In this document: one piece after another, positions 1 to 64,000 of the stretch
Layout of the letters: each line of letters begins with the position of its first letter
How positions within the stretch are numbered: position 1 is the stretch's first letter
From: Candidatus Binatia bacterium
Lineage (GTDB): Bacteria; Desulfobacterota; Binatia; UBA9968; JAJDTQ01
Reading direction: 5' to 3'
Length of the DNA stretch: 64,000 nt
Assembly (NCBI GenBank): GCA_022824205.1
Contig: JAJEAI010000171.1
Location: 1,193 to 65,192, forward strand
The notes under the pieces: model-generated
Database searches by the model: none
The model's input: only the letters and a program-made list of their open reading frames with translations
Told to the model about the DNA's origin: nothing
Made by a program: the position numbers and the translations under genes

Positions 1-66
1 CGGGCGGGACCGCTGTTGAGGAGAGCGGCCGCGGCGGGCTTTCGGCAACAGGACCAGTATGAATGA
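1..66 (+). CDS. 3' end of an upstream serine protease-Sel1 repeat paralog (partial, gene continues off the window)
   Basis: nt 1-66 are homologous to the 3' tails at 1095-1162, 3253-3320 and 4236-4303. In the homologous frame it reads ...RQQDQYE* with the TGA at 64-66 overlapping the ATG (59) of the next copy. Confidence 0.55.
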   Translation, partial: RAGPLLRRAAAAGFRQQDQYE

Positions 67-1162
67 CACACGACTGCCGGCCTTGGTGCTTGCGGCTCTT
101 TTCGCTGTCGCGCTCTCCACACTCGGCTTGGCCTCACGCTCGGCCGCCGTGGACCTTGAGCATGTCCGAGGCGGGGTATGGAAGGTCTGGAACTGGACCC
201 CGGTGAAGAAAGCGAGGGAAAGTAAGTGGAAGGTCGGAACCACCTTCGCCATCGGACCGAGGTACATGGCAACCGCCCTCCACGTGCTGGCCTCGCACCG
301 CAGGAGGGGAACCCCCATTGCCGACCTCATTCTGAAATACTGGCATCGCGGCTACGTGTCGCCACCCCTCAGAATCAGGAGAGTGGCGGCAATGTCTGCC
401 GTTCATGATCTCGCCATCTTCGAGATCGGAAAGGACAACACCTATCTCCGGCTGGCAGAAGAACCGGTTCCGTCCGGTAGCAGGGGCTTGACGGGGTTCG
501 GCTATCCGGAAGCGGCGGGTAAGGGACTGCGAGTCTTGAGGCAAATCGGCAACGGAATCACCGTGGATCATCGGGTCGCCTCTCGAATCTACATGGCGGT
601 CGACATGGAGAAGCTGGGAGGGGCCAGCGGCGGACCCGTCCTGAGTTCGAAGGGGAAGGTCGTGGGTGTCCAGGTCGCCGGCGATGACAACATCTCCATC
701 GCGGTTACGATCCAACGCCTATGGGATCTCGCGGACGGCAAATCGGGCGTGATATGCCCTGCGTCCACCTCCTTCAATCACTGTTATGAACTGGCAATTG
801 AAGACATGAGAACGGTCGCTGGAAGGCACCATCCGGCGGCGGTCTACAGCCTGTGGAAACACTATGTCGATGGAGACCTCGAGGGCGGGCACGCCGACAA
901 GCTTCATTTGCTCAAGGAAGCTGCGGAACGGGGACACGTTTTGGCGCAACATAACTTGGCGGTGCGTTATGCCGAGGGAGATGTCGTTGAGAAGGATTGG
1001 CGAAAGGCTGACCTGTGGATGGAGCGGGCTGCCAAGCAGAACTTTCCGCCATCTCTCCACCAGTTGGGCAAACGGTATGAGGCCGACGGCGACTCGCGGG
1101 CCGGACCGCTGTTGAGGAGAGCGGCTGCCGCAGGCTATCTGCGAAAGGAGCAATATGAGTGA
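59..1162 (+). CDS. Secreted trypsin-like (S1) serine protease fused to C-terminal Sel1-like repeats, paralog 1 (367 aa)
   Basis: N-terminal hydrophobic signal peptide. His (TALHVLASH), Asp (HDLAIFEI) and Ser (GGASGGPV, GDSGGP-like) triad motifs are present. C-terminal Sel1/TPR-like repeats (GHVLAQHNLAVRYAEGDVV...). About 88% aa identity to the copy at 2208-3320. Confidence 0.8.
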   Translation: MNDTRLPALVLAALFAVALSTLGLASRSAAVDLEHVRGGVWKVWNWTPVKKARESKWKVGTTFAIGPRYMATALHVLASHRRRGTPIADLILKYWHRGYVSPPLRIRRVAAMSAVHDLAIFEIGKDNTYLRLAEEPVPSGSRGLTGFGYPEAAGKGLRVLRQIGNGITVDHRVASRIYMAVDMEKLGGASGGPVLSSKGKVVGVQVAGDDNISIAVTIQRLWDLADGKSGVICPASTSFNHCYELAIEDMRTVAGRHHPAAVYSLWKHYVDGDLEGGHADKLHLLKEAAERGHVLAQHNLAVRYAEGDVVEKDWRKADLWMERAAKQNFPPSLHQLGKRYEADGDSRAGPLLRRAAAAGYLRKEQYE

Positions 1163-1259
1163 TTGAGTAGAGCCATCTGTTCCTCGGCCAAGGCCTCGGT
1201 TTGTTGCTCGGTGAAGCGGGATTCCATCATGTGCTTGACGCATCTATGCGTGTCGAATG
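1163..1259 (-). pseudogene. Remnant (5' half only) of a DUF1640-like small gene; the 87-aa ORF 1135-1398 is a chimeric read-through
   Basis: About 97 bp near-identical to 4465-4561. It encodes ...AFDTHRCVKHMMESRFTEQQTEALAEEQMALLN, matching the N-terminal half of the intact copy at 4348-4590. The C-terminal half is missing and the frame runs into the antisense of the protease tail. Confidence 0.4.
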
Positions 1260-1291
1260 CGATGCCTTCACGCATGGGTTGATCTTGTCGG

Positions 1292-2104
1292 GTGAGTCCC
1301 CGTGGTAGCTGGAATGCCCTGGCCATGAAACAGGCCGTGCAAGTCGCCCGCCCGGCCGGACCATGCCATATTCCGCCCATGCGCTTCTTCAACACCACCG
1401 GGCCGGTGCAGGCGGAGAAGCACTACAGCATCCCGCCGCTGAGCCGGCTGGATCTGGAAGACGTGCTAACGCTCATTCGCGATGAGCGTTACTTCGCTCT
1501 GCTGGCGGCCCGCCAGACCGGCAAGACGACTGCCCTGCTGGCGCTTCGAGAGCTGTTGAACAGCGGCACCGAGGGCGGCTACCGGTGTGTGTACGCCAAT
1601 GTCGAGGCGGCGCAGGCGGCGCGCGAAGACACCGAACGGTCCATGCGCGCGATCCTGAGCGAATTGGCTCACTGGGCACGCTCGACGTTGGGCGACGGAA
1701 CGCTGGCCGGGATGTGGCCCGGGATTCTTGCCGAGGCCGGGCCGAACGGCGCGCTTCGCGAGGCGCTGAGCCGCTGGTCCGAGGCCGACCCGCGGCCGTT
1801 GGTGCTGCTCATCGACGAGATCGACGCGCTGGTGGGCGACACTTTGCTGTCGGTGCTGCGGCAGCTTCGGGCGGGATATGTCCAGCGCCCCCGAGGCTTT
1901 CCCCAGAGCATCATCCTGTGCGGCGTGCGTGACGTGCGCGACTACCGGATCCATTCCAGCGCCGAGAAGGAGATCATCTCGGGCGGGAGCGCGTTCAACG
2001 TCAAGGCCGAGTCGTTGCGGTTGGGGGATTTCTCCGAGGCCGAGGTGCGCGGGTTGCTGGCACATCAAGGTGCTCTGCTTGCGCCCTTCCTGGAACCGGC
2101 GTAA
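1292..2104 (+). CDS. AAA-like ATPase domain protein (RQTGKT P-loop), probably a truncated fragment
   Basis: Motif ...RYFALLAARQTGKTTALLAL... followed by a hhhhDEID Walker-B-like stretch (LVLLIDEIDAL) resembles AAA-like/archaeal-ATPase domains (PF14516-like). Only 270 aa and it is wedged between two protease paralogs; its 5' end overlaps the repeated module. Confidence 0.5.
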   Translation: MSPRGSWNALAMKQAVQVARPAGPCHIPPMRFFNTTGPVQAEKHYSIPPLSRLDLEDVLTLIRDERYFALLAARQTGKTTALLALRELLNSGTEGGYRCVYANVEAAQAAREDTERSMRAILSELAHWARSTLGDGTLAGMWPGILAEAGPNGALREALSRWSEADPRPLVLLIDEIDALVGDTLLSVLRQLRAGYVQRPRGFPQSIILCGVRDVRDYRIHSSAEKEIISGGSAFNVKAESLRLGDFSEAEVRGLLAHQGALLAPFLEPA

Positions 2105-2207
2105 CGTCTGCCGTAACGAATCCGTCCCTCCGGCAACACGCGCGCGCCGGCGATTGGTGCCGTGTTCACGCGGACACGTCCCGCCTACGATCAGGCAAAG
2201 GCATCCC

Positions 2208-3320
2208 ATGGATTCAGCCTCGAATACACGATGCGCGACCGTGATCGTCGCAGCCTTTCTCGTTGTCGCGTTCTCCCTTCTCGGCTCGGTCTCACGCTCG
2301 GCGGCCGTGGACCTGGACCATGTCAGAGGCGGTGTATGGAAGGTCTGGAACTGGACCCCGGTGAAGAAACCGGGAGAGAAGAAGTGGAGAGTGGGGACCG
2401 CCTTCGCCATCGGGCCAAGATACATGGCGACCGCCCTCCATGTGCTGGCGTCGCACCGCAGGAGAGGGACCCCCATTGCCGACCTCATTCTGAAGTACTG
2501 GCATCGCGGCTACGTGTCGCCGCCTCTCCGAATCAAGAGAGTGGCGGCAATGTCTGCCGTTCATGATCTCGCCATCTTCGAGATCGGGAAGGACAACACC
2601 TATCTGCGGCTGGCGGAAGAACCGGTTCCGTCCGGTAGCAGGGGCTTGACGGGGTTCGGCTACCCGGAAGCGGCGGGTAAGGGACTGCGAGTCTTGAGGC
2701 AACTCGGCAACGGGATCACCGTCGATCACCGGGTCGCGTCTCAAATCTACATGGCGGTCAACATGGAGAAGCTGGGCGGGGCCAGCGGCGGACCTGTTCT
2801 GGATTCGAAGGGGAAGGTTGTCGGTGTCCAGGTCCAAGGCGCCGGCAACCTGTCCATCAACGTCACGATCCAACGTCTCTGGGATCTTGCCGATGGCAAG
2901 CTGGGAGTGATTTGCCCCGAGGTTGCCTCCTTCGATCGCTGTTATGAGACGGCAATGGAAGACATGAGAGGGCGCGCGGCAAAGAGAGACCCGGTCGCCG
3001 CCTACAGACTGTGGGAGCACTATTTCGATGGCGACCTCGAGGGCGGGTACGCCGACAAGCTTCATTTGCTCAAGGAAGCTGCCGAACAGGGACACGTCCT
3101 GGCGCAGGTTAACTTGGCGTGGCTTTATGCGCAGGGAGATGTCGTTGGTAAGGACTACCGGAAGGCCGACCTGTGGATGGCGCGGGCCGCGAAGCAGGAC
3201 CATCCGCCAGCCCTGTACGACTTGGGCAAATGGTATCAAGACGACGGCGACTCGCGGGCCGGACTGTTGTTGAGGAGAGCGGCCGCGGCAGGCTATCTGC
3301 AGGAAGACCAGTATGAGTGA
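2208..3320 (+). CDS. Secreted trypsin-like (S1) serine protease fused to C-terminal Sel1-like repeats, paralog 2 (370 aa)
   Basis: The ATG at 2208 gives MDSASNTRCATVIVAAFLVVAFSLLGS... (signal peptide). The rest is collinear with paralog 1: same catalytic motifs, Sel1 repeats and conserved 3' tail ending ...GYLQEDQYE*. The track ORF 1878-3320 has a spurious 5' extension. Confidence 0.8.
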   Translation: MDSASNTRCATVIVAAFLVVAFSLLGSVSRSAAVDLDHVRGGVWKVWNWTPVKKPGEKKWRVGTAFAIGPRYMATALHVLASHRRRGTPIADLILKYWHRGYVSPPLRIKRVAAMSAVHDLAIFEIGKDNTYLRLAEEPVPSGSRGLTGFGYPEAAGKGLRVLRQLGNGITVDHRVASQIYMAVNMEKLGGASGGPVLDSKGKVVGVQVQGAGNLSINVTIQRLWDLADGKLGVICPEVASFDRCYETAMEDMRGRAAKRDPVAAYRLWEHYFDGDLEGGYADKLHLLKEAAEQGHVLAQVNLAWLYAQGDVVGKDYRKADLWMARAAKQDHPPALYDLGKWYQDDGDSRAGLLLRRAAAAGYLQEDQYE

Positions 3321-3429
3321 ACGCAACCGGAGAGATTCCGTTCCAGGCAGGCTGGCAGGAACCAATTGTCGGAGGCTTGGCGACGCCCATTTCCGACCTT
3401 ATGTCCAAGTACGGGCACCCCAGCCCTCG

Positions 3430-3553
3430 GGATCAAGCCCGGCTCGAAACTACCTTGCGTCCCTCCCGAAACCGGCCCAACATCAACACGTAGACTTGGC
3501 GACCCGTCGGCGCCTTTATTGCCATCGCCGGCTTGGTTGTTGTCATCACCTGA
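3430..3553 (+). pseudogene. Decayed remnant of a DUF1640-like gene C-terminus (in-frame TAG)
   Basis: The plus-strand frame reads ...PNINT*TWRPVGAFIAIAGLVVVIT*. Compare the intact copy at 5103-5336: ...AAINTQTWRLIGAAIAIAGLAVAITRLL*. The CAG codon is replaced by TAG. Confidence 0.3.
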
Positions 3554-3614
3554 GTGCTCCGAGAGCCCTGTCCCCGGTAAACGAACTTGACGGGTTGCCG
3601 CACAGGAGAGCGAG

Positions 3615-3845
3615 ATGGATAGAATAGCTGTCGATCCACGGGTTCACTTCGGCAAGCCGTGTGTTGCCGGCACGCGCATCGCGGTACAGGACGTCCTGGA
3701 ACTTGTCGACGAGGAGATCCCTTTCGTTCAGATCATTCGTGATTACTATCCCGACCTCACGACCGAGGACATCCATGCGTGCATTCGGTACGCAATTGCC
3801 TTGGTCGGAGCAGAAGGCATCCACCTACGCACGACGTCCGCCTGA
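3615..3845 (+). CDS. DUF433 family protein (antitoxin-like partner of DUF5615)
   Basis: MDRIAVDPRVHFGKPCVAGTRIAV... is typical DUF433. The stop overlaps or abuts the ATG of the next gene. Confidence 0.8.
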   Translation: MDRIAVDPRVHFGKPCVAGTRIAVQDVLELVDEEIPFVQIIRDYYPDLTTEDIHACIRYAIALVGAEGIHLRTTSA

Positions 3846-4208
3846 ATGAGATTTCTGCTCGACCAGGACGTGTACGCAGCCACGGCCCGGCATCCGGAGA
3901 GTCTTGGACACGATGTCGTTCGTGCATCCGAAATCGGTCTCTCCCGCGCCACGGACGAAACGTTGCTTGAGGTCGCTTGTGAAGACGAAAGGGTGTTCGT
4001 TACTCGTGACAGAGACTTCGGGCGCATCGTGTTCCTGAATCGACAGCATGGGGCGGTTCTATACTTGCGTATGCTCCCCTCAACACAAGACGCCGTTCAC
4101 CGGGAACTTGACGCAGTACTGCAAACGTATGGGACAGACGAGTTGGCGAAGGCATTTGTCGTCGTCGAACCAGGTGGTCACAGGCTCAGACGACTGCCCT
4201 CGGGGTGA
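3846..4208 (+). CDS. DUF5615 family (PIN-like / Mut7-C-like) putative toxin
   Basis: MRFLLDQDV..., 120 aa, immediately downstream of and coupled to DUF433: a common two-gene arrangement. Confidence 0.7.
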   Translation: MRFLLDQDVYAATARHPESLGHDVVRASEIGLSRATDETLLEVACEDERVFVTRDRDFGRIVFLNRQHGAVLYLRMLPSTQDAVHRELDAVLQTYGTDELAKAFVVVEPGGHRLRRLPSG

Positions 4209-4235
4209 TCGGCCAGCCCGCGCCGAGAACCGTTT

Positions 4236-4303
4236 CGCGGGCCGGACCGTTGTTGAGGAGAGCGGCTGCGGCAGGCTATCTGCGGAAGGATCAGTATGAG
4301 TGA
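4236..4303 (+). repeat. Orphan copy of the conserved protease-Sel1 3' tail (encodes RAGPLLRRAAAAGYLRKDQYE*), remnant of a deleted paralog
   Basis: Near-identical to 1095-1162 and 3253-3320. Not part of any long ORF here; in a different frame from the track ORF 4048-4299. Confidence 0.6.
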
Positions 4304-4347
4304 ACGCAGCCGGGGAGCTTCTGTCCCGCACCGACGCTGCGAGTGCG

Positions 4348-4590
4348 CTACAACAGCTTGACCAAGGTGACGACCAAGCCTCCTTGGGCGATCAACGCCC
4401 CCAGGGTCCACTTCAGTAGATCTGCCTTGACGGCCTCGATGTCCGCCTTGGTCGCCAAGTTGCCATTGAGTAGAGCCATCTGTTCCTCGGCCAAGGCTTC
4501 GGCCTGTTGCTCGGTGAAGCCGGATTCCGTCATGTGCTTGACGAATCTATGCGTGTCGAATGCGGCGTGAGTATCGAGGAGGAGCCTCAC
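4348..4590 (-). CDS. DUF1640-like small protein with C-terminal hydrophobic anchor (80 aa), intact copy
   Basis: MRLLLDTHAAFDTHRFVKHMTESGFTEQQAEALAEEQMALLNGNLATKADIEAVKADLLKWTLGALIAQGGLVVTLVKLL. Same architecture as the 5103-5336 copy (FDT..GF..QAEA..A...LATKADL...W..G....GL.V....LL). Confidence 0.55.
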   Translation of the reverse strand: MRLLLDTHAAFDTHRFVKHMTESGFTEQQAEALAEEQMALLNGNLATKADIEAVKADLLKWTLGALIAQGGLVVTLVKLL

Positions 4591-4596
4591 TTCGGC

Positions 4597-4827
4597 TCAA
4601 CCCTCCCAAGCCGCCAGTTCGTCCTCCGGCAGTGGCTCCAGGATGCTGTCGTCGACGGCGACTTGCCCCTTCATGGCACCGAAGCGTCGCTTGCCGGGTG
4701 ACTTGCAGCGAACAAGCCGTGCGACGGGTTGGCCCCGACGGGCGATCACCACATCTTCCCCCGCCTCGACTTGGGCCAGAAGGCGGGAGAGCTGAGTTTT
4801 CGCTTGATGGACGTTGACGACGGGCAT
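4597..4827 (-). CDS. Phd/YefM-family type II antitoxin (no cognate toxin recognisable)
   Basis: MPVVNVHQAKTQLSRLLAQVEAGEDVVIARRGQPVARLV... is the classic Phd/YefM N-terminus. The downstream gene is the DUF1640-like protein rather than a PIN/Doc/RelE toxin. Confidence 0.8.
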   Translation of the reverse strand: MPVVNVHQAKTQLSRLLAQVEAGEDVVIARRGQPVARLVRCKSPGKRRFGAMKGQVAVDDSILEPLPEDELAAWEG

Positions 4828-5102
4828 GACCTTGGATCTCCTAAGGACAGACTTGGCTAAGAGTATGATTAAGCGCTGAAAACAATCAAGGCCTCGCCGG
4901 GGGTCGAGATCGAGGTGTGGGGCATGTGAGCGGGCACGGCGCCTCGGCGGATCGCCATGACAGGCATCTCAAGACTTCAGCCGCAGACAAACGGTGGGGC
5001 GGCATCGAGAGGGAATACGGCCTGGGGCGGTGGCGTACGGCTTTAACACCTTCGAGGTCATCCATCTTGCGCCCATCCCGAAACCAGCGTAACATTCTCA
5101 AC

Positions 5103-5336
5103 GTGGACGTCGATGTCGACACCGTGGAGATCTCGCGCGAACTGACCCAAGCCGGCGTTGAACGCGATCAAGCGGATGCGATTGCCAGCGCAATGCGTAG
5201 GGTCGCTCATGGTAGCCGCGAGGATTTGGTGACAAAAGCCGACCTGGAGGCGGCGATCAACACGCAGACTTGGCGGTTGATAGGTGCCGCGATTGCGATA
5301 GCGGGCCTCGCCGTCGCCATCACCCGCCTGCTTTGA
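5103..5336 (+). CDS. DUF1640-like small protein with C-terminal hydrophobic anchor; putative GTG start
   Basis: (M)DVDVDTVEISRELTQAGVERDQADAIASAMRR...LVTKADLEAAINTQTWRLIGAAIAIAGLAVAITRLL. The track ORF 4917-5336 probably over-extends at the 5' end. Confidence 0.5.
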   Translation: MDVDVDTVEISRELTQAGVERDQADAIASAMRRVAHGSREDLVTKADLEAAINTQTWRLIGAAIAIAGLAVAITRLL

Positions 5337-5378
5337 CAACGTCAACCCTGAACTCGCCCCGTCTCACCTCGCCCCATA

Positions 5379-6251
5379 TCACCGAATCGCCGTAATCATC
5401 ACCACCCCCAGCACGATCAGCCCCGCGGCCACCACCTTGCGTGACGTGATGACCTCCACGTTCCGGAGGAATATCGCCGACAGCACCAGGCTGTAGAGCG
5501 GGCTCAGGCTGGCCAGCGGGGCGACGATGACGACGTCCGACAAGTGCAGGGACATGAAGATGCTGGCGACGCTGAGGGTCACGGCGAAGCCGGCGAGGAG
5601 GAACCAGCCCAGGGCGCGGCGGTGGAAGCGCACCATGGACCAGTTGCGCGAGACGGTCAGGGAAACGGCGATGGCGACGAGGGAGGTGCCGGTGGTGGTG
5701 GCGGCGCCGAGGATGGGGAGGCTGATGCCGGCGAGGCCGATCTTGCGGATGACCTGGGTGGAGCCGGCGACGAAGGCGCTGAGAAGGGGCAGGGCCACCA
5801 GGATGTTGAGCTTCATCCATGCGCCGGTCTTTCCCTCGCTCAGGCTCAGGAGCGTGATCCCGACCACCACGAGGGCGGTGCCCGCGCCCACGGCCGGGGT
5901 GAGCTGCTCGCCGAGCACGGCGATGGCCAGGAGCGACGAGAAGAGAGGCGTGGTGGCGCGGAGGGGCGCGGTGACGGCCACGCCCACTTTCTCCACGCTC
6001 AGATACGCGAGGAAGCGCGTGCCGCCGGGCTGGATCAGGCCCACCAGCACGAAGATCAGGACCTCGGGACGGAGGATCTCGTCCCACGGCAGCACCGCCA
6101 GGACGAAGCTCCAGAAGCTCAGCACGTTGATGGCGAGGGAGAGGACGGTGGCGCTGATGGGATTGCCGTGGGCCAATCCCTTCTTGAGGAAGATCAGGTT
6201 GATGGCGGTGAAGAGCCCGCAGGCGAGCGCGAAGGCTTCGGCCGGGATCAC
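5379..6251 (-). CDS. EamA/DMT-family transporter
   Basis: 290 aa, about 10 TM helices, duplicated EamA-like halves. Confidence 0.8.
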   Translation of the reverse strand: MIPAEAFALACGLFTAINLIFLKKGLAHGNPISATVLSLAINVLSFWSFVLAVLPWDEILRPEVLIFVLVGLIQPGGTRFLAYLSVEKVGVAVTAPLRATTPLFSSLLAIAVLGEQLTPAVGAGTALVVVGITLLSLSEGKTGAWMKLNILVALPLLSAFVAGSTQVIRKIGLAGISLPILGAATTTGTSLVAIAVSLTVSRNWSMVRFHRRALGWFLLAGFAVTLSVASIFMSLHLSDVVIVAPLASLSPLYSLVLSAIFLRNVEVITSRKVVAAGLIVLGVVMITAIR

Positions 6252-6294
6252 GTGAGGAAGGAGAAGAAAACGGTATTCGTGGTCGTGGCGGTCA

Positions 6295-7286
6295 TCAGAA
6301 CCGGATCACGGAGGCGCCCCAGGCGAAGCCCGCGCCGAAGGCGTTCAGCAGCACGATGTCCCCCTCGGCGATGCGCCCCGCGCGCCGCACCTCGTCCAGC
6401 GCCACGGGCACGGACGCGGCGGACGTGTTGCCGTACTTGTCCAGGTTGACGACGACCTTTTCCATGGGAATTTCGAGGCGCGCTGCCAGGGCGGCGATGA
6501 TCCGGCGATTGGCCTGATGCGGCACCACCAGGGAGACGTCCTCCACGCCCAGACCGGCCTCGGCGAGCACTCGCCGGCTGATGTCTTCCATGGACCGGAC
6601 GGCCACCTTGAAGACTTCCTTGCCGTTCATGAAGATGGAGTGCTCGCGGTTCTCCACCGTCTCCCGCGTGGCCGGCTTCTTGGTGCCTCCCGCACGGATG
6701 TAAAGCGTCTCGGCGTAGGAACCGTCGGTCTGGAGCCGGGTGCTGAGGATGCCCTGGTCGCCGTTTTCGCCGGGCCCCAGCACCGCGGCGCCGGCGGCGT
6801 CGCCGAACAGGATGCAGGTGCTGCGGTCCTGCCAGTCGAGGTAGCGGCTGAGCACGTCGCTGCCCACCACCAGGGCTTTGCCGATGCGGCCGGAACGGAT
6901 GAACAGATCGGCCACCGAAAGCGCGTTGAGAAAGCCCGAGCAGGCCGCGTTCACGTCGAACGAGAACACTTCCTTGGCGCCGAGCTTGGCTTCGAGGACG
7001 CAGCCCAGGCTGGGGAACTGGTAGTCCGGCGTGCACGTGCCCGCGATGATGGCGTCCAGTTCGCCGACGTCGAGGCCGGCGTCCTCCAGTGCCCGCTCCG
7101 AGGCGAGCAGCGCCAGGTCCGAGGTGGCCTTGCTGTCCTCCAGCACACGCCGCTCCTTGATGCCCGTGCGGGTGGTGATCCATTCGTCGCTGGTGTCGAC
7201 GATCTTGGCCAGGTCGTCGTTGGTGACGACCTGGGAGGGAACGGCGGAACCCGTGCCCAGTATGACGCTGCGCGGTGCTGTCTGTG

Positions 7287-7290
<4 letters not shown>
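6295..7290 (-). CDS. fabH: 3-oxoacyl-ACP synthase III
   Basis: [44 protein letters not shown]...AACSGF...HQAN.. is the canonical FabH. 4-bp overlap with fabF. Confidence 0.9.
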
Positions 7291-8540
<1,250 letters not shown>

Positions 8541-8593
8541 GGTGTCTTCTCAGGATGCCGTAAGCTGTCGCGGCCGCGCCGAAGCCGCTTGCT

Positions 8594-9619
8594 CTACCAA
8601 TACCGTTCGCGTATCCGGAGCACCTCCCGGATACGGGTCGCGATGCGCTCCCCGCTCCCGTCGAAGGAGGCGGCTTCTTCCGACTGCATGCACTCCAGCA
8701 CGGTGGCCACGGAGTTGCGCAGCGCGGCGAGATCGTATCCCCCTTCCAGAAGAAAAGCGATCTTGCCGCCGGTGTGTCTCCGCGCCAGCTCCAGCAACGC
8801 GTTGGCCATGACGCCGAAGCCGCGCTCGGTGACGCCCATGGCGCCGAGGGGATCGTCGCGGTGCGAGTCGAACCCGGCCGACACGAGCAGCCAGTCGGGC
8901 TCATAGCGCTCGATGGCCGGGACGATGATGTCCCGGAATACCGCCAGATACTCGGCGTCGCCGCAACCGGCCGGCAGCGGCACGTTTACCGTGTAGCCCT
9001 CTCCCCGGCCGTTCCCTGCCTCGTCCGCGGCTCCGGTGCCTGGATAGTACGGGTACTGGTGCGTCGACAGGAACAGCACGGACGGGTCGTCGTAGAACGC
9101 GTCCTGCGAGCCGTTGCCGTGGTGCACGTCCCAGTCCATGATGGCGACCCGCCGCGCGCCGTGTTTCTCCTGCAGATAGCGGGCGCCGATGGCCACCGTG
9201 TTGAACAGGCAGAACCCCATGCCGCGGTTCCGCAGCGCGTGATGCCCCGGCGGCCGCGCCATGGTGAAACCGTTGCCGTAGTCCGCCGCCGCCACCGCGT
9301 CCAGAAGCTGCAGGAACCCGCCCACCGCCATCAACGCCACGCCGAAGGAGTCCCGGCAGGTGATGGTGTCGCCGTCGAGAGCGAACCGGTTGTGCTCGGA
9401 AGTCGAGCGGACAAGGTCGATGTAGTCGGAACCGTGGCACAACTCCAGCTCCGCCTGCACCGCCGCTCGCAACGGCAGCAGCTCGAAGCGGTCGCCACCG
9501 GCCGCGACCTCGCCGGCGAGGTCGAGAAGCGTCTGGATCCGCTGCGGGTGCTCGGGGTGATACGGACCCGGTTCGTGCTTGAGGAACACCGGGTCGGTGA
9601 CGATGGCGGAACGGGGCAT
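8594..9619 (-). CDS. Histone deacetylase-family protein (acetoin utilisation AcuC / acetylpolyamine amidohydrolase-like)
   Basis: ...PPGHHA...DWDVHHGNG...GFDSHRDDPLG...EGGY: HDAC/arginase-fold signature. Confidence 0.85.
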   Translation of the reverse strand: MPRSAIVTDPVFLKHEPGPYHPEHPQRIQTLLDLAGEVAAGGDRFELLPLRAAVQAELELCHGSDYIDLVRSTSEHNRFALDGDTITCRDSFGVALMAVGGFLQLLDAVAAADYGNGFTMARPPGHHALRNRGMGFCLFNTVAIGARYLQEKHGARRVAIMDWDVHHGNGSQDAFYDDPSVLFLSTHQYPYYPGTGAADEAGNGRGEGYTVNVPLPAGCGDAEYLAVFRDIIVPAIERYEPDWLLVSAGFDSHRDDPLGAMGVTERGFGVMANALLELARRHTGGKIAFLLEGGYDLAALRNSVATVLECMQSEEAASFDGSGERIATRIREVLRIRERYW

Positions 9620-9678
9620 GCTCCGCGCAATCTACCATCATGCAGGATACGGGTCAAAGATCCGGCTTGTCCCCTTGT

Positions 9679-9804
9679 CCAGCAAAGACGGAATTTTGAG
9701 CGACGCCGTGCCGGCCAATCCGGTCCCGGTGGAACCGATGGCGGATGAGGTACGCTACGGTCTCACGCCATCAACCGGCCGGCCCATACCTCCATCGCCA
9801 CCCG
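9679..9804. repeat. Direct repeat A (~126 bp), decayed copy of the 3' end plus downstream region of the ADP-ribosylglycohydrolase gene
   Basis: About 90% identical to 10804-10932. The minus frame is broken relative to copy B. Confidence 0.7.
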
Positions 9805-9946
9805 CCGCCCGGTCGATTCGAAGAAGAACGCCAAGGGCTTTGTCGAGACCTGGAGGGGCTACGCCGCACGGCGGAGAGCGGTGGAGTGGACGACGCCGGG
9901 CGTCGGGGGCGAGCCTGGCGCCCCGGGGCCGGGAGGCGGGCGCCCG

Positions 9947-10441
9947 CTACGCCCGCCGCTCGGCGAGCTTTTGGCGCACCTCCTCGATCAGGCTGAGGAT
10001 GTTGGCGCGCGCCTTCTGCACTTCGTCCCGCTGGGCGAGTTCCTCTAGGGCCTCGACGACGCGTTCGTCGCCGAAGTCCACCATCTGCTGGATCGCTTTC
10101 TTGTGCGGCGGCTCCGCGTAGAAGGGGTAGGCGTCCGAGTGCTCCTTCGGCTCCCTTACGATGTGCAGCAGGTGTTGGCGTATCTCCTCGGTGTCTGGGG
10201 AGGGCTGCCACACCTCTCGCGGGCCCATTCCGCCGACGACGTACACCGGGCCGATGGGGATGGGGTCACGGTTGGGCCGGTGGTGGGGGTGGTTGGCGCA
10301 GTAGGTGTAGTAGGGGTTGGAGATTTCGAGCTGGCGAATCTCGCAGTGGCTGGGAATCTTGAAGTCGGCGTGGCCCCTCTCCCCGCCGTTGGCGCGGTTG
10401 AACCAGCAGGTCCCGCAGCAATCCGACCCTCCGTTCGGCAT
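9947..10441 (-). CDS. Hypothetical Cys/His-rich protein (164 aa)
   Basis: Good SD (aaggag, 8 nt upstream). N-terminus MPNGGSDCCGTCWFN...HCEIRQ...YCANHPHH has a possible metal-binding motif. No family recognised. Flanked by the 126-bp direct repeats. Confidence 0.5.
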   Translation of the reverse strand: MPNGGSDCCGTCWFNRANGGERGHADFKIPSHCEIRQLEISNPYYTYCANHPHHRPNRDPIPIGPVYVVGGMGPREVWQPSPDTEEIRQHLLHIVREPKEHSDAYPFYAEPPHKKAIQQMVDFGDERVVEALEELAQRDEVQKARANILSLIEEVRQKLAERRA

Positions 10442-10803
10442 CGTTCCGTTCTCCTTTCTGCTTGGCGAGGGCTACTTGGCGTCGCCGCCCAAAAAAGCTC
10501 GACCGTCAGAACTCCTAGCGCAAGCGCTTCCCTGTTCGTCCAGATTGTTGATCTCGGCACGGACTTCAACGAAAACCGCACATGGGGTTGAAATACCAGT
10601 TCGATGCCAGCGAGACGTTGTTGCTGACGCCGCCGCGAAGTCGTCAACCCCCCTTCCAACTCACCTCGCAACCCCCCTCCTACGCTCAACTCCCCCGGTC
10701 TCACACATCTCGAAACCTCTCAACGCCCGCCTATGAATCCCGTTGGCCCTCGCTCCAGGTATGCCATCCCGCGCCAATTCTCAGAACGAATTTGTCGTGC
10801 TTT

Positions 10804-10932
10804 TCCAGCAAAGACGGGGATTGTGAGCGACGCCGTGACGGCCAATCCGGTCCAAGTGGAGACCGATAGCGGATGAGGCACGCTATGGTCTCACGCCATC
10901 AACCGGTCGGCCCATACCTCCATCGCCACCCG
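10804..10932. repeat. Direct repeat B (~129 bp), overlaps the genuine 3' end of the ADP-ribosylglycohydrolase pseudogene
   Basis: See repeat A. Confidence 0.7.
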
Positions 10933-11936
10933 GTCTACACGCAATGACGCTACCTGCTCGCGCCAACGCCTCGGAATCGCCTCGATGCCGAATCGCGCGC
11001 CAAGCACCGCGCCCGCCACGGCGCCGTTGGTGTCGGTGTCCCCGCCGGCGTTGACGACGGCGATCAGCGCCTCCTCGAAGTCCGTGGCCCGACGCGCGCA
11101 CCACAGGGCCACCCGCATGGTCTTGAGGGTGTAGCCCATGTCCTGCCCATCCAGGCCAATCTCCTCCGGCATGGTGATATCCGAAACGTCCAAGGCTTGC
11201 GTCATCTTAGTCCGCGCGGGTGCGTCGATGCCGAACGGCGCCAAGGCATCGCCAAGCGTTTCCCGCGCCCGTTCGGCGCGCTCAACGAGCGGCAACGCGC
11301 TGTCCGGCGATTCCTGCAGGAGCGAAGCAATGGCGAGATTCACGAACACCGAGGACCAAGTGCAGCGGGGATCCCAGTGGGTGACCACGGCGCTGACGAT
11401 GGTGTTGCGAACCAGCGCCACGTCGTCATGTCGCCAGCGAATGGCAAGGGGCGCGCAGCGCATGACCGCGCCATTGCCGGCCGCGTTGCCGCCGGTCTCC
11501 TCCCAAGCCACGAAAGGAGCCTCCGAGCAGGCAAGCCCACCGGCTCACGCGCCGGCTGGAAGTCCGGCGGCGCCGAGCTGCGTCGGCGCACAGAGAGAGA
11601 CCGGTAACGTCTGGGCGGGCTGCCGCCGTATAGGGTCAATACCCGAGACGTCAAGTTGCCCATGCCAAGGCCGTTTTCCTCACCCCAGACCCAGAAACGC
11701 CGGGCGAGGTCGTCGGCATCCAGGGCCGCCGCGCCGTCACACGCCTCGGCTAGAATGACGGCCTGCGCCACGTCGTCATCGTCGGGGTAGCCCGGTTTCG
11801 CTTCGATGTCGCGCACGCCGTTGGGCCTGCGGAGGCGGATTTCCTCCCGCGGCCAACCCTCCCACGGAATGCCGAGCAGGTTACCGACCGCGAGCCCGAC
11901 CATGAGGCCACGACAACGATCCTGAAGTTCCATTGG
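10891..11936 (-). pseudogene. ADP-ribosylglycohydrolase (DraG/ARH family), frameshifted into two ORFs
   Basis: N-terminal part (ORF 11340-12002): MELQDRCRGLMVGLAVGNLLGIPWEG...DDDVAQA. C-terminal part (ORF 10891-11511): ...GNGAVMRCAPLAI...NAGGDTDTNGAVAGAVLGA.... The frame break is near 11.5-11.7 kb. Confidence 0.65.
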
Positions 11937-12235
11937 CGTATCCTTTCCTGTTGTTTTGAATGGCGGGCCGGTGGGGGCCGGTGGTTTGACCCCTTGATCC
12001 AAGCGGCGCGCAGCTTACGATGTCAAAGCCTTGACACTATCTGCTTGTGCATAACGACAAAAATCGATTTTTTGAAACGATCTGACGGTATTCATAAATC
12101 GTCTTGCGCCTGATAAAATCCGTGCCTTAGATCCGATTCCTCAAGACCTCTGTGGGACTTCCACCAACTTCCACCACTTGCATAGGTCCAAACGAACCAA
12201 GATAATAGCAGGGAGGCGACAAAGGGGAGGCCGGT

Positions 12236-12661
12236 ATGAAAGTCTTCATCAGCCACGCGCAGACGGATGACACATTTGTCAGGAAGGTCGAAGCCGGTCT
12301 GGAAAAGGTTGGTTTGGAGGTGTGGGACGCCAGCCGCGAAATCCTGCCCGGAGACAACTGGGCCGACAAAGTCGCGCAGGCGTTGAAGGAGTCCGAGGCC
12401 ATGGTCGTCTTCCTCACCCCGGACGCGCTACGGTCGCCTTGGGTCCGTTGGGAGATTGAGTATGCCTTGGGCGAACGGCGTTATCGCAAGCGTCTTGTCC
12501 CGGTCCTTGCAGGGAAACCGGACGGAGACGTCCCCTGGATCCTTCGGCACCTTCGCATGATCGACATGGAAGAATTGACCGAGGACGAAGGGGTCAACCA
12601 GATCTCACAGGCACTTCTGAAGACCGCCCAATCCCCGGCTTCGGCGGCGGAGACCCCTTGA
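12236..12661 (+). CDS. Stand-alone TIR-domain protein 1 (141 aa)
   Basis: KVFISHAQTDDTFVRKV...VWDASREILPGDNWADKV...AMVVFLTPDALRSPWVRWEIEYAL is a TIR fold signature with the conserved Glu in the W.E motif. AT-rich upstream region with SD ggggagg. Confidence 0.75.
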   Translation: MKVFISHAQTDDTFVRKVEAGLEKVGLEVWDASREILPGDNWADKVAQALKESEAMVVFLTPDALRSPWVRWEIEYALGERRYRKRLVPVLAGKPDGDVPWILRHLRMIDMEELTEDEGVNQISQALLKTAQSPASAAETP

Positions 12662-12665
12662 TGTC

Positions 12666-13076
12666 ATGCTGCCGAGGGAAGTATTCATATCTCATTCTGA
12701 CCAGGATCGACCGTTCGTTGTAGAACTGGTCTCCATGATGCGGCGCCATGGGCTGCCGGTCTGGTTCAGCAACACCGATATCGTGGGGGCAAGGCAGTGG
12801 CATGATGAGATCGGGGCGGCGCTTCGCCGTTGCGATTGGTTTGTGCTTGTCTTGTCTCCACGTTCAGTGGAATCCATCTGGGTCAAGAGGGAACTCCTGT
12901 TTACCCTCCAGCAACAGCGCTTCGACAACAGGATTGTCCCATTGCTCTACCAATCCTGCCAGTACGAGGAACTTTCCTGGACGCTGTCTGCCTTCCAGAT
13001 GATTGATTTCACAGATACCTTTGAGGCGGGTTGTCAGGCTCTGCTGCGTCTGTGGGGTTTGGGATTTCAGCGGTGA
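12666..13076 (+). CDS. Stand-alone TIR-domain protein 2 (136 aa)
   Basis: EVFISHSDQDRPFVVEL...LPVWFSNTDIVGARQWHDEI...WFVLVLSPRSVESIWVKRELLF is a second TIR domain. It starts 4 nt after the TIR1 stop. Confidence 0.75.
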   Translation: MLPREVFISHSDQDRPFVVELVSMMRRHGLPVWFSNTDIVGARQWHDEIGAALRRCDWFVLVLSPRSVESIWVKRELLFTLQQQRFDNRIVPLLYQSCQYEELSWTLSAFQMIDFTDTFEAGCQALLRLWGLGFQR

Positions 13077-13220
13077 CGAGACACGGTGCAAATGCCGTAA
13101 ATCGATAAACCGACGTAGTCCCGCGGACAAGCGAAGCCCCTGCCTTGTCCTTCAGGCGGTCGGTCTCTCACTCTTTGACTCCCCCCCGCAAATGCCTTAG
13201 CCTACCCTCTGGGAGTCGAA

Positions 13221-13493
13221 ATGTTTGGTATCGGAATGCCCGAGCTGCTCTTGATCCTGGCCGTGGCCTTGATCGTCCTGGGGCCCAAGAAGTTGCCCGA
13301 GATGGCGCGCGCCCTGGGCCGTGGGCTGGCCGAGTTTCGCCGCACCACGGATGACATGAAACGCGAATTGCAGACCGCGGCCGACGAGATCGAGACGCCT
13401 CCGCCCGCCGAGAACACGCATTCCGAACCGTCCGGAGAAGGCGCCCCCGCCAATACCATGTCTCCAGCGGGCGATCCCCCCACGAAAGAGTGA
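13221..13493 (+). CDS. tatA: Twin-arginine translocase subunit TatA/E
   Basis: [41 protein letters not shown]. Confidence 0.85.
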
Positions 13494-13567
13494 ACGCGGA
13501 CGAAGGAGCGGGCGCGGAAGAGAGCGCCGGCGCGGACGAGGAGGAGCGCCTGTCGGACGACGCCAGC

Positions 13568-14311
13568 ATGTCGCTCACCGCGCATCTGGAGGAGCTGCGT
13601 TCCCGCCTCATCAAGTCCGCCGTGGCCGTGCTCCTGGCTTTCCTGGCCTGCTACACGGTGGCGGGCTGGCTCATCGCCTTCATGACCGCGCCCCTCCTGC
13701 GCCTGGAGGCCGCGGGTCTCACCGTCATCGGCACGGGCGTCGCCGAGGCCTTCTTCGCCAAGCTCAAGGTCGCCTTCGTGGCCGCGGTCTTCGTGGCGTT
13801 GCCGGTGCTCCTGTGGCACGCTTGGCAGTTCGTGGCGCCGGGCCTCTACAGCACCGAGAAGCGCTACGCCAGGGCCTTCGTGGTCTACGGCACGCTGTTT
13901 TTCCTGCTGGGGGCGGGGTTCTGCTACGTCGTGATCTTCGACGTGGGCTATCGCTTCTTCCTGGAACAATACGCGCAACTGGACGTCCGCCCGGCCATTC
14001 GCGTGAGCGAGTACCTGGGGTTTTCGGCCAAGCTCATGCTGGCCTTCGGCACCGTGTTCGAGTTGCCGGTGGTGGGGGTGTTCCTGGCGCGGGTGGGGCT
14101 CATCGACCACCGCATGATGATGCGGCACTTCCCCTACGCCCTGCTCGGCATCGTGGTGCTGGGCGCCGTGCTCACGCCGCCCGACGTGGTCTCGCAGATC
14201 CTGCTGGCGCTGCCGCTGACCGCGCTCTACGGACTGACCATCGTGCTGGTCTATTTCATGAGGCGGAAGGACGCGGGGACGGATGAAGGGGACGAGGGGG
14301 ACGAAGAATAG
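13568..14311 (+). CDS. tatC: Twin-arginine translocase subunit TatC
   Basis: MSLTAHLEELRSRLIK... with 6 TM helices. An alternative GTG start at 13490 overlapping the tatA stop is also possible. Confidence 0.85.
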   Translation: MSLTAHLEELRSRLIKSAVAVLLAFLACYTVAGWLIAFMTAPLLRLEAAGLTVIGTGVAEAFFAKLKVAFVAAVFVALPVLLWHAWQFVAPGLYSTEKRYARAFVVYGTLFFLLGAGFCYVVIFDVGYRFFLEQYAQLDVRPAIRVSEYLGFSAKLMLAFGTVFELPVVGVFLARVGLIDHRMMMRHFPYALLGIVVLGAVLTPPDVVSQILLALPLTALYGLTIVLVYFMRRKDAGTDEGDEGDEE

Positions 14312-14317
14312 GCGCCA

Positions 14318-14827
14318 TCACTCCACGATCACCAGCACCTGCCCCGCTTCCACCGCTTCGCCGGTCTTGACGCGGACCTCCTTGACCTCGCCGGGGCCGG
14401 GGGCGCGCACCTCGTTCTCCATCTTCATGGCTTCGACGATGACCAGACCTTGTCCCTTGGCCACGGTGTCGCCCTCGTTCACGAGCACGGTGACGACCTT
14501 GCCGGGCATGGGAATCCTGACCTCCTGGCGGCCCGACACCTCGATGCCGGACTGGTTGCCGCCGACCCGCACCTGGCGCTCGTCGGACATGCTGATGTGG
14601 TAGGTGCGGCCGTCGAGGAGCACGCGGTACTCGTCTTCGGTGGCGTCCACGTCGACGTCCACCTCGAAGGAGCGGTTGTCGATCAGGAGCGAGTAGTTGT
14701 TGCGTCCGGTGCGCCGGCCGTCCACCGTGAACTCGTGCCCGTCCACCACCACCTTGTAGATGGATTTCTCCGTTTCCGTGATGCGCACCACCGAGGTCTG
14801 GCCGCCGAGCTTTGCGATGAACGCCAT
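14318..14827 (-). CDS. Biotin carboxyl carrier protein (biotinyl domain, AMKM motif)
   Basis: C-terminus ...GQGLVIVEAMKMENEVRAPGPGEV.... Start taken at MAFIAKL. Confidence 0.8.
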   Translation of the reverse strand: MAFIAKLGGQTSVVRITETEKSIYKVVVDGHEFTVDGRRTGRNNYSLLIDNRSFEVDVDVDATEDEYRVLLDGRTYHISMSDERQVRVGGNQSGIEVSGRQEVRIPMPGKVVTVLVNEGDTVAKGQGLVIVEAMKMENEVRAPGPGEVKEVRVKTGEAVEAGQVLVIVE

Positions 14828-14831
14828 GGCC

Positions 14832-16370
14832 TCACCACCCGCGTCCCGGGGCGGACGCATCGGGCCGGAGCCGGAGCGCCTCCCGGCGCCCGACGTCACG
14901 CCATCCCGATTCTTCCACCGCGCCCTTCTCCACCATCTGCAGCGCTCGTTCCTGCTCCCGGTGCAGCGCCACGATGGCCGCGGAGGCCAGCGCGACGTGG
15001 CGGTTCGGGTATATTTCCTCCCGCGTCATGAACCCGCGCTGCTCGTCCACGAACCCGGTATGGAAGTCGCCCTCGATGAACTGGGGGTGGCGCAGCATCC
15101 ACTGGTGGAACGGGATGTTGGTCTTGACGCCCCGGACCTGGTACTCGCGCAAGGCGCGCTTGAGGCGCCGGATGGCCTCGGCGCGGTCCTCGCCCCAGAC
15201 GATGAGCTTGGCGATCATGGGGTCGTAGTAGATGGGGATCTCGGCGCCCTCGTACACGCCGCAGTCGTTGCGGATGCCGAAGCCCTCGGGCAGGCGCAGC
15301 CCCTCGATCTTGCCCGGACAGGGCATGAAGTCGGTCTCGGGGTCCTCGGCGTAGATGCGGCACTCGATGGCGTGGCCCGCGCCCTGGATCTGGCGCTGGG
15401 ACCAGGGCAGCGGCACGCCCGCGGCCACGTTGATCTGTGCCTTTACCAGGTCGATGCCCATGACCCGCTCGGTGATGGCGTGTTCCACCTGCAGGCGGGT
15501 GTTCATCTCCAGGAAGTAGTAGTTCTTCTGGCGGTCCACCAGGAACTCCATGGTGCCGACGCCGGTGTACTTGAGCGCCTTGGCACCCTGGGCCGCGGTC
15601 TTGCCCATGGCCTTCTGCATGCGCAGGTCGATGGTCGGCGCGGGACACTCCTCGATGATCTTCTGGTGGCGCCGCTGGATGGAGCATTCGCGGGTGAACA
15701 GGTGCAGCACCTTGCCGTAGATGTCCGCCAGGAGCTGGACCTCGATGTGGCGGCAGCGCTCCAGGTACTTCTCGACGTAGAGCCGGGAGTCGCCGAAGGA
15801 CGAGGCGGCTTCGGAGCGCACCGCGCGGAAGGCCGAGCGCACCTCGTCGCTCGATTCCACGAGCCGCAGCCCCTTGCCACCGCCCCCGGCCACGGCCTTG
15901 AGCACGCACGGGTAGCCGATGGCCTCGGCGGTTTCCAGCACTTCTTCCTCGGAGCTGAGAATGTCGTCCGAACCCGGGATCACCGGCAGGCCGGCCTTCT
16001 TCATCAGGGCGCGGGCGTGGACCTTGTCGCCCATCTGCTTGATGACGTCCGGGGCCGGCCCCAGGAAGACGAGGCCGGCCTCGCCGCAGGCGCGGGCGAA
16101 CGCGGGGTTCTCCGCGAGAAAGCCGTAGCCCGGATGGATTGCCTCGGCGCGGCTCTTCCTGGCCGCGTCGATGATGCGGTCGATGCGCAGGTAGCTCTCG
16201 GCCGAAGGCGCCGGCCCCACCGGATAGGAGTAGTCGGCGTACTTCACGTGGAGCGCGTCGCGGTCCGCCTCGGAGTAGACCGCTACGCTCTCGATATCCA
16301 GCTCGCGGCATGCTCGGATGACGCGGACGGCGATCTCGCCGCGGTTGGCTACCAGGATTCGTTTGAACAT
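14832..16370 (-). CDS. Acyl-CoA carboxylase biotin carboxylase subunit
   Basis: MFKRILVANRGEIAVRVIRA... ATP-grasp, 512 aa, AccC-like. Confidence 0.9.
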   Translation of the reverse strand: MFKRILVANRGEIAVRVIRACRELDIESVAVYSEADRDALHVKYADYSYPVGPAPSAESYLRIDRIIDAARKSRAEAIHPGYGFLAENPAFARACGEAGLVFLGPAPDVIKQMGDKVHARALMKKAGLPVIPGSDDILSSEEEVLETAEAIGYPCVLKAVAGGGGKGLRLVESSDEVRSAFRAVRSEAASSFGDSRLYVEKYLERCRHIEVQLLADIYGKVLHLFTRECSIQRRHQKIIEECPAPTIDLRMQKAMGKTAAQGAKALKYTGVGTMEFLVDRQKNYYFLEMNTRLQVEHAITERVMGIDLVKAQINVAAGVPLPWSQRQIQGAGHAIECRIYAEDPETDFMPCPGKIEGLRLPEGFGIRNDCGVYEGAEIPIYYDPMIAKLIVWGEDRAEAIRRLKRALREYQVRGVKTNIPFHQWMLRHPQFIEGDFHTGFVDEQRGFMTREEIYPNRHVALASAAIVALHREQERALQMVEKGAVEESGWRDVGRREALRLRPDASAPGRGW

Positions 16371-16434
16371 CTCTTGGACGGTCCCGCTGCTCGGCCCGGT
16401 CTAAGCCCATTCGTGACGCAGATGACGCAGCACA

Positions 16435-17985
<1,551 letters not shown>

Positions 17986-18220
17986 CTATGTCCTTTACGC
18001 GGCAAACCCCGTGGCGTGGCCACGCTCCCTTGTCCGACGGCCCTCGCGTACTCCCGGCGAGGGCCGGGACGTCCTTCCGGTTGACCCGGGAGGGTCGCCG
18101 CGGTAGTCAATGTCGTTGGATCCTGGGGGCCCAATTGGATCTTGCAAAGCATAGGCTCCATGGAGTGAAAATTCAAGGAACGCCCCGGATTCCATCCCTG
18201 CCGCGACCGCCATCGGGACC

Positions 18221-19048
18221 ATGACGGATTTCCTTTCACCCGCATTCTTTTCGGGGCCGGTGCCGCGCATCGCCGGGCATCGGGGCGCCGCCGGCACCTT
18301 GCCGGAAAACACCCTGCCGTCGTTTCGACGCGGCCTGGAGGAAGGCGCGACCTTTCTCGAAATGGATGTCCATGGGACCGCCGACGGCGAGATCGTCATC
18401 ATCCATGACGGGACCCTCGAGCGCACCACCGACGGCGCCGGACGGGTGCGGGAAACCAGCCTGGAGGCGTTGATGCGCCTCGACGCGGGGTACCGTTTCA
18501 CGGCCGACGGCGGCGCCACGCATCCCTTTCGGGGGCAGGGGATACGCATACCGACGCTGCGGGAGTTTTTCCTGGAGTTCCCCGGGGCCAGGGCAACGGT
18601 GGAGATCAAGGAGTTGCCGGCGCCGGCCATGGAGACGTTGTTCGACGTGATCGAGGAGTTCGGCAAGGCGGGACAGGTCTTGGTGGCGGCCGAAGGCGAC
18701 GCCACGATGCGCTCCGCCCGCGCGGTCATCCGCGGGCGCGGCCTGCCCGTCGCCACGGGCTTCTCCACCGGCGAGATCCGCTCCCTCATGACCGCGCTGT
18801 GGTCGGGACAGGGAGGGCCGCCGGAGGTCCCCGGCCGGGCGCTCCAGATCCCGCGCCGCCACGAGGGCATCGATCTCGTCACGCCCGCGTCGGTGGCCGC
18901 CGCCCATGCCCTGGGCGTCGAAGTTCACGTCTGGACCGTCAACGATCCCGACGAGATGCGGGAACTGCTGGTGCTCGGCGTGGACGGCATCATCACGGAC
19001 TATCCCTCCCGCCTGCGCGACGTGATCGATCAATCCGAAGCGCGTTGA
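18221..19048 (+). CDS. Glycerophosphodiester phosphodiesterase family protein
   Basis: IAGHRGAAGTLPENTLPSFRRGLEEGATFLEMDVHGTADGEIVIIHD is the GDPD signature. Confidence 0.85.
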   Translation: MTDFLSPAFFSGPVPRIAGHRGAAGTLPENTLPSFRRGLEEGATFLEMDVHGTADGEIVIIHDGTLERTTDGAGRVRETSLEALMRLDAGYRFTADGGATHPFRGQGIRIPTLREFFLEFPGARATVEIKELPAPAMETLFDVIEEFGKAGQVLVAAEGDATMRSARAVIRGRGLPVATGFSTGEIRSLMTALWSGQGGPPEVPGRALQIPRRHEGIDLVTPASVAAAHALGVEVHVWTVNDPDEMRELLVLGVDGIITDYPSRLRDVIDQSEAR

Positions 19049-19073
19049 GGCCCCGCGTCCATCCTGGGCATTC

Positions 19074-19724
19074 TTGTACCGCGGTATGGGGGATACCACA
19101 CTGGACCAGCGCATGGGGCCGCTGCTCGAAGCGCTGGAGCAAACCGACAAGGCGGTGGTGCGCCGCGCGGTGGAGGAGCTGGTGGCCCTGGCGGTGGCGG
19201 AACCCAGGGTTGCCGACCTCCTCGACCGACGCTTGCACGCCGCGCCGCGTTGGACCGTTGCCTACGCCCTCGGACAAATGGCGCGCCCCTCCACGCTCTG
19301 TCTCGATGTGCTTGCCCACGGCCTCGGAAGCGGCGACCAGGACCTGCGCTGGGCCACGCAGCTCCTGCTTACCGACCTCGGGAAACGTTACCCGGAGGCG
19401 GAGGCGCGCCTTCAAGCGCTTCTGCGCGACGGCTCGGCCACCCAGCGGCGCATGGCCGTGTACTGCCTGCGTGACATCCATGAGGGGCAAGACGCCGGCG
19501 CCGCCGGCATCGGTCGCGCGCCCGCCTTCCTCGAAGCCATGCGCGACCCCGAGCCGCTGGTCCGTGTGGCGGTGGTGACGAGCCTCGCCAAGACGGCGGA
19601 GGTGAGCGCGGAAGCCCTGGACGCGCTCACCCGTGCAGCCACCGGCGATGCCGACGCACGGGTGCGCAACGCCGCCACCTTCGCCGTGAAGAAGCTCGCG
19701 GCCGCACGGACAAGGGCTCCATAA
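19074..19724 (+). CDS. HEAT-repeat (PBS-lyase-like) protein
   Basis: Repeated ...VRR.A...L..... / D.D..VR..A modules. Confidence 0.7.
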   Translation: MYRGMGDTTLDQRMGPLLEALEQTDKAVVRRAVEELVALAVAEPRVADLLDRRLHAAPRWTVAYALGQMARPSTLCLDVLAHGLGSGDQDLRWATQLLLTDLGKRYPEAEARLQALLRDGSATQRRMAVYCLRDIHEGQDAGAAGIGRAPAFLEAMRDPEPLVRVAVVTSLAKTAEVSAEALDALTRAATGDADARVRNAATFAVKKLAAARTRAP

Positions 19725-19767
19725 GGGTGGCTTGGGGTGGTTTCGCCCCCTGTGTTGCGGAAAATGT

Positions 19768-19796
19768 TTGACAAGCGCCGCCCCCTTCCCTAGGAT
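19768..19796 (+). promoter_or_regulatory. Sigma70-like promoter, TTGACA - 17 nt - TAGGAT
   Basis: Near-consensus -35 (19768-19773) and -10 (19791-19796) in a locally AT-rich patch of a 67% GC genome. Confidence 0.4.
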
Positions 19797-19828
19797 GGTG
19801 GTCAGCAGAGAAAGGAGGTGGTCAAAAT

Positions 19829-19867
19829 ATGAGTGACATATGTAACTGCGAGGTGACTGAGACCTAG
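19829..19867 (+). other. 13-codon mini-ORF (MSDICNCEVTET*) preceded by a strong SD (AAAGGAGGTG); candidate leader peptide or small-RNA-embedded ORF
   Basis: SD at 19811-19820, about 8-nt spacing to the ATG. Confidence 0.3.
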
Positions 19868-19922
19868 GCTCTCGAGCCTTTTCGGAATTGAGGGTCTTGG
19901 TCAATTCCGACAGTGCACCGAG

Positions 19923-19962
19923 CCCTGGCTGGCCATTGCGTCAGCCAGGGCTTTCTGTTTCC
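19923..19962 (+). terminator. Intrinsic terminator-like hairpin (ccctggctg-N10-cagccaggg) followed by a T-rich tract
   Basis: 9-bp perfect stem plus cTTTcTGTTTcc. A second 8-bp hairpin (ggaattga...tcaattcc) lies at 19883-19907. Confidence 0.45.
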
Positions 19963-19987
19963 GGCGCGTTATCCTCAACGCGCATCT

Positions 19988-20779
19988 TCAACGTGTATCC
20001 GACCAACCGATGAAGCCGGCCTGCCGCCCGGTGACGCCGGCGCCGTTCCCGGACTCCCGCCGATACGAGAAGAACTCCGCGGGGTGACACGCGGTGCAGG
20101 GACCGCTGGTAAAGATGTGCTCCTCGCGGACGCCGCTCGCCGCCAGTAGCGCGGCGTTCAGCCGCCTCAGGTCGAGGTAGACGCCGCCGTCCCGGGATTG
20201 AAGCGCCGCCTCCGCCCGCTCCCCCCACTCCCGCACCAGCGGGTCGGCCACGTCGGCGCCGATCTCGTAGCAGCACGGTCCGATGGCCGGTCCCAGGGCG
20301 CACGCCAGATCGCCGGGCGCCGTGCCGTAACGCCGCTCGATGTGCCGCACCGCCTTCATCGCCACCCCGGCCAGGGTGCCGCGCCAGCCCGCGTGGATGA
20401 CCGCCGCCAGCCGGCGCTTCGGGGTGTGCGCCCAGCACACGATGGGAACGCAGTCGGCGGTGAGCACTCCCAGGAAGACCCCCGGCGCATCCGTCACCAT
20501 GGCGTCGCCCTCGCCGGCCTCCTTGCACGACTCGGCGACGTCGAGGATGGTGTCGCCGTGCCGTTGCCGCATGGTGACCATGCGGGTCCCGGTCATGCCC
20601 ACGGCCCCCTTCATGGCGCAGTAGTTGTCCTGGACCGCCCGGGGGTCGTCGCCCACGTTGAAGGAGACGTTGAGGCTCGCGAAAGCGCCCGCGCTGTTGC
20701 CGCCGCTCCGGCCCATGAAGCCGTGCCTCAGTCCGGGCTCGGCCGTCCACGACGGCACGCGATAAACCGTCAAGTCCAC
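19988..20779 (-). CDS. pgeF: Peptidoglycan editing factor PgeF / YfiH (DUF152, laccase-domain) family
   Basis: ...HGDTILDV...TADCVPIV...HAGWRG...GPCCYEIG... Probable GTG/TTG start near 20772-20779; the track ORF 19988-21067 over-extends. Confidence 0.8.
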   Translation of the reverse strand: MDLTVYRVPSWTAEPGLRHGFMGRSGGNSAGAFASLNVSFNVGDDPRAVQDNYCAMKGAVGMTGTRMVTMRQRHGDTILDVAESCKEAGEGDAMVTDAPGVFLGVLTADCVPIVCWAHTPKRRLAAVIHAGWRGTLAGVAMKAVRHIERRYGTAPGDLACALGPAIGPCCYEIGADVADPLVREWGERAEAALQSRDGGVYLDLRRLNAALLAASGVREEHIFTSGPCTACHPAEFFSYRRESGNGAGVTGRQAGFIGWSDTR

Positions 20780-20808
20780 GAGTCGTTCCTCTTCCCGCCG
20801 GAGGATGC

Positions 20809-21555
20809 TCAAAACCGCGACAGCAGGTTTCCGAAGCCCTCGACCTTGTCCGACAGGCCGTTCTGGCGCAGCGCGTACCAGTAGATGGCCGTGTTGATGG
20901 CGATGACCGGCTTGCCCATGTGTTGTTCCGCCTCCGCCGCGACACGCGCCATGGCCAGGTTGGTGCCCACCTGGACCACGGCGTCCACGTCGTCGCCGTT
21001 CACTTCCTCGATGGCGGCTTCCAGCGTGTCCGCCTGAACGTGCGCGATCAGCACCGGGCTCTCGCACTTGAGCCCCTTGAGGCGCGCCACCTCGTAGCCG
21101 CAGTCGGTGAAGAAGCGCACCACCTGGGAGTCGCCCACGGGCATGTACGGCGTGATCACCCCCAGGCGGCGGATGCCGCCGTAGGCCTCGAGCGCCGCCT
21201 CGCAGGCATAGGAGCCCATGGCCACGCGGACCCCGGACCGGTCCTCCACGTTGGCCAGGAGGCGCCGGCTGCCTTCGGCGCCGTCCCAGAACGTCTCCGA
21301 GGACATGCCCATGATCAGGTAGTCCGGCCGGCAGGTCATGACGCGGTCAATGGCGTTGTCCACCTCCGCGCGGATGTTGCGCATCAACTGCTCGAAGTCC
21401 TCGTCGTCGTGGATGGGATCGTCGGGGATCCAGATGCGGGCGAAGTGGTTGGTCACGCCCTCCGGCCGCATCTCGTCGAACTCGGGCTGCACCGAGGTAT
21501 TCGTGGAAGGGGCGATGACGGCGAACTTGCGCCGCCATCCCAGGGCGTCACTCAT
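20809..21555 (-). CDS. Asp/Glu/hydantoin-racemase-superfamily protein (maleate isomerase / arylmalonate decarboxylase-like)
   Basis: ...FAVIAPSTNTSVQPEF..., 248 aa. Confidence 0.7.
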   Translation of the reverse strand: MSDALGWRRKFAVIAPSTNTSVQPEFDEMRPEGVTNHFARIWIPDDPIHDDEDFEQLMRNIRAEVDNAIDRVMTCRPDYLIMGMSSETFWDGAEGSRRLLANVEDRSGVRVAMGSYACEAALEAYGGIRRLGVITPYMPVGDSQVVRFFTDCGYEVARLKGLKCESPVLIAHVQADTLEAAIEEVNGDDVDAVVQVGTNLAMARVAAEAEQHMGKPVIAINTAIYWYALRQNGLSDKVEGFGNLLSRF

Positions 21556-21782
21556 GGTCGTTCCTCCGCGGGGCCGTGCGCGGAGAGCCCCGGTCGAGTA
21601 TTGCTGGACGCGCGTTCATGGGCCAAGTTATAACATCGCGGGGTCGCGGTTTCCTATCGCGGGGCTCGGACAGCGCATGGCCGAGGCCGTTGGACTCTCC
21701 GACCCCCGGACAGGGGCGCGTGCAGACCCGCGCGCCGCTGGAGCGGTGTGGGGCGAGAGCGCCCGCGACCGGAAAGGACGAC

Positions 21783-22271
21783 ATGGCCATACCGGAACGC
21801 TACAACACGGGCTACAACATCGGGGTGGGCGGGGCCGTGGTGCGCGACGGACGCCTGCTCTTCGTGCGCCGCGCGTCGCGTCGCGGGCACGGCAACTGGC
21901 AGGTGCCCGGCGGCTTCATCGAGCCGGACGAAACCATCGAGGACGCGGTGGTGCGCGAAGTGGCCGAGGAGGCCGGCGTCGAGGCCGAAGTCGAGGGGGT
22001 GCTGGGCATCCGCAGCCGCTACGACGCCGAGTCCGGCAACAGCCTCTACGTCGTGCTGCTGCTCCGGGGCCTGACCGCGGAGCCCACGCCGGACGGGCGG
22101 GAGGTGGACCGGGCCGTGTACCTTTCGCTGGACGAGATCCGCGCGCTGGACCCGCTGCCGCAGACCAACTGGGAGGTGGCGCGGAGCGCGCTGGTGCCGG
22201 AGCCGCGGCTCCTCATGCCCAAGACGGTGGCGAACCAGCGGGGCGCGATCTTCCAGCTCTTCATCGGCTAG
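21783..22271 (+). CDS. NUDIX hydrolase
   Basis: ...GGFIEPDETIEDAVVREVAEEAGVEAE is the Nudix box. ATG at 21783. Confidence 0.8.
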   Translation: MAIPERYNTGYNIGVGGAVVRDGRLLFVRRASRRGHGNWQVPGGFIEPDETIEDAVVREVAEEAGVEAEVEGVLGIRSRYDAESGNSLYVVLLLRGLTAEPTPDGREVDRAVYLSLDEIRALDPLPQTNWEVARSALVPEPRLLMPKTVANQRGAIFQLFIG

Positions 22272-22318
22272 CCCGCCCGGTGCGCGGGCGGCGGTTTGGT
22301 TGCGGAATCGCACCCCTC

Positions 22319-23362
22319 ATGTTACACGAAACCCCCATGAACAACGTGGAACCGAGGTACGCGGATCTCGCGGAAAAGTCGCTCGCCGGAGAACTCCTGT
22401 CCCCGGCTGAATTGAAGTCGGTCATTCACGGCGCCGACGAGAGGTTGCCGGAATTGCTCGACGCCGCCTTCCGTGTCCGCCACCACTACTTCGGCAAGCG
22501 GGTGCAGATCCATGTGCTGATGAACGCCAAGAGCGGCCTGTGCCCCGAGGATTGCGGCTACTGCTCGCAGTCGTCGGTTTCCGAGGCCGAGATCGACAAG
22601 TACCCGTTCCTCGCCAAGGAGGAGTTGGTGGAGGCCGCGGTGAGGGCCAAGGAAGCGGGCGCCATGCGCTTCTGTCTGGTCAACAGCGGCCGCGGCCCTA
22701 CGCTCAAGGAAACCGAGCGGATGGCCGACGCCGTGGCCGAGATCAAGCGCCACGTCCCCATCAACATCTGCGCGTGCATGGGGTTGCTCACGGAGTCCAA
22801 GGCGCGCATCCTCAAGGAAGCCGGGGTCGAGCGGGTCAACCACAACCTCAACACCAGCAGCCGCTACCACCCGGAGGTGGTTACGACGCACACCTACGAG
22901 GACCGCGTCGCCACCCTCGAAAGCGTCAAGGCCGCCGGGCTGTCCACCTGTTGCGGCGGCATCGTCGGCCTCGGCGAGCAGGACGACGACGTCATCGACC
23001 TGGCGGTGTCGCTCCGGCAACTGGACGTGGATTCCATCCCGGTGAACTTCCTGCACGCCATCCCCGGGACCCCCATGGCCGGGCGTTCCAACCTGACGCC
23101 GCAGTACTGCCTCAAGGTCCTGTGCCTGTTCCGCTTCGTCAACCCGAGCAAGGAGGTCCGAGTGGCCGGCGGCCGGGAAGTCAACTTGCGCTCGCTGCAG
23201 CCGCTGAGCCTCTACCCGGCCAACTCCATCTTCGTCAACGGCTACCTGACCACGTCGGGCCAGGACGCCTCCGACGCCCACCGGATGATCGAGGACCTGG
23301 GCTTCGAGATCGAGACGTCGGCGCGGGAAGAGGTCCTGGAACAGCGGCCGAGCTTCGCGTAA
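22319..23362 (+). CDS. bioB: Biotin synthase
   Basis: [11 protein letters not shown] radical-SAM motif plus ...YCLK... BioB signature. An alternative ATG lies at 22337. Confidence 0.9.
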
Positions 23363-23376
23363 CAGGAGAGAATGCC

Positions 23377-23583
23377 GTGGCAAGAATTACCGTCGAAGAC
23401 TGCCTCAACGAGGTTACCAACCGCTTCAAGCTCGTCATGCTTGGTTCCCAGCGCACCAAGCAGCTCCTCAAGGGCGCCAGGCCCCTGGTGGACGCCGACA
23501 ACCGCGAGATCGTCGTGGCCCTGCGGGAGATCGCCGCGGGCAAGGTGCGGGAATTGCCGCCGGAATCGACGGAGCTGGAATAA
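23377..23583 (+). CDS. rpoZ: DNA-directed RNA polymerase subunit omega
   Basis: (V)[29 protein letters not shown]...[15 protein letters not shown] start with SD aggagag. Confidence 0.8.
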
Positions 23584-23611
23584 TCCCGTTAACCGCCGAA
23601 CGGAGGTTGTG

Positions 23612-24640
23612 TCACGCTCGTTGCGGCTCGATGATGACCTTCAGCGAATCCTGCGCGTTGGCTACGAGTCGAAAACCCGTTCCCGTCTCGGCAAGGGAAA
23701 GGCGGTGGGTGACAAGCTCCTCCACGCGCACCTTCCCGCCGGCCAACAGATCCACCGCATCCTTCAAGTCTTGGGGACTCGCGCCATAGGAGGTGACGAG
23801 GCTCACCTCGTCGCGCCACATTTCGTATAGCGGCATGGGCACCTCGTGCCCGGCGGGTGTGGAGGCGAAGAAGAGCAGCCGTCCGCCGCGCTCGACGCTC
23901 TGGAACGCCTGCCGGATCGCCGGCGCCGCTCCGGTGCACACGATCACGAGGTCGGCGAGACGTCCGCCGCAGCACTCGCGTACGCGCGCGGGCACGTCGT
24001 CGGTGGCGTGGAAGGTGTGGTCCGCGCCCAGGGACCGTGCCAGCCGCAGCCGCTCGTCGTTGATGTCGGTGGCGATCAGCGTCTTGACGCCCCGGCTCCG
24101 TGCGAGTTGGAGGTGCAGCAGGCCGGCGACGCCGGCGCCGATGACCAGCACGTTCTCCTGCATCGGCGCGCTGGCATGCTGCTGAGCCCGCACGACGCAG
24201 CCCAGAGGCTCGACGAAAGAGCCCGCCTCGAAGGAAAGCGACTCGGGAAGCAGGAAGGTGCCCGAGTCCACGTTGACCTTGGGCAGGCGCAGGTACTCGG
24301 CGAAGCCGCCCGGGTCGAAATGGGTCTCGCGCATGAGCTGACACACCGAAGCGTGGCCGGAGCGGCAGTGGTGACAGTCGTTGCAGGGCACGTGGTGGGT
24401 GGTGACGATGCGGTCGCCGGGCGCGAAACCGGTGATGCCGGCGCCCACCTCCGTCACCTCCCCGGTGACCTCGTGACCGAGCACCCTGGGCGCCTGCTGC
24501 CGGCGGTACCACTCCAGCACGTCGGTGCCGCAGATGCCGCTGGCCTCCACCCGCATCAGCAACTCGCCCGGGCCGGCCTTGGGGACCGGCAGTTCCTCCA
24601 GCCGGACGTCATCGTTGCTGTAGTACATGGCGACGCGCAT
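23612..24640 (-). CDS. Zn-dependent alcohol dehydrogenase (MDR family, threonine/sorbitol-DH-like)
   Basis: GICGTDV..GHE..G...C..C..C, 342 aa. Confidence 0.85.
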   Translation of the reverse strand: MRVAMYYSNDDVRLEELPVPKAGPGELLMRVEASGICGTDVLEWYRRQQAPRVLGHEVTGEVTEVGAGITGFAPGDRIVTTHHVPCNDCHHCRSGHASVCQLMRETHFDPGGFAEYLRLPKVNVDSGTFLLPESLSFEAGSFVEPLGCVVRAQQHASAPMQENVLVIGAGVAGLLHLQLARSRGVKTLIATDINDERLRLARSLGADHTFHATDDVPARVRECCGGRLADLVIVCTGAAPAIRQAFQSVERGGRLLFFASTPAGHEVPMPLYEMWRDEVSLVTSYGASPQDLKDAVDLLAGGKVRVEELVTHRLSLAETGTGFRLVANAQDSLKVIIEPQRA

Positions 24641-24710
24641 GGCTCGTTTCCGAAAGGCGGCTTCAGCCAGACTGCGTCAAAACTCGGCTTGGACAAGAAA
24701 TGGCACCAAC

Positions 24711-24880
24711 CCCCTGGATAGTCATTCCCGCGGAAGCGGGAATCCAGGGGTGGAGAGGGGCCGAACGGCGTATTCCCCCGCCTCACCCCTCCTGGATTCC
24801 CGCTTCCGCGGGAATGACGATTCGATGCGTCGTTGCCTCGTGAATTTTTACACAACCTGTTCCGCGGGAATGACGGTTCG
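24711..24880. repeat. Palindromic repeat cluster: inverted pair of the 33-bp unit gtcattcccgcggaagcgggaatccaggggtgg (24721-24753 / 24786-24818) plus a half-unit (24860-24875)
   Basis: ATTCCC-N8-GGGAAT core. The same unit recurs at 25912-25944 and 63866-63962. Confidence 0.6.
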
Positions 24881-24898
24881 AAAGCTCCCCGGTTTCGC

Positions 24899-25702
24899 CT
24901 ACCCGGCGGCGCGTTCCGACGCCGACGGCCGCGACGACTGGTAGATCCCGTAGGCGTCCTCGACGGAGGCGCCGCCGTGAACGATGGCCCGCACCGCCTG
25001 GATCATCCCCGCGGGGCTGTCGGACTGGAAGATGTTGCGGCCCATGTCGACGCCCACCGCGCCGTGGTCCACGGCGTTCTTGGTCAGTTCCAGCGCTTCC
25101 ATCTCCGGGGTCTTCTTGCCACCCGCCACGATCACGGGAATCGGACAACTGTTGACCAGGTTCTCGAAGCCCTCGCAGTAGTAGGTCTTGACGATGTGGG
25201 CGCCCTGTTCCGCGGCGATGCGGCACGACAGGCTGAGGTAACGCTCGTCCCGTGCCATGTTCGTGCCCACGGCGGTGACCGCTAGAACAGGGATGCCGTA
25301 CCGCTCGCCCTCGTCCACCAGCTTCGCCAGGCTCACCAGCGTCTCCTTCTCGAACTCCGACCCCACGAAGATCGACAGCGCCATGGCCGAGACGTTGAGC
25401 CGGATGGCGTCCTCGATGGACACGGTGATGTCCTCGTTGGACAGTTCCTTGAGGATGCTGGTGCCGCCGGACACGCGCAGCACCACCGGCGCCTGCATGT
25501 TGGCGTCCACGGCGGTGCGAAGCACGCCGCGGGTGAGCATGATGGCGTCGGCATGGGGCAGCAGTGGCTCGATGGTCTCCCGCGGCTGCTCCAGACCGCT
25601 GGTCGGTCCCAGGAAGTAGCCGTGGTCCACGGCCAACATCACGCAGCGCCCGTCCGCCGGCTGGATGATGCGCGCCATTCTGTTTTCCATACCCCAGTGC
25701 AT
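24899..25702 (-). CDS. DhnA-type (archaeal-type class I) fructose-bisphosphate aldolase / LsrF-like aldolase
   Basis: ...DHGYFLGP...VGTNMARDE...KTYYCEGF...; Schiff-base Lys context. Confidence 0.8.
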   Translation of the reverse strand: MHWGMENRMARIIQPADGRCVMLAVDHGYFLGPTSGLEQPRETIEPLLPHADAIMLTRGVLRTAVDANMQAPVVLRVSGGTSILKELSNEDITVSIEDAIRLNVSAMALSIFVGSEFEKETLVSLAKLVDEGERYGIPVLAVTAVGTNMARDERYLSLSCRIAAEQGAHIVKTYYCEGFENLVNSCPIPVIVAGGKKTPEMEALELTKNAVDHGAVGVDMGRNIFQSDSPAGMIQAVRAIVHGGASVEDAYGIYQSSRPSASERAAG

Positions 25703-25843
25703 GTGATCCCCCTGCGTTCTTGGTGTCTTTGTTTCGATGATGCCGGTCGGGATTCGGTCCGACTTGAGACACGACACTAACACATACCCGGTTCGGCCGC
25801 GAGTCTTGTTAGCCCGGGAAAGCCGCGCCAAACACCCCGAATA

Positions 25844-25944
25844 GTCATCCCCGCGGAACAGGGTGTGTTAAAATCCCGAACGAACACGGAATGGCACGGC
25901 TACCCCGAACCGTCATTCCCGCGGAAGCGGGAATCCAGGGGTGG
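25844..25944. repeat. Palindromic repeat units (variant half-unit 25844-25867; full unit 25912-25944)
   Basis: Same family as 24721-24753. Confidence 0.55.
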
Positions 25945-25994
25945 GGTGGGGGCGCTCGATTGACAGGTATGGGGCTATCGGTTACGCAGCTTCC

Positions 25995-26867
25995 ATGATC
26001 GACCTCCCCCCTGGCGTAAGCAGCCACCTCGTCCAAGTGGGCCAGATCCGTACCCATTACCTCGAAGCCGGCGCCGGCCGCGGTTCTACCGTGGTGCTGA
26101 TCCACAGCGGCGAGTTCGGCGGCCGGGCCGAGTTCAGTTGGCGCTACAACATCGCCCAGCTCGGCGAGCACTTCCACGTCTACGCTCCCGACCTGGCCGG
26201 TTTCGGCCGCACCGACCTGGTGTACAACTTCAGCGACGCCGTGGGCTTCCGGCTCAAGCACGTCGACGGTTTCCTCCGCACAATGTGCCTTGGTCCGGTG
26301 CACCTCATCGGCAACTCCTTCGGCGGCGGCTTCTGCCTGCAGATGGCCACGGACCCGCGCTTCAACGTGGCCTCGGTCATCGCCGTGAGCGGCGGCGGCA
26401 AGGCGCCCGACAACGAGGAACGCAAGGTCCTCACCGGCTACACCGGCGAGCGGGAACAGATGCGCGACATCCTGCGCGTGTGCTTCTACAACGAGCGCTG
26501 GTGGGCCGACGACGTGGTGGAGGAGCGCTGGCAGGCCAGCCTGGAACCGGGGGTGTGGGAGGCCTGCGCCGCCGCGCGCCTGGCCCCCTCGGGAAAGCCT
26601 CGCGGGTTCCGTCCGGTGCGGCCCGACTACGGCAAGATCCAGTGCCCGGTGCTGATCGTGGCGGGCGCCCAGGACCCGCTGCGGTTCCCGACCTACGCCA
26701 CCGACCTCCAGGCCGAGATACCCGGATCCGAGGTGAAGGTTTTCGAAAACTCGCGGCACTGTTCCCACGCGGAGCACCCCGAGGAGTTCAACGGATTGGC
26801 CATCGATTTCATCAAGCGGCACGCGGAAGAGGCACAGGGGCACGCGGGGGAGGCGCAGGGTTCATGA
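25995..26867 (+). CDS. Alpha/beta-fold hydrolase (meta-cleavage-product hydrolase-like)
   Basis: ...VVLIHSGEFGG...HLIGNSFGGG (GXSXG). Confidence 0.8.
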   Translation: MIDLPPGVSSHLVQVGQIRTHYLEAGAGRGSTVVLIHSGEFGGRAEFSWRYNIAQLGEHFHVYAPDLAGFGRTDLVYNFSDAVGFRLKHVDGFLRTMCLGPVHLIGNSFGGGFCLQMATDPRFNVASVIAVSGGGKAPDNEERKVLTGYTGEREQMRDILRVCFYNERWWADDVVEERWQASLEPGVWEACAAARLAPSGKPRGFRPVRPDYGKIQCPVLIVAGAQDPLRFPTYATDLQAEIPGSEVKVFENSRHCSHAEHPEEFNGLAIDFIKRHAEEAQGHAGEAQGS

Positions 26868-27658
26868 CGTGGGTTTCCGAGACCATGGAGGTGGATGGCG
26901 TCAAGCTCGGGGTGCGCCGGCGCGGAGAGGGCGCCCCGGTCGTAATCCTCTACGGCGACCAACTCGAAACGCCGGTCCCGCCGTTCGACGACGCGCTGGC
27001 CGCGGGTATCCAGGCCGTGGTGCCGTCCCTGCCCGGCGTGAACCGGTCGGAGCTGCCCGGCTGGGTCGACACCATGGAAGACCTGGCCTTCCTGGGGCTG
27101 GACCTGCTCGAGGGCCTGGACGCCGGTCCGGTGGATGTCATCGGCCACGGCTTCGGCGGCTGGGTGGCCGCCGAGATGGCGGTGCGCTCACACCAGCAGA
27201 TCCGGCGGCTGGCGCTGGTGGATTCCGTGGGCATCAAGGTGTCGGCTCCGACCGTGCGCGACGTGCAGGACGTCTATGTCTATACCGTCCAGGAAGTCGC
27301 CGAGCTGGCGTGGCACGATCCGGCGGCCGCCCAGGTGCTCCGGTGGCCGGGCATGGACGGCGTGGAGGGCGATGAACTGCTCACGCTGCTGCGCAACCGC
27401 CAGTCGGTGCTGAAGTTCGCCTGGCGCCCGTTCATGTACAACCCCAAGCTCATGCGGCGGCTCGCCCGGATACGGGTCCCCGTCCACCTGTTCTGGGGCG
27501 AGAGCGACCGGGTAGTGACCCCGGACTACGGCCGCGCCCTCCAGCAGGCCATTCCCGGCGCCGGCTTCACCGCGATACCCAAGGCCGGCCACTACCCGCA
27601 GTGGGAACAGCCCAAGGCCCTGGCCCGGGCGGTGACAAAGTTCCTGGAGAGTTCCTGA
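26864..27658 (+). CDS. Alpha/beta-fold hydrolase, second copy (ATGA overlap with upstream)
   Basis: ...VIGHGFGGWVAAEMA... GXGXG variant, 264 aa. Confidence 0.75.
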   Translation: MTWVSETMEVDGVKLGVRRRGEGAPVVILYGDQLETPVPPFDDALAAGIQAVVPSLPGVNRSELPGWVDTMEDLAFLGLDLLEGLDAGPVDVIGHGFGGWVAAEMAVRSHQQIRRLALVDSVGIKVSAPTVRDVQDVYVYTVQEVAELAWHDPAAAQVLRWPGMDGVEGDELLTLLRNRQSVLKFAWRPFMYNPKLMRRLARIRVPVHLFWGESDRVVTPDYGRALQQAIPGAGFTAIPKAGHYPQWEQPKALARAVTKFLESS

Positions 27659-27785
27659 TTGCGAACGGAAGGGAACTGGACGGGAACCCGCCGCCAGTGT
27701 CGCCATTGCCGTTCGTCCTGAGCGTAGTGGAGCGCAAGCGGAACGAAGTCGAAGGACCCCATTCCCCATAGAGGAGGACCAGGAA

Positions 27786-28907
27786 ATGCTGGCCTACCAT
27801 TTCACCGAGATGCCTTATCCTTTCCTGCCCGACGACGCGGAGGAAACCTACGGGGCCATGCGCGTGACCCTGCCCAGCCGCTACTGCGATCCCAAGATCG
27901 CCCACGATCTCTACAACCGCTACCTCGACGAGTACGAGTACGCCGACGAGCTGGGCCTGGAGATCATGCTCAACGAGCACCACGCCACCGCCACCTGCAT
28001 GGCCGCCAACGTCTCCATCACCGCCGGCACCCTGGTGCGCCGCACCAAGCGCGCCAAGATCCTGGTGCTGGGCTTCCCGCTGGCGCACCGGAGCCCCATC
28101 CAGGTGGCCGAGGACGCCGCCATGATCGACGTCATCTCCGGCGGCCGCCTCATCGCCGGCTTCGTTCGCGGCGTGGGAACCGAGATCCATCCCGCCAACA
28201 CCAACCCCTCCGACACCCGGGAACGCATGCAGGAGGCCCACGACCTCATCATCAAGGCATGGAAGACCCAGGACGTGTTCAACTGGGAGGGCAAGCACTA
28301 CCACTACCGCTACGTGAACCCATGGCCGCGCCCCTACCAGCAGCCCCATCCCCCCATCTGGATCACCGGCAGCCAGCCGGCGGCGGTACCCTGGGTGGCC
28401 GACCACCACTACACCCTGGCCACCGTCCTGACCTCCTACGAACAGACCGAAGCCCTCTTCACCGCCTACCGCAAGCGCTGCGAGGAGATGAACTACCCCG
28501 AGCCCGGCACCGACAGGTTCGCCTACTGCGCCCTCACCTTCACCGGCGAAACCGACAAGAAGGCGGAGGAGGGCGGCCGCAAGCTCCTCTGGTACCTCAA
28601 CAAGCGCCGCCCCGTGGGCTTCTTCGCCCCGCCGGGCTTCGTGCCGCCCCAAGGCCTCACCCGCTTCTTCGACCCCAAGGGCATGGCCCGTTACAACCGC
28701 ACCTACGAAGACCTCATCGACCAGGGCGTCATCATCGCCGGAACGCCGAAGAAGGTCATCGAGAAGGTGAAGTACTTGCATGACCGTTGCGGCGTGGGGC
28801 ACCTGCTGATGATGAACCAGGCGGGGTTCATGACCCACGAGGAGACCAAGCGGAGCATGGAGTTGTTTGCGACGGAGGTTTATCCGGAGTTGCGGACGTG
28901 GCAATGA
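27786..28907 (+). CDS. LLM-class (luciferase-like) flavin-dependent oxidoreductase
   Basis: 373 aa TIM-barrel luciferase-like signature. Confidence 0.85.
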   Translation: MLAYHFTEMPYPFLPDDAEETYGAMRVTLPSRYCDPKIAHDLYNRYLDEYEYADELGLEIMLNEHHATATCMAANVSITAGTLVRRTKRAKILVLGFPLAHRSPIQVAEDAAMIDVISGGRLIAGFVRGVGTEIHPANTNPSDTRERMQEAHDLIIKAWKTQDVFNWEGKHYHYRYVNPWPRPYQQPHPPIWITGSQPAAVPWVADHHYTLATVLTSYEQTEALFTAYRKRCEEMNYPEPGTDRFAYCALTFTGETDKKAEEGGRKLLWYLNKRRPVGFFAPPGFVPPQGLTRFFDPKGMARYNRTYEDLIDQGVIIAGTPKKVIEKVKYLHDRCGVGHLLMMNQAGFMTHEETKRSMELFATEVYPELRTWQ

Positions 28908-28957
28908 GCCGCAGCCAAGCCCGTTAGTCGCTGGATTTTGCTGGAGTGATTCAATAG

Positions 28958-29869
28958 ATGCGACTAATACACCCGATCTATCTCGATATACCGATGCTCG
29001 TGTCATTCGCGGCGGCAATCGAGGGTGGCCTGTCATTCGGAACCCAACTGACACGAGAGGAATCCAGTTCCACCCTGGCGACCGCGGAAGGCGGGGCGAA
29101 ATTTGGTCTGAGCAGTCTGTTCGGCCAATTTCTCGATCTGTCGGCCGATATCGATGCGAAGGGTACGCACGAGGGTATGGAACGATCTGTGGAGAAGAGT
29201 TCACGATCTCACACGGAGGCTTCTGTCGCGATTCTACTCTATGACAGGTTGCGCAACGACTCTGGTTACATTGTCGATCTCGATATCCTAGACGACGCCA
29301 AGAATGTAGAACCTGGAGCACTGGTCGAACTCGCCGGCACTGTCGAAAAGAACGCCATCGACGCCATGATTGACTACATAGATGCGGTGAATATCCTGGC
29401 CAGTTTGGGATCGGATGAGCCACGAAATCCTCAGGGTTCAACGAGTGGGAAACGTCGCGGTTCAGCCAGTGTCAGGAACAGACAGGAGAGCGAGGGTCCA
29501 CTGGAGCACATCCGAGATTCACTCGACAAAGACCGTAAGCGGACACCGATTTCCAATGTGCTGCTTCGATGCACGGTGCCGTCCAACGTCACAGGGGTCG
29601 TAACGTTGCGTACGGAGAATCTTCGAGACCTCACCCTGAGCGAGCTCCATAAGAACAGCGTACGCGTCCTTGGCAAGGTGACCAGGGTCATCGATCGAGG
29701 TGAGGGCATGAGCTCTTTCGAGAATTACGGAATGGCACTGATGCAACCGGAGAAACTACAGACTCTTCTGCGTGGTCTGTGTGAAACTGAGGAGATTACA
29801 CTCGACCTCAGCGAGGTGCAGGTGCAAGGCCCAGCGCTTCAGATATTGCCTTTGATGATATTTGTCTGA
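28958..29869 (+). CDS. Hypothetical protein (303 aa), low-GC, no family recognised
   Basis: Local GC clearly below the genome average; starts 50 bp after the LLM gene. Confidence 0.5.
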   Translation: MRLIHPIYLDIPMLVSFAAAIEGGLSFGTQLTREESSSTLATAEGGAKFGLSSLFGQFLDLSADIDAKGTHEGMERSVEKSSRSHTEASVAILLYDRLRNDSGYIVDLDILDDAKNVEPGALVELAGTVEKNAIDAMIDYIDAVNILASLGSDEPRNPQGSTSGKRRGSASVRNRQESEGPLEHIRDSLDKDRKRTPISNVLLRCTVPSNVTGVVTLRTENLRDLTLSELHKNSVRVLGKVTRVIDRGEGMSSFENYGMALMQPEKLQTLLRGLCETEEITLDLSEVQVQGPALQILPLMIFV

Positions 29870-29875
29870 AAGCCG

Positions 29876-30464
29876 TCACGCTCCGGACTGACGATTCACC
29901 TCGACCTCCACGTTCCGGATCCTTTCCATCAACGCATCGAACCGCGGTGCCTCGTCGCGAATGATGCTGGCGGTCCGCATCGCCTCGTAGTCCGATTCGA
30001 GAAGGACGAGTTGGTCTTCGTCGGGAACGAGCCTCAGCCGGCCGTCCAGGCAATGATTGTAGTTGGCGTAGGTGGCGTTGAAGAAAACCGTCTTATGACG
30101 GACGACATCCTCGAAGATAACGCGGTCGGTGAGGGCCGCTCGGCTGGCGTTGTGGTGGGCGAGGCACGCCAAGTCGAACCAGTGCCGAGATATCCGTTCC
30201 GGGTTCTGCGAAAGCCTGCGCCTGTGGCATTCGACATGGATGAGGGTGGCTGAAACGGTCGATGATTCCGTAGACCTTCGAAAGGGATGTGCCTCCCTTG
30301 AAGGCCATCGGGTGAAGATCCGGTATGGAGAAGAGTATCTGTAGAACCCAACAAATCCAGATGTCCTTCTCCAAGATGACCGCCGGCCGCCCTGACCGGA
30401 CGGCAATGGTCTCAAGGATGTCTCTCTGGTCTCGGGCATTCAACGAGAGGAAGGCTTCAGCCAT
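29876..30464 (-). pseudogene. AbiEii/AbiGii-family nucleotidyltransferase toxin, frameshifted
   Basis: N-terminal ORF (30093-30464): ...RPAVILEKDIWICWVLQILF...FKGGTSLSKVYGIIDRFS.... C-terminal part in another frame (29876-30439): ...HWFDLACLAHH.... Confidence 0.65.
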
Positions 30465-31065
30465 GGGCGGTGTCCTGGCCGGGGGCGTTGAGTGCCATCG
30501 CCATCCACGCGGGAACGTCGGCCGACCGTAGCTTCTCGAACTCCGCCGGGCTCATGGCAGACGCGATCGTGGCGACAGTCTCCGGTGTCACGTTGTCCTT
30601 GCCGAGATACCAGAGGGCGGAGAGTGCCAAGCCCGCCATCTCGCCGGCGAATTGAAGCCTCCGACTGTTCGACGTGTGGATCATCTTGACCGTGATGTTG
30701 CCGATGTGGATCGGGCGGCTGGACGCGCTGGTATGGAACACGGGCGCGCTAGGCACCTGGGTGCTGAGCCCGAACCGCCGCGCCGCTTCCGCGCCATGAA
30801 TTTGGACGGTTTCGCCATTGTGTTTGGCGATGGCTTGAACCACGTCGAAGACGCTGGGGACGACATTGCCAACGAAACGGTTCTTGCGCGGGCGAACGAA
30901 TACGCCCCGGGAGAGCCGCTCGAGTTCCCCCTCGTGGACGATTCGTGAAAGGGCACGGTCGACGGCTCCCCGCCGTCCGCAGTTGGCAAAGCGCGATGTT
31001 GTAAAGGGCTTGCCCGTGGGCAGGCTGCGTATACGGTTTCGAATGGCCTCCGCAGTGGACATCAT
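30457..31065 (-). CDS. AbiEi-family antitoxin / transcriptional regulator
   Basis: MMSTAEAIRNRIRSLPTGKPFTTSRFANCGRRGAVDRALSRIVHEGELERLSRGVFVRP is an AbiEi_4-like N-terminus. 8-bp overlap with the AbiEii start. Confidence 0.65.
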   Translation of the reverse strand: MMSTAEAIRNRIRSLPTGKPFTTSRFANCGRRGAVDRALSRIVHEGELERLSRGVFVRPRKNRFVGNVVPSVFDVVQAIAKHNGETVQIHGAEAARRFGLSTQVPSAPVFHTSASSRPIHIGNITVKMIHTSNSRRLQFAGEMAGLALSALWYLGKDNVTPETVATIASAMSPAEFEKLRSADVPAWMAMALNAPGQDTAHG

Positions 31066-31523
31066 AGGACTCCAGCTTGTCTTAAAATACAGTGGTTTTT
31101 CGGACAAATCAAGAGCCTCGGAGAGGGGTGCTGTGCAAGAGCCTGTGTCAGCAAGGGAGAGGGTACTCCAGTGGGTTGACCGAGGCGCACAACGGGTAAA
31201 CGCCAGGATCAGTCTCGATGATTTCGAGCCCCTCCCGAGTTCAATCAACCCCGTTCGTCGGTGATAAGTTCGTAGCTGGTACTGCGCCCGCGGAGATTAT
31301 GGGCACCATTCTCCGCAAACCTCCCTCATCAGGATGTTGTTGCACCAATTCTGGAGACTGCGGCGAAGGGCTGTCGATGTCCGGCCGCTGATTGGAAGTA
31401 CGGGTCCCATGGTCTGACTTTGCCCTAAGGAGAGTCATCGGAGAACATTTTTCAGAGATCTAAGCATATGTTAGGATTATTCATATTCAATAGCTAGTTT
31501 TGCAGGACTTAGGAGCAGTTCTC

Positions 31524-33086
31524 ATGTCCTCTAATAAATTTAGCAGCAGCACTCACCTCCCGAATCATTTTTCAGGCCCCATAACCGTTTTTCAGGAGCG
31601 CCGGCTGTCAGTGCCGGCTACCCCAGCCGGTTATGCCGCACTCATCGGAGCCTACGGTCTGCGGGTACCGGTGCCGCGTACCCTGAGCGCCACGGGGGAA
31701 CGGCACAGGATCATTGAAGAAGGCGGCTGGCGCATCTATTCGCCGCGTCATGCGCCGAAACCCAGCCTGGAGGGCCACCTGACCTTCGCCCTCAAGCACG
31801 AGGGGCTCGACCTCTTGGTCCTCAAGCGCCTGTTTGCCGCCACGGGTCCGGGACCCGTCGAGAATCTGGTCAGGGTTAAGCCGACGGGCGCCTACGCTCG
31901 ACGCGTTTGGTTTCTCTACGAGTGGCTGACCGGACACCGGCTTGACTTGCCCGACGCCGAACGCGGGGCGTACGCTTCGGTCGTCGATCCGGGCCGCCAG
32001 TATGCCGCCCGCCCCGAGACCTCCAGGCGGCATCGGGTCAAGAACAACCTGCCGGGTACGCCGGCATTCTGTCCGCTGGTGTTTCGCACCGAAACCCTGG
32101 AACGTTTTGCGGCCATGGAGTTGCAGGCGCGGGCGCGGGAGGTCGTGGACGCGGTCCCGAAAGACCTGTTGGCGCGTACCGCGGCGTTTCTGCTGCTGAA
32201 GGATTCCAGGTCCAGCTTCGCCATTGAAGGCGAGCATCCGCCCCAGGACCGTATTCAGCGGTGGGGCCGGGCCGTAGGCGAGGCCGGACGCCGGCCGATC
32301 GATCTTGACGAGCTGTTGCGCCTGCAACGCATCGTCATCGGCGATGCCCGCTTTGTACAGCTCGGACTGCGCACGGAAGGCGGCTTTGTCGGTCAACGGG
32401 ATCGCGAGTCGGGGGCGCCGATCCCCGACCATGTCAGTGCTCGATCCGAGGATCTGGCTAGCCTCGTCGAAGGGCTGATCGCGTTCGACCAAGGGGCCGC
32501 GCAACAGCTCGATCCCGTCGTGGCCGCGTCGGTCATCGGCTTCGGTTTTGTCTACATGCATCCGTTTGAGGACGGCAACGGCCGCATCCACCGTTACCTG
32601 ATCCACCACGCCCTCGCCCGGCGCGGGTTCAACCCGCCCGGCGTGGTGTTCCCGGTATCGGCGGCCGTGCTGGAACGGATCGACGACTATCGCGCCGCAC
32701 TCGAAGACTATTCGCAGCGGTTGCTTCCCGTGGTGGACTGGGAACCCACCGGGAACGGCAATGTACGGGTGCTCAACGATACCGGTGATTGTTACCGTTT
32801 CTTCGACGCCACGCCACAGACCGAGTTTCTATACGGGTGCGTGCAGCAGACAGTCGAGCGGGATCTGCCGGAGGAAGCTGCCTTCCTGAAACGCCATGAG
32901 GGGTTTCGTACGGCATTGAGTCTGCTGGTCGACATGCCCGAAAGGGTGTCCGACCTCCTGTTCCGCTGCCTCCACCAGAATGGAGGGAGGTTGTCCCGCC
33001 GCCGCAGGGAACGGGAATTCGCCGCGCTGACCGATAATGAAGTGGAGCGCATCGAAGCGGCCTATCGCGAGAATTTCCAAGCCTGA
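31524..33086 (+). CDS. Fic-family protein (AMPylator-type, HPFxxGNGR motif)
   Basis: ...YMHPFEDGNGRIHRYLIHHAL...; AT-rich promoter and SD aggagcag. Confidence 0.85.
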   Translation: MSSNKFSSSTHLPNHFSGPITVFQERRLSVPATPAGYAALIGAYGLRVPVPRTLSATGERHRIIEEGGWRIYSPRHAPKPSLEGHLTFALKHEGLDLLVLKRLFAATGPGPVENLVRVKPTGAYARRVWFLYEWLTGHRLDLPDAERGAYASVVDPGRQYAARPETSRRHRVKNNLPGTPAFCPLVFRTETLERFAAMELQARAREVVDAVPKDLLARTAAFLLLKDSRSSFAIEGEHPPQDRIQRWGRAVGEAGRRPIDLDELLRLQRIVIGDARFVQLGLRTEGGFVGQRDRESGAPIPDHVSARSEDLASLVEGLIAFDQGAAQQLDPVVAASVIGFGFVYMHPFEDGNGRIHRYLIHHALARRGFNPPGVVFPVSAAVLERIDDYRAALEDYSQRLLPVVDWEPTGNGNVRVLNDTGDCYRFFDATPQTEFLYGCVQQTVERDLPEEAAFLKRHEGFRTALSLLVDMPERVSDLLFRCLHQNGGRLSRRRREREFAALTDNEVERIEAAYRENFQA

Positions 33087-33134
33087 GGCGAGGGCCGGTC
33101 TGTGCTGAGCCGGGTATCCTTCGCCATGTGGCGT

Positions 33135-34175
33135 TCACCCCACCACCGCCCCGAACCCCATCCCGCTCACAACCGCGCCCACGACGGCGAACCCCACGTA
33201 GGCGGCGAACACCTGCCAGCGTACCAGCGACCACACGGCGACCATGGCCGGGACGCAGGTCATGGCGCCGGAGACCATGAAGGCCAGGGCGGCGCCCGCG
33301 CTCATGCCCTGTTCCATGAGGCCGGCGACGAGGGCGGGTGCGGCATAGCCGTTGAGGTAGGCGGGCGTACCCACCAGGGCGCCGATCACGATGGGGCCGG
33401 CACCGGGTCCGCCCACCAGGCTCGCGATGAACGCGGCGGGCACGTAGGTGACGAGCAGGGCCTGGATCAGGTAGGCGAACGCCAGCCACTTGACCAGGAA
33501 GTGCGCGTTCTGCAGCGTTTCGGAACGGAAGGTGGCCGCCCGCACCGGCTCACGCCAGAATCGCCAGACGATCTCGCCCGTCCCGAGGGTGCCGCCACAG
33601 GTGCCGCACCCGCCGGCCGCGTCTTCGCGCAGAGGGGCGGCGAACGCATGGCGCCGGACGAGGAGACGCACGCCGAAACCGCCGAAAAGCCCGATGGCGA
33701 CGGCCGCGGCCGCCTTCCCGAATGCGAAGTCCCAGCCGAGGGCGGCGGCGGTAATCAGCGCGGCGGGAGGGTCGATGACGGGGGAGGACAGCCAGAAGGC
33801 CATGATGGCGGAGAGCGGCGCGCCGATCGCCAGCAGCGCCGCGATGAAGGGGATGACCTCACAGGAGCAGAAGGGGGCGAGCCCGCCGACAAGCGCCGCC
33901 AAGAAGATCATGCGCGTCTCGCGGCCCTCGAAGGCGCGCGCCACGAGGGCCGTGGTTCCCGTCGCCTTGAGATACGCGATGAGCAGGACCGCCACGACGA
34001 TGAAGGGCAGCGTTCCCGCGAATGCCACCGACGCGATGCGCAGGATGTCCGGCAGGCTGGTGGTGTCGAGCGCCGCTACGGCGAGCGGGATCGCCAGCAT
34101 GAGCCCCCAGGCCGACGCCATGCCCCGGAACCCCACGCGCAGCCCGTTGAATCCGTTCACGACCAGTTCCGTCAA
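33135..34175 (-). CDS. Predicted permease (DUF318/ArsP-like, CxxC-containing)
   Basis: About 8 TM helices with a central ...GGCGTCGGTLG.... Confidence 0.7.
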   Translation of the reverse strand: MTELVVNGFNGLRVGFRGMASAWGLMLAIPLAVAALDTTSLPDILRIASVAFAGTLPFIVVAVLLIAYLKATGTTALVARAFEGRETRMIFLAALVGGLAPFCSCEVIPFIAALLAIGAPLSAIMAFWLSSPVIDPPAALITAAALGWDFAFGKAAAAVAIGLFGGFGVRLLVRRHAFAAPLREDAAGGCGTCGGTLGTGEIVWRFWREPVRAATFRSETLQNAHFLVKWLAFAYLIQALLVTYVPAAFIASLVGGPGAGPIVIGALVGTPAYLNGYAAPALVAGLMEQGMSAGAALAFMVSGAMTCVPAMVAVWSLVRWQVFAAYVGFAVVGAVVSGMGFGAVVG

Positions 34176-34235
34176 TGCGGTTTCCTCGTGAAAGCACCGT
34201 GCATGGCATTGCCTTGGCGCAACTGTAGTGGCGCG

Positions 34236-34523
34236 CTATGCGGCAGCGATCCGTTTGACCTTGAGGGTCCGCTCCAAGTGGCGGGACCTCGCAAGGTCGA
34301 AGGCCAACTGCATGCCTAGCCATGTCTCGGGAGTGGAACCGAATGCCTTGGATAAGCGATAGGCCATGTCGATCGAGATGGACGCTTTCTCATTGACCAA
34401 GTTGGATAGCGTCTGGCGCCCGACCCCGAGCCACCTTGCGCCATCGGTGACCGACAGTCCCAGAGGCTTCAAGCAGTCTTCGCGCACGATGGCGCCGGGA
34501 TGTACGCGGTTTTTCATCGTCAT
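34236..34523 (-). CDS. higA: HigA-family antitoxin (XRE HTH), orphan
   Basis: ...VHPGAIVREDCLKPLGLSVTDGARWLGVGRQTLSNLVNEKASISIDMAYRLSKAFG.... No HigB-sized ORF fits in the 120-nt upstream gap. Confidence 0.8.
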   Translation of the reverse strand: MTMKNRVHPGAIVREDCLKPLGLSVTDGARWLGVGRQTLSNLVNEKASISIDMAYRLSKAFGSTPETWLGMQLAFDLARSRHLERTLKVKRIAAA

Positions 34524-34643
34524 TGAGAGCCTCCGAATGGTAGTCCAGTTAATCGACGTCCACGGCGTGCCCGCCAGCCCGAAGTCGCCGCCCTTGGCGA
34601 GGGAGGGGAAGACGGCGTTGAACCCTGCTTCGTTGCCCGTCCC

Positions 34644-37600
34644 TCAATGTCGCAGCCTCTGGTCGATTTCCGCTTCGTCGTCTTGCCGTAGCGCCTCCCG
34701 GTCGTAGTCGGCCGCGATATTCTCCAGCATACTCCCCACGTAGGGGTAGTGAGGGCTCCGCTGTCTGGCCCAGCTTCGATACTCCTTCGCAAGGTCGCGT
34801 TCCTGCTCCCCTCCCTCCCCGATGGCGCGCGAGACCACGCCGCGTCCATTGTGGATGCCGATGCTGAATCCTGAACCGATATCCGGGGATCCAATCTGTT
34901 CCATCGCTTCGCATACTGCAAGACAAGGCTTGATGCCGTCGTTATCGGCCGGAGCCCTCGACAAAATCTGACCGATATAGTGATCTCCGATTTTCACGCG
35001 GCCATACTCCGCGCATAGTCGCCGCGCCTCGGCTATCCACTGAGACAACACCTCCACATCAATGTCGCCTCCTTCCCCGATACCCGGAACAAGGCTGATC
35101 CGTTCAAGAAGCCCATAAGCGGCGGCAGTCAGTGCGGCCCTTTTCTCGGTGTCTTCGGTTTGCCATTCAGGAGGATCCTGTCCTCCGTCGTCACGTTTGA
35201 ATACAAGTGCCAGGACTTGAACAAAGCCAAAAGGAGATTCGGAGAGCCACTGCTCTAGGTTGGGAATCCCGTGCTCACTGTATTCCAACGTTTGGATATA
35301 CATAAATTCCAATCGTACCATCTCGTCTCGGCTGACGTCGCCGCGGCCGTTGAGTTCGCTCAATGCCTCTGAGATATAGTGACTCTCAAGCCTATATTGG
35401 TCCGCGGATTCAGTGCCTGCGGTGCCGGCATCGAAGAGCAGACGTTTCAGCCGCAACGACTCGATTTTGGACAACTCCAGGTGCGCAACGTGGAATGCAG
35501 CACGGGGACGTTTCACGTCCAGTAGGCGATCGATGAGCTCAATCAGTTCCGCCTCGTCGTAACGGTTCCATTCCGGGACGACCGCCCGCCAATAGTGATC
35601 TTGGACCTCCGCGTCGTACCGGTCGAGCAGGCGCCACGTGCGTCGCCCTAACGGAGCGCAACGGTATAGTCGGGCGATCTGAGCGGTGTCAGCGTCCACG
35701 GCGTCAGCCGTAAGGAGAGTGCCGCGCGCGTCGTCGCTGGCGGACCAGAGAAACCCCCGAATGCATAACTCGGCCTTCTCCCGCAGATGGTCGGTGACAG
35801 AAAGGCACTGCCTCAGAAAATCAACTCGCGCATCTTCCTCTGGGATGCAGGATTCCAACCCTGCCCCAACGACACCGGGGGCGCCGGTATCCGACAGTAA
35901 CGCGGTGACGCCCTCGAATCCGCGTGCGGTCCATATCTCCTTCATCGCAGCAGTGCGGAGCCTGCGCGTTGTCTCCGCGTCCTTCTCGTAGTCGCGTTCT
36001 TCGTCCTCGATTTCGTCGGAGGAAGGCTCAATCCAGGAATTCGTGAACAGCCAAGCATGCCGGACCACCGGATCCCGTGGTTCCAGCCGATCGTATGCCA
36101 CGCGCGCCCGGTCTACCGCCGTACCTTGCAGGCCGTGCCGACGACCGCGTCGGGTAAACGCGAGCCGGCGAAGCCGCTCTCGAAGATCGGCTTTGGCCCT
36201 GTCGTCCGTTTCCGAGTCCGCCCATGTATCGATCAAGTCCCAAACCGTGTTCTGGCCTTCGTCGGGCAATTCCTGAATTCGCTCCAGGAGATCTCCAAGC
36301 GTCCGTTGGTCATGCTTCGGCCATTCGAGGGCGAGCGCGAGTGCCTTGCGCCTGAACTCATGGAATTGTCCCGCCGTTACGTTAGCGCTCGGCGAGTCGT
36401 CCCGCCAGCGCGGACGGTAGCTGGGCAGCGCCATTTGGGGGCCGGTATCCAACTGTGCGACACAAACTTGCCAGCCGATATCCGGAAACCGCTTCGTCAA
36501 CGTCTTAAGGGCCGCTACCCGTTCCGCGAGCGAAGCGGATGTCTGCGGTAACCACGACCGGTAGAGCGCGGCAAGGCTGGCAGAGGGTTTGTTTGCCCAG
36601 TTGTCGGTGATCGTGATTGTCGACAGCCGCGCGAGTATCAAGCTCACGCGCCCGAGATGATTCCAGGCGAGACAGTCCAAGGCCCACAATAGTCCCGTTC
36701 GCAGGCATCGACCGAAAGGGCCGCTTTCGGCGGGCTTGAGCAGGCCGAAGACGGTTGGCTCCGGCTCTCGCAAATCGGTTTCGATCAGCTTCAGAAACGT
36801 GTCCGGAGCGGCCTCGGCATAGTTTGGAAGATCGTCCTGGTGCGAAAGCAGCTTGTCAATTGTCAGCGGCGTGAGCAGCCGTTGGATGATAGAGGAAACC
36901 CGAGCGTCGAGATCGACACCCAGCCGGTTCCGGAACAGCGTGTCGCCGTGGACCGAGAGGAGCACCAGCGTTTCGCGGATGCCCACTCGCAGTGCGGTGG
37001 AGTGATCGCGTACCTTGCCATGCACGTTGGCGAGCCATCTCTCGTCTTCCGGCAATTCCAGCGCGGGATCGGTTTCCGAAAGCACTCGTTCCGCTACTGA
37101 GAACAAATTGTCGAGATCCGATTCGGTCACGAATCTGGCAATCCCGAACAGGGAGTCGATCCGTGAGACCACTCCCCGATATTCCCCTGTCGACCATAGG
37201 GGTGAGTCTTCGAGAGCCAACAACTCCATGACGCCGGATTCCATGTCGTTGGCGTCGCCCCCCCAGCCGAGTCGCCGGACAATTTCGCAGTCGGCTGGAG
37301 AGGTCTTACGCCAAGCACCAACCAGCGCCGCCGGCAGCAACTTCCGCGCCGTCTGAGCGTCCTCCGCCCAGGCAGGGCTACGGACCGCCGGGCTCGTGGA
37401 TAGCCGTCGGCGCAGGACGGTCGGTGATCGACCCGATTCCCGGGCGAGCAGGTCAATCTTGTCATTGGGTAGTTCCATCGATTCCAGGGCGTCCGAGAAG
37501 TCTTTCCAACCCGGAAGCCCGAGCCTGATGTCGGAATTGGCGTTTACATCGTTACCGGGCCGGACAATGACGCAGTGACAACGCCGGTGGAGATCCCCGA

Positions 37601-38720
37601 TATGCGTTTCGACTTGGTCGTTGTGAACGATTGCCATGCGCGGGGCGGCATTCGATTCATGAAACCGTCGCACGGCTTCAGGTGTGTCGAACACGAGCGC
37701 GCCGGTGCCCGGCTCGTCTGTTTCAGACTTGGCCTCGCCGACAAGACAACACAGGAAAGCAAGCGCCTCATCGCGAGAGTCGGCAGCCACGATGAAAGGT
37801 CGCATCGGCGGTTCGCCCAGCCAACGCCGGAACTCGGCAGAGAAATCCCGGGTCGCTGCATTAAACAGAGCAGGTGAAAGCACCGGGTCGCAGATTTCGG
37901 CCCAATCGGACCAGCATCGTTCGAGCGAGCGATAGCCACTATCGTAGTTGTCGAGACGTTCAGCGAACCAGATTTGCACCGGCGCAGACTGCTCAAGCCA
38001 TTGCTCCAGATCATCCGCATCATGGGCGTGAACATCCTTCCAGTCACCGAGGGCCGCCTTTTCGTCCCGCCATGTTTCTTTCCCCGGCCAGTTGCGCGGT
38101 GTCACGAAGACGAACGTCATGTCGCGACGTTCCTGTGGTGGAACCGACTTCACACGAGCGTCGTAGTCGTGCTGCGCCTTGCGTTTGGGGTCTTGGTTGC
38201 AACCGAACTCCCAGCCGGACTTGCCTTCCGGTATCCATGGCGTCGGCGTCTTGGCCTGTACGACACCGTCCCATCCACGCCGTTCGGCATTGCCGAAGGC
38301 GGGGAAGTCGACATGGGTGAGGTCGCGCCCGGTGGAGTGAATCAGCCGCCGCAGCAGCGCTGGAAGTTCTTGCCGCGCATTGATCTGGTTCGCCCAGCGG
38401 TCTATTTCCCCGGCCCTGACTGAGGCGAGATCCGGCGCGTGCCGCCCAGCGACCACTGGTCGCCGCATCGCATCCCCCTGGCGGTCGTATCGTGTCTGGA
38501 AGTCCAGCAGAGCCTCGCGGTCCGCTCCGAAGGCACGCTCCAATCGCAACGCCATCTCCTGTGACAGCGCGGCTTTGCCGTTCAGGAAGTTAGACAACGC
38601 CGGTCGTCCTATCCCAAGCAATGTGGCGGCCTTGGTGACCGTCATGCCCTCCGGGATCACATGTCGCCTGACATATACGCCGGGATGGATCGGCCTCTGT
38701 TTTGCCCCATGTGGGATCAT
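34644..38720 (-). CDS. Large (1358 aa) protein with N-terminal HigA-type XRE HTH domain; remainder uncharacterised
   Basis: N-terminus ...IHPGVYVRRHVIPEGMTVTKAATLLGIGRPALSNFLNGKAALSQEMALRLERAFG.... No P-loop, nuclease or peptidase motifs found by eye. Confidence 0.7.
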   Translation of the reverse strand: MIPHGAKQRPIHPGVYVRRHVIPEGMTVTKAATLLGIGRPALSNFLNGKAALSQEMALRLERAFGADREALLDFQTRYDRQGDAMRRPVVAGRHAPDLASVRAGEIDRWANQINARQELPALLRRLIHSTGRDLTHVDFPAFGNAERRGWDGVVQAKTPTPWIPEGKSGWEFGCNQDPKRKAQHDYDARVKSVPPQERRDMTFVFVTPRNWPGKETWRDEKAALGDWKDVHAHDADDLEQWLEQSAPVQIWFAERLDNYDSGYRSLERCWSDWAEICDPVLSPALFNAATRDFSAEFRRWLGEPPMRPFIVAADSRDEALAFLCCLVGEAKSETDEPGTGALVFDTPEAVRRFHESNAAPRMAIVHNDQVETHIGDLHRRCHCVIVRPGNDVNANSDIRLGLPGWKDFSDALESMELPNDKIDLLARESGRSPTVLRRRLSTSPAVRSPAWAEDAQTARKLLPAALVGAWRKTSPADCEIVRRLGWGGDANDMESGVMELLALEDSPLWSTGEYRGVVSRIDSLFGIARFVTESDLDNLFSVAERVLSETDPALELPEDERWLANVHGKVRDHSTALRVGIRETLVLLSVHGDTLFRNRLGVDLDARVSSIIQRLLTPLTIDKLLSHQDDLPNYAEAAPDTFLKLIETDLREPEPTVFGLLKPAESGPFGRCLRTGLLWALDCLAWNHLGRVSLILARLSTITITDNWANKPSASLAALYRSWLPQTSASLAERVAALKTLTKRFPDIGWQVCVAQLDTGPQMALPSYRPRWRDDSPSANVTAGQFHEFRRKALALALEWPKHDQRTLGDLLERIQELPDEGQNTVWDLIDTWADSETDDRAKADLRERLRRLAFTRRGRRHGLQGTAVDRARVAYDRLEPRDPVVRHAWLFTNSWIEPSSDEIEDEERDYEKDAETTRRLRTAAMKEIWTARGFEGVTALLSDTGAPGVVGAGLESCIPEEDARVDFLRQCLSVTDHLREKAELCIRGFLWSASDDARGTLLTADAVDADTAQIARLYRCAPLGRRTWRLLDRYDAEVQDHYWRAVVPEWNRYDEAELIELIDRLLDVKRPRAAFHVAHLELSKIESLRLKRLLFDAGTAGTESADQYRLESHYISEALSELNGRGDVSRDEMVRLEFMYIQTLEYSEHGIPNLEQWLSESPFGFVQVLALVFKRDDGGQDPPEWQTEDTEKRAALTAAAYGLLERISLVPGIGEGGDIDVEVLSQWIAEARRLCAEYGRVKIGDHYIGQILSRAPADNDGIKPCLAVCEAMEQIGSPDIGSGFSIGIHNGRGVVSRAIGEGGEQERDLAKEYRSWARQRSPHYPYVGSMLENIAADYDREALRQDDEAEIDQRLRH

Positions 38721-38889
38721 GGCTCAGACTCCTTGCAAACCGTGTGTTCACGGGTTATTGTACTCCGCAACGCTACACAATACAACACTCAACGCTAACC
38801 CTGTACTAAAGAGACTGTCAGCCAGTGTATTGTCGGCGAGCAAGACTGAGTTGGAGGGAACCGTTCAAGCGAAGGAGGAGCGGAAAAAC

Positions 38890-39201
38890 ATGAGGGTTGT
38901 CATCGATTGCAACGTCCTGGTTTCGGCAGCTCGGTCTGGAGGAGTTTGTGGCAAGATCATTGTCGAGGCGATACGTGACCATGAGGTCGTCATTGCCAAG
39001 CCCATTGTAGAGGAATACGACGCGATTGCCGGTCGACTCGCGGTCTTCGGTCTCAATGACCCCGATGATGAAGTCTATCTGGCAACCGCGGTGGCTGGCG
39101 GCGCTGTTCTCATCACCGGCAACAGGCGGGATTTCGTGAAACCGCGGTACGGGCCGGTCGAGATCATCTCTCCTCGTGCATTTCTGGAGCGACCGGAATG
39201 A
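38890..39201 (+). CDS. PIN-domain protein (putative TA toxin), no adjacent antitoxin
   Basis: MRVVIDCNVLVSAARSGG..., 103 aa. Confidence 0.7.
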   Translation: MRVVIDCNVLVSAARSGGVCGKIIVEAIRDHEVVIAKPIVEEYDAIAGRLAVFGLNDPDDEVYLATAVAGGAVLITGNRRDFVKPRYGPVEIISPRAFLERPE

Positions 39202-39268
39202 GAAATGACAATGTGCAACAGGCTGAGATCTGGCGCGTCAGGTCCCGTGAGCAATCAACCTGACTGCG

Positions 39269-39598
39269 TTACGAGCCTCCCTTGCTACGCCGAGGCGCTA
39301 GACCGCCTTCCCGCCTACCGCCCCGTTCCCTACGAAGCCGGGTGATGTCGGCGATAACGTCTTCCATGATCTCGTCCTCGGAGCGACCGGCGTCCTCGGG
39401 CGAGAGTTCAATTCGGGTGAGAATGGAAGCAACTTGGTCGGCGGCCGCGTTACGGTCCACCACTTCCTTGGGACGAAAAAGGATGCCGTCTCCAACCACG
39501 GTTGCCTCCAAGAGGTCGCCCTCATGCAGATCGAGCCCTCTGCGCAGTTTGGCCGGAATGGTGACTTGGAACTTCGGCTTCACGGTGACTAGAGACAT
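39269..39598 (-). CDS. AbrB/MazE/SpoVT-family DNA-binding protein (antitoxin-like), convergent with the PIN gene
   Basis: MSLVTVKPKFQVTIPAKLRRGLDLHEGDLLE.... Confidence 0.65.
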   Translation of the reverse strand: MSLVTVKPKFQVTIPAKLRRGLDLHEGDLLEATVVGDGILFRPKEVVDRNAAADQVASILTRIELSPEDAGRSEDEIMEDVIADITRLRRERGGRREGGLAPRRSKGGS

Positions 39599-39703
39599 GG
39601 TAAGCCTCGCGTAGGAAAGTAGTAAAGTTGTCCTATCACGGGGTGCGTATATACGCAATATCGGACCGCCCGACACGTGGTCACGGCTCGCCCTCTGACT
39701 TGG

Positions 39704-40744
39704 CTAGGAGTCAGGCACGAGCACCGGCTTGAGAGCCTCCCCGTCCCGGATGAGCTGAAATCCGCGGGTTGCTTCGGAGAGCGGCAGGACGTGGCTTCGG
39801 ACCGGGGCGAGATCGACGGCGCCGGCCGCGAGCAGTTCGGTGGCGCGCTGCCAGGTCTGCCAGATGAGCCGGCCGTGGATGTTGTGCAGCACCGGGCACT
39901 TGAGCAGCCAGTAGGTGAAGTCCACGGGGATGGCCGCCGCCGGCGCGCCCACCAGCCGGAAGTCGCCGCCCTTGGCGAGGCAGGCGAAGACGGCGTTGAA
40001 GCCGGCTTCGGTGCCCGACAGTTCCACGCCGACGTCCGCGCCCGCTCCGCCCGTCATGTCGCCCACCACGCTCGCCAGGTCCTCGTTCCCGGGGTCCACC
40101 GCGCGGTCCGCGCCCATGGTCTCGGCCGCCCGCAGCCGCACCGGGTTGATGTCGCAGGCGATGACCCTTCCAGCGCCCAAAGCGCGCGCCGCCGCCACCG
40201 CCATGAGCCCGATGGGGCCGCAGCCGTTCACCAGCACGGACAGGCCGGACACCCCAACGCCCGCGAGACAGGCATGAACGGCGATGCCGAAGGGCTCCAG
40301 CATGGCCGCGGTCTCGTGCGGAAGGCCCGGCGGGTTCACCCATGCGATGGACGCGGGCACCGTCAGGTACTCGGCGAACGCGCCGTCGATGTCGATGCCG
40401 GGGTAGCGGGTCTTCTCGCAAAGATGGGCGCGTCCGAGCCGGCAGGCCCGGCAGCGTCCGCAAAAGATGTGGCTCTCGAGGCTGACCCGATCGCCCACGG
40501 CGAGGCCCACCTCGACCCCCGGCTCCACGGCCTCCACCGTGCCCGAGACCTCATGGCCGAGGACCCGCGGCAGCACCATCCGGCGCGCCATGCGCGGCGC
40601 CCAGTTGTAGATCTGCATGTCGGTGCCGCAGATGCCGGCGGCGCCGACCCGGATCAGTATCTCACCGGAACCGGGCTCCCGCGGCTCCGTCTCCCGGACC
40701 GCGATGCCGCCTGCCTCGGGCGCGATCTTCTGAAGGCTCAGCAA
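39704..40744 (-). CDS. Zn-dependent alcohol dehydrogenase (MDR family)
   Basis: GICGTDM..GHE...C..C..C, 346 aa. Confidence 0.85.
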   Translation of the reverse strand: MLSLQKIAPEAGGIAVRETEPREPGSGEILIRVGAAGICGTDMQIYNWAPRMARRMVLPRVLGHEVSGTVEAVEPGVEVGLAVGDRVSLESHIFCGRCRACRLGRAHLCEKTRYPGIDIDGAFAEYLTVPASIAWVNPPGLPHETAAMLEPFGIAVHACLAGVGVSGLSVLVNGCGPIGLMAVAAARALGAGRVIACDINPVRLRAAETMGADRAVDPGNEDLASVVGDMTGGAGADVGVELSGTEAGFNAVFACLAKGGDFRLVGAPAAAIPVDFTYWLLKCPVLHNIHGRLIWQTWQRATELLAAGAVDLAPVRSHVLPLSEATRGFQLIRDGEALKPVLVPDS

Positions 40745-40762
40745 GGGGATCTCTACAGGTCT

Positions 40763-41269
40763 CTACAGGTGATAGATGTCCACCGGCCCTTCGAGCCGGT
40801 CGTCGATGAAGACGATCTTCTTGCGCGCGATCCTGAGCGCGCCGTCGATCCGCCGGAACGCGAAGTCGTAGCGGCTGCCGCGGGTCTGTGCCCCCTTCTT
40901 GCCGTAGACGTGCACGATGCAGTTGGCGGTGGCCTCGACCGCGTTCCCCTGCGCGCGCTCCACCAGCACGTTGCCGATGACGTGCACCGTGCGGTCGAGC
41001 GGAAGCGAAGCCCAGGACTGGCGCGACCCGATGCGGAAAACGCGGTCTTCGAGCCGGCCGCGGCCCTTGAGATAGAGCAGGTTGAGCTGGGTCTCGGGAT
41101 CGCTGGTGGTCTCCTCTTCGCTGGCCCAGGCCGGAGCCCAGTACACGGCGTCCTCGGCATAGAGGTCGAGCCACTCCTCCCAGCGGCGCCGGTCCAGCAG
41201 CATGGCCTCGCGGCTGATCAGCGCCGCCACCTCGCGTTCCAGAGCGGCGTCGATGCCGTTCGCGCTCAT
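40763..41269 (-). CDS. Aromatic-ring-hydroxylating dioxygenase beta subunit
   Basis: SnoaL-like small subunit, 168 aa. The ATGA overlaps the alpha-subunit stop. Confidence 0.8.
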   Translation of the reverse strand: MSANGIDAALEREVAALISREAMLLDRRRWEEWLDLYAEDAVYWAPAWASEEETTSDPETQLNLLYLKGRGRLEDRVFRIGSRQSWASLPLDRTVHVIGNVLVERAQGNAVEATANCIVHVYGKKGAQTRGSRYDFAFRRIDGALRIARKKIVFIDDRLEGPVDIYHL

Positions 41270-42666
41270 GCGCCGGCCGCTCCGTTCTCCGACGGCCTCG
41301 GCGCGCCGCCCGCTCCGTACTCCAGCCGCTCCAGCCACGTGCGGTAGAAGCCGTGGAACATGCCCTCGTGCTCCCAGTCCGGGCAGGACGCCGCCGCCTC
41401 GAAACCCAGTTCGCGGGCGTCCCGGTCGGGGCCGGCCACCATGACGTCCATGCCGCGGGTCATGTCGTTCCACTGGCTTGGCGGTCCCAGGGAGCCGTCC
41501 TGGATGGCTTCGAGGGCGGCGGCATCGTCCGACGTCGCCATCCCGGCCGTCAGGTAGAAGTCCTCGAACTTCCTGAGACGCGCGGCCCGTGCCGTGTCGC
41601 TCTCTCCCTTGGGCGCGATGCAGTAGACCGTGACCTCGGTCAATCGGGGCGACACCGGCTTCACGAACCGGATCTGCGTCGACGGGTTGTCCATCAGCAT
41701 CACGTTGGGAAAGAGGTAGAGGTTGCGGCCGCGGTTGAGTATCCACTCCACCTCTGCCGGCTCGAGACTCTCTACGAGCCACGCCCGCGCTTCGTAGATC
41801 GGACGGACATCCGGCGTGGTGTGCATCGCCCACAACCCCATGTGCCCGTTGCCCAGGTCGTAGGTGCCGCTGGGCACCTTGCCCTTGATGCGCCCGGACT
41901 CGGTCCGGCGCATGCCGGCGGTGGTGTCCCGGGCGTCGCGCTGGGCCACGGTGGCGGCGAAGACGCTGTGGAGGGTGGTCACGTGGTAGCCGTCGACGCT
42001 GTTCTCGGCCTGCAACTTCCAGTTGCCGTGGACCACGTAGGTGGAGCAGCCGGGCACCACCTCCAGCCCGTCCCGTCCCTGATCGGCCAGCAGGTCGATC
42101 CAGCGCGCCGCCGCCCCCAGATGGTCCCGGAGCGGGGGCACGTCGCTCCGCAGGCTCCCGAACACGAACCCCTTGTAGGAGTCGAGGGCGCCGATCCTCT
42201 GCAGGTTGAAGCGCTCGCGCGCGCCTTCCGAAACCGGGTAGCCCAACTCTTCGTTCTTGATCTTGACGCAGCGTCCACCGCGGTCGTACACCCAGCCGTG
42301 GAAGCGGCAGGTCAGCACGTTGGCGCTACCCTGCTTGAGGGGGGTCAGCACCGCGCCCCGATGGGAGCAGACATTGATGAAGCAGCCCAGCGATCCGTCG
42401 GTCTGGCGCATCACGAAAACCGCCTGGCGGCCGATTTCCGTCGACCAATAGTCGCCCGGCCTCTCCACCTGGCTTTCGTGGCAGAGAAACACCCAGCCGC
42501 CCTCGAAGATGCGCTCGATCTCCGCCTGAAAGACCGCATCGTCGGTGTAGACCGCCCGGTCGACGCGAAAGACCCCCTCGTCGACCCGGTCATCCACCAG
42601 GTGGCGGAAGCCGTCCCGTTCCGCCCCACGGTTCATCTCATGGCCCGTTCGTTCGTTCCGCATCAT
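41266..42666 (-). CDS. Rieske non-haem-iron aromatic-ring-hydroxylating dioxygenase alpha subunit
   Basis: CSHRG...CRFHGW Rieske motif plus catalytic domain. Start chosen at MMRNER... Confidence 0.85.
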   Translation of the reverse strand: MMRNERTGHEMNRGAERDGFRHLVDDRVDEGVFRVDRAVYTDDAVFQAEIERIFEGGWVFLCHESQVERPGDYWSTEIGRQAVFVMRQTDGSLGCFINVCSHRGAVLTPLKQGSANVLTCRFHGWVYDRGGRCVKIKNEELGYPVSEGARERFNLQRIGALDSYKGFVFGSLRSDVPPLRDHLGAAARWIDLLADQGRDGLEVVPGCSTYVVHGNWKLQAENSVDGYHVTTLHSVFAATVAQRDARDTTAGMRRTESGRIKGKVPSGTYDLGNGHMGLWAMHTTPDVRPIYEARAWLVESLEPAEVEWILNRGRNLYLFPNVMLMDNPSTQIRFVKPVSPRLTEVTVYCIAPKGESDTARAARLRKFEDFYLTAGMATSDDAAALEAIQDGSLGPPSQWNDMTRGMDVMVAGPDRDARELGFEAAASCPDWEHEGMFHGFYRTWLERLEYGAGGAPRPSENGAAGA

Positions 42667-42866
42667 TGCCTTCTTCACCGTATGGCCGCCGTCTCGGTGC
42701 ACAACTCCACGAATTGCAGTAAACTGCCCGGAACGGTGTCCGTCGTGGTCCGACGACACGCTTCTCCTTCGGTGAAAACTACAGGAAGTTGGTCGCACGG
42801 ATCAAGGACGGATGGCGCCCGCGAACGGTGCGTTAGCGAATCGACCAAGCTGGAATTCAACCACGA

Positions 42867-44210
42867 ATGACGGAACGCGTTTCCATACTCGCCATCGGCG
42901 ACGTGCATCTGGGCACCGCCTGTTCGGGAGTGCCCGAGGGAATGGCGGACCGCGGCGTCGACCCGCATGAGTTGACGCCCGCGGCCGCGCTCGCGGGTTG
43001 CGTGGATCTGGCGGTGAAGGAGCGTGTCGACGCCGTGCTCTTCGCCGGCGACGTCGTGGAGAGCACCAACGCGAGATTCGAGGCCATGGCGCCCCTCGAG
43101 GAGAGCGTCCGGCGGCTGGTCGACGCCGGAATCGAGGTCATCGCCGTTGCCGGCAACCACGACGTCGAGGCTCTGCCGCGGCTCGCGGCTCTGATCGACG
43201 GCTTCACCCTGTTGGGCGCCGGCGGCCGCTGGGAGACGCGAACGATACCCAAGGACCGGCCCCCGGTGGCCCAGGTGGTGGGCTGGTCTTTCGCTGAAGA
43301 GCGCGTGCGCCACAGCCCGGTGGCGGAGCTTCTGAAACAGCCGTTGGCTGTGCCCTCGCCGCCGGTCCCCAGGATCGGTCTGCTGCACGCGGATCTGGAC
43401 GCGTCCGGCGGACACTACGCACCCATCCGGCAGTCGGAGCTGGACGACACCGGCTATGGCGCCTGGCTCCTGGGGCACATCCACAAGCCCTCGATCGAGG
43501 GGCTGGCGGCGTCGAACGGGACCCGGCCGTGCGGTTATCTCGGTTCGCTCGTGGGTCTCGACTTGTCGGAAACGGGTCCTCACGGTCCCTGGCTCCTCGA
43601 TGTATCTCGTGAGGGCGCCCTCGCGTGCAGACAGATTCCCCTCGCCCCTCTCCGATGGGAGCGCGTGACGGTGTCCGTGGACGGGCTCGAACATGTGGAC
43701 GATGTGCCCGACCGTTTGATGAGCGAAGCCGAGACCCGGGTGCGCCGGCTCGGGGAAGTGGACCGCCTCCCCCGAGCCCTCGGCCTGCGTGTGCATCTCA
43801 CCGGGACGACCGGCTGTTACGAGGGACTCCGGCGCTGGATCGAGGGCGAAGCATGGCGCTCCATGGGGCGGGTGGTGGAAGGCACCGGCGTCTTCTTCAG
43901 CGACGTCGTCGACGCCATGGCGCTGCCGTTGGACCTGGAGGCCATTGCCGCGGGAGACGATCCCGCCGCCCTGGTGGCCCAGAGGCTCCTGGTGCTCGGA
44001 CGCGACGACGAACGGTCGAGGAAGCTCCTCGCCGAGGCCCGCGCGGAGATGGACGGAACCGCTCGCGAGTTGGTGTGGCAGCCCGTTCACGAACACCGCC
44101 ATGCCGCGGACCCCCTGTCGGACGACGCCCTGCGCGACGTTCTGGTGCGGGCGGGAAGGGCGGTCCTCAGCGCCATGATGGCCGGCCGCGAGCAAGGCGA
44201 TTCGACGTGA
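42867..44210 (+). CDS. SbcD/Mre11-like metallophosphoesterase (DNA repair exonuclease-like)
   Basis: GDVHLG, AGDVVE, GNHD and GHIH phosphoesterase motifs. Divergent C-terminal half. Confidence 0.8.
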   Translation: MTERVSILAIGDVHLGTACSGVPEGMADRGVDPHELTPAAALAGCVDLAVKERVDAVLFAGDVVESTNARFEAMAPLEESVRRLVDAGIEVIAVAGNHDVEALPRLAALIDGFTLLGAGGRWETRTIPKDRPPVAQVVGWSFAEERVRHSPVAELLKQPLAVPSPPVPRIGLLHADLDASGGHYAPIRQSELDDTGYGAWLLGHIHKPSIEGLAASNGTRPCGYLGSLVGLDLSETGPHGPWLLDVSREGALACRQIPLAPLRWERVTVSVDGLEHVDDVPDRLMSEAETRVRRLGEVDRLPRALGLRVHLTGTTGCYEGLRRWIEGEAWRSMGRVVEGTGVFFSDVVDAMALPLDLEAIAAGDDPAALVAQRLLVLGRDDERSRKLLAEARAEMDGTARELVWQPVHEHRHAADPLSDDALRDVLVRAGRAVLSAMMAGREQGDST

Positions 44211-47200
44211 AACTGAAGCGGCTCGCCATCAATCGGCTGCCGGGCATCAGCCAACCCTTCGAGATCGAAGCGTCCGGGGCGGGCCTCCACGTCGTGTTCG
44301 GACCCAACGGGATCGGCAAGTCGAGCATCTGCCGCGCCGTCGAGGGGTTGTACTGGGAAGACCGCCATCCTTCTCCACTCACGTCGGTAACCGGGGAGTT
44401 CGAATGGGACCGTGAGTCGTGGTGGGTACACCGCGACGGGACGCGCGTCACTTGGCAACGCAACGGCACCGGCAGCGTTTCTCCGAGTCTTCCCTCGTCC
44501 CACCATGAGCGTTGCTTCTTCCTGCGCCTGTGGGACCTGATCGAGCCCTCCCGTGACGGCGCCGCCGACATCGCCGCGGAGATCCGGCGCCAGATGTCCG
44601 GCGGATTCGACCTGGACGAGATTGCTTCCGGCCTCTTCCCCGGCGTGAGCCGCAACCAGGGCCGGCGGCAACGCGACGACTTCAACAATGCCTCGGAAGC
44701 GGTGGCGAAGACCGTGGCACGGCAGAGCGGCCTCCAGGGGCGCGCGGATCGACTCGGCAGGTTGAGGAGCGATCTCGTGGAAGCGGAAACCGCCGCCCGC
44801 CGGCGCCCCTTCGTGGAGCGCGCCATCGGGCTCGCGCGCCGCCGGAAGGAATTGGCCCGCGTCGTGGAACAGGTCGCGGCGCTGCCCGCGCCGTTGGCCA
44901 AGCTCACCGGCAAGGAGGTCGACGAGGTCCGGCGTTACCAAGACCAAGCGGGCACGTTCACCGAGCGGATGCGCTCGCTGGAAGAGGACTTGCGCCGGGC
45001 GCGCGATAACCGGCGGGAAACCGCCCTCGACCGCCCCGTCGATCGAGCCGAGCTTGCCGTGTGGCGCCAGAAGGCGGACGACCTGCGGCGCGCCGAACAG
45101 GCTCTCGATGTGGCGCGAAGCGAACGCGGGGCCACCGGGAGAGCGCTTGCCTCGGCTTTGTCGGCCGTGGGCGGAGCTGACGTTGACAGGATCTCGTTCA
45201 CACCGTTCGAACACGGCGAGCTGTTCGACTTCCTGCGTTCCAGCCAGGCCCACGGCGCCCGTGCCGGCGCCATTCGGGAACGGTTGCGTCTCATCAAGCA
45301 CGTTGACCTGCCAGAAGGCGCCGAACAACAACTCGCCACGTACCGGGAGGCAACGGAAGCCCTGCGGTCGTGGCTGCGCGTGCCCGAGCCGGACGGTCCT
45401 GTCCGCCGGCTGCGCAACCGGTGGCCCTGGCTCCTGCTTGCTCTCGCGCTGGTGCTGGCCGGCGCCGGACTGGCCGCGATGGCCGATCCCGGCGCCAGCT
45501 TCATCGGCTCCCTCGTCGGTGATCTCGTCCCGCCCGTGCCGTCCGGACTCGCTTCCCTTTCCGCGCTGCTTCTGGGGGTGGGAGGCGGCGTTGCCTTGGC
45601 CGTACTCCTGATGGGCGATCAGCGGCGCTCCATGGCGGCCAGAAGGGCCGCGCGGGAGGCGTTCGAAAGGCTGGCCGCCGACGGCCCCGACAAGTGGGAG
45701 CTTTCGTCCGTGGCGGTCCTCCTGCGCCAACTGGAGCGGCGGATCGCGGCGGCCGAGGCGTGGTTGCAACGGGTGCGCGACCGGGACGTGGAACGGCAAG
45801 CGCTCGAAAACGAGTTGAAGGGTTTGTCCGGACAGGAGGCCGCCCTCGCGGCCCGCCGGGAGGAGCTCCAGGACAGACTGGGCATGGATGCGCTGCCGCA
45901 CGACGCGGAGCTGGTGGACTTTGCCCGCGCCCTGGACCAGCTTCGCCAGACCCGTGCCGGCGACGAAGCCGCGGCGGGCAAGTTGGAAGCCCTTGAGCGA
46001 CAACATGCGTCCCTCCTGGCGGAACTGGCCGCGGTCCTGGAGCAGCATGGCGAGCCGGCGCCGGGAGATGCTGCCACGGCGGCGGCGCGTATCCACAACG
46101 TGGCGGACCGCAATACGCGGTTGGATAAGGCGATCTCCGACGAACGCCACGTGGCCGCTCAACTCGAGGAGAATACCGCCAACCGCGAAGCAGCCCTCGC
46201 CGCCATCCGGCGGATCTACTGCGAGGCGTCGTTGAAGGAGGGAGATCTGGACGGCCTCCTGTCGCTCCTCGGCTCCTTGCAGCTCTATCGCGACCTGGTC
46301 CACGAAAAGACGAGCCTCGATGGCCAGATCGGCCTGGACCGCGCGGATCTCGAAAAGGCCGGGGAATCCGCCCTGGCGGAATGCGACGAGCCCACCCTCC
46401 ATGAGATCAAGCAGGAACTATCCGGCCAGGAGTCGAGCGCCGATGAGTTGAGGGCCGAGATTGCCGAGATCACCGCCGAGATGAACGCGGCCAGGCGCGG
46501 CAACGGGATGCAGGAACTTCTTGCCGCCCGTGAAGCCGCCCGCGCCGGGTTGCGGGATCTCCGCGACCGGGCGCTGTACGCGAAGGCGGGGAGATTCTTC
46601 ATCCAGGCGGTCGAAGCGGAGTATGAGCACAACCGGCTGCCGCGCGTCTTCGAACGCGCCCGCAACCATTTTTCCGGGTTCACACATCACAACTTCCAAC
46701 TGGAGCTGGACAAGGGCAGCGAGACTCCCCGGCTGTACGCGCGGGAATCGCGCAGCGGGGAGACGCGGGAACTGGATGAGCTGTCGGACGGCACACGCGC
46801 CCAACTGCTGTTGGCGGCGCGCATCGCCTACGCCGAGGAGGTGGAGCAGGGCAAGGTCCTGCCGCTGTTTCTGGATGAAGCGCTCGACCAGAGCGACCCC
46901 CAGCGGTTCGAGGCCATCGTGCGCAGTCTCGGGCGCGTGGCCCGGGAACAGGACCGCCAGATCTTCTATCTCACCAGCGACCCATTGGACGTCCACCGCA
47001 TCAGGGACGCCCTCGGCAAGGAGGAGTGCCGCATCGCCGCCGCCATCGACCTGGGCCGGATACGAACGAAGGCCGCGAGCGTCAGCGGCGCGGATGCGCT
47101 CCGCGTCGATCCGGCACCGACGGTTCCGGCGCCCGATCATCTTTCCCTGGAGGAGTACGGTGCGGCCCTCGCCGTGCCCGAGTTCCGTCCGGATCTCGGC

Positions 47201-47773
47201 TACGCGGAGCAGCATTTCTACTATGTGCTGTGGGATGACCTGAACCTGCTGCGCGATTTCCTGTTGAACCGCATCGAGCGAGCCGGACAGTGGCAGACGG
47301 TCCGCGGCACGCCCCTCGCCGAGAGCCTGGGGTCCGGTTCGATCACTCCCGAGGAGATCACCGCGCGGCTGGAGCTGCTGGAAGTCTTTTGCGAGTTGTG
47401 GACGCAGGGAAGGAGCCGTCCCGTCGACCGCGCCGCGTTGGAGGACAGCGACGCCCTCACCGAACGCTACCTGGAGGACGTGGTGACCATCGCACGGGAA
47501 CTGGACGGTGATCCCGTGAGACTCCTCGCTGCCCTCGACGAAGCCCGGGACCCGAGGCTGCGCGGTTTCCGCCAGACCAGCGTCGAGCGCCTGCAGCGTT
47601 ATCTGACCGACGCCGGCTACCTCGACGAACGCCCCATTCTCACCGAGTCCGACCTCACCCTGCGCGCGTGCATCACCCCCGTCGCCGCCCGCATGCCAGA
47701 CCGCGTCACCAACGACTGCCTCAGGCGCTGGTGGGGTTGGGCGCGGAACGCGTCGGAACTCGGAGCGCGATGA
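44207..47773 (+). CDS. SMC/SbcC/YhaN-like AAA ATPase with internal hydrophobic segments (~1188 aa)
   Basis: GTG start overlapping the SbcD stop. Walker A GPNGIGKSS, signature LSDGTRAQ, Walker B LFLDEALD, long coiled-coil. Predicted TM stretch ...WPWLLLALALVLAGAGLAAMA...LLGVGGGVALAVLLMG. No CxxC zinc hook seen. Confidence 0.8.
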   Translation: MKLKRLAINRLPGISQPFEIEASGAGLHVVFGPNGIGKSSICRAVEGLYWEDRHPSPLTSVTGEFEWDRESWWVHRDGTRVTWQRNGTGSVSPSLPSSHHERCFFLRLWDLIEPSRDGAADIAAEIRRQMSGGFDLDEIASGLFPGVSRNQGRRQRDDFNNASEAVAKTVARQSGLQGRADRLGRLRSDLVEAETAARRRPFVERAIGLARRRKELARVVEQVAALPAPLAKLTGKEVDEVRRYQDQAGTFTERMRSLEEDLRRARDNRRETALDRPVDRAELAVWRQKADDLRRAEQALDVARSERGATGRALASALSAVGGADVDRISFTPFEHGELFDFLRSSQAHGARAGAIRERLRLIKHVDLPEGAEQQLATYREATEALRSWLRVPEPDGPVRRLRNRWPWLLLALALVLAGAGLAAMADPGASFIGSLVGDLVPPVPSGLASLSALLLGVGGGVALAVLLMGDQRRSMAARRAAREAFERLAADGPDKWELSSVAVLLRQLERRIAAAEAWLQRVRDRDVERQALENELKGLSGQEAALAARREELQDRLGMDALPHDAELVDFARALDQLRQTRAGDEAAAGKLEALERQHASLLAELAAVLEQHGEPAPGDAATAAARIHNVADRNTRLDKAISDERHVAAQLEENTANREAALAAIRRIYCEASLKEGDLDGLLSLLGSLQLYRDLVHEKTSLDGQIGLDRADLEKAGESALAECDEPTLHEIKQELSGQESSADELRAEIAEITAEMNAARRGNGMQELLAAREAARAGLRDLRDRALYAKAGRFFIQAVEAEYEHNRLPRVFERARNHFSGFTHHNFQLELDKGSETPRLYARESRSGETRELDELSDGTRAQLLLAARIAYAEEVEQGKVLPLFLDEALDQSDPQRFEAIVRSLGRVAREQDRQIFYLTSDPLDVHRIRDALGKEECRIAAAIDLGRIRTKAASVSGADALRVDPAPTVPAPDHLSLEEYGAALAVPEFRPDLGYAEQHFYYVLWDDLNLLRDFLLNRIERAGQWQTVRGTPLAESLGSGSITPEEITARLELLEVFCELWTQGRSRPVDRAALEDSDALTERYLEDVVTIARELDGDPVRLLAALDEARDPRLRGFRQTSVERLQRYLTDAGYLDERPILTESDLTLRACITPVAARMPDRVTNDCLRRWWGWARNASELGAR

Positions 47774-48459
47774 TGTCGTTGGGGCGAGGCTTTACGATTG
47801 GTCTCTACGTCATCGTGCCCCCCGAGTACAGGCGGCTCGGCTGTTTGCCAGCGGAGCAATTCGTCCCGGCTCTCATGGAGCGCCGGGGCCTCCCGTACTA
47901 CGTCGGCCTTCTGTCCGCAGCGCAGTACCACGGTGCGGCTCACCATCGTCCGCAGGAATTCCAGGTGCTCATCGAGAAGAACAGACCCGTGTTCGCCTGC
48001 GGTTCGGTCAAGGTGGCCTTTGTCGCGCGCTGGAACATGCTTGTCGTCCCGGTTCAGAGCTTCAATAATCCTCGGGGAACGGTTCTGGTTTCGACCGTGG
48101 AGGCCACGGCGGTCGACGTTGTCGGATACATGCACCGCGCTGGCGGAGTGGATAGGGTCACCGGAGTCTTCTCCGAACTCGCCGACGACATGGAGCCCCA
48201 GCGCCTCGTCGATGCTTCGAATACGGCGTCGATCCTCTGGGCCCAGCGCCTGGGCTACCTCCTTGAACATGTCGGAGCCGGAAAAAAGGCCGCGCTTCTC
48301 AAGGATCACGTTCGAAAGATCGCACGAAACTTCACGAGACTGCTGCCGGGCGGGAATGTCGAAGGTGCGCCGCGATCGAATGACTGGCGGCTGTACATCA
48401 ACGCGGATGTCGACGGGATATGTGCAGCCGTGTCGGAGAACGGCGTCAGTTTACTGTGA
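47770..48459 (+). CDS. AbiEi/COG5340-like putative antitoxin/regulator-family protein (tentative), translationally coupled (ATGA) to the SMC-like gene
   Basis: ...YYVGLLSAAQYHGAAHHRPQEFQVLIEK... resembles the conserved core of AbiEi-type antitoxins. The assignment is from memory only. Confidence 0.45.
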   Translation: MMSLGRGFTIGLYVIVPPEYRRLGCLPAEQFVPALMERRGLPYYVGLLSAAQYHGAAHHRPQEFQVLIEKNRPVFACGSVKVAFVARWNMLVVPVQSFNNPRGTVLVSTVEATAVDVVGYMHRAGGVDRVTGVFSELADDMEPQRLVDASNTASILWAQRLGYLLEHVGAGKKAALLKDHVRKIARNFTRLLPGGNVEGAPRSNDWRLYINADVDGICAAVSENGVSLL

Positions 48460-49642
48460 GCGACCCCGCAGGCGACTGCGCCGGCAGCCCAAGAACTCTC
48501 ACCTCATCAATCAAGTATTCGACTTCCTTCCTGTCTCTCTCCGATAGTTGATCCGTATTTTGGATACCATAGACAAACCGAAGACTAAGGGTCTTTTTTC
48601 GCTTTGGATTCTCGATGGAGACGTTGCTCTTGGTCCAAGAAACACCGTCTTTGGGGTGATTCCCGCAAAAGGCAATTCGGTGGTTCCAACGTTCGTTGTC
48701 AAACTTATAGTACAAGTTTAGCGAGCTGTCGCAGTTATGTATATTACGTGTTCGTGGGTTCGAGGTGGATGTTTTCCAGAATTCGATCCGCACTCGTGAA
48801 TATGAGGAGACGTCCACGCTCGGTAGTTGTGCTGGGTTCGATGTTATGTACTTCCTGGTTGGCGGATTACCCTTCGGTATCACGTTCGCCGCAGAAGACG
48901 TTGAATTTGCCCCGCCTGCAGTAATTTCCCACTGCGGTGCGCCTCCGGCGGGTTCAAAAAATGGAAGGAACGGGTTGCTGTTGCGTTGTCGCAAGTCGAA
49001 GTTCACAGACACGAGCTCGTCGGCATTTGCCGATGTGACTTTGCGGGGTTCGGTGCTTGTTTGGGCGGGTCTCCGAACGTCAGGTAGTGAAACAGTAATC
49101 CAGTGGGCCAAGTCAGCGACGGCGCCATCACCGAATGTCAAGTCAACTCGCTGCGTCGTGCCGCAGCCGAACAGGCGGGGATGTGATGAACTTTTTTCAC
49201 ACGGATAGAAGACTAAAGGCCATTTTTGTGCTTGGAAAATAGGGCATTCTCCGACTATTGCAAGGTCTGCGTTCCAGGACGTTAGTAACGAGGCCGCCAC
49301 ACGGTCGATGTCCTTAGATGTGCTTGACGCGTAAGCGCGTGGGGGGTTTTCGGAAACACGGGCCGAACGGTGCAATGAAATCGCCTCAACCTTCTGAACG
49401 TTTTGCGCCAAAGCGGTTTGGCATTTTCCTCCCTTGTCGTTCTTCAGCCAGGAGAGGACCACGCGGCGCGTGTTGGAGGGCCATTGGGGGTCGGACACGA
49501 CGTATTTGATGTTGCCGAGCCCACGATGGACGCGGTGAAAAGAGGGGATTAGGTCGAGGACGGGGGTAAGCCAACTGATGAAAAGTCCGGCGAACAATGC
49601 AACGAGTAGTCTGATGGATTGGGCCGCGAAGAGCTTGTTCAA
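48446..49642 (-). CDS. Low-GC hypothetical protein with N-terminal TM anchor (putative TTG start)
   Basis: AT-rich 48.46-49.7 kb block. Frame continuous from (M)NKLFAAQSIRLLVALFAGLFISWLTPVL... to ...EVRVLGLPAQSPAGSLTVN*. The upstream 49.65-50.67 kb part of the track ORF is antisense to the aminotransferase and is rejected. Confidence 0.4.
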   Translation of the reverse strand: MNKLFAAQSIRLLVALFAGLFISWLTPVLDLIPSFHRVHRGLGNIKYVVSDPQWPSNTRRVVLSWLKNDKGGKCQTALAQNVQKVEAISLHRSARVSENPPRAYASSTSKDIDRVAASLLTSWNADLAIVGECPIFQAQKWPLVFYPCEKSSSHPRLFGCGTTQRVDLTFGDGAVADLAHWITVSLPDVRRPAQTSTEPRKVTSANADELVSVNFDLRQRNSNPFLPFFEPAGGAPQWEITAGGANSTSSAANVIPKGNPPTRKYITSNPAQLPSVDVSSYSRVRIEFWKTSTSNPRTRNIHNCDSSLNLYYKFDNERWNHRIAFCGNHPKDGVSWTKSNVSIENPKRKKTLSLRFVYGIQNTDQLSERDRKEVEYLIDEVRVLGLPAQSPAGSLTVN

Positions 49643-49761
49643 CAGACGTGGGGGGGCTCGGCGAGGACGATTGGAGGCGTGCTGAAACACACGGGCAGCT
49701 TTGAGTGACGGGCGACGGAGGAGCCGATAACGCCGAAGTTGTGGGGTTCGTCGCACCCAAT

Positions 49762-50934
49762 CTATCCTTCGCCATAAACGATCTCGATCGCCCGCAATGC
49801 CTCCTCCACCGCCACATCCGCCCCCTCTTCCCGCAGGATCTGTCCCAGCGCCTCCACCAGGGCGACGACGTTCTCTTTCCGGCTCGACTCGCCCATGAGG
49901 CCGATGCGCCAGGTCTTGCCGGCGAGGGCGCCCAAGCCGCCGCCGATCTCGATGTTGAAGTCGAGGAGCAGGCGCTTGCGGATGGCGCCGTCGTTGGCGC
50001 CCTCGGGGATCTTGACGCTGTTGAGCATCCACAGGCGGTGGCCTTCCTGGGAGGCGAGGGGGATGCCGAGGGATTGCAGGCCGGCGACCAGGGCTCGGTG
50101 GTTCAGCTCGTGGCGCGCGAAGCGGGCTTCCAGGCCTTCGCGTTCGATCTCGCTCAGGGCGGCGTGGAGGCCGTAGTTCATGGAGATGGGGGCGGTGTGG
50201 TGGTAGGCGCGCTCCTCGCCCCAGTAGCGCTCGATCATGGTGAAGTCGAGGTACCAACTCTTGACCTTGCTCTTGCGCCGCGCCAGCTTGTCGCGCGCCG
50301 CGGGGCCGAAGGACACGGGCGACAGCCCGGGAGGGCAGCTCAGGCACTTCTGCGTGCCGCTGTAGGCGGCGTCGACGTTCCAGGCGTCGAGGGTCACGGG
50401 GCATCCCCCCAGCGAGGTCACGGTGTCCAGCACCAGCAGGGCGCCGGCGTCGTGGGCGAGCCGGGAAATCTCTTCCACCGGCTGCAAGACGCCGGTGGAG
50501 GTCTCGGCGTGCACCAGGGTGACGATGTCGACCTTGTGCTCCTTGAGGACCTGCTCCACCTGCTCGGGCCGGATGATCTCGCCCCAGGGAGCCTCCACCT
50601 TGACGAGGTTCCCGCCCAGGCGCTCGACGATGTCGGCCATGCGCGTGCCGAACACGCCGTTGACGCACACGAGCACCGTGTCTCCCTCCTCGATGAGGTT
50701 CACGAGGCAGGCCTCCATGCCCGCGCTGCCGGTGCCCGACACCGGGAAGGTCAGCTCGTTCCCGGTGTGGAACAGCCAGCGCAGCATGGCCTTGTTCTCT
50801 TCCATGATCTTGAAGAATTCCGGGTCCAGGTGTCCGACCACGGGGGCCGACAACGCCTCCAGCACCGCCGGGTGGGGGTTGCTGGGGCCGGGTCCGAGGA
50901 GGATTCTCTTGGGCGGATTGAGCGGTGAGGCCAT
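49762..50934 (-). CDS. Class V aminotransferase (alanine-glyoxylate / serine-pyruvate aminotransferase)
   Basis: MASPLNPPKRILLGPGPSNPHPAVLEA...SGTQK... (PLP Lys). Confidence 0.85.
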   Translation of the reverse strand: MASPLNPPKRILLGPGPSNPHPAVLEALSAPVVGHLDPEFFKIMEENKAMLRWLFHTGNELTFPVSGTGSAGMEACLVNLIEEGDTVLVCVNGVFGTRMADIVERLGGNLVKVEAPWGEIIRPEQVEQVLKEHKVDIVTLVHAETSTGVLQPVEEISRLAHDAGALLVLDTVTSLGGCPVTLDAWNVDAAYSGTQKCLSCPPGLSPVSFGPAARDKLARRKSKVKSWYLDFTMIERYWGEERAYHHTAPISMNYGLHAALSEIEREGLEARFARHELNHRALVAGLQSLGIPLASQEGHRLWMLNSVKIPEGANDGAIRKRLLLDFNIEIGGGLGALAGKTWRIGLMGESSRKENVVALVEALGQILREEGADVAVEEALRAIEIVYGEG

Positions 50935-51103
50935 GCGCGTGCTCCTGTGGGTTGTTGGGGGACGGCTCGGTTGTGAGCAGTGCCGGGTGCGGTGTATTCT
51001 GCCAGACGGTTTGTCACGGTACGCTATAACAACCGTGTACCGTACCATCAACACACATGGGAGCCACGGCGCGCCTCCATCCGTGCCTTCCTGCCTCGCT
51101 TGA

Positions 51104-52630
51104 ATGGAACTCCACCGGAAACTCGCGGAGACCTTGCGCGGGAGTGGCCTCCTGGCTCCCGGTGACGCGGTGCTCGTGGGCGTCTCGGGCGGCCCGGATT
51201 CCGTGGCGCTGCTGCACCTTCTGACGGAGGTCGCGCCGGCTCTCTCGCTCTCCCTGGAAGTGGCCCACGTGGAACACGGTATTCGCGGAGCCCGGAGCCG
51301 GGAGGACGCGGAGTTCGTCCGGCGGACGGCCGCCGGGCTGTCGCTGCCGTTCCATCTTGTTCAACTGGACTTGCCCGGCGCCGAACACCGCGAAGCGGCA
51401 AGTCCCGATGCCCCTGATGTGCGTGCCGGAGCCCTGGAAGCCCGTGCGGGGGACGGGGGAAGCGCGGGCAACCTGGAAGCCCGGGCGCGCGCGGAACGTT
51501 ACCGCTTCTTCGCTCGGGTGGCGGCGGAGCGGCGCCTCGCCAAGGTCGCGGTGGGACACAACCGCGGGGACCAGGTGGAGACCATGTTGATGTGGCTGCT
51601 CCGCGGCTGCGGCCCCGAAGGGCTGGCGGGCATGCCGGCGGCGCGACCACTGGACCCCGACGCGGCCGGCGGCGCGGGTCCGTTGCTCATCCGTCCGTTG
51701 CTGGAGGTATCCCGCGACGAGATCCTCGGGTATCTGGAAAGCCGCCGGCTGGAGTACCGGGAGGACCACACCAACCGCGACACCCGTTACCTGCGGAACT
51801 CGATCCGCCGGACCCTGCTGCCGGCGCTGCGGGAACGGACGGACGCCGGGCTGGATCTCCGCCTTGCCCGGCTCGCCGGCATGCTGCGGTCCGACAACGT
51901 GCTGCTGGAACGTCAGGCAGCCGGGGTCTACCGTCGTGTCAGCAGCGCGGACGTGCTGGACCGGGCCGCCTTTCTCGGGCTGGAGCCCGAGATGAAGCCC
52001 CGGGTGGTTCGGTTCTGGCTGGCCCGGGTCATGGGTACGCTCCGGCGCGTCGGTTATGCCCACGTGGATGCCGTCCTCGATCTCATCGCCGGAAGCCGTC
52101 CTCACGCCCGCGTATCCCTCCCCGGGCCGTGGACCGTGGTCCGGGAGTACGAATCCGTGCGGCTGGTCCCCGCCACCGGCGAAGCACCCGAAGGCGCAAG
52201 GAGCGAAGGGCAATATTCCTACCCGCTCCCACTCGAAGGCGAGCTTCTGCTGCCCGAGGCCGGGCTACGGGTCACGGCCTGGCGCTCGGACAGCCTCGAC
52301 CTGCCGGCAAGCCCCTGCGAGGCCGCCTTCGACCTCCACGCCGTGGAGCGGGTCGAGGGTGTTCTGCGGGTGCGGAACTTCCGGCCGGGCGACCGCTTCC
52401 GTCCCCTGGGCATGGCCGGACACAAGAAGCTCAAGGACCTGTTCATCGAGAAGAAGCTGCCGCGGCGGCGGCGGCGCACGCTGCCGCTGGTTCTGGCGGG
52501 GGAGGAGATCGTGTGGATTCCCGGGTGCGCCCGAGGCGACTTCGGCAGGATGGAGCCGGCGAGCCGCGCGGCGTGGCGTGTCAAGGTCGCTCCCTCGTTC
52601 GAGCGCGACTCGTCCGTGAGGCGCGGTTGA
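51104..52630 (+). CDS. tilS: tRNA(Ile)-lysidine synthetase
   Basis: VGVSGGPDSVALL PP-loop. Conserved position upstream of ftsH. Confidence 0.85.
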   Translation: MELHRKLAETLRGSGLLAPGDAVLVGVSGGPDSVALLHLLTEVAPALSLSLEVAHVEHGIRGARSREDAEFVRRTAAGLSLPFHLVQLDLPGAEHREAASPDAPDVRAGALEARAGDGGSAGNLEARARAERYRFFARVAAERRLAKVAVGHNRGDQVETMLMWLLRGCGPEGLAGMPAARPLDPDAAGGAGPLLIRPLLEVSRDEILGYLESRRLEYREDHTNRDTRYLRNSIRRTLLPALRERTDAGLDLRLARLAGMLRSDNVLLERQAAGVYRRVSSADVLDRAAFLGLEPEMKPRVVRFWLARVMGTLRRVGYAHVDAVLDLIAGSRPHARVSLPGPWTVVREYESVRLVPATGEAPEGARSEGQYSYPLPLEGELLLPEAGLRVTAWRSDSLDLPASPCEAAFDLHAVERVEGVLRVRNFRPGDRFRPLGMAGHKKLKDLFIEKKLPRRRRRTLPLVLAGEEIVWIPGCARGDFGRMEPASRAAWRVKVAPSFERDSSVRRG

Positions 52631-52723
52631 CTTGGCCGCTCCCCGTTCTTATTGAAGAAGGGGTACCCGTATGTTAACGTTTTCCGGGTACGACAGGGGT
52701 GGGAAAGGCTGGAGAGACCCTCT

Positions 52724-54562
52724 TTGAACCAAGCGACAAAAAACCTTGCTCTGTGGCTCGTGCTCGGGCTGATGTTTCTGCTGCTCTTCAACGTCTTCAC
52801 GCGGCAGCAGGGCAGGGACCCGGAGATCATCTACAGCGACTTCTGGTCGGCGGTGGAGCGCGGCGACGTGCAGGAAGTGACGATCCAGGGCCGGTACGTC
52901 CACGGCAAGTACCAGAGCGGCGAGCGATTCCGCACCTTCTCGCCGAATGATCCGGGGCTGGTGACCACGCTGCGGGAAAAGAACATCCGCATCGCCGCCA
53001 AGCCGGAGGAAGATTCGCCCTGGTACTTCGTGCTGCTGGTGAACTGGTTCCCGATGCTGCTGCTGGTGGGGGTGTGGATCTTCTTCATGCGGCAGATGCA
53101 GGTGGGGGGCGGCAAGGCCATGTCCTTCGGCAAGAGCCGGGCGCGCCTGCTGAACGAGAACCAGGCGCGGGTCACGTTCAGCGACGTGGCCGGGGTGGAC
53201 GAGGCCAAGGACGAGCTTCAGGAAGTCATTGCGTTCCTCAAGGACCCGAAGAAGTTCACGCGCCTGGGCGGGCGCATCCCCAAGGGCTGCCTGCTGGTGG
53301 GGCCTCCGGGCACGGGCAAGACGCTCTTGGCGCGGGCCATCGCCGGCGAGGCGGGCGTGCCCTTCTTCAGCATCAGCGGATCGGACTTCGTCGAGATGTT
53401 CGTGGGCGTGGGCGCGTCGCGGGTGCGCGACCTGTTCGTCCAGGCCAAGAAGCAGGCGCCGTGCATCGTTTTCGTGGACGAGATCGACGCGGTGGGGCGC
53501 CAGCGCGGCGCCGGTCTCGGCGGCGGGCACGACGAACGCGAGCAGACCCTCAACCAGTTGCTGGTGGAGATGGACGGGTTCGAGGCCAACGACGGCGTCA
53601 TCCTCATCGCCGCCACCAACCGGCCGGACGTGCTCGACCCCGCGTTGCTGCGGCCTGGACGGTTCGATCGCCGGGTGGTGGTGCCGCCGCCCGACGTCAA
53701 GGGACGCGAGGGCATTCTCGCGGTGCACGCCGGCCGGGTGCCGCTGGAAAACGACGTGGACATCCGGGTGCTCGCGCGCGGGACCCCCGGCTTCGCCGGC
53801 GCGGATCTCGAGAACCTTGTCAACGAGGCTGCGCTGCTCGCGGCGCGGCACGACAAGGAAAAGGTCAACATGAATGACTTCGAGTTGGCCAAGGACAAAG
53901 TCATGATGGGGACCGAGCGCAAGAGCATGATCATCAGCGACGATGAGAAGCGCAACACGTCCTATCACGAGTCCGGTCACGCGCTGGTGGCGAAGCTCCT
54001 GCCGGGCGCGGACCCGGTGCACAAGGTGACCATCATCCCGCGCGGCATGGCCCTGGGCCTGACCCAGCAGCTCCCCATGGACGAGCGCCACAGCCAGGAC
54101 AAGGAATACCTCCTCAACACCATGACCATCCTTTTCGGCGGACGCGTGGCCGAGGAACTGGTGCTCGATCACATGACCACCGGCGCGGGCAACGACATCG
54201 AACGCGCCACCGAGCTGGCCCACCGCATGGTGTGCGAGTGGGGCATGAGCGAGAAGCTGGGACCCATGACCTTCGGAAAGAAAGAAGAGCAGATCTTTCT
54301 CGGGCGCGACTTCACCCAGCAGCAGGATTACTCCGAGAGCACCGCGGTGGAAATCGACATGGAGGTGCGGCGCATCATCCAGGACTGCTACGGCCGGGCG
54401 AAGGACCTCCTGACCACGCACATTGAGCTGCTGCACCAGGTCGCCAAGGAGTTGCTGGAGAAGGAAGTGCTGGACGGCGCGGAGATCGACGCCATCGTCA
54501 AGGAATACATGGGAGACAGCGGTCCCGACCAGCCTACGATCCCCTTTCCCGCCGGCGACTGA
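52724..54562 (+). CDS. ftsH: ATP-dependent zinc metalloprotease FtsH
   Basis: [18 protein letters not shown] Walker A, SRH, HESGHAL zinc site. TTG start with SD ggagag preferred over the track start at 52652. Confidence 0.9.
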
Positions 54563-54666
54563 CCGGACCGGCATCCCGACACAGTCCAGCTCCGTGTGGT
54601 TTTCACGGAAGGGTGTGTGTTCGGTGTCGTGTCCCGCGTAAACACCAACCTCCGCCCGGATACGAA

Positions 54667-55599
54667 ATGCCACTGACGCCCGCGAACGTCATCCCCCAGG
54701 CGCCGGCGTCCGAGGACCCGCGTACGGAAATGGCTCCAGTGCTGGAAACGCGCCACGGCGTCGTGGACATGCGCCGGCGGACGGCGATCATGGGTATCCT
54801 GAACGTGACCCCGGACTCCTTTTCCGACGGGGGCCGTTACGTGGATTTCGACGCGGCGCTGGCCCGAGGCATCGAGATGGCGCGGGAGGGCGCGAGCATC
54901 GTGGACGTGGGCGGGGAATCGACGCGTCCGGGCGCGGCCGCGGTTCCGCCGGAAGCGGAGCTGGAGCGGGTGGTCCCGGTCATCCGCGAGCTGCGTGCGC
55001 AGGTCTCCGTGCCCATCAGCATCGATACGTACAAGGAGGCGGTGGCCCGGCGGGCACTGGAAGCCGGTGCGGACATGGTCAACGACATCAGCGCCCTTCG
55101 ATTCGACCCGGCCATGGCCCGTCTGGTGGCAGCCGAGGAAGTTCCGGTGGTACTCATGCACATGCAGGGCCGGCCCCGCACCATGCAGCGCGCGCCGCGC
55201 TACGTCAACGTCGTGCGGGAGGTGGCCGCCTTCCTCCGGGAACGCGTGACCTTTGCCATGGAACGCGGGGTGGGCGCCCACCGCATCGTGGTGGACCCCG
55301 GCATCGGCTTCGGCAAGGACATGGGCCACAACCTGGAGTTGCTGCGGCGCCTGGACGCCGTGGTGTCGCTGGGACAGCCGGTGCTCGTGGGGCTCTCCCG
55401 CAAGGCGTTTCTCGGCCGCCTGCTGGATGAGGGAACGCCGGAGGCCCGCCTGGAGGGCAGCCTCGCGGGGGCGGCCGCGGCGGTGCTGGCCGGCGCCCAC
55501 ATGATCCGTGCCCACGACGTGGCGCAAACCTGCCGGGCCGTGCGCGTGGCGGAGGCCATCCGCGCGGGCGCGCCGGCCGTTTCGCGTGGCGGAGCCTGA
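54667..55599 (+). CDS. folP: Dihydropteroate synthase
   Basis: IMGILNVTPDSFSDGG...DVGGESTRPG.... Start uncertain (54667 or 54730). Confidence 0.85.
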   Translation: MPLTPANVIPQAPASEDPRTEMAPVLETRHGVVDMRRRTAIMGILNVTPDSFSDGGRYVDFDAALARGIEMAREGASIVDVGGESTRPGAAAVPPEAELERVVPVIRELRAQVSVPISIDTYKEAVARRALEAGADMVNDISALRFDPAMARLVAAEEVPVVLMHMQGRPRTMQRAPRYVNVVREVAAFLRERVTFAMERGVGAHRIVVDPGIGFGKDMGHNLELLRRLDAVVSLGQPVLVGLSRKAFLGRLLDEGTPEARLEGSLAGAAAAVLAGAHMIRAHDVAQTCRAVRVAEAIRAGAPAVSRGGA

Positions 55600-55623
55600 T
55601 CGCTGATCTTCCGGAAGGGAGCC

Positions 55624-57057
55624 ATGACCTCGGACAGACAACAAGGAGCGCCGGGCCGGCGTCGCCTGTTCGGCACCGACGGAATCCGCGGCATTGCCAA
55701 CCAGGAGCCCATGACCGCGGAGACGGCCCTGCGGCTCGGGCGGGCCATCGCCCACGTGGTCGGCGGTCACAACGGCGCGACGGAGGTGCGCGGCGCACTT
55801 GGGCGGAAGCGCACGCGCCGGCGCCGGATCCTTATCGGCAAGGACACGCGCCTTTCGGGCTACATGTTCGAGACCGCTCTTGCGTCCGGTATTTGCTCCA
55901 TGGGCGCGGACGTCCTGCTGGTCGGGCCGCTGCCGACGCCGGCCGTCGCCTTCCTCACCCGGAGCATGCGCGCCGATGGCGGAGTGGTGATCTCGGCGTC
56001 GCACAACCCGTATCAGGACAACGGCATCAAGTTTTTCTCCCGGGACGGCTTCAAGCTGCCGGACGCTTGGGAGCGGCGCATGGAGGGGCTGGTGCTGGAA
56101 GGTGAGTACGGCGCAAACCGTCCGGCGGCCACGGACATCGGCAAGGCGTTTCGCGTCGGCGACGCCCTGGGCAGGACCGTGGACTTCCTCGAGAGCGCAT
56201 TCCCCGGTCGGCTGACCCTGGAGGGCCTCAAGATCGTCGTGGACTGCGCCAACGGCGCCGCCTACCGGGTGGCGCCGGAGGTTCTGACGGAACTGGGCGC
56301 CGACGTGATTCCGGTGGCGGTGGAGCCCGACGGCACCAACATCAACCGGGAGTGCGGCTCGATGTACCCGGAGACGGCCCGGGCGGCGCTGCTGGAGCAC
56401 GGCGCGGACTTGGCCGTGTGCCTCGACGGCGACGCGGACCGGGCGGTGTTCATCGACGACAAGGGGGAGCTGGTGGACGGCGACGAGGTGCTGGCCATGT
56501 GCGCCGTCGCGCTGCAACGCGCCGGGCGGCTGCCCACGGGCGCGGTGGTGGCCACGGTGATGAGCAACATGGGGCTGGACGTCGCCCTGCGCGGGCACGG
56601 CATCGAGGTCCTGCGCACCGCCATCGGCGACCGTTACGTGGTGGAGGAGATGCGCCGCGGCGGCCACAACCTGGGGGGCGAGCAGTCGGGCCACATGGTG
56701 TTCCTGGACCACAACACCACCGGCGACGGCTGCCTCACCGCGCTCCAGGTGCTGGCGCTCATGGTCGAGCAGGAGAAGCCGCTGAGCGAGCTGCGCCGGA
56801 TCATGGGCAAGCTGCCGCAGGTGATCGTCAACGTGCCGGTGCGCGGGAAGCGCCCGCTCTCCGAGATGGAGCAGGTGCAGGTGCGCATCAGCGAGAGCGA
56901 GAGCCTGCTCGACGGCCGCGGCCGCGTACTGGTGCGCTACTCGGGAACGGAGCCGCTGGCCCGGGTGATGGTCGAGGGCGAGTCCGAGGACGAGATCCGG
57001 CGGCTGGCGCGGGGCATCGCCGACGCGATCCAATCGAGCAGTGGGTCCGGAGAATAG
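55624..57057 (+). CDS. glmM: Phosphoglucosamine mutase
   Basis: GTDGIRG...SASHNP. Confidence 0.9.
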
Positions 57058-57067
57058 AGGTTCCGAC

Positions 57068-57799
57068 ATGATTCGTCTCGGAGTCAACGTGGACCACGTG
57101 GCCACCGTGCGCCAGGCACGGATGATCGACATCCCGGATCCGGTGGAGGCGGCGCTCCTGGCCGAAACGGGCGGCGCCGACCTGATCACCGTGCACCTGC
57201 GCGAGGACCGCCGGCACATCCAGGAGTACGACGTGGCCCGGCTGCGGGAGCGGCTGAGCGTGGGCCTCAACCTGGAGATGGCGGGAACCGGGGAGATGAC
57301 CGCGCACGCGCTGGCCCTCCGGCCCGACGACGCCTGCCTGGTGCCGGAGCGGCGCGAGGAGCTGACCACCGAGGGCGGTCTCGACGTGGTCGCCCACGCG
57401 GATCAGCTACGCGAGGTCGTGGCGCGGCTGCGCGGCGCCGGGATTCGGGTGAGTCTCTTCGTGGACCCCGATCCGCGGCAGATCGAGGCCAGCCGGGAGC
57501 TGGGCGCCGACGCGGTGGAGCTTCACACCGGCACCTACTGCGACGCCGCCGTGGACCGGGTGGCACGCGAGTTGGAGGCCGTGCGCCGTGGCGCCGCGCT
57601 GGCGGCGGGCCTGGGCCTGGAGGTCCACGGCGGGCACGGCCTCAACACGGAGAACGTGACGCCCATCGCCGCCATCGAGGAGATCGTGGAACTCAACATC
57701 GGACACAGCATCGTCGCCCGGTCCATCATGGTGGGGATGGTCGAGGCGGTGCGGGAGATGAAGGCCCTCATCGCGGGGGCGGAAACGGCGGGTGGCTGA
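57068..57799 (+). CDS. pdxJ: Pyridoxine 5'-phosphate synthase
   Basis: [18 protein letters not shown].... Confidence 0.9.
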
Positions 57800-57802
57800 G
57801 TC

Positions 57803-59371
57803 ATGCACGTGGTGACCGCGGCGGAGATGCGCCGAATGGATGAGCTCACGATCCAGGGCCACGGCGTCCCGAGCCTGCGGCTCATGGAGCGCGCGGGGCA
57901 GGGCGTGGTGGACGTGATCCTCCAGCGCTGGACGCAACTGGCCAAGCGCGGGGCGCTGGTGGTGGCGGGCAAGGGCAACAACGGCGGCGACGGGCTCGTG
58001 GTGGCCCGGCTGCTGCACCAGCGGGAGTTCCCGTGCGAGGTGGCGTGCGTGGCCCGGGCGCACGAGTTGTCGCCGGACGCGACCACGAATCTCCAGCGCT
58101 ATCGCACGGCGGGCGGCCGGTTCACCGAGATTCCCGGCGGCGATCTGGACGCCCTGCGCGGGCGCTTCGCGGACAAGGGGTTCCTGGTGGACGCGCTCCT
58201 GGGCACGGGGCTGCGCGCGCCGGTCGAGGGGTTCCTGGCCGATGTGGTGGAGCTGATGAACGCCTCGGGCCTGCCCATCATCGCGGTGGACACCCCGTCG
58301 GGGCTGGATGCCGACAAGGGCGGCCCGCTGGGCTCGACGATACAGGCGGACGTCACGGTGGCCCTCGGCTACCCCAAGACGGGTCAGGTAGTCTACCCCG
58401 GAGTCACCTATTGCGGCGACCTGGTGGTGGCCGACATCGGCCTCTGGGACAAGGCCGTGGCCGAGGTCGCTCCGTCCGCGGAGCTGCTGGACTCCGCCGA
58501 CCTGGTGTGGTTCCTGCCGCGCCGGGCGGAGGAGTCGCACAAGGGCAGTTATGGCCACCTGCTGGTGATGGCCGGTTCGCGCGGCAAGACCGGCGCGGCG
58601 GTGCTGGGCTGCCGCGGGGCCATGCGGGTGGGCACCGGGCTGGTGACGCTGGCCGCGCCCAGCGGGCTCAACGACATCCTGGCGGGTGCGCTGGTGGAGC
58701 CCATGACCGAGACCCTGGGCGAGCCGGGCGCGGAACAGTGGCTGGCGCTGGACGCGTCCGACTGGGAGGGGCTGGCGGAGCGCAGGAACGCGGTCCTTTT
58801 CGGCCCGGGCGTGGGCGTCCATGACGGCGCGCAACGAACACTGGAAACGCTGCTGGAGCATTGCGCCCTGCCGTGGCTCATCGACGCCGACGGGCTCAAC
58901 AACCTGGCGGCGGACGTCAACCGCTTGAAGGAGGCGCGCGTCGCGCCGGTGCTGACGCCCCATCCCGGGGAAATGGGCCGGCTTGCCGGCCTGGACACGG
59001 CGGCGGTCAACGCCGACCGCATCGGCGTCGCCCGCGCGTTCGCCGCGGAGCAGCGCTGCTACGTGGTGCTCAAGGGGGCGAGGACGGTGGCGGCCACTCC
59101 CGAGGGGCGGATCGCCATCAACCCCACGGGCAATGCCGGCATGGCCACCGGCGGCATGGGCGACGTCCTCGCGGGAATCATCGCCGGCTTTCTGGCGCAG
59201 GGATTGCGACCGGAGGATGCCATGCGCCTGGGGGTGTATCTCCACGGCCGTGCCGGAGACCGCGTCGCGGACCAACGCGGCGAGGTGGGACTGATCGCGT
59301 CGGACCTCGTCGACGAATTGCCGCACACCATCAAGGAACTGATGCAGATTCGGGAACTGGTTCAAGGATGA
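57803..59371 (+). CDS. nnr: Bifunctional NAD(P)H-hydrate repair enzyme (epimerase + dehydratase, YjeF)
   Basis: N-terminal YjeF_N (GKGNNGGDG) plus C-terminal carbohydrate-kinase-like domain. Confidence 0.85.
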   Translation: MHVVTAAEMRRMDELTIQGHGVPSLRLMERAGQGVVDVILQRWTQLAKRGALVVAGKGNNGGDGLVVARLLHQREFPCEVACVARAHELSPDATTNLQRYRTAGGRFTEIPGGDLDALRGRFADKGFLVDALLGTGLRAPVEGFLADVVELMNASGLPIIAVDTPSGLDADKGGPLGSTIQADVTVALGYPKTGQVVYPGVTYCGDLVVADIGLWDKAVAEVAPSAELLDSADLVWFLPRRAEESHKGSYGHLLVMAGSRGKTGAAVLGCRGAMRVGTGLVTLAAPSGLNDILAGALVEPMTETLGEPGAEQWLALDASDWEGLAERRNAVLFGPGVGVHDGAQRTLETLLEHCALPWLIDADGLNNLAADVNRLKEARVAPVLTPHPGEMGRLAGLDTAAVNADRIGVARAFAAEQRCYVVLKGARTVAATPEGRIAINPTGNAGMATGGMGDVLAGIIAGFLAQGLRPEDAMRLGVYLHGRAGDRVADQRGEVGLIASDLVDELPHTIKELMQIRELVQG

Positions 59372-59904
59372 CGGCGAACGCGTTTCAGATCACGACAGGC
59401 TCGCAAGAGGCCACCCGGGCGCTGGGGCGAACCCTCGGCGGCCTCCTGGCCGGTGGCGAGGTCCTGGGCCTTACGGGCGATCTCGGCAGCGGCAAGACCT
59501 GCTTCGTCCACGGTCTCGCCGAAGGGCTCGAGGTGGGCCGGAACAGTTGGGTGCGGAGTCCCACCTTCACGCTCATCAACGAATACGAGGGACGGGTGCC
59601 ACTGGTCCACGTGGACCTCTTCCGCGTGGCCCAGGGTGCGGAGATGGAAGACCTGCACCTGGAGGAGTACTTTGCGTCCGGCAGCGTCTGCGTCATCGAG
59701 TGGTTCGAGCGCCTGGACGCCGTCGGCGTGGACGAGTTCCTGGCCGTGGCCTTCCGCTACGTCGACGAAGACCGGCGGGAGTTGCGCTTCGCCGCCCGAG
59801 GCCGGCGTTACGAGGAACTGGTCGCCGCATTACGGCGAGACGATGGCGCGGCGAGAGACAGGGCCGCGAACGCGCCCGTTGGTCCTGAGCGTAACGAGGC
59901 GTAG
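59368..59904 (+). CDS. tsaE: tRNA threonylcarbamoyladenosine biosynthesis protein TsaE
   Basis: LTGDLGSGKT P-loop. ATGA overlap with nnr. Confidence 0.8.
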   Translation: MTANAFQITTGSQEATRALGRTLGGLLAGGEVLGLTGDLGSGKTCFVHGLAEGLEVGRNSWVRSPTFTLINEYEGRVPLVHVDLFRVAQGAEMEDLHLEEYFASGSVCVIEWFERLDAVGVDEFLAVAFRYVDEDRRELRFAARGRRYEELVAALRRDDGAARDRAANAPVGPERNEA

Positions 59905-59996
59905 GAAAGTGTCCCGCGTACAACCAGTGCGACGACAAAATGCCCTCGCGGATTCATCAAGCTGTTTGTGACACACCACACTAGCGAACTCGAAGG

Positions 59997-61211
59997 ATGG
60001 CACTGATCGTGCAGAAATACGGCGGCACGTCCGTCGGCATGGTGGAACGCATCCGCAACGTCGCCAGACGCGTGGCGGCCACGCGCGAAGCGGGGAACGA
60101 CGTGGTGGTGGTGGTGTCGGCCATGTCCGGTGAGACCAACCGCCTGCTGAACCTGGCCAACCAGGTGTCGGCGCGCGTGGACGACCGGGAGATCGACGTG
60201 CTGCTGGCGTCGGGCGAGCAGGTGTCGTGCGCGCTCCTGGCCCTGGCGCTCAAGGACCTGGGGCAGCCGGCGCGCTCGTTTCTCGGGCACCAGGTGCGCA
60301 TCGCCACCGACAGCGTGTACGGCCGGGCGCGCATCAAGAGCATCGACGCTACCCGCGCGCTGCAAGCGCTCGAGCGCCAGGAGGTGGTGGTGGTGGCGGG
60401 TTTCCAGGGGGTGGACGAGGACGACAACATCACCACCCTGGGGCGCGGCGGCTCGGACACGAGCGCCGTGGCCATGGCCGCCGCCCTGAACGCCGCGGTG
60501 TGTGAAATCTACACGGACGTGGACGGAATCTACACGGCCGATCCCTTCGTATGCCCGCGGGCGCGGAAGCTCGACCGCATCACCTACGACGAAATGCTGG
60601 AGATGGCCAGCATGGGCGCCCGGGTGCTGCAGATCCGCTCGGTGGAGCTGGCGAAGAAATTCGACGTCCCGGTGCACCTGCGCTCGAGTTTCAACGACGT
60701 GGAGGGCACCTGGCTGGTCGAGGAGGAAGAGCAGATGGATTCGGCTCTGGTTTCGGCAGTGACCTGCGACAACGACGAAGCCAAGATCACCATCCGCGGG
60801 GTGCCGGATCGCGCCGGCCTCGCGGCGCAGATCTTCGGCCCCATCGCGGACGCCAACATCGTCGTGGACATGATCATCCAGAACGCCGGCGAGGACGGGA
60901 CCACCGACGTGACCTTCACGGTGCCCAGGAAAGACCATGCCAAGGCCATGGAATTGATTGAAAAAACCGCGCCCTTGATCCAAGCTAAGGGGGTGGCCGC
61001 CGACACCCGCGTGGCCAAGGTCTCGGTGGTGGGCGTGGGGGTGAGAACAAACGCGGGCGTGGCCGCGAAGATGTTCAAGGCGCTGGCCGACCAGTCCATC
61101 AACATCGAGATGATTTCGACCTCCGAGATCAAGGTGTCGGTGGTGGTGAATGAGGAAGACAGCCGCCGGGCCGTGGATTCGCTGCACGCTTCGCTGATCG
61201 AAGGCAGGTGA
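59997..61211 (+). CDS. lysC: Aspartate kinase (with C-terminal ACT domains)
   Basis: [14 protein letters not shown]...[12 protein letters not shown].... Confidence 0.9.
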
Positions 61212-61215
61212 GGGC

Positions 61216-62847
61216 ATGAGTAATTTGTTGCTTTACGATACCACTTTGCGGGATGGGTGCCAGAGCGAGGACGTCTCCTTCAGCCTGAAGGACAAGCTGC
61301 GCATCGCGGAGAGCCTGGCGGAGCTGGGCATTCATTACATCGAGGGTGGCTATCCCGGTTCCAACCCGCGCGACGCCGAGTTCTTCAAGGAGGTGCCGAA
61401 GCTGAACCTCCGGAAGACCCGGGTGGCGGCCTTCGGCACCACCCGGCGGCCTTCGGTGAAGCCGTCGCAGGATGCCAGCCTGAAGCTCTTGCTGGCGGCC
61501 AAGACCCCGGTGGTGACGCTGGTGGGCAAGACCTGGGACCTGCACGTGCGCGACGACCTGCGCATCAGCCAGAAGGCCAACCTGGAGGTGATCGCCGATT
61601 CCATCGCCTACATGAAGAAGCACGTCGACGAGGTGATGTTCGACGCCGAGCATTTCTTCGACGGCTACCGCAACAACCCGAAGTTCGCCCTGGAGTGCCT
61701 GAAGGCGGCGGAGGAGGGCGGCGCCGACTGGATCGTCCTGTGCGACACCAATGGCGGCGGCCTGCCGGCCGACGTCGAGGCGGCGGTGGTGCGGGTCAAG
61801 GAGGAGGTGAAGACGCCGCTGGGGGTCCATTGCCACAACGACGGCGAGCTGGCGGTGGCCAACACCATGACGGCGGTGGAGAACGGCGTGCGCCAGATCC
61901 AGGGCACCATCAACGGCTTCGGCGAGCGCTGCGGCAACCTGAACCTGTGCTCGGTGCTGCCCAACCTCCAGTTGAAGCAGGGACACAAGATCGTCCGGGC
62001 GTCGCAGTTGCGCCGGCTGCGGGAGATATCGCACCTGCTGTACGAGCTGGCCAACGTGGTGCCCAACAAGCGCCAGCCTTACGTCGGCGAAAGCGCGTTC
62101 GCGCACAAGGGCGGGCTCCACGTCTCGGGCATCATCAAGAACCGCGAGACCTACGAGCACATCGAGCCGGAGCTGGTGGGGAGCCGCCAGCGCGTGCTGG
62201 TGTCGGACCTGTCGGGCCGGAGCAACATCGTCTACAAGGCGCGGGAATACGACATCGACCTGAACGGCCAGGACCAGGCCGTGCACCAGATCCTCAATCG
62301 CATCAAGGAGCTGGAGAGCCAGGGCTACGAGTTCGAGGCCGCGGAGGCTTCCTTCGAGCTTCTGATCCAGGAGGCATTGGGCAAGAAGAAGCGCAACTTC
62401 CGCCTCGACGGGTTCCGGGTCATCGACGAGAAGCGGGTGGAGACCGAGCCGCCACTGTCCGAGGCCACGGTCAAGGTGGAGGTGAACGGCGTGATGGAGC
62501 ACGCGGCCGCCCTGGGCAGCGGTCCGGTGCACGCGCTGGACCAGGCCCTGCGCAAGGCCCTCACAGGCTTCTATCCGTCCCTGGAGGAAGTGGAGTTGCT
62601 GGACTACAAGGTCCGGGTGCTGTCGTCGGGGGAGGGCACCAGCGCCGCCGTCCGGGTGCTCATCGAGTCGGGGGACGGCAATGTCAACTGGGGCACGGTA
62701 GGCGTTTCCCACAACGTCATCGAGGCGAGCTGGCAGGCGCTGGTCGACAGCATCGACTACAAGCTCTACAAGGACCGGAAGAAGAAGGTCCACGCGGGCA
62801 AGAGCCGCGCCGGGAAAGCCCATTCCGCGGCGGCGCCCGCGTCCTGA
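61216..62847 (+). CDS. cimA: (R)-citramalate synthase / 2-isopropylmalate-synthase-family (CimA-type, long form)
   Basis: [22 protein letters not shown]...HCHND.... A CimA-type sequence immediately after aspartate kinase is typical of the citramalate isoleucine pathway. Confidence 0.8.
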
Positions 62848-63004
62848 ACGGAAGGGTCCGCGTTCGTCCCGCCCATGCGCGTGCCGAACCGCGCATCCGG
62901 GCACCCGTGACGGCGACCTGCCGGCGTCTCGGGACCACGGTGCCCCGAAGCGCGTGCGCGTGACCGAGACCGTGCGGTAGTCGGATCTTTCACGGGAGCC
63001 GCCG

Positions 63005-63718
63005 ATGTGGAGTCTTCTGAAAGAGGACGTGCGCGTCGCCTTCGAGCGCGACCCCGCGGCGCGGAACCTCGGCGAGGTTCTGCTCAGCTACCCCGGCGTG
63101 CACGCGTTGCTGGCTCACCGCCTCGCCCACGGGCTGTGGTACGGCGGCTGGAAGAACCTGGCGCGCTTCGTGAGCCACCTGGGCCGTTTCCTCACCGGCA
63201 TCGAGATTCATCCCGGCGCCACCGTCGGGAGGAGGTTCTTCATCGATCACGGCATGGGAGTGGTCATCGGCGAGACCGCGGACATCGGCGACGACGTGAC
63301 GCTGTACCAGGGCGTGACCCTGGGCGGCATCAGCCTGCGCAAGGAGAAGCGCCACCCCACGGTGCAGGACTGCGTCATCATCGGTGCCGGCGCCACCGTG
63401 TTGGGACCGGTGGTGGTGGGGCGGAACAGCAAGATCGGTTCGGGCTCCGTGGTGGTAAAGGACGTGCCGCCCAACTCCACCGTGGTGGGCGTGCCCGGGA
63501 AGGTGGTGGAAGGGGACGGCGTGCACCGGGATCCGGTGGAACACCAGATCGCCCTGGACCACGACCGCTTGCCCGACCCCATGGCCAAGTCCCTGGGCCA
63601 GTTGGCCGACCACATCCGCAAGCTGGAAGAGCGGGTGAACGAGCTGGACGTCAAGCAGGGCGGGCTGGAGGCGCGGCAGCGGGAAGAGGACAAAGAGATC
63701 CGGCGGTACAAGAACTGA
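63005..63718 (+). CDS. cysE: Serine O-acetyltransferase
   Basis: ...[28 protein letters not shown]... hexapeptide LbH. Confidence 0.85.
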
Positions 63719-63720
63719 CC

Positions 63721-64000
63721 CTCGAATCGTCATTCCCGGCCCGCAATGCATCATTCCCGGCCCTCCAACATGTCGTTCCCGGCCCCCCGAATACGTCATT
63801 GATATGAAAACAGAATCTTGTTCAATGATCTCTGGTAGTTACGGAATACCGCTACCCCCCAACGAGTCATTCCCGCGGAAGCGGGAATCCAGGTGGGGTG
63901 GGGCCGGGCAATGACGCCGCCACACCCCCCCACCCCTGGATTCCCGCTTCCGCGGGAATGACGTATCGGGGGGCCGGGAATGACGACTCGAAGAGTCTCA
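63721..64000. repeat. MITE-like composite palindromic element: terminal inverted repeats ctcgaatcgtcattcccggcc / ggccgggaatgacgactcgaag, three direct tcattcccggcc units, and an inverted pair of the ATTCCC-N8-GGGAAT unit (63866-63903 / 63929-63962)
   Basis: Read directly from the sequence. Same family as 24721-24818 and 25912-25944. Confidence 0.6.

Follow-up and report, generated by a model that had tools for sequence, protein, structure and literature searches.

What is a 1358-aa protein with a HigA-type DNA-binding head, and does the small HigA encoded just downstream belong to it? Both genes lie in the window, the 64,000-nt stretch of Candidatus Binatia bacterium DNA analysed here. As first described, they point the same way, with 120 nt between them:

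34644..38720, minus strand: large gene, a 1358-aa ORF; HTH-fused, P-loop-less Avs8-like STAND protein, read as a single-gene module
34236..34523, minus strand: small gene, a 95-aa HigA ORF (TIGR02607, 95.9 bits)

We propose that a single polypeptide, the 1358-aa protein, acts as an NLR-like antiphage pattern-recognition receptor of the Avs kind, and that its family is a large sister group of Avs8A. We put the probability of this reading at roughly 0.6.

Both proteins carry the HigA-type HTH that the initial annotation assigned to them. The large protein scores 55.6 bits against TIGR02607 HigA over aa 8–79; both proteins exceed the curated cut-off of 47.7 bits and both match Pfam HTH_3. HigA/XRE matches in the PDB are confined to this stretch of the large protein:

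38484..38699, minus strand: HigA/XRE-type helix-turn-helix, aa 8–79 of the large protein (TIGR02607 and HTH_3)

The initial annotation had raised the possibility that the large gene encodes a giant toxin and the small HigA the antitoxin dedicated to it, which would make the pair an atypical type II toxin–antitoxin system. The spacing and shared direction of the genes favour this, and the two HTHs share 46% identity over 70 aa, making operator cross-talk conceivable. However, HigA lies downstream of the large gene in none of 79 other-species loci. These include the closest relative, L004 (90% nucleotide identity), whose synteny with the window stops 6 nt past the large-gene stop codon. The small HigA has more than 3900 homologues, many at 82–89% identity, and those at 84–89% identity are antitoxins of ordinary higBA pairs. 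In close homologues, 11 nt separate the antitoxin gene from a preceding 92-aa HigB-like toxin or a 47-aa truncated one. The spacer holds pieces of two other genes:

34530..34572, minus strand: higB 3′ remnant of ~45 nt, aligning to the higB 3′ end and higB–higA junction of L089 and L093
34551..34639, minus strand: ~89-nt copy of part of the Zn-ADH gene nearby, left by rearrangement and outside the system

The remnant reads ..GHAVDVD*LDYH, compared with ..DGRAVDVDYVDYH* in intact HigB. The ADH fragment, which reads GTGNEAGFNAVFPSLAKGGDFGLAG in frame 0, is 89.6% identical by blastn to window positions 39941–40017 and 86.5% identical to the L004 ADH gene. No intact higB ORF lies beside the small HigA in the window, as had been stated, but the gap dismissed as too short for one does hold the 3′ end of a deleted higB. 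The HigB-paired homologues, the 79 loci and the two pieces in the spacer together point to an orphaned antitoxin placed here by rearrangement. The small HigA is the leftover of a canonical higBA module that lost its toxin gene in a local rearrangement, and is no partner of the large gene. We rejected the giant-toxin reading on these grounds and regard it as highly improbable.

The locus resembles a defence island, as first thought. The window around the large gene contains two AbiEi genes, a frameshifted AbiEii, a Fic protein (PADLOC PDC-S24, E = 2e-201) and PIN/MazE remnants, with metabolic genes interspersed among them. Local gene decay is visible in the window, in the AbiEii frameshift and in the PIN and higB remnants.

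The body of the large protein (aa ~85–1358) matches no Pfam, NCBIfam or PADLOC model, and it had been described as uncharacterised sequence with no nuclease or ATPase-type feature. Neither description held. Fold and profile comparison match it to a characterised STAND family, Avs8/PD-lambda-4, and it divides into four parts:

37935..38423, minus strand: Mrr-like PD-(D/E)xK nuclease-fold domain, aa ~100–262 (G-W-D151-G ... W-E171-F-G173 ... K181-A-x-x-D185-Y)
37071..37874, minus strand: STAND-type NOD, aa ~283–550 (alpha/beta NBD, helical domain, winged helix), with no nucleotide-binding loop
35187..37070, minus strand: alpha-solenoid (TPR/HEAT-like), aa ~551–1178, homologous to the Avs8A sensor
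34647..35186, minus strand: family-specific helical C-terminal cap, aa ~1179–1358, with the loop N-x-R-G-x3-R-x-x-G-x-G-G-x-Q-E-R

AlphaFold models have pLDDT values of 87.6 and 85.5. The top Foldseek matches in the PDB are all STAND/NLR proteins: Avs3 (best, E = 4e-7), SAMD9, Avs4, Apaf-1, NLRPs and CED-4. A structure search with the C-terminal half returned generic solenoids only. Alpha-solenoid makes up roughly 800 aa of the body; about 630 aa of solenoid are homologous to the Avs8A sensor. The NOD fold (NBD, helical domain and winged helix) followed by a repeat sensor is the STAND/NLR plan, and the large protein has it.

Profile comparison places the family next to Avs8A. With hhalign, the family profile aligns to an Avs8A-like profile (99.0%, E = 4.8e-18, 990 columns). 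The alignment is co-linear, with family aa 95–1178 corresponding to Avs8A-like aa 3–1141; the C-terminal cap falls outside it, is helical in the model and has no known match. When a true Avs8A homologue, which PADLOC matches over its full length at E = 8e-66 and which has the Walker A GASGLGKS, is compared with the family profile, the two align at 94% and E = 1.5e-7. The PADLOC PD-Lambda-4_A model does not match the window protein at E ≤ 1. It matches 22 of 36 diverse relatives, co-linearly within the body (best E = 3.6e-10), over only ~110 of its 1283 profile positions. Rhizobium plasmids carry the large-gene family and the Avs8A-like family in tandem. We conclude that the large protein is a distant Avs8 relative in which the ATP-binding site has been lost and a DNA-binding head added. 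It shares only ~16% identity with Avs8A-like proteins, so homology is at the superfamily level only; given this and the missing PADLOC match of the window protein, the Avs8A ligand is not transferable with confidence.

In the nuclease-like domain, D151 (in G-W-D151-G), E171, K181 and D185 are ~100% conserved across 150 diverse relatives. All relatives have G or S in place of the (D/E/Q)xK lysine, and the invariant K181 sits on the next helix. Nuclease activity would need K181 to replace the canonical motif lysine. Structure comparison matches the domain best to type IIS, type ISP and type IV restriction enzymes. These matches, and the restriction–modification (RM) genes that are frequent neighbours of the family, are what a restriction-like enzyme would show. 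Such an enzyme would use the HTH to guide its Mrr-type nuclease to foreign or modified DNA, with the solenoid as a scaffold and no phage protein sensed. We consider this quite unlikely: ~1000 aa of NOD and solenoid are conserved and share homology with a receptor that senses proteins, HigA-type HTHs bind operators and are not restriction specificity modules, and some members have no HTH.

The Walker A place in the NOD is taken by ADSxxEALAF, and SGRSPTVLRRRL aligns to the GxP motif. Walker A (GxxxxGK[ST]) occurs at the homologous site in 0 of 150 relatives, compared with 36 of 37 Avs8A-like proteins. The replaced site is strongly kept (S315 in 140 and E318 in 143 of 145 relatives), and D151, E171, K181, D185, S315 and E318 are each 97–100% conserved. 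Walker B-equivalent positions vary among relatives. Since the nucleotide site is absent, activation must be nucleotide-independent. Loss of Walker A and of the ExK lysine, alongside the decayed AbiEii, PIN and higB genes of the window, could also mark a functionless, decaying relic of an Avs8-type gene. This is the least probable explanation that we considered. The ORF is intact at 1358 aa, thousands of relatives keep a nearly constant length with 55–80% identity over the full length, and the residues that replace Walker A are themselves conserved.

The HTH is present in about 90% of the family. The remaining ~10% begin directly at the nuclease domain and retain the whole body. The idea that homologues always carry both the HTH and a small HigA neighbour thus failed on both counts, entirely so for the neighbour. 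Upstream of the large gene lies a conserved block:

38757..38785, minus strand: conserved upstream block TTGTATTGTGTAGCGTTGCGGAGTACAAT, candidate promoter/operator of the large gene

This block combines an inverted repeat (TTGTA...TACAA) with a −10-like TACAAT, and is the best conserved upstream stretch when the window, L004 and L006 are compared. A generic promoter scan passed over it.

The family is large and widely scattered. We found at least 2486 homologues of about 1355–1360 aa. Among 50%-identity clusters, 6735 match at E ≤ 1e-3, 5209 at E ≤ 1e-10 and at least 2780 at E ≤ 1e-30. At least 553 species in many phyla carry the gene, patchily, with 46–55% identity across phyla. It occurs in 25 plasmid records, and on conjugative plasmids in 12. 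No conserved neighbour gene was found in 80 loci. HsdM-like genes lie nearby in 9 of the 80, the largest neighbours include RM methylase, MmeI, type ISP, HsdS, PIN, IrrE and transposases, and integrases also adjoin the gene. The largest flanking gene is a defence (RM) gene in only about a quarter of loci, a suggestive proportion rather than a measured enrichment.

These data bear on whether the protein is immune at all. It might be a signal-sensing STAND transcription factor like MalT, GutR and AfsR, with the HTH as output, a solenoid that senses a metabolite or protein, and a dead nuclease-like domain. The frequency of the DNA-binding domain, the missing ExK lysine and the lost P-loop agree with this, as does a majority of neighbours that are not defence genes; non-defence STAND clades are also scattered among defence clades. 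However, there is no conserved adjoining gene or operon to regulate, HTH-less members keep the entire body, and four invariant residues (D151, E171, K181 and D185) are unexpected in a dead active site. The patchy cross-phylum spread, the conjugative plasmids and the RM and integrase neighbours also speak against it, and among characterised relatives the nearest one acts as an immune nuclease. We think a transcription factor of this kind unlikely.

For the antiphage receptor that we prefer, EcAvs8A suggests how it may work. Avs8/PD-lambda-4 is an anti-lambda defence (Vassallo et al., 2022, PMC9519451). Purified EcAvs8A binds the HK97-fold major capsid protein with nM affinity and then degrades dsDNA; this DNase requires Mg and ATP, apparently ATP hydrolysis, and Avs8A is sufficient by itself, Avs8B being dispensable (bioRxiv 10.1101/2025.07.02.662641). 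By analogy, the solenoid would wrap some conserved protein of the phage, perhaps its major capsid protein. Ligand binding would lift autoinhibition and oligomerise the protein via the NOD, and the N-terminal nuclease domains, once clustered, would cut DNA and abort infection. The fused HTH most likely represses its own promoter, as HigA does, which would keep a dangerous nuclease low. An HTH, a nuclease and an NLR-like sensor with their own conserved upstream block would fit a self-regulating defence effector, making that earlier suggestion plausible. A bolder reading is more tentative, and we hold it doubtful: that a whole large and ancient NLR-like STAND clade works without nucleotide binding, its P-loop turned into A-D-S-x-x-E-A-L-A-F, a new and strictly conserved motif, and its sensing wired directly to DNA through the HigA-type HTH. 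If true, the protein would either switch transcription on sensing phage or be a nuclease tethered to DNA that ligand binding licenses, an NLR signalling mode undescribed for any Avs family.

Among known systems, Avs8A (E. coli ECOR30 and ECOR07) is the closest. Its ~1280 aa share the co-linear body plan of N-terminal Mrr-type nuclease domain, STAND NOD and large helical-repeat sensor; a single gene is enough in both cases, and both are found on mobile elements. Unlike Avs8A, about 90% of large-gene family members start with an additional HigA-type HTH; the family also differs in its last ~180 aa and has no Avs8B-like partner. The nuclease motif reads D...E-x-G/S plus K181 in this family and D...Q-S-K in Avs8A. 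EcAvs8A requires ATP whereas the family members examined have no Walker A; this implies that the mechanism genuinely differs, and the output could differ as well. A preprint that counts Avs8 among about 90 Avs families reports that KpAvs8 is naturally without nucleotide-binding residues (bioRxiv 10.64898/2026.01.04.697583). By that description, KpAvs8 sets the precedent of an Avs8-type receptor that has no Walker motifs. The text of the same preprint does not mention an HTH, and the family motifs were not found in a portion of its seed table (bioRxiv 10.64898/2026.01.04.697583). A search of the searchable literature found no experimental work on any family member.

Other relatives share less. 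Avs3/Avs4 (PDB 8dgc, 8dgf), Apaf-1, CED-4, NLRPs and SAMD9 have in common with the large protein the NOD fold and the effector–NOD–repeat sensor logic, and Avs4 also has an N-terminal Mrr-like nuclease. However, Avs3/Avs4 and the other STAND/NLR proteins have no detectable sequence similarity to it and bind ATP, and the sensors and ligands (terminase, portal) of the Avs3/Avs4 type differ. HigA antitoxins of HigBA modules (e.g. PDB 6f8s, 4mcx, 2icp) share their HTH with the N-terminal 80 aa of the large protein and with its entire 95-aa neighbour, but the large protein lacks a HigB partner and continues for 1270 further residues. DSR2, a SIR2 effector joined to a large helical sensor without an NTPase, is alike in the way it works. 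It too is one large protein, whose helical solenoid binds a phage structural protein and activates the N-terminal effector without ATP, but its effector is a different one and it has no NOD fold. The initial annotation knew of no described system with this layout. That stands for the HTH fusion and the nucleotide-site loss, which are new here, but not for the Avs8-type body plan, which is already known from Avs antiviral STAND receptors.

The window carries two co-directional ORFs, 120 nt apart. As the initial annotation had said, both encode a HigA-type helix-turn-helix (HTH), which the ORF listing and the model matches bear out:

34644..38720, (-) strand: large ORF, 1358 aa (ORF listing)
34236..34523, (-) strand: small HigA ORF, 95 aa (ORF listing)

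TIGR02607, the NCBIfam model of HigA antitoxins (curated cut-off 47.7 bits), gives the small protein 95.9 bits and the large one 55.6 bits, over aa 8–79; Pfam HTH_3 matches both. In the large protein only the HTH is recognized. No Pfam, NCBIfam or PADLOC model matches aa ~85–1358, the protein and a 150-sequence profile, each searched against the PDB sequences, returned only HigA/XRE structures over the first 80 residues, and Pfam searches at E ≤ 1 on 36 diverse relatives gave HTH families only.

The large protein belongs to a widespread family. A word-indexed search found at least 2486 homologues, of which the best 120 are 55–100% identical and nearly all 1353–1362 aa long with the HTH. An exhaustive HMMER search with the body alone (aa 95–1294) gave 6735, 5209 and 2780 clusters (50% identity) at E ≤ 1e-3, 1e-10 and 1e-30. 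When one genome per species was scanned, members appeared in at least 553 species at 46–89% identity. Hosts include Binatia, Alpha-, Beta- and Gammaproteobacteria, Nitrospirota, Acidobacteriota, Firmicutes, Chloroflexota, Cyanobacteria, Planctomycetota, Gemmatimonadota and Latescibacterota. Such identities across many phyla point to a gene that is passed on horizontally and held under strong purifying selection. That the gene is a functionless relic is barely credible, since the comparative data contradict it. Plasmids account for 25 records, 12 of which are conjugative, and there the product is called ‘HigA family addiction module antitoxin’, ‘helix-turn-helix transcriptional regulator’ or ‘hypothetical protein’. 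The window itself comes from a metagenomic scaffold; its closest relatives, which share synteny with it, are Candidatus Binatia MAG chromosomes, and megablast of the locus against plasmids gave no match. About 10% of representatives have no HTH (1244–1265 aa) and start with the first body domain. At four MAG loci (L047, L077, L038 and L013), a small HTH ORF overlaps or directly precedes a 1257–1330-aa body ORF; these splits could be natural or could be assembly frameshifts.

At the level of sequence, homology of the large protein to Avs8A, of the phage-sensing STAND receptor Avs8 (PD-lambda-4), is near certain. The window protein has no match to the PADLOC model PD-Lambda-4_A; 22 of 36 diverse relatives do (best E 3.6e-10), HTH-less members too, with body aa ~530–750 co-linear with profile positions 558–676 of 1283. 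Rhizobium leguminosarum plasmid pPR4 (L085, 3469–13753) carries a distant family member of 1372 aa, HTH-fused and P-loop-less, directly followed by a 1281-aa Avs8A homologue with a full-length PD-Lambda-4_A match (E 8e-66) and the Walker A motif GASGLGKS. Against the family profile this homologue scores 94% (E 1.5e-7). Aligning the family profile with an Avs8A-like profile (37 sequences, relatives of the 1281-aa protein) gave 99.0% probability and E 4.8e-18 over 990 columns. The alignment pairs family aa 95–1178 with Avs8A-like aa 3–1141, so nuclease domain, NOD and the greater part of the sensor all fall within the homology. AlphaFold2 models from a 120-sequence alignment reached pLDDT 87.6 and pTM 0.76 for aa 85–760, and pLDDT 85.5 for aa 700–1358; in them aa ~283–550 are a predicted NOD (NBD, helical domain and winged-helix).

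The last ~180 aa, specific to the family, lie outside the Avs8A match. At aa ~1284–1320 (window ~34761–34871), a conserved glycine-rich loop, G-F-x-I-G-x-x-N-x-R-G-V-x-x-R-x-x-G-E-G-G-x-Q-E-R, sits between C-terminal cap helices and has no counterpart in Avs8A-like proteins. Two distant tblastn matches, a 922-aa Buttiauxella plasmid protein and a 1204-aa ‘Bacteriophage sp.’ scaffold protein, had no PADLOC match and gave no bridge to Avs8. Ahead of the pPR4 tandem is a gene for an ‘RHE_PE00001 family’ protein that weakly resembles SoFic, and TniB and Mu-transposase genes adjoin the tandem; several Rhizobium plasmids carry similar matches.

The family departs from Avs8A at the nucleotide site. 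In the profile alignment, family ‘itADS--EaLAF’ stands opposite Avs8A-like ‘i-G-SGvGKSRF’, and GxxxxGK[ST] is found at this site in 0 of 150 diverse relatives versus 36 of 37 Avs8A-like proteins. Plasmid and phage-scaffold members at 26–40% identity likewise lack Walker A. Because the replacement motif is itself conserved (S315 in 140/145, E318 in 143/145, A321 in 138/145), the site seems to have been repurposed, not to have decayed. The region of the GxP motif persists as SGRSPTVLRRRL, and its R437 and R438 hardly vary. In the nuclease domain the Mrr-like G-x-D-G is retained (D151 and G152 in 144/144), as is the strand glutamate E171 (143/144), but G or S stands at the position of the motif lysine, and an invariant K181-A-x-x-D185-Y follows on the next helix.

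The initial annotation had also offered, as one of two readings, a giant toxin with the small HigA as its antitoxin. This pairing fails on comparative grounds, and we regard a toxin–antitoxin function of the two genes as very improbable. A HigA-like ORF lies downstream of the large gene at none of 79 loci from other species, the window's own contig being the sole case. The DNA synteny with the closest relative locus, L004 (90% identity, ADH-MazE-PIN-large gene), ends 6 nt past the stop codon. The small HigA belongs to an abundant HigA clade (over 3900 matches, many 82–89% identical); in these relatives, 11 nt separate its gene from an upstream one for a 92-aa HigB-like toxin (PF05015). The spacer, 34524–34643, is a composite. 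Its last ~45 nt (34530–34572) align to the 3' end of higB and the higB-higA junction, reading ..GHAVDVD*LDYH against the intact ..DGRAVDVDYVDYH*, and abutting or overlapping this deleted-higB remnant is an 89-nt copy (34551–34639, 89.6% identity) of a stretch (39941–40017) from inside the Zn-ADH gene, 5.3 kb distant. With this make-up the spacer is a rearrangement scar and suggests illegitimate recombination just 3' of the large gene. The spacer and the higBA pairing of the small HigA's homologues together indicate that this HigA is an antitoxin orphaned from an ordinary higBA module and no partner of the large gene.

Two other origins of the small HigA were rejected. For a copy newly made from the HTH of the large protein it is too distant (46% identity, versus 82–89% to HigBA antitoxins), and if it were the N-terminal remainder of another, deleted member of the family, its C-terminus would run on into the family nuclease domain, which it does not. 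Compared with homologue loci L089–L092 (2211–2489), a widespread lineage (L093–L098, 2346–2489) has HigB cut to 47 aa beside an intact, highly conserved 95-aa HigA. The window and this lineage suggest that higB is recurrently lost with higA kept.

Other modules nearby are also broken. The AbiEii toxin gene is split into overlapping ORFs at 29876–30464 (-) and 30457–31248 (-), 123 aa and 187 aa, which match different ends of PF08843 and so indicate a frameshift; downstream of an intact AbiEi/DUF6088 antitoxin gene, they point to a decayed AbiE module. A 103-aa ORF at 38890–39201 (+) matches just the last ~28 positions of PIN_3 and is probably a PIN remnant. It lies tail-to-tail with a MazE/AbrB-type antitoxin gene (39269–39598, (-)), and this disrupted TA pair, just upstream of the large gene, is kept in L004 and in L006, a further close relative. 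At 31500–33086 (+) is a 528-aa Fic-domain protein that matches the PADLOC candidate defence family PDC-S24 over nearly the full length (E 2e-201) and resembles SoFic less strongly. Three genes at 42867–48456 (+), arranged like an operon, encode an SbcD-like metallophosphoesterase (447 aa), an AAA_27/SMC-like ATPase (1188 aa; weak LmuB, mad3 and PtuA similarity) and AbiEi_1 (PADLOC AbiEi, E 3e-67); in L004 this block is on the opposite side of the large gene.

A defence role of the large protein is probable, and we put at roughly 0.6 the probability of the full model, an Avs8-like phage-sensing receptor repressed by its own HTH. By analogy with Avs8A and other Avs proteins, the solenoid would bind a conserved phage protein, binding would free the NOD for oligomerization, and the N-terminal nuclease domains, brought together, would cleave DNA and abort infection. 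With the nucleotide site missing, the switch would be driven by ligand alone. As in HigA biology, the HTH may repress the large gene's own promoter, for which aligning the window with L004 and L006 gave a candidate:

38757–38785: candidate promoter/operator, 29 nt, inverted repeat TTGTA...TACAA with -10-like TACAAT

This is the best conserved upstream stretch in an alignment of close relatives only; a generic promoter/terminator scan and an inverted-repeat search of the locus gave nothing convincing.

The fused HTH could instead belong to a transcription factor of the STAND type whose nuclease domain is dead. This is unlikely, as the D/E/K/D set is invariant, HTH-less members exist and there is no conserved neighbour to regulate: all-against-all clustering of flanking ORFs from 80 loci found none. 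The commonest cluster, HsdM-like methylases, is present at 9 of 80 loci, with HsdS and integrases at 5 each. No cluster exceeds 9 loci, and a partner gene elsewhere was rejected on that basis; no Avs8B-like partner was found among these ORFs. The largest flanking ORFs at 46 loci include N6_Mtase (5), MmeI-type (3), N6_N4_Mtase (3), Eco57I (3), HsdS (2), type ISP (1), PIN_12 (2), IrrE (2) and transposases. By these data the gene stands alone, is mobile and is found in association with RM (restriction-modification) genes. A restriction-like enzyme directed to DNA is a doubtful reading, improbable because it leaves unexplained ~1000 conserved residues with homology to a receptor that senses protein.

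In STAND/NLR receptors, nucleotide binding and exchange are generally thought to switch between autoinhibited and oligomeric states. The family, with thousands of clusters in many phyla, keeps an entire NLR-like body plan under strong selection with no P-loop, and would be a natural system in which to ask how such receptors switch by ligand alone. Carrying no annotation beyond ‘HigA antitoxin’, ‘HTH regulator’ or ‘hypothetical’, and missed by PADLOC v2, it is probably undercounted in defence-system censuses and miscounted in toxin–antitoxin censuses. The fused HTH makes the family a testable case of a defence effector that might regulate itself.

PD-lambda-4 was described as an anti-lambda system from ECOR30 (‘ATPase, hypothetical’), with NB-ARC/AAA_35-type ATPase similarity by HHpred at aa ~224–392 of protein A (PMC9519451). 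Later renamed Avs8, it has an Avs8A that combines an Mrr nuclease with a P-loop NTPase and suffices for defence, Avs8B being dispensable; Avs8A binds HK97-fold major capsid proteins (K_D 14–127 nM) and then degrades dsDNA in a reaction that requires both Mg2+ and ATP, the latter apparently being hydrolysed (bioRxiv 10.1101/2025.07.02.662641). A census of prokaryotic STAND proteins lists Avs8 among ~90 defence-associated families and reports an Avs8 homologue, KpAvs8, naturally without conserved nucleotide-binding residues; the family's motifs were not found in the part of its supplement that was searched (bioRxiv 10.64898/2026.01.04.697583). Avs8A-like proteins begin at the nuclease domain, whereas ~90% of the family have a HigA-type HTH ahead of it. 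Antiviral Avs/NLR-like STAND proteins with an N-terminal nuclease are already known, the nearest family, Avs8, is characterized, and KpAvs8 is compared here by its description only. Relative to Avs8, the family has four new features: the P-loop is lost in all members and a conserved motif of another kind has taken its place, a HigA-type HTH is fused on, the nuclease motif is altered and the C-terminal cap is distinct.

Follow-up and report, generated by a model that had tools for sequence, protein, structure and literature searches.

The window analysed here is a 64,000-nucleotide stretch of DNA from Candidatus Binatia bacterium. The locus of interest lies between a nuclease gene and an aminotransferase gene, with the following features:

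42867 to 44210, plus strand: gene for an SbcD/Mre11-like metallophosphoesterase of 447 aa (PF00149, E = 1.5e-11), the first gene of a two-gene operon
44207 to 47773, plus strand: gene for a Rad50/SbcC-like (SMC-like) ATPase of the YhaN/SbcE type, 1188 aa (PF13514 AAA_27, 26.3 bits against a cut-off of 22)
47770 to 47805, plus strand: first 12 codons of a 229-aa ORF (MMSLGRGFTIGL), derived from the SMC-abiEi spacer and not from abiEi, including the ATGA overlap
47806 to 48413, plus strand: abiEi-derived segment of that ORF, equivalent to codons 61–263 of the 266-codon family and covering the C-terminal antitoxin domain only
48414 to 48459, plus strand: novel 3' tail of the ORF (DGICAAVSENGVSLL, then the stop), lying inside the foreign block, with abiEi homology stopping at 48413
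48414 to 49761, strand not applicable: foreign low-GC block of ~1.35 kb, delimited by its GC profile and by having no counterpart in the related locus L003
48446 to 49690, minus strand: gene for a predicted membrane-anchored jelly-roll protein, 414 aa from a GTG start or 398 aa from the TTG at 49642
49762 to 50934, minus strand: class V aminotransferase gene, the right-hand conserved flank (Pfam-based gene calls in L001/L002)

The same arrangement, with the abiEi remnant at the SMC stop, is present in two samples (L001 and L002) and is therefore stable in the population. The aminotransferase shares 97% amino acid identity with that of L003, and its gene is followed by tilS, ftsH, folP, glmM and pdxJ.

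The genes for the SbcD-like and SMC-like proteins make up a cassette of the YhaO/YhaN (SbcF/SbcE) type that stands on its own and whose two members are translationally coupled. The GTG start of the ATPase gene overlaps the stop of the nuclease gene (GTGA), and the adjacency is kept in six other loci (L003–L007 and L009). The nuclease also has a match below cut-off to TIGR00619 (sbcd), with E = 2.3e-11. In the ATPase, long helical arms separate the Walker A, signature and Walker B motifs of the head (residues 32–39, with GPNGIGKS at 32; LSDG at 859; LFLDE at 887). No CxxC zinc hook is seen in its translation, and a hydrophobic two-helix hairpin (residues ~405–472), also kept in L003–L007, occupies the zinc-hook place. 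A PDB sequence search with the ATPase returned only weak matches to the Rad50 head. Profiles of PADLOC-DB 2.0 gave only partial ATPase-motif matches to this protein (mad3, 2.8e-7; LmuB, 3.9e-7 over 46 residues) and nothing significant for the SbcD-like protein, and no link between SbcE/SbcF and phage defence was found in the literature. By analogy, the pair probably serves in DNA repair.

The ORF behind this cassette (47770–48459, plus strand) translates to 229 aa, including YYVGLLSAAQYHGAAHHRPQEFQV. Its likeness to AbiEi, first suggested from the sequence by the preliminary description, is confirmed by PF09407 AbiEi_1 (E = 8.4e-42; residues 25–166 against profile positions 1–141 of 142) and by the PADLOC AbiEi profile (E = 2.6e-67), the latter covering only positions 53–256 of 260. 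The N-terminal winged-helix domain (wHTH, PF13338), which had been named alongside PF09407 as a profile to look for, was not found in the ORF by Pfam, PADLOC profile positions 1–52 are unmatched, and none of the three upstream frames holds a wHTH. The product is AbiEi-like, but it lacks the DNA-binding half that its proposed role as a regulator requires. We considered and rejected the idea that the wHTH had been displaced to a different frame or now forms the end of the SMC-like protein; three-frame translation shows nothing wHTH-like, and the C-terminus of that protein aligns colinearly with L003, a locus that lacks abiEi. The 203 inherited abiEi codons contain neither an internal stop nor a frameshift and are fused in frame, and 15 unrelated codons stand in place of the family's last four (ETEA, then the stop). 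The 3' ends of the ORF and of the convergent gene share 14 bp. The public gene call for the remnant (P0001) takes the second ATG as the start and is 228 aa long, so an exact look-up of the 229-aa product found no match; a PDB sequence search with the remnant likewise found none. Homologues share 72–87% identity over 90% of the query; among the 120 top ones, 108 are 266 aa long and most have both domains, and none of the other 119 is a clean C-terminal-domain-only form. Homologues of 223–255 aa were rejected as a recurrent class of this form, as all keep the recognition-helix part of the wHTH; from their sequences, they look like start-site calls or partial truncations.

The origin of this ORF is established by comparison with L009, a 90%-identical relative with SbcD-SMC, a 69-bp spacer and a full abiEi. 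Window positions 42306–47799 align with L009 1–5487 (the alignment with L003 extends to 47790), and 47806–48413 correspond to L009 5710–6317 with 91% nucleotide identity (84% to L010 6179–6788); therefore, a stretch of 222 bp in L009 corresponds to just 6 bp in the window. The missing ~220 bp comprise the abiE operator region and abiEi codons 1–60, which encode the wHTH. An abiE upstream element (TTCATAA-GTGACGAAAAA-GCTACTTTAT) is common to L009, L010, L011 and L012, and the window keeps only its first ~15 nt; L003, without abiEi, has only a degenerate trace of it. The ATG at 47770 does overlap the TGA of the SMC-like gene (47770–47773; cgATGAtg), as described earlier, and termination-reinitiation after the SMC-like gene is mechanistically possible because GGAG sits 4 nt 5' of this ATG. 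However, the ATG also lies over the SMC TGA in L003 and L009, with no ORF after it there, and the overlap once read as functional co-translation is a by-product of the deletion. A promoter and terminator scan found nothing over shuffled expectation and no terminator between the SMC-like gene and the remnant, and no Rfam RNA family was found at 47.4–50.0 kb.

These comparisons bear directly on the earlier proposal of a three- or four-gene defence operon, in which the SbcD-like, SMC-like and AbiEi-like proteins, possibly with the membrane protein, would constitute a novel anti-phage system. The ATGA and GTGA overlaps join three plus-strand ORFs, the locus is a defence hotspot in relatives, and the cassette has a placement that varies among relatives (in L010, the SMC-like tail lies on the far side of the ADH-Rieske cluster) and a GC3 of 0.78–0.84, below that of core genes. 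However, the five genomes of L003–L007 carry the pair without AbiEi and without any other conserved third gene, and AbiEi occurs elsewhere without the pair. The only other SbcD-SMC-AbiEi adjacency, in the same order, is that of L009, from the same study site, where abiEi is full length and has its own spacer and operator, so that it is not coupled to SMC. The trio is not a conserved unit. Furthermore, the gene for the membrane protein runs on the opposite strand, differs in base composition and is missing from every relative, and neither the SbcD-like nor the SMC-like protein has a specific PADLOC match. The operon is already contradicted by these comparative sequence data, and we consider it extremely improbable.

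The 229-aa ORF is a remnant of an AbiE module, not a working module. The earlier remark that no AbiEii nucleotidyltransferase follows it holds for the whole 64-kb window, where a tblastn search using AbiEii from L012 and from L014 as queries found none (E <= 0.01). The sole other AbiEii-like gene in the window (29876–30439) is disrupted, belongs to a different subfamily and has its own DUF6088 antitoxin gene. Relatives display the module in several states. In L012–L014, a canonical AbiEi is followed by AbiEii with a 4-bp overlap; at the syntenic site, L010 and L011 carry AbiEi but no SbcD/SMC. The abiEii gene is reduced to codons 1–113 in L010, to codons 1–47 in L011 and to fragments in L009, and carries an internal deletion in L015. 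With the toxin decayed, L009, L010 and L011 still encode a solo AbiEi of full length.

The remnant has evolved under weaker constraint than its family. Of the changes in the abiEi segment on the window branch, 13 are nonsynonymous and 9 synonymous, giving an omega of ~0.47 where the family background is 0.12–0.18; the difference from an omega of 0.15 is significant (P = 0.0065), and the branch is not distinguishable from neutral evolution (P = 0.07). Judged by these substitutions, constraint is significantly relaxed. Residual purifying selection may persist, given an omega under 1 and changes at just 3 of 95 highly conserved positions. Such residual selection would suit an exapted orphan antitoxin, a C-terminal-domain-only AbiEi translationally coupled to SMC that neutralises AbiEii-type toxins in trans as an anti-addiction factor. 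It would bind the toxin and trigger inactivating auto-phosphorylation, and its targets would be incoming AbiE-bearing elements or paralogous toxins encoded at other genomic sites. In Streptococcus agalactiae, the C-terminal domain of AbiEi is sufficient for full antitoxicity against AbiEii (PMC3985639), and antitoxicity through AbiEi binding and toxin auto-phosphorylation depends on loop residues 85–87, downstream of the wHTH (bioRxiv 10.64898/2026.01.19.700257). The ORF is uninterrupted, in frame and equipped with a usable ATG and GGAG, and the solo AbiEi of L009, L010 and L011 suggests a value without the cognate toxin. However, in the sole experimental study, full-length AbiEi was required for autoregulation and truncated forms were unstable (PMC3985639). 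The window offers no intact AbiEii as a target, an accidental fusion would be in frame with a chance of about one in three, and neither the relaxed constraint nor the lack of a second clean C-terminal-domain-only form among the 120 closest homologues favours an exapted function. We regard this function as unlikely.

The block next to the remnant has a different history. Its AT-rich, foreign look, pointed out earlier, is evident from a GC content of 0.50–0.58 at 48.4–49.7 kb against 0.65–0.72 in the flanks (0.535 for the block and 0.653 for the window), and by codon position GC runs 0.54/0.47/0.59, with host GC3 at 0.83–0.95. Window positions 47791–49782 have no counterpart in L003, where the slot that the block and the abiEi remnant fill here measures just 89 bp. 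On composition and synteny, the block is foreign, and its gene is an independent acquisition on the opposite strand. The 2-kb insert is not flanked by direct or inverted repeats other than short ones at chance level, and the window has no tRNA gene, hence no obvious integration site. The gene within the block is convergent to the 229-aa ORF and co-directional with the aminotransferase gene; it has no clear RBS, and the gene caller on L001/L002 passed over 48446–49690. A chance ORF was rejected on the evidence of homologues, namely P0122 (39% identity, full length, E = 8e-63), P0123 and P0121 (E-values of 1e-54 and 7e-50 were also obtained), and of the invariant motifs STSNPR, HNCDSS, FVYGIQ and YLID. 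By this sequence conservation, it is a real but rare gene; a metagenome scan with the four-sequence alignment yielded just two partial relatives of the C-terminal domain.

The product of this gene has a basic N-terminus, a single strongly hydrophobic segment forming one N-terminal TM helix, an alpha/beta middle predicted with low confidence and a C-terminal jelly roll. The preliminary description of a convergent ~399-aa protein with a TM anchor was correct as to the ORF, the anchor and the lack of profile matches, as Pfam, NCBIfam and PADLOC gave none. In the AlphaFold model, pLDDT exceeds 90 for residues ~220–402, and Foldseek relates this part to the Eph-receptor LBD, meprin MAM and CBM22 (E = 1e-7 to 1e-5, TM on target ~0.6) as well as to phage CBM-like tail domains. 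The product is probably a membrane-anchored, periplasm-facing ligand-binding protein.

The slot that this gene fills is, from its gene content in relatives, a defence-island hotspot, in line with the earlier impression of a defence-prone neighbourhood. In relatives, the same slot holds SIR2-APAZ with a short pAgo, PDC-M66, a type I RM S subunit or a TIR-like protein. The low-GC gene might then be the functional cargo of the hotspot, an envelope-level anti-phage or exclusion factor binding a surface glycan or a phage receptor-binding protein. It fills the place where relatives carry SIR2-APAZ/pAgo or a TIR-like gene, and its C-terminal fold is that of ligand- and glycan-binding modules, also found in phage tail proteins. 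All three full-length or near-full-length family members have a GC content much below that of their hosts and lie in mobile or TA-rich islands, such as that between an IS66 transposase and integrases in L008 and that among MazE, RelE, Gp49 and PIN/Phd pairs in L018. However, the protein resembles no PADLOC model, and this is guilt by association from three loci. Other proteins with the C-terminal domain, which carry Ig, PASTA, NHL and InlB repeats, look like ordinary surface proteins, and a gene uncalled in both samples and lacking a clear RBS fits poorly with active cargo. A cargo role is quite unlikely, and a joint reading, in which the low-GC family is envelope-level phage-exclusion cargo of defence, TA and mobile islands and the remnant a domesticated trans anti-addiction antitoxin expressed from an SbcEF-like operon, very unlikely. 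If true, the low-GC gene would be the founding member of a rare, horizontally mobile family whose proteins join a TM anchor to a novel alpha/beta module and to a jelly roll with the invariant HNCDSS and STSNPR motifs.

With considerable confidence, we favour a junction of three unrelated units over a single operon, one in which a decayed AbiE half was joined by a deletion to the end of SbcD-SMC and a foreign gene was acquired separately. A canonical AbiE module, with its operator/promoter, 266-codon abiEi and overlapping abiEii, would once have stood directly 3' of SMC. The toxin gene would have been lost completely in the window lineage, and the ~220-bp deletion then took the operator and the first 60 abiEi codons with the DNA-binding wHTH. 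The remaining C-terminal-domain codons landed by chance in frame behind the pre-existing ATG over the SMC stop, giving the 229-aa ORF and its apparent ATGA coupling. A horizontally acquired low-GC gene on the other strand now occupies the place of abiEii. The ORF cannot autoregulate and has no toxin in cis to neutralise; at most, read-through translation might yield a C-terminal-domain-only antitoxin. We infer a loss of function in the remnant, which is most probably a recent relic evolving under relaxed selection. The preliminary interpretation is partly supported overall, and the case is a caution, since a stop/start overlap and a defence-flavoured domain beside an SMC-like ATPase mimic a new system; seen beside its close relatives, the arrangement is what a decaying AbiE module left behind. 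The loci together form a clean natural sequence of TA decay: the toxin is lost first, by four different truncations in four lineages, next the DNA-binding half of the antitoxin disappears, and in the end an operator trace alone remains. The hotspot in Candidatus Binatia, pinned between the SbcEF-like cassette or a Rieske dioxygenase cluster and aminotransferase-tilS-ftsH, could be mined for cargo.

Compared with known systems, the slot resembles islands with short pAgo-SIR2-APAZ (SPARSA-type), PDC-M66 and TIR cargo, which lies between abiEi and aminotransferase/tilS in L009, L011 and L010; in contrast, the window slot holds a single gene unlike any catalogued defence protein. The predicted fold of its C-terminal domain is shared with galactose-binding-domain-like jelly rolls (Eph LBD, MAM, CBM22/CenC-type), but identity is just 9–17% with no Pfam model match, and the family is set apart by invariant motifs of its own and by a different N-terminal module. 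The AbiE module, classed as type IV and recently proposed as type VII, consists of AbiEi (COG5340) and the DUF1814 nucleotidyltransferase AbiEii (PF08843). The window ORF has a bona fide AbiEi C-terminal domain of a widespread 266-aa subfamily that normally precedes a 273-aa AbiEii overlapping by 4 bp, but it is without the wHTH (PF13338), the operator region and the AbiEii partner. The closest parallel to the upstream cassette is YhaO/YhaN (SbcF/SbcE) of Bacillus subtilis, an SbcCD-related double-strand-break repair pair in which the nuclease gene also precedes the ATPase gene. Like YhaN/SbcE (PMC2811018), the window ATPase combines a head of the AAA_27 type with long helical arms, and its central domain is hydrophobic and takes the place of a CxxC zinc hook; sequence similarity, drawn from profile and description, is confined to the ATPase head motifs. 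Unlike YhaN, the window ATPase has a ~280-aa C-terminal extension past Walker B, and it belongs to a Binatia-like MAG and to a cassette of variable position.

The locus is a junction of an SbcEF-like two-gene cassette (an SbcD-like nuclease gene with a gene for an SMC-like ATPase), the scar of an AbiE toxin-antitoxin module and a separately acquired cargo gene. The preliminary description had joined these genes in a possible defence-like operon; all of its descriptive statements are correct, and only the operon synthesis gives way, to three separate units that meet here. The window (overall GC 0.653) matches two public metagenome contigs, L001 and L002, exactly, and shares its gene order with L003, a Candidatus Binatia MAG, at 83-97% amino acid identity.

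Gene layout at the locus (window coordinates)
Before the SbcD-like gene, minus strand: alcohol dehydrogenase and Rieske dioxygenase subunits
42867-44210, plus strand: SbcD-like metallophosphoesterase
44207-47773, plus strand: Rad50/SbcC-like (SMC-like) ATPase, 1188 aa
47770-48459, plus strand: AbiEi-related ORF, 229 aa
Between the 229-aa ORF and the aminotransferase gene: low-GC block
48446-49690, minus strand: low-GC ORF, 414 codons (398 from the TTG first chosen)
49762-50934, minus strand: class V aminotransferase
After the class V aminotransferase gene: tilS, ftsH, folP, glmM, pdxJ

A GTGA overlap joins the SbcD-like and ATPase genes, and the ATG of the 229-aa ORF does lie over the TGA of the SMC-like gene. 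The low-GC block is equally real (GC 0.50-0.58 across 48.4-49.7 kb), as is the convergent ORF of ~399 aa described within it, which spans 398 codons from the chosen TTG.

By its sequence, the 229-aa ORF is unambiguously AbiEi-related. Profile searches bear out the proposed similarity, with matches to PF09407 (E 8.4e-42) and to the PADLOC AbiEi profile (E 2.6e-67), the latter beginning at profile position 53 of 260. The wHTH domain PF13338 has no match in the ORF, and no wHTH-like sequence occurs in any frame upstream of it. Of 4972 homologues, the nearest 120 nearly all measure 266 aa and carry both PF13338 and PF09407; they share 72-87% identity with the ORF over only ~90% of the query. In alignment A1, family homology starts at YVIVPPEY, preceded by an unrelated leader (MMSLGRGFTIGL), and ends at ...NADV, after which the window has DGICAAVSENGVSLL* and the family ETEA* (the asterisk marks the stop). 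By descent, the ORF belongs to a known family, and it lacks three of the four features that define a working AbiE module.

The origin of the ORF can be read from L009, a contig sampled at the same study site and 90% identical in nucleotides over SbcD and SMC. There, SbcD and SMC are followed by a 69-bp spacer and a complete abiEi (266 aa), and then by SIR2-APAZ, short pAgo, PDC-M66 and a type I RM S subunit. Blastn aligns window 42306-47799 with L009 1-5487 and window 47806-48413 with L009 5710-6317; the window has therefore lost 222 bp, comprising 42 bp of spacer and abiEi codons 1-60, with 6 bp in their place. The missing spacer holds an element conserved 5' of abiEi (...TTCATAA.GTGACGAAAAA.GCTACTTTAT..GTCATG) and common to L009, the comparison loci L010 and L011, and the alphaproteobacterial L012; its position and inverted ATAAAGT/ACTTTAT arms suggest an abiE operator/promoter. 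An ATG over the SMC stop is also present in L009 (GCGCGATGATGACG) and L003 (CACGATGACG), where it leads to no ORF, and thus the translational coupling previously taken as a sign of an operon is an accidental by-product of the deletion. In-frame fusion after such a deletion would have had about a one-in-three chance a priori. In L003, only 89 bp separate the SMC stop from the aminotransferase stop. The abiE upstream element survives in this interval as a degenerate trace, and that genome has therefore lost abiEi completely.

Selection on the abiEi-derived part of the ORF was estimated over 202 shared codons, giving dN/dS of 0.12-0.18 family-wide and 0.31 for the window versus L009. Polarised by outgroups, the window branch carries 13 nonsynonymous and 9 synonymous changes (omega ~0.47), which is significantly above 0.15 (P = 0.0065) and not significantly below neutral (P = 0.07). 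Of 95 near-invariant family positions, 3 are changed in the ORF, against a mean of 0.86 in other homologues. The data fit a recent relic. There is a small chance that the remnant is instead an exapted, weakly constrained AbiEi protein consisting of the C-terminal domain only: in S. agalactiae this domain by itself suffices to neutralise AbiEii, although truncated AbiEi proteins are unstable and incapable of autoregulation (PMC3985639). Neutralisation proceeds via AbiEi binding and induced toxin auto-phosphorylation (bioRxiv 10.64898/2026.01.19.700257), and the window contains no intact AbiEii, in keeping with the absence already remarked downstream of the ORF. Among shorter database homologues (223-255 aa) there is no clean C-terminal-domain-only form; these retain part of the wHTH.

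The wider distribution of the genes separates the remnant from its neighbours. SbcD and SMC stand together in L003-L007, among which are a paralogous clade of 61% identity and a second copy from L003's own MAG, and neither AbiEi nor any conserved third gene accompanies them. In L010 and L011 the syntenic site, right after the Rieske genes, is taken by a full-length AbiEi gene that has no SbcD/SMC next to it. The three-gene association is not conserved. In unrelated genomes (L012, L013, L014), members of this AbiEi subfamily overlap by 4 bp with a downstream gene for a 273-aa AbiEii (PF08843), and in L012 and L013 the two genes adjoin a TrwC relaxase and an integrase. The Binatia loci keep abiEii debris of varying extent.

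State of abiEii at comparison loci
L010: debris, codons 1-113 kept
L011: debris, codons 1-47 kept
L009: debris, two short fragments
L015 (another lineage): internal deletion

No such debris occurs in the window. Together these loci form a decay series, with the toxin as the first part to be lost.

In related Binatia genomes, the slot that houses all three units is a hotspot for defence islands. Directly 3' of abiEi, L009 (6607-11456) and L011 (5156-8337) have SIR2-APAZ (PADLOC Aga_SIR2-PNTD, E 3e-194) and a short pAgo (pAgo_I, E 7e-190); in L009 PDC-M66A/B (HipA_2 + DUF3037) and then the type I RM S subunit follow the pAgo. The same slot in L010 holds a 266-aa TIR-effector-like gene.

A second, different AbiE-type module is located at window 29876-31248 (minus strand), and its toxin is also disrupted. 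Behind the antitoxin-like gene (DUF6088/AbiEi_3_N, 30457-31248, PF19570 E 9e-28) lies an AbiEii gene that a frameshift and an internal deletion have disrupted, so that PF08843 profile positions 155-238 are encoded in a different frame from the N-terminal KGGTSLSKVYGIIDRFS. This is another instance of toxin decay with the antitoxin kept. Genes for a DUF6414 protein (PF19952, E 1e-26; 28958-29869, plus strand) and a 528-aa Fic-domain protein (HPFEDGNGR motif, PF02661; 31500-33086, plus strand) flank this module. Further on, a 1358-aa protein (34644-38720, minus strand) has a HigA-type HTH antitoxin domain in its first ~80 residues (TIGR02607, E 3.5e-15) and no Pfam, NCBIfam or PADLOC match in the other ~1270; its gene has GC3 below core genes and adjoins a PIN_3 C-terminal fragment (38890-39201) and a MazE-like gene (39269-39676). 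The flanking DUF6414 and Fic genes, together with the HigA-fusion gene, suggest an accessory island of ~10 kb at ~28.9-39.7 kb.

Compared with L003, the window carries an insertion at 47791-49782, and the right two-thirds of this insertion (48414-49761; GC 0.535, codon-position GC 0.54/0.47/0.59) are compositionally foreign, as the preliminary description had sensed. The low-GC ORF within it is genuine. It is uncalled by the annotation pipeline of L001/L002, has no obvious RBS, and lies 71 bp downstream of the aminotransferase gene in the same direction. An exhaustive HMMER search recovered 83 relatives, among them P0122 with 39% identity from end to end (E 8e-63), and STSNPR, HNCDSS, FVYGIQ, YLID and two cysteines are invariant in the family. 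The family is modular: the N-terminal module (residues ~28-150) is found elsewhere with TPR proteins, and the C-terminal module (residues ~250-402) recurs in large surface proteins that bear Ig, PASTA, NHL and InlB-type repeats. The two other long homologues are likewise far poorer in GC than their hosts and belong to accessory islands: that of L018 is surrounded by four TA pairs, and that of L008 sits between integrases and an IS66 transposase that truncates it. The L008 homologue (9606-10834) exceeds its gene call, with homology reaching upstream to ~9755, and was apparently cut 5' by the IS66-family insertion (transposase 8101-9606).

The AlphaFold model of the low-GC protein (45-sequence alignment, mean pLDDT 73.5) resolves the middle region poorly; it places a TM helix at residues 17-46, in agreement with the N-terminal anchor already proposed, and a confident beta-sandwich at residues ~220-402 (pLDDT > 90). 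Foldseek matches to this sandwich include Eph-receptor ligand-binding domains, meprin MAM and CBM22, as well as CBM-like domains of phage tail proteins. With its basic N-terminus, its one TM helix and its invariant cysteines, the protein would be anchored in the membrane, face outward and bind a ligand. The remaining novelty of the locus is this rare jelly-roll membrane protein, with the small chance of an exapted C-terminal-domain-only AbiEi.

Nothing ties the SbcD/SMC cassette functionally to AbiEi. Its location differs between relatives and its GC3 is somewhat below that of core genes, and the cassette may therefore be accessory. One Binatia MAG carries two SbcD + SMC-like cassettes (L003 and L006; JAJDXX01 contigs 48 and 123) with a mutual identity of only ~61-70%, so the TM-hairpin ATPase/nuclease pair has paralogous copies within a genome. 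The ATPase also has a C-terminal extension of ~280 residues past Walker B (residues ~910-1188), which is kept in L003-L007 and gave no match in domain searches. PADLOC returned only generic ATPase-motif matches for this protein. Its head is of the AAA_27 (YhaN) type, with Walker A at residue 32, an LSDG signature at 859 and Walker B at 887; the CxxC hook is absent from the sequence, and a conserved hydrophobic two-helix hairpin occupies residues ~405-472. These features and the gene order resemble those of YhaO/YhaN (SbcF/SbcE), a double-strand-break repair pair of B. subtilis in which the central domain of the ATPase is hydrophobic (PMC2811018).
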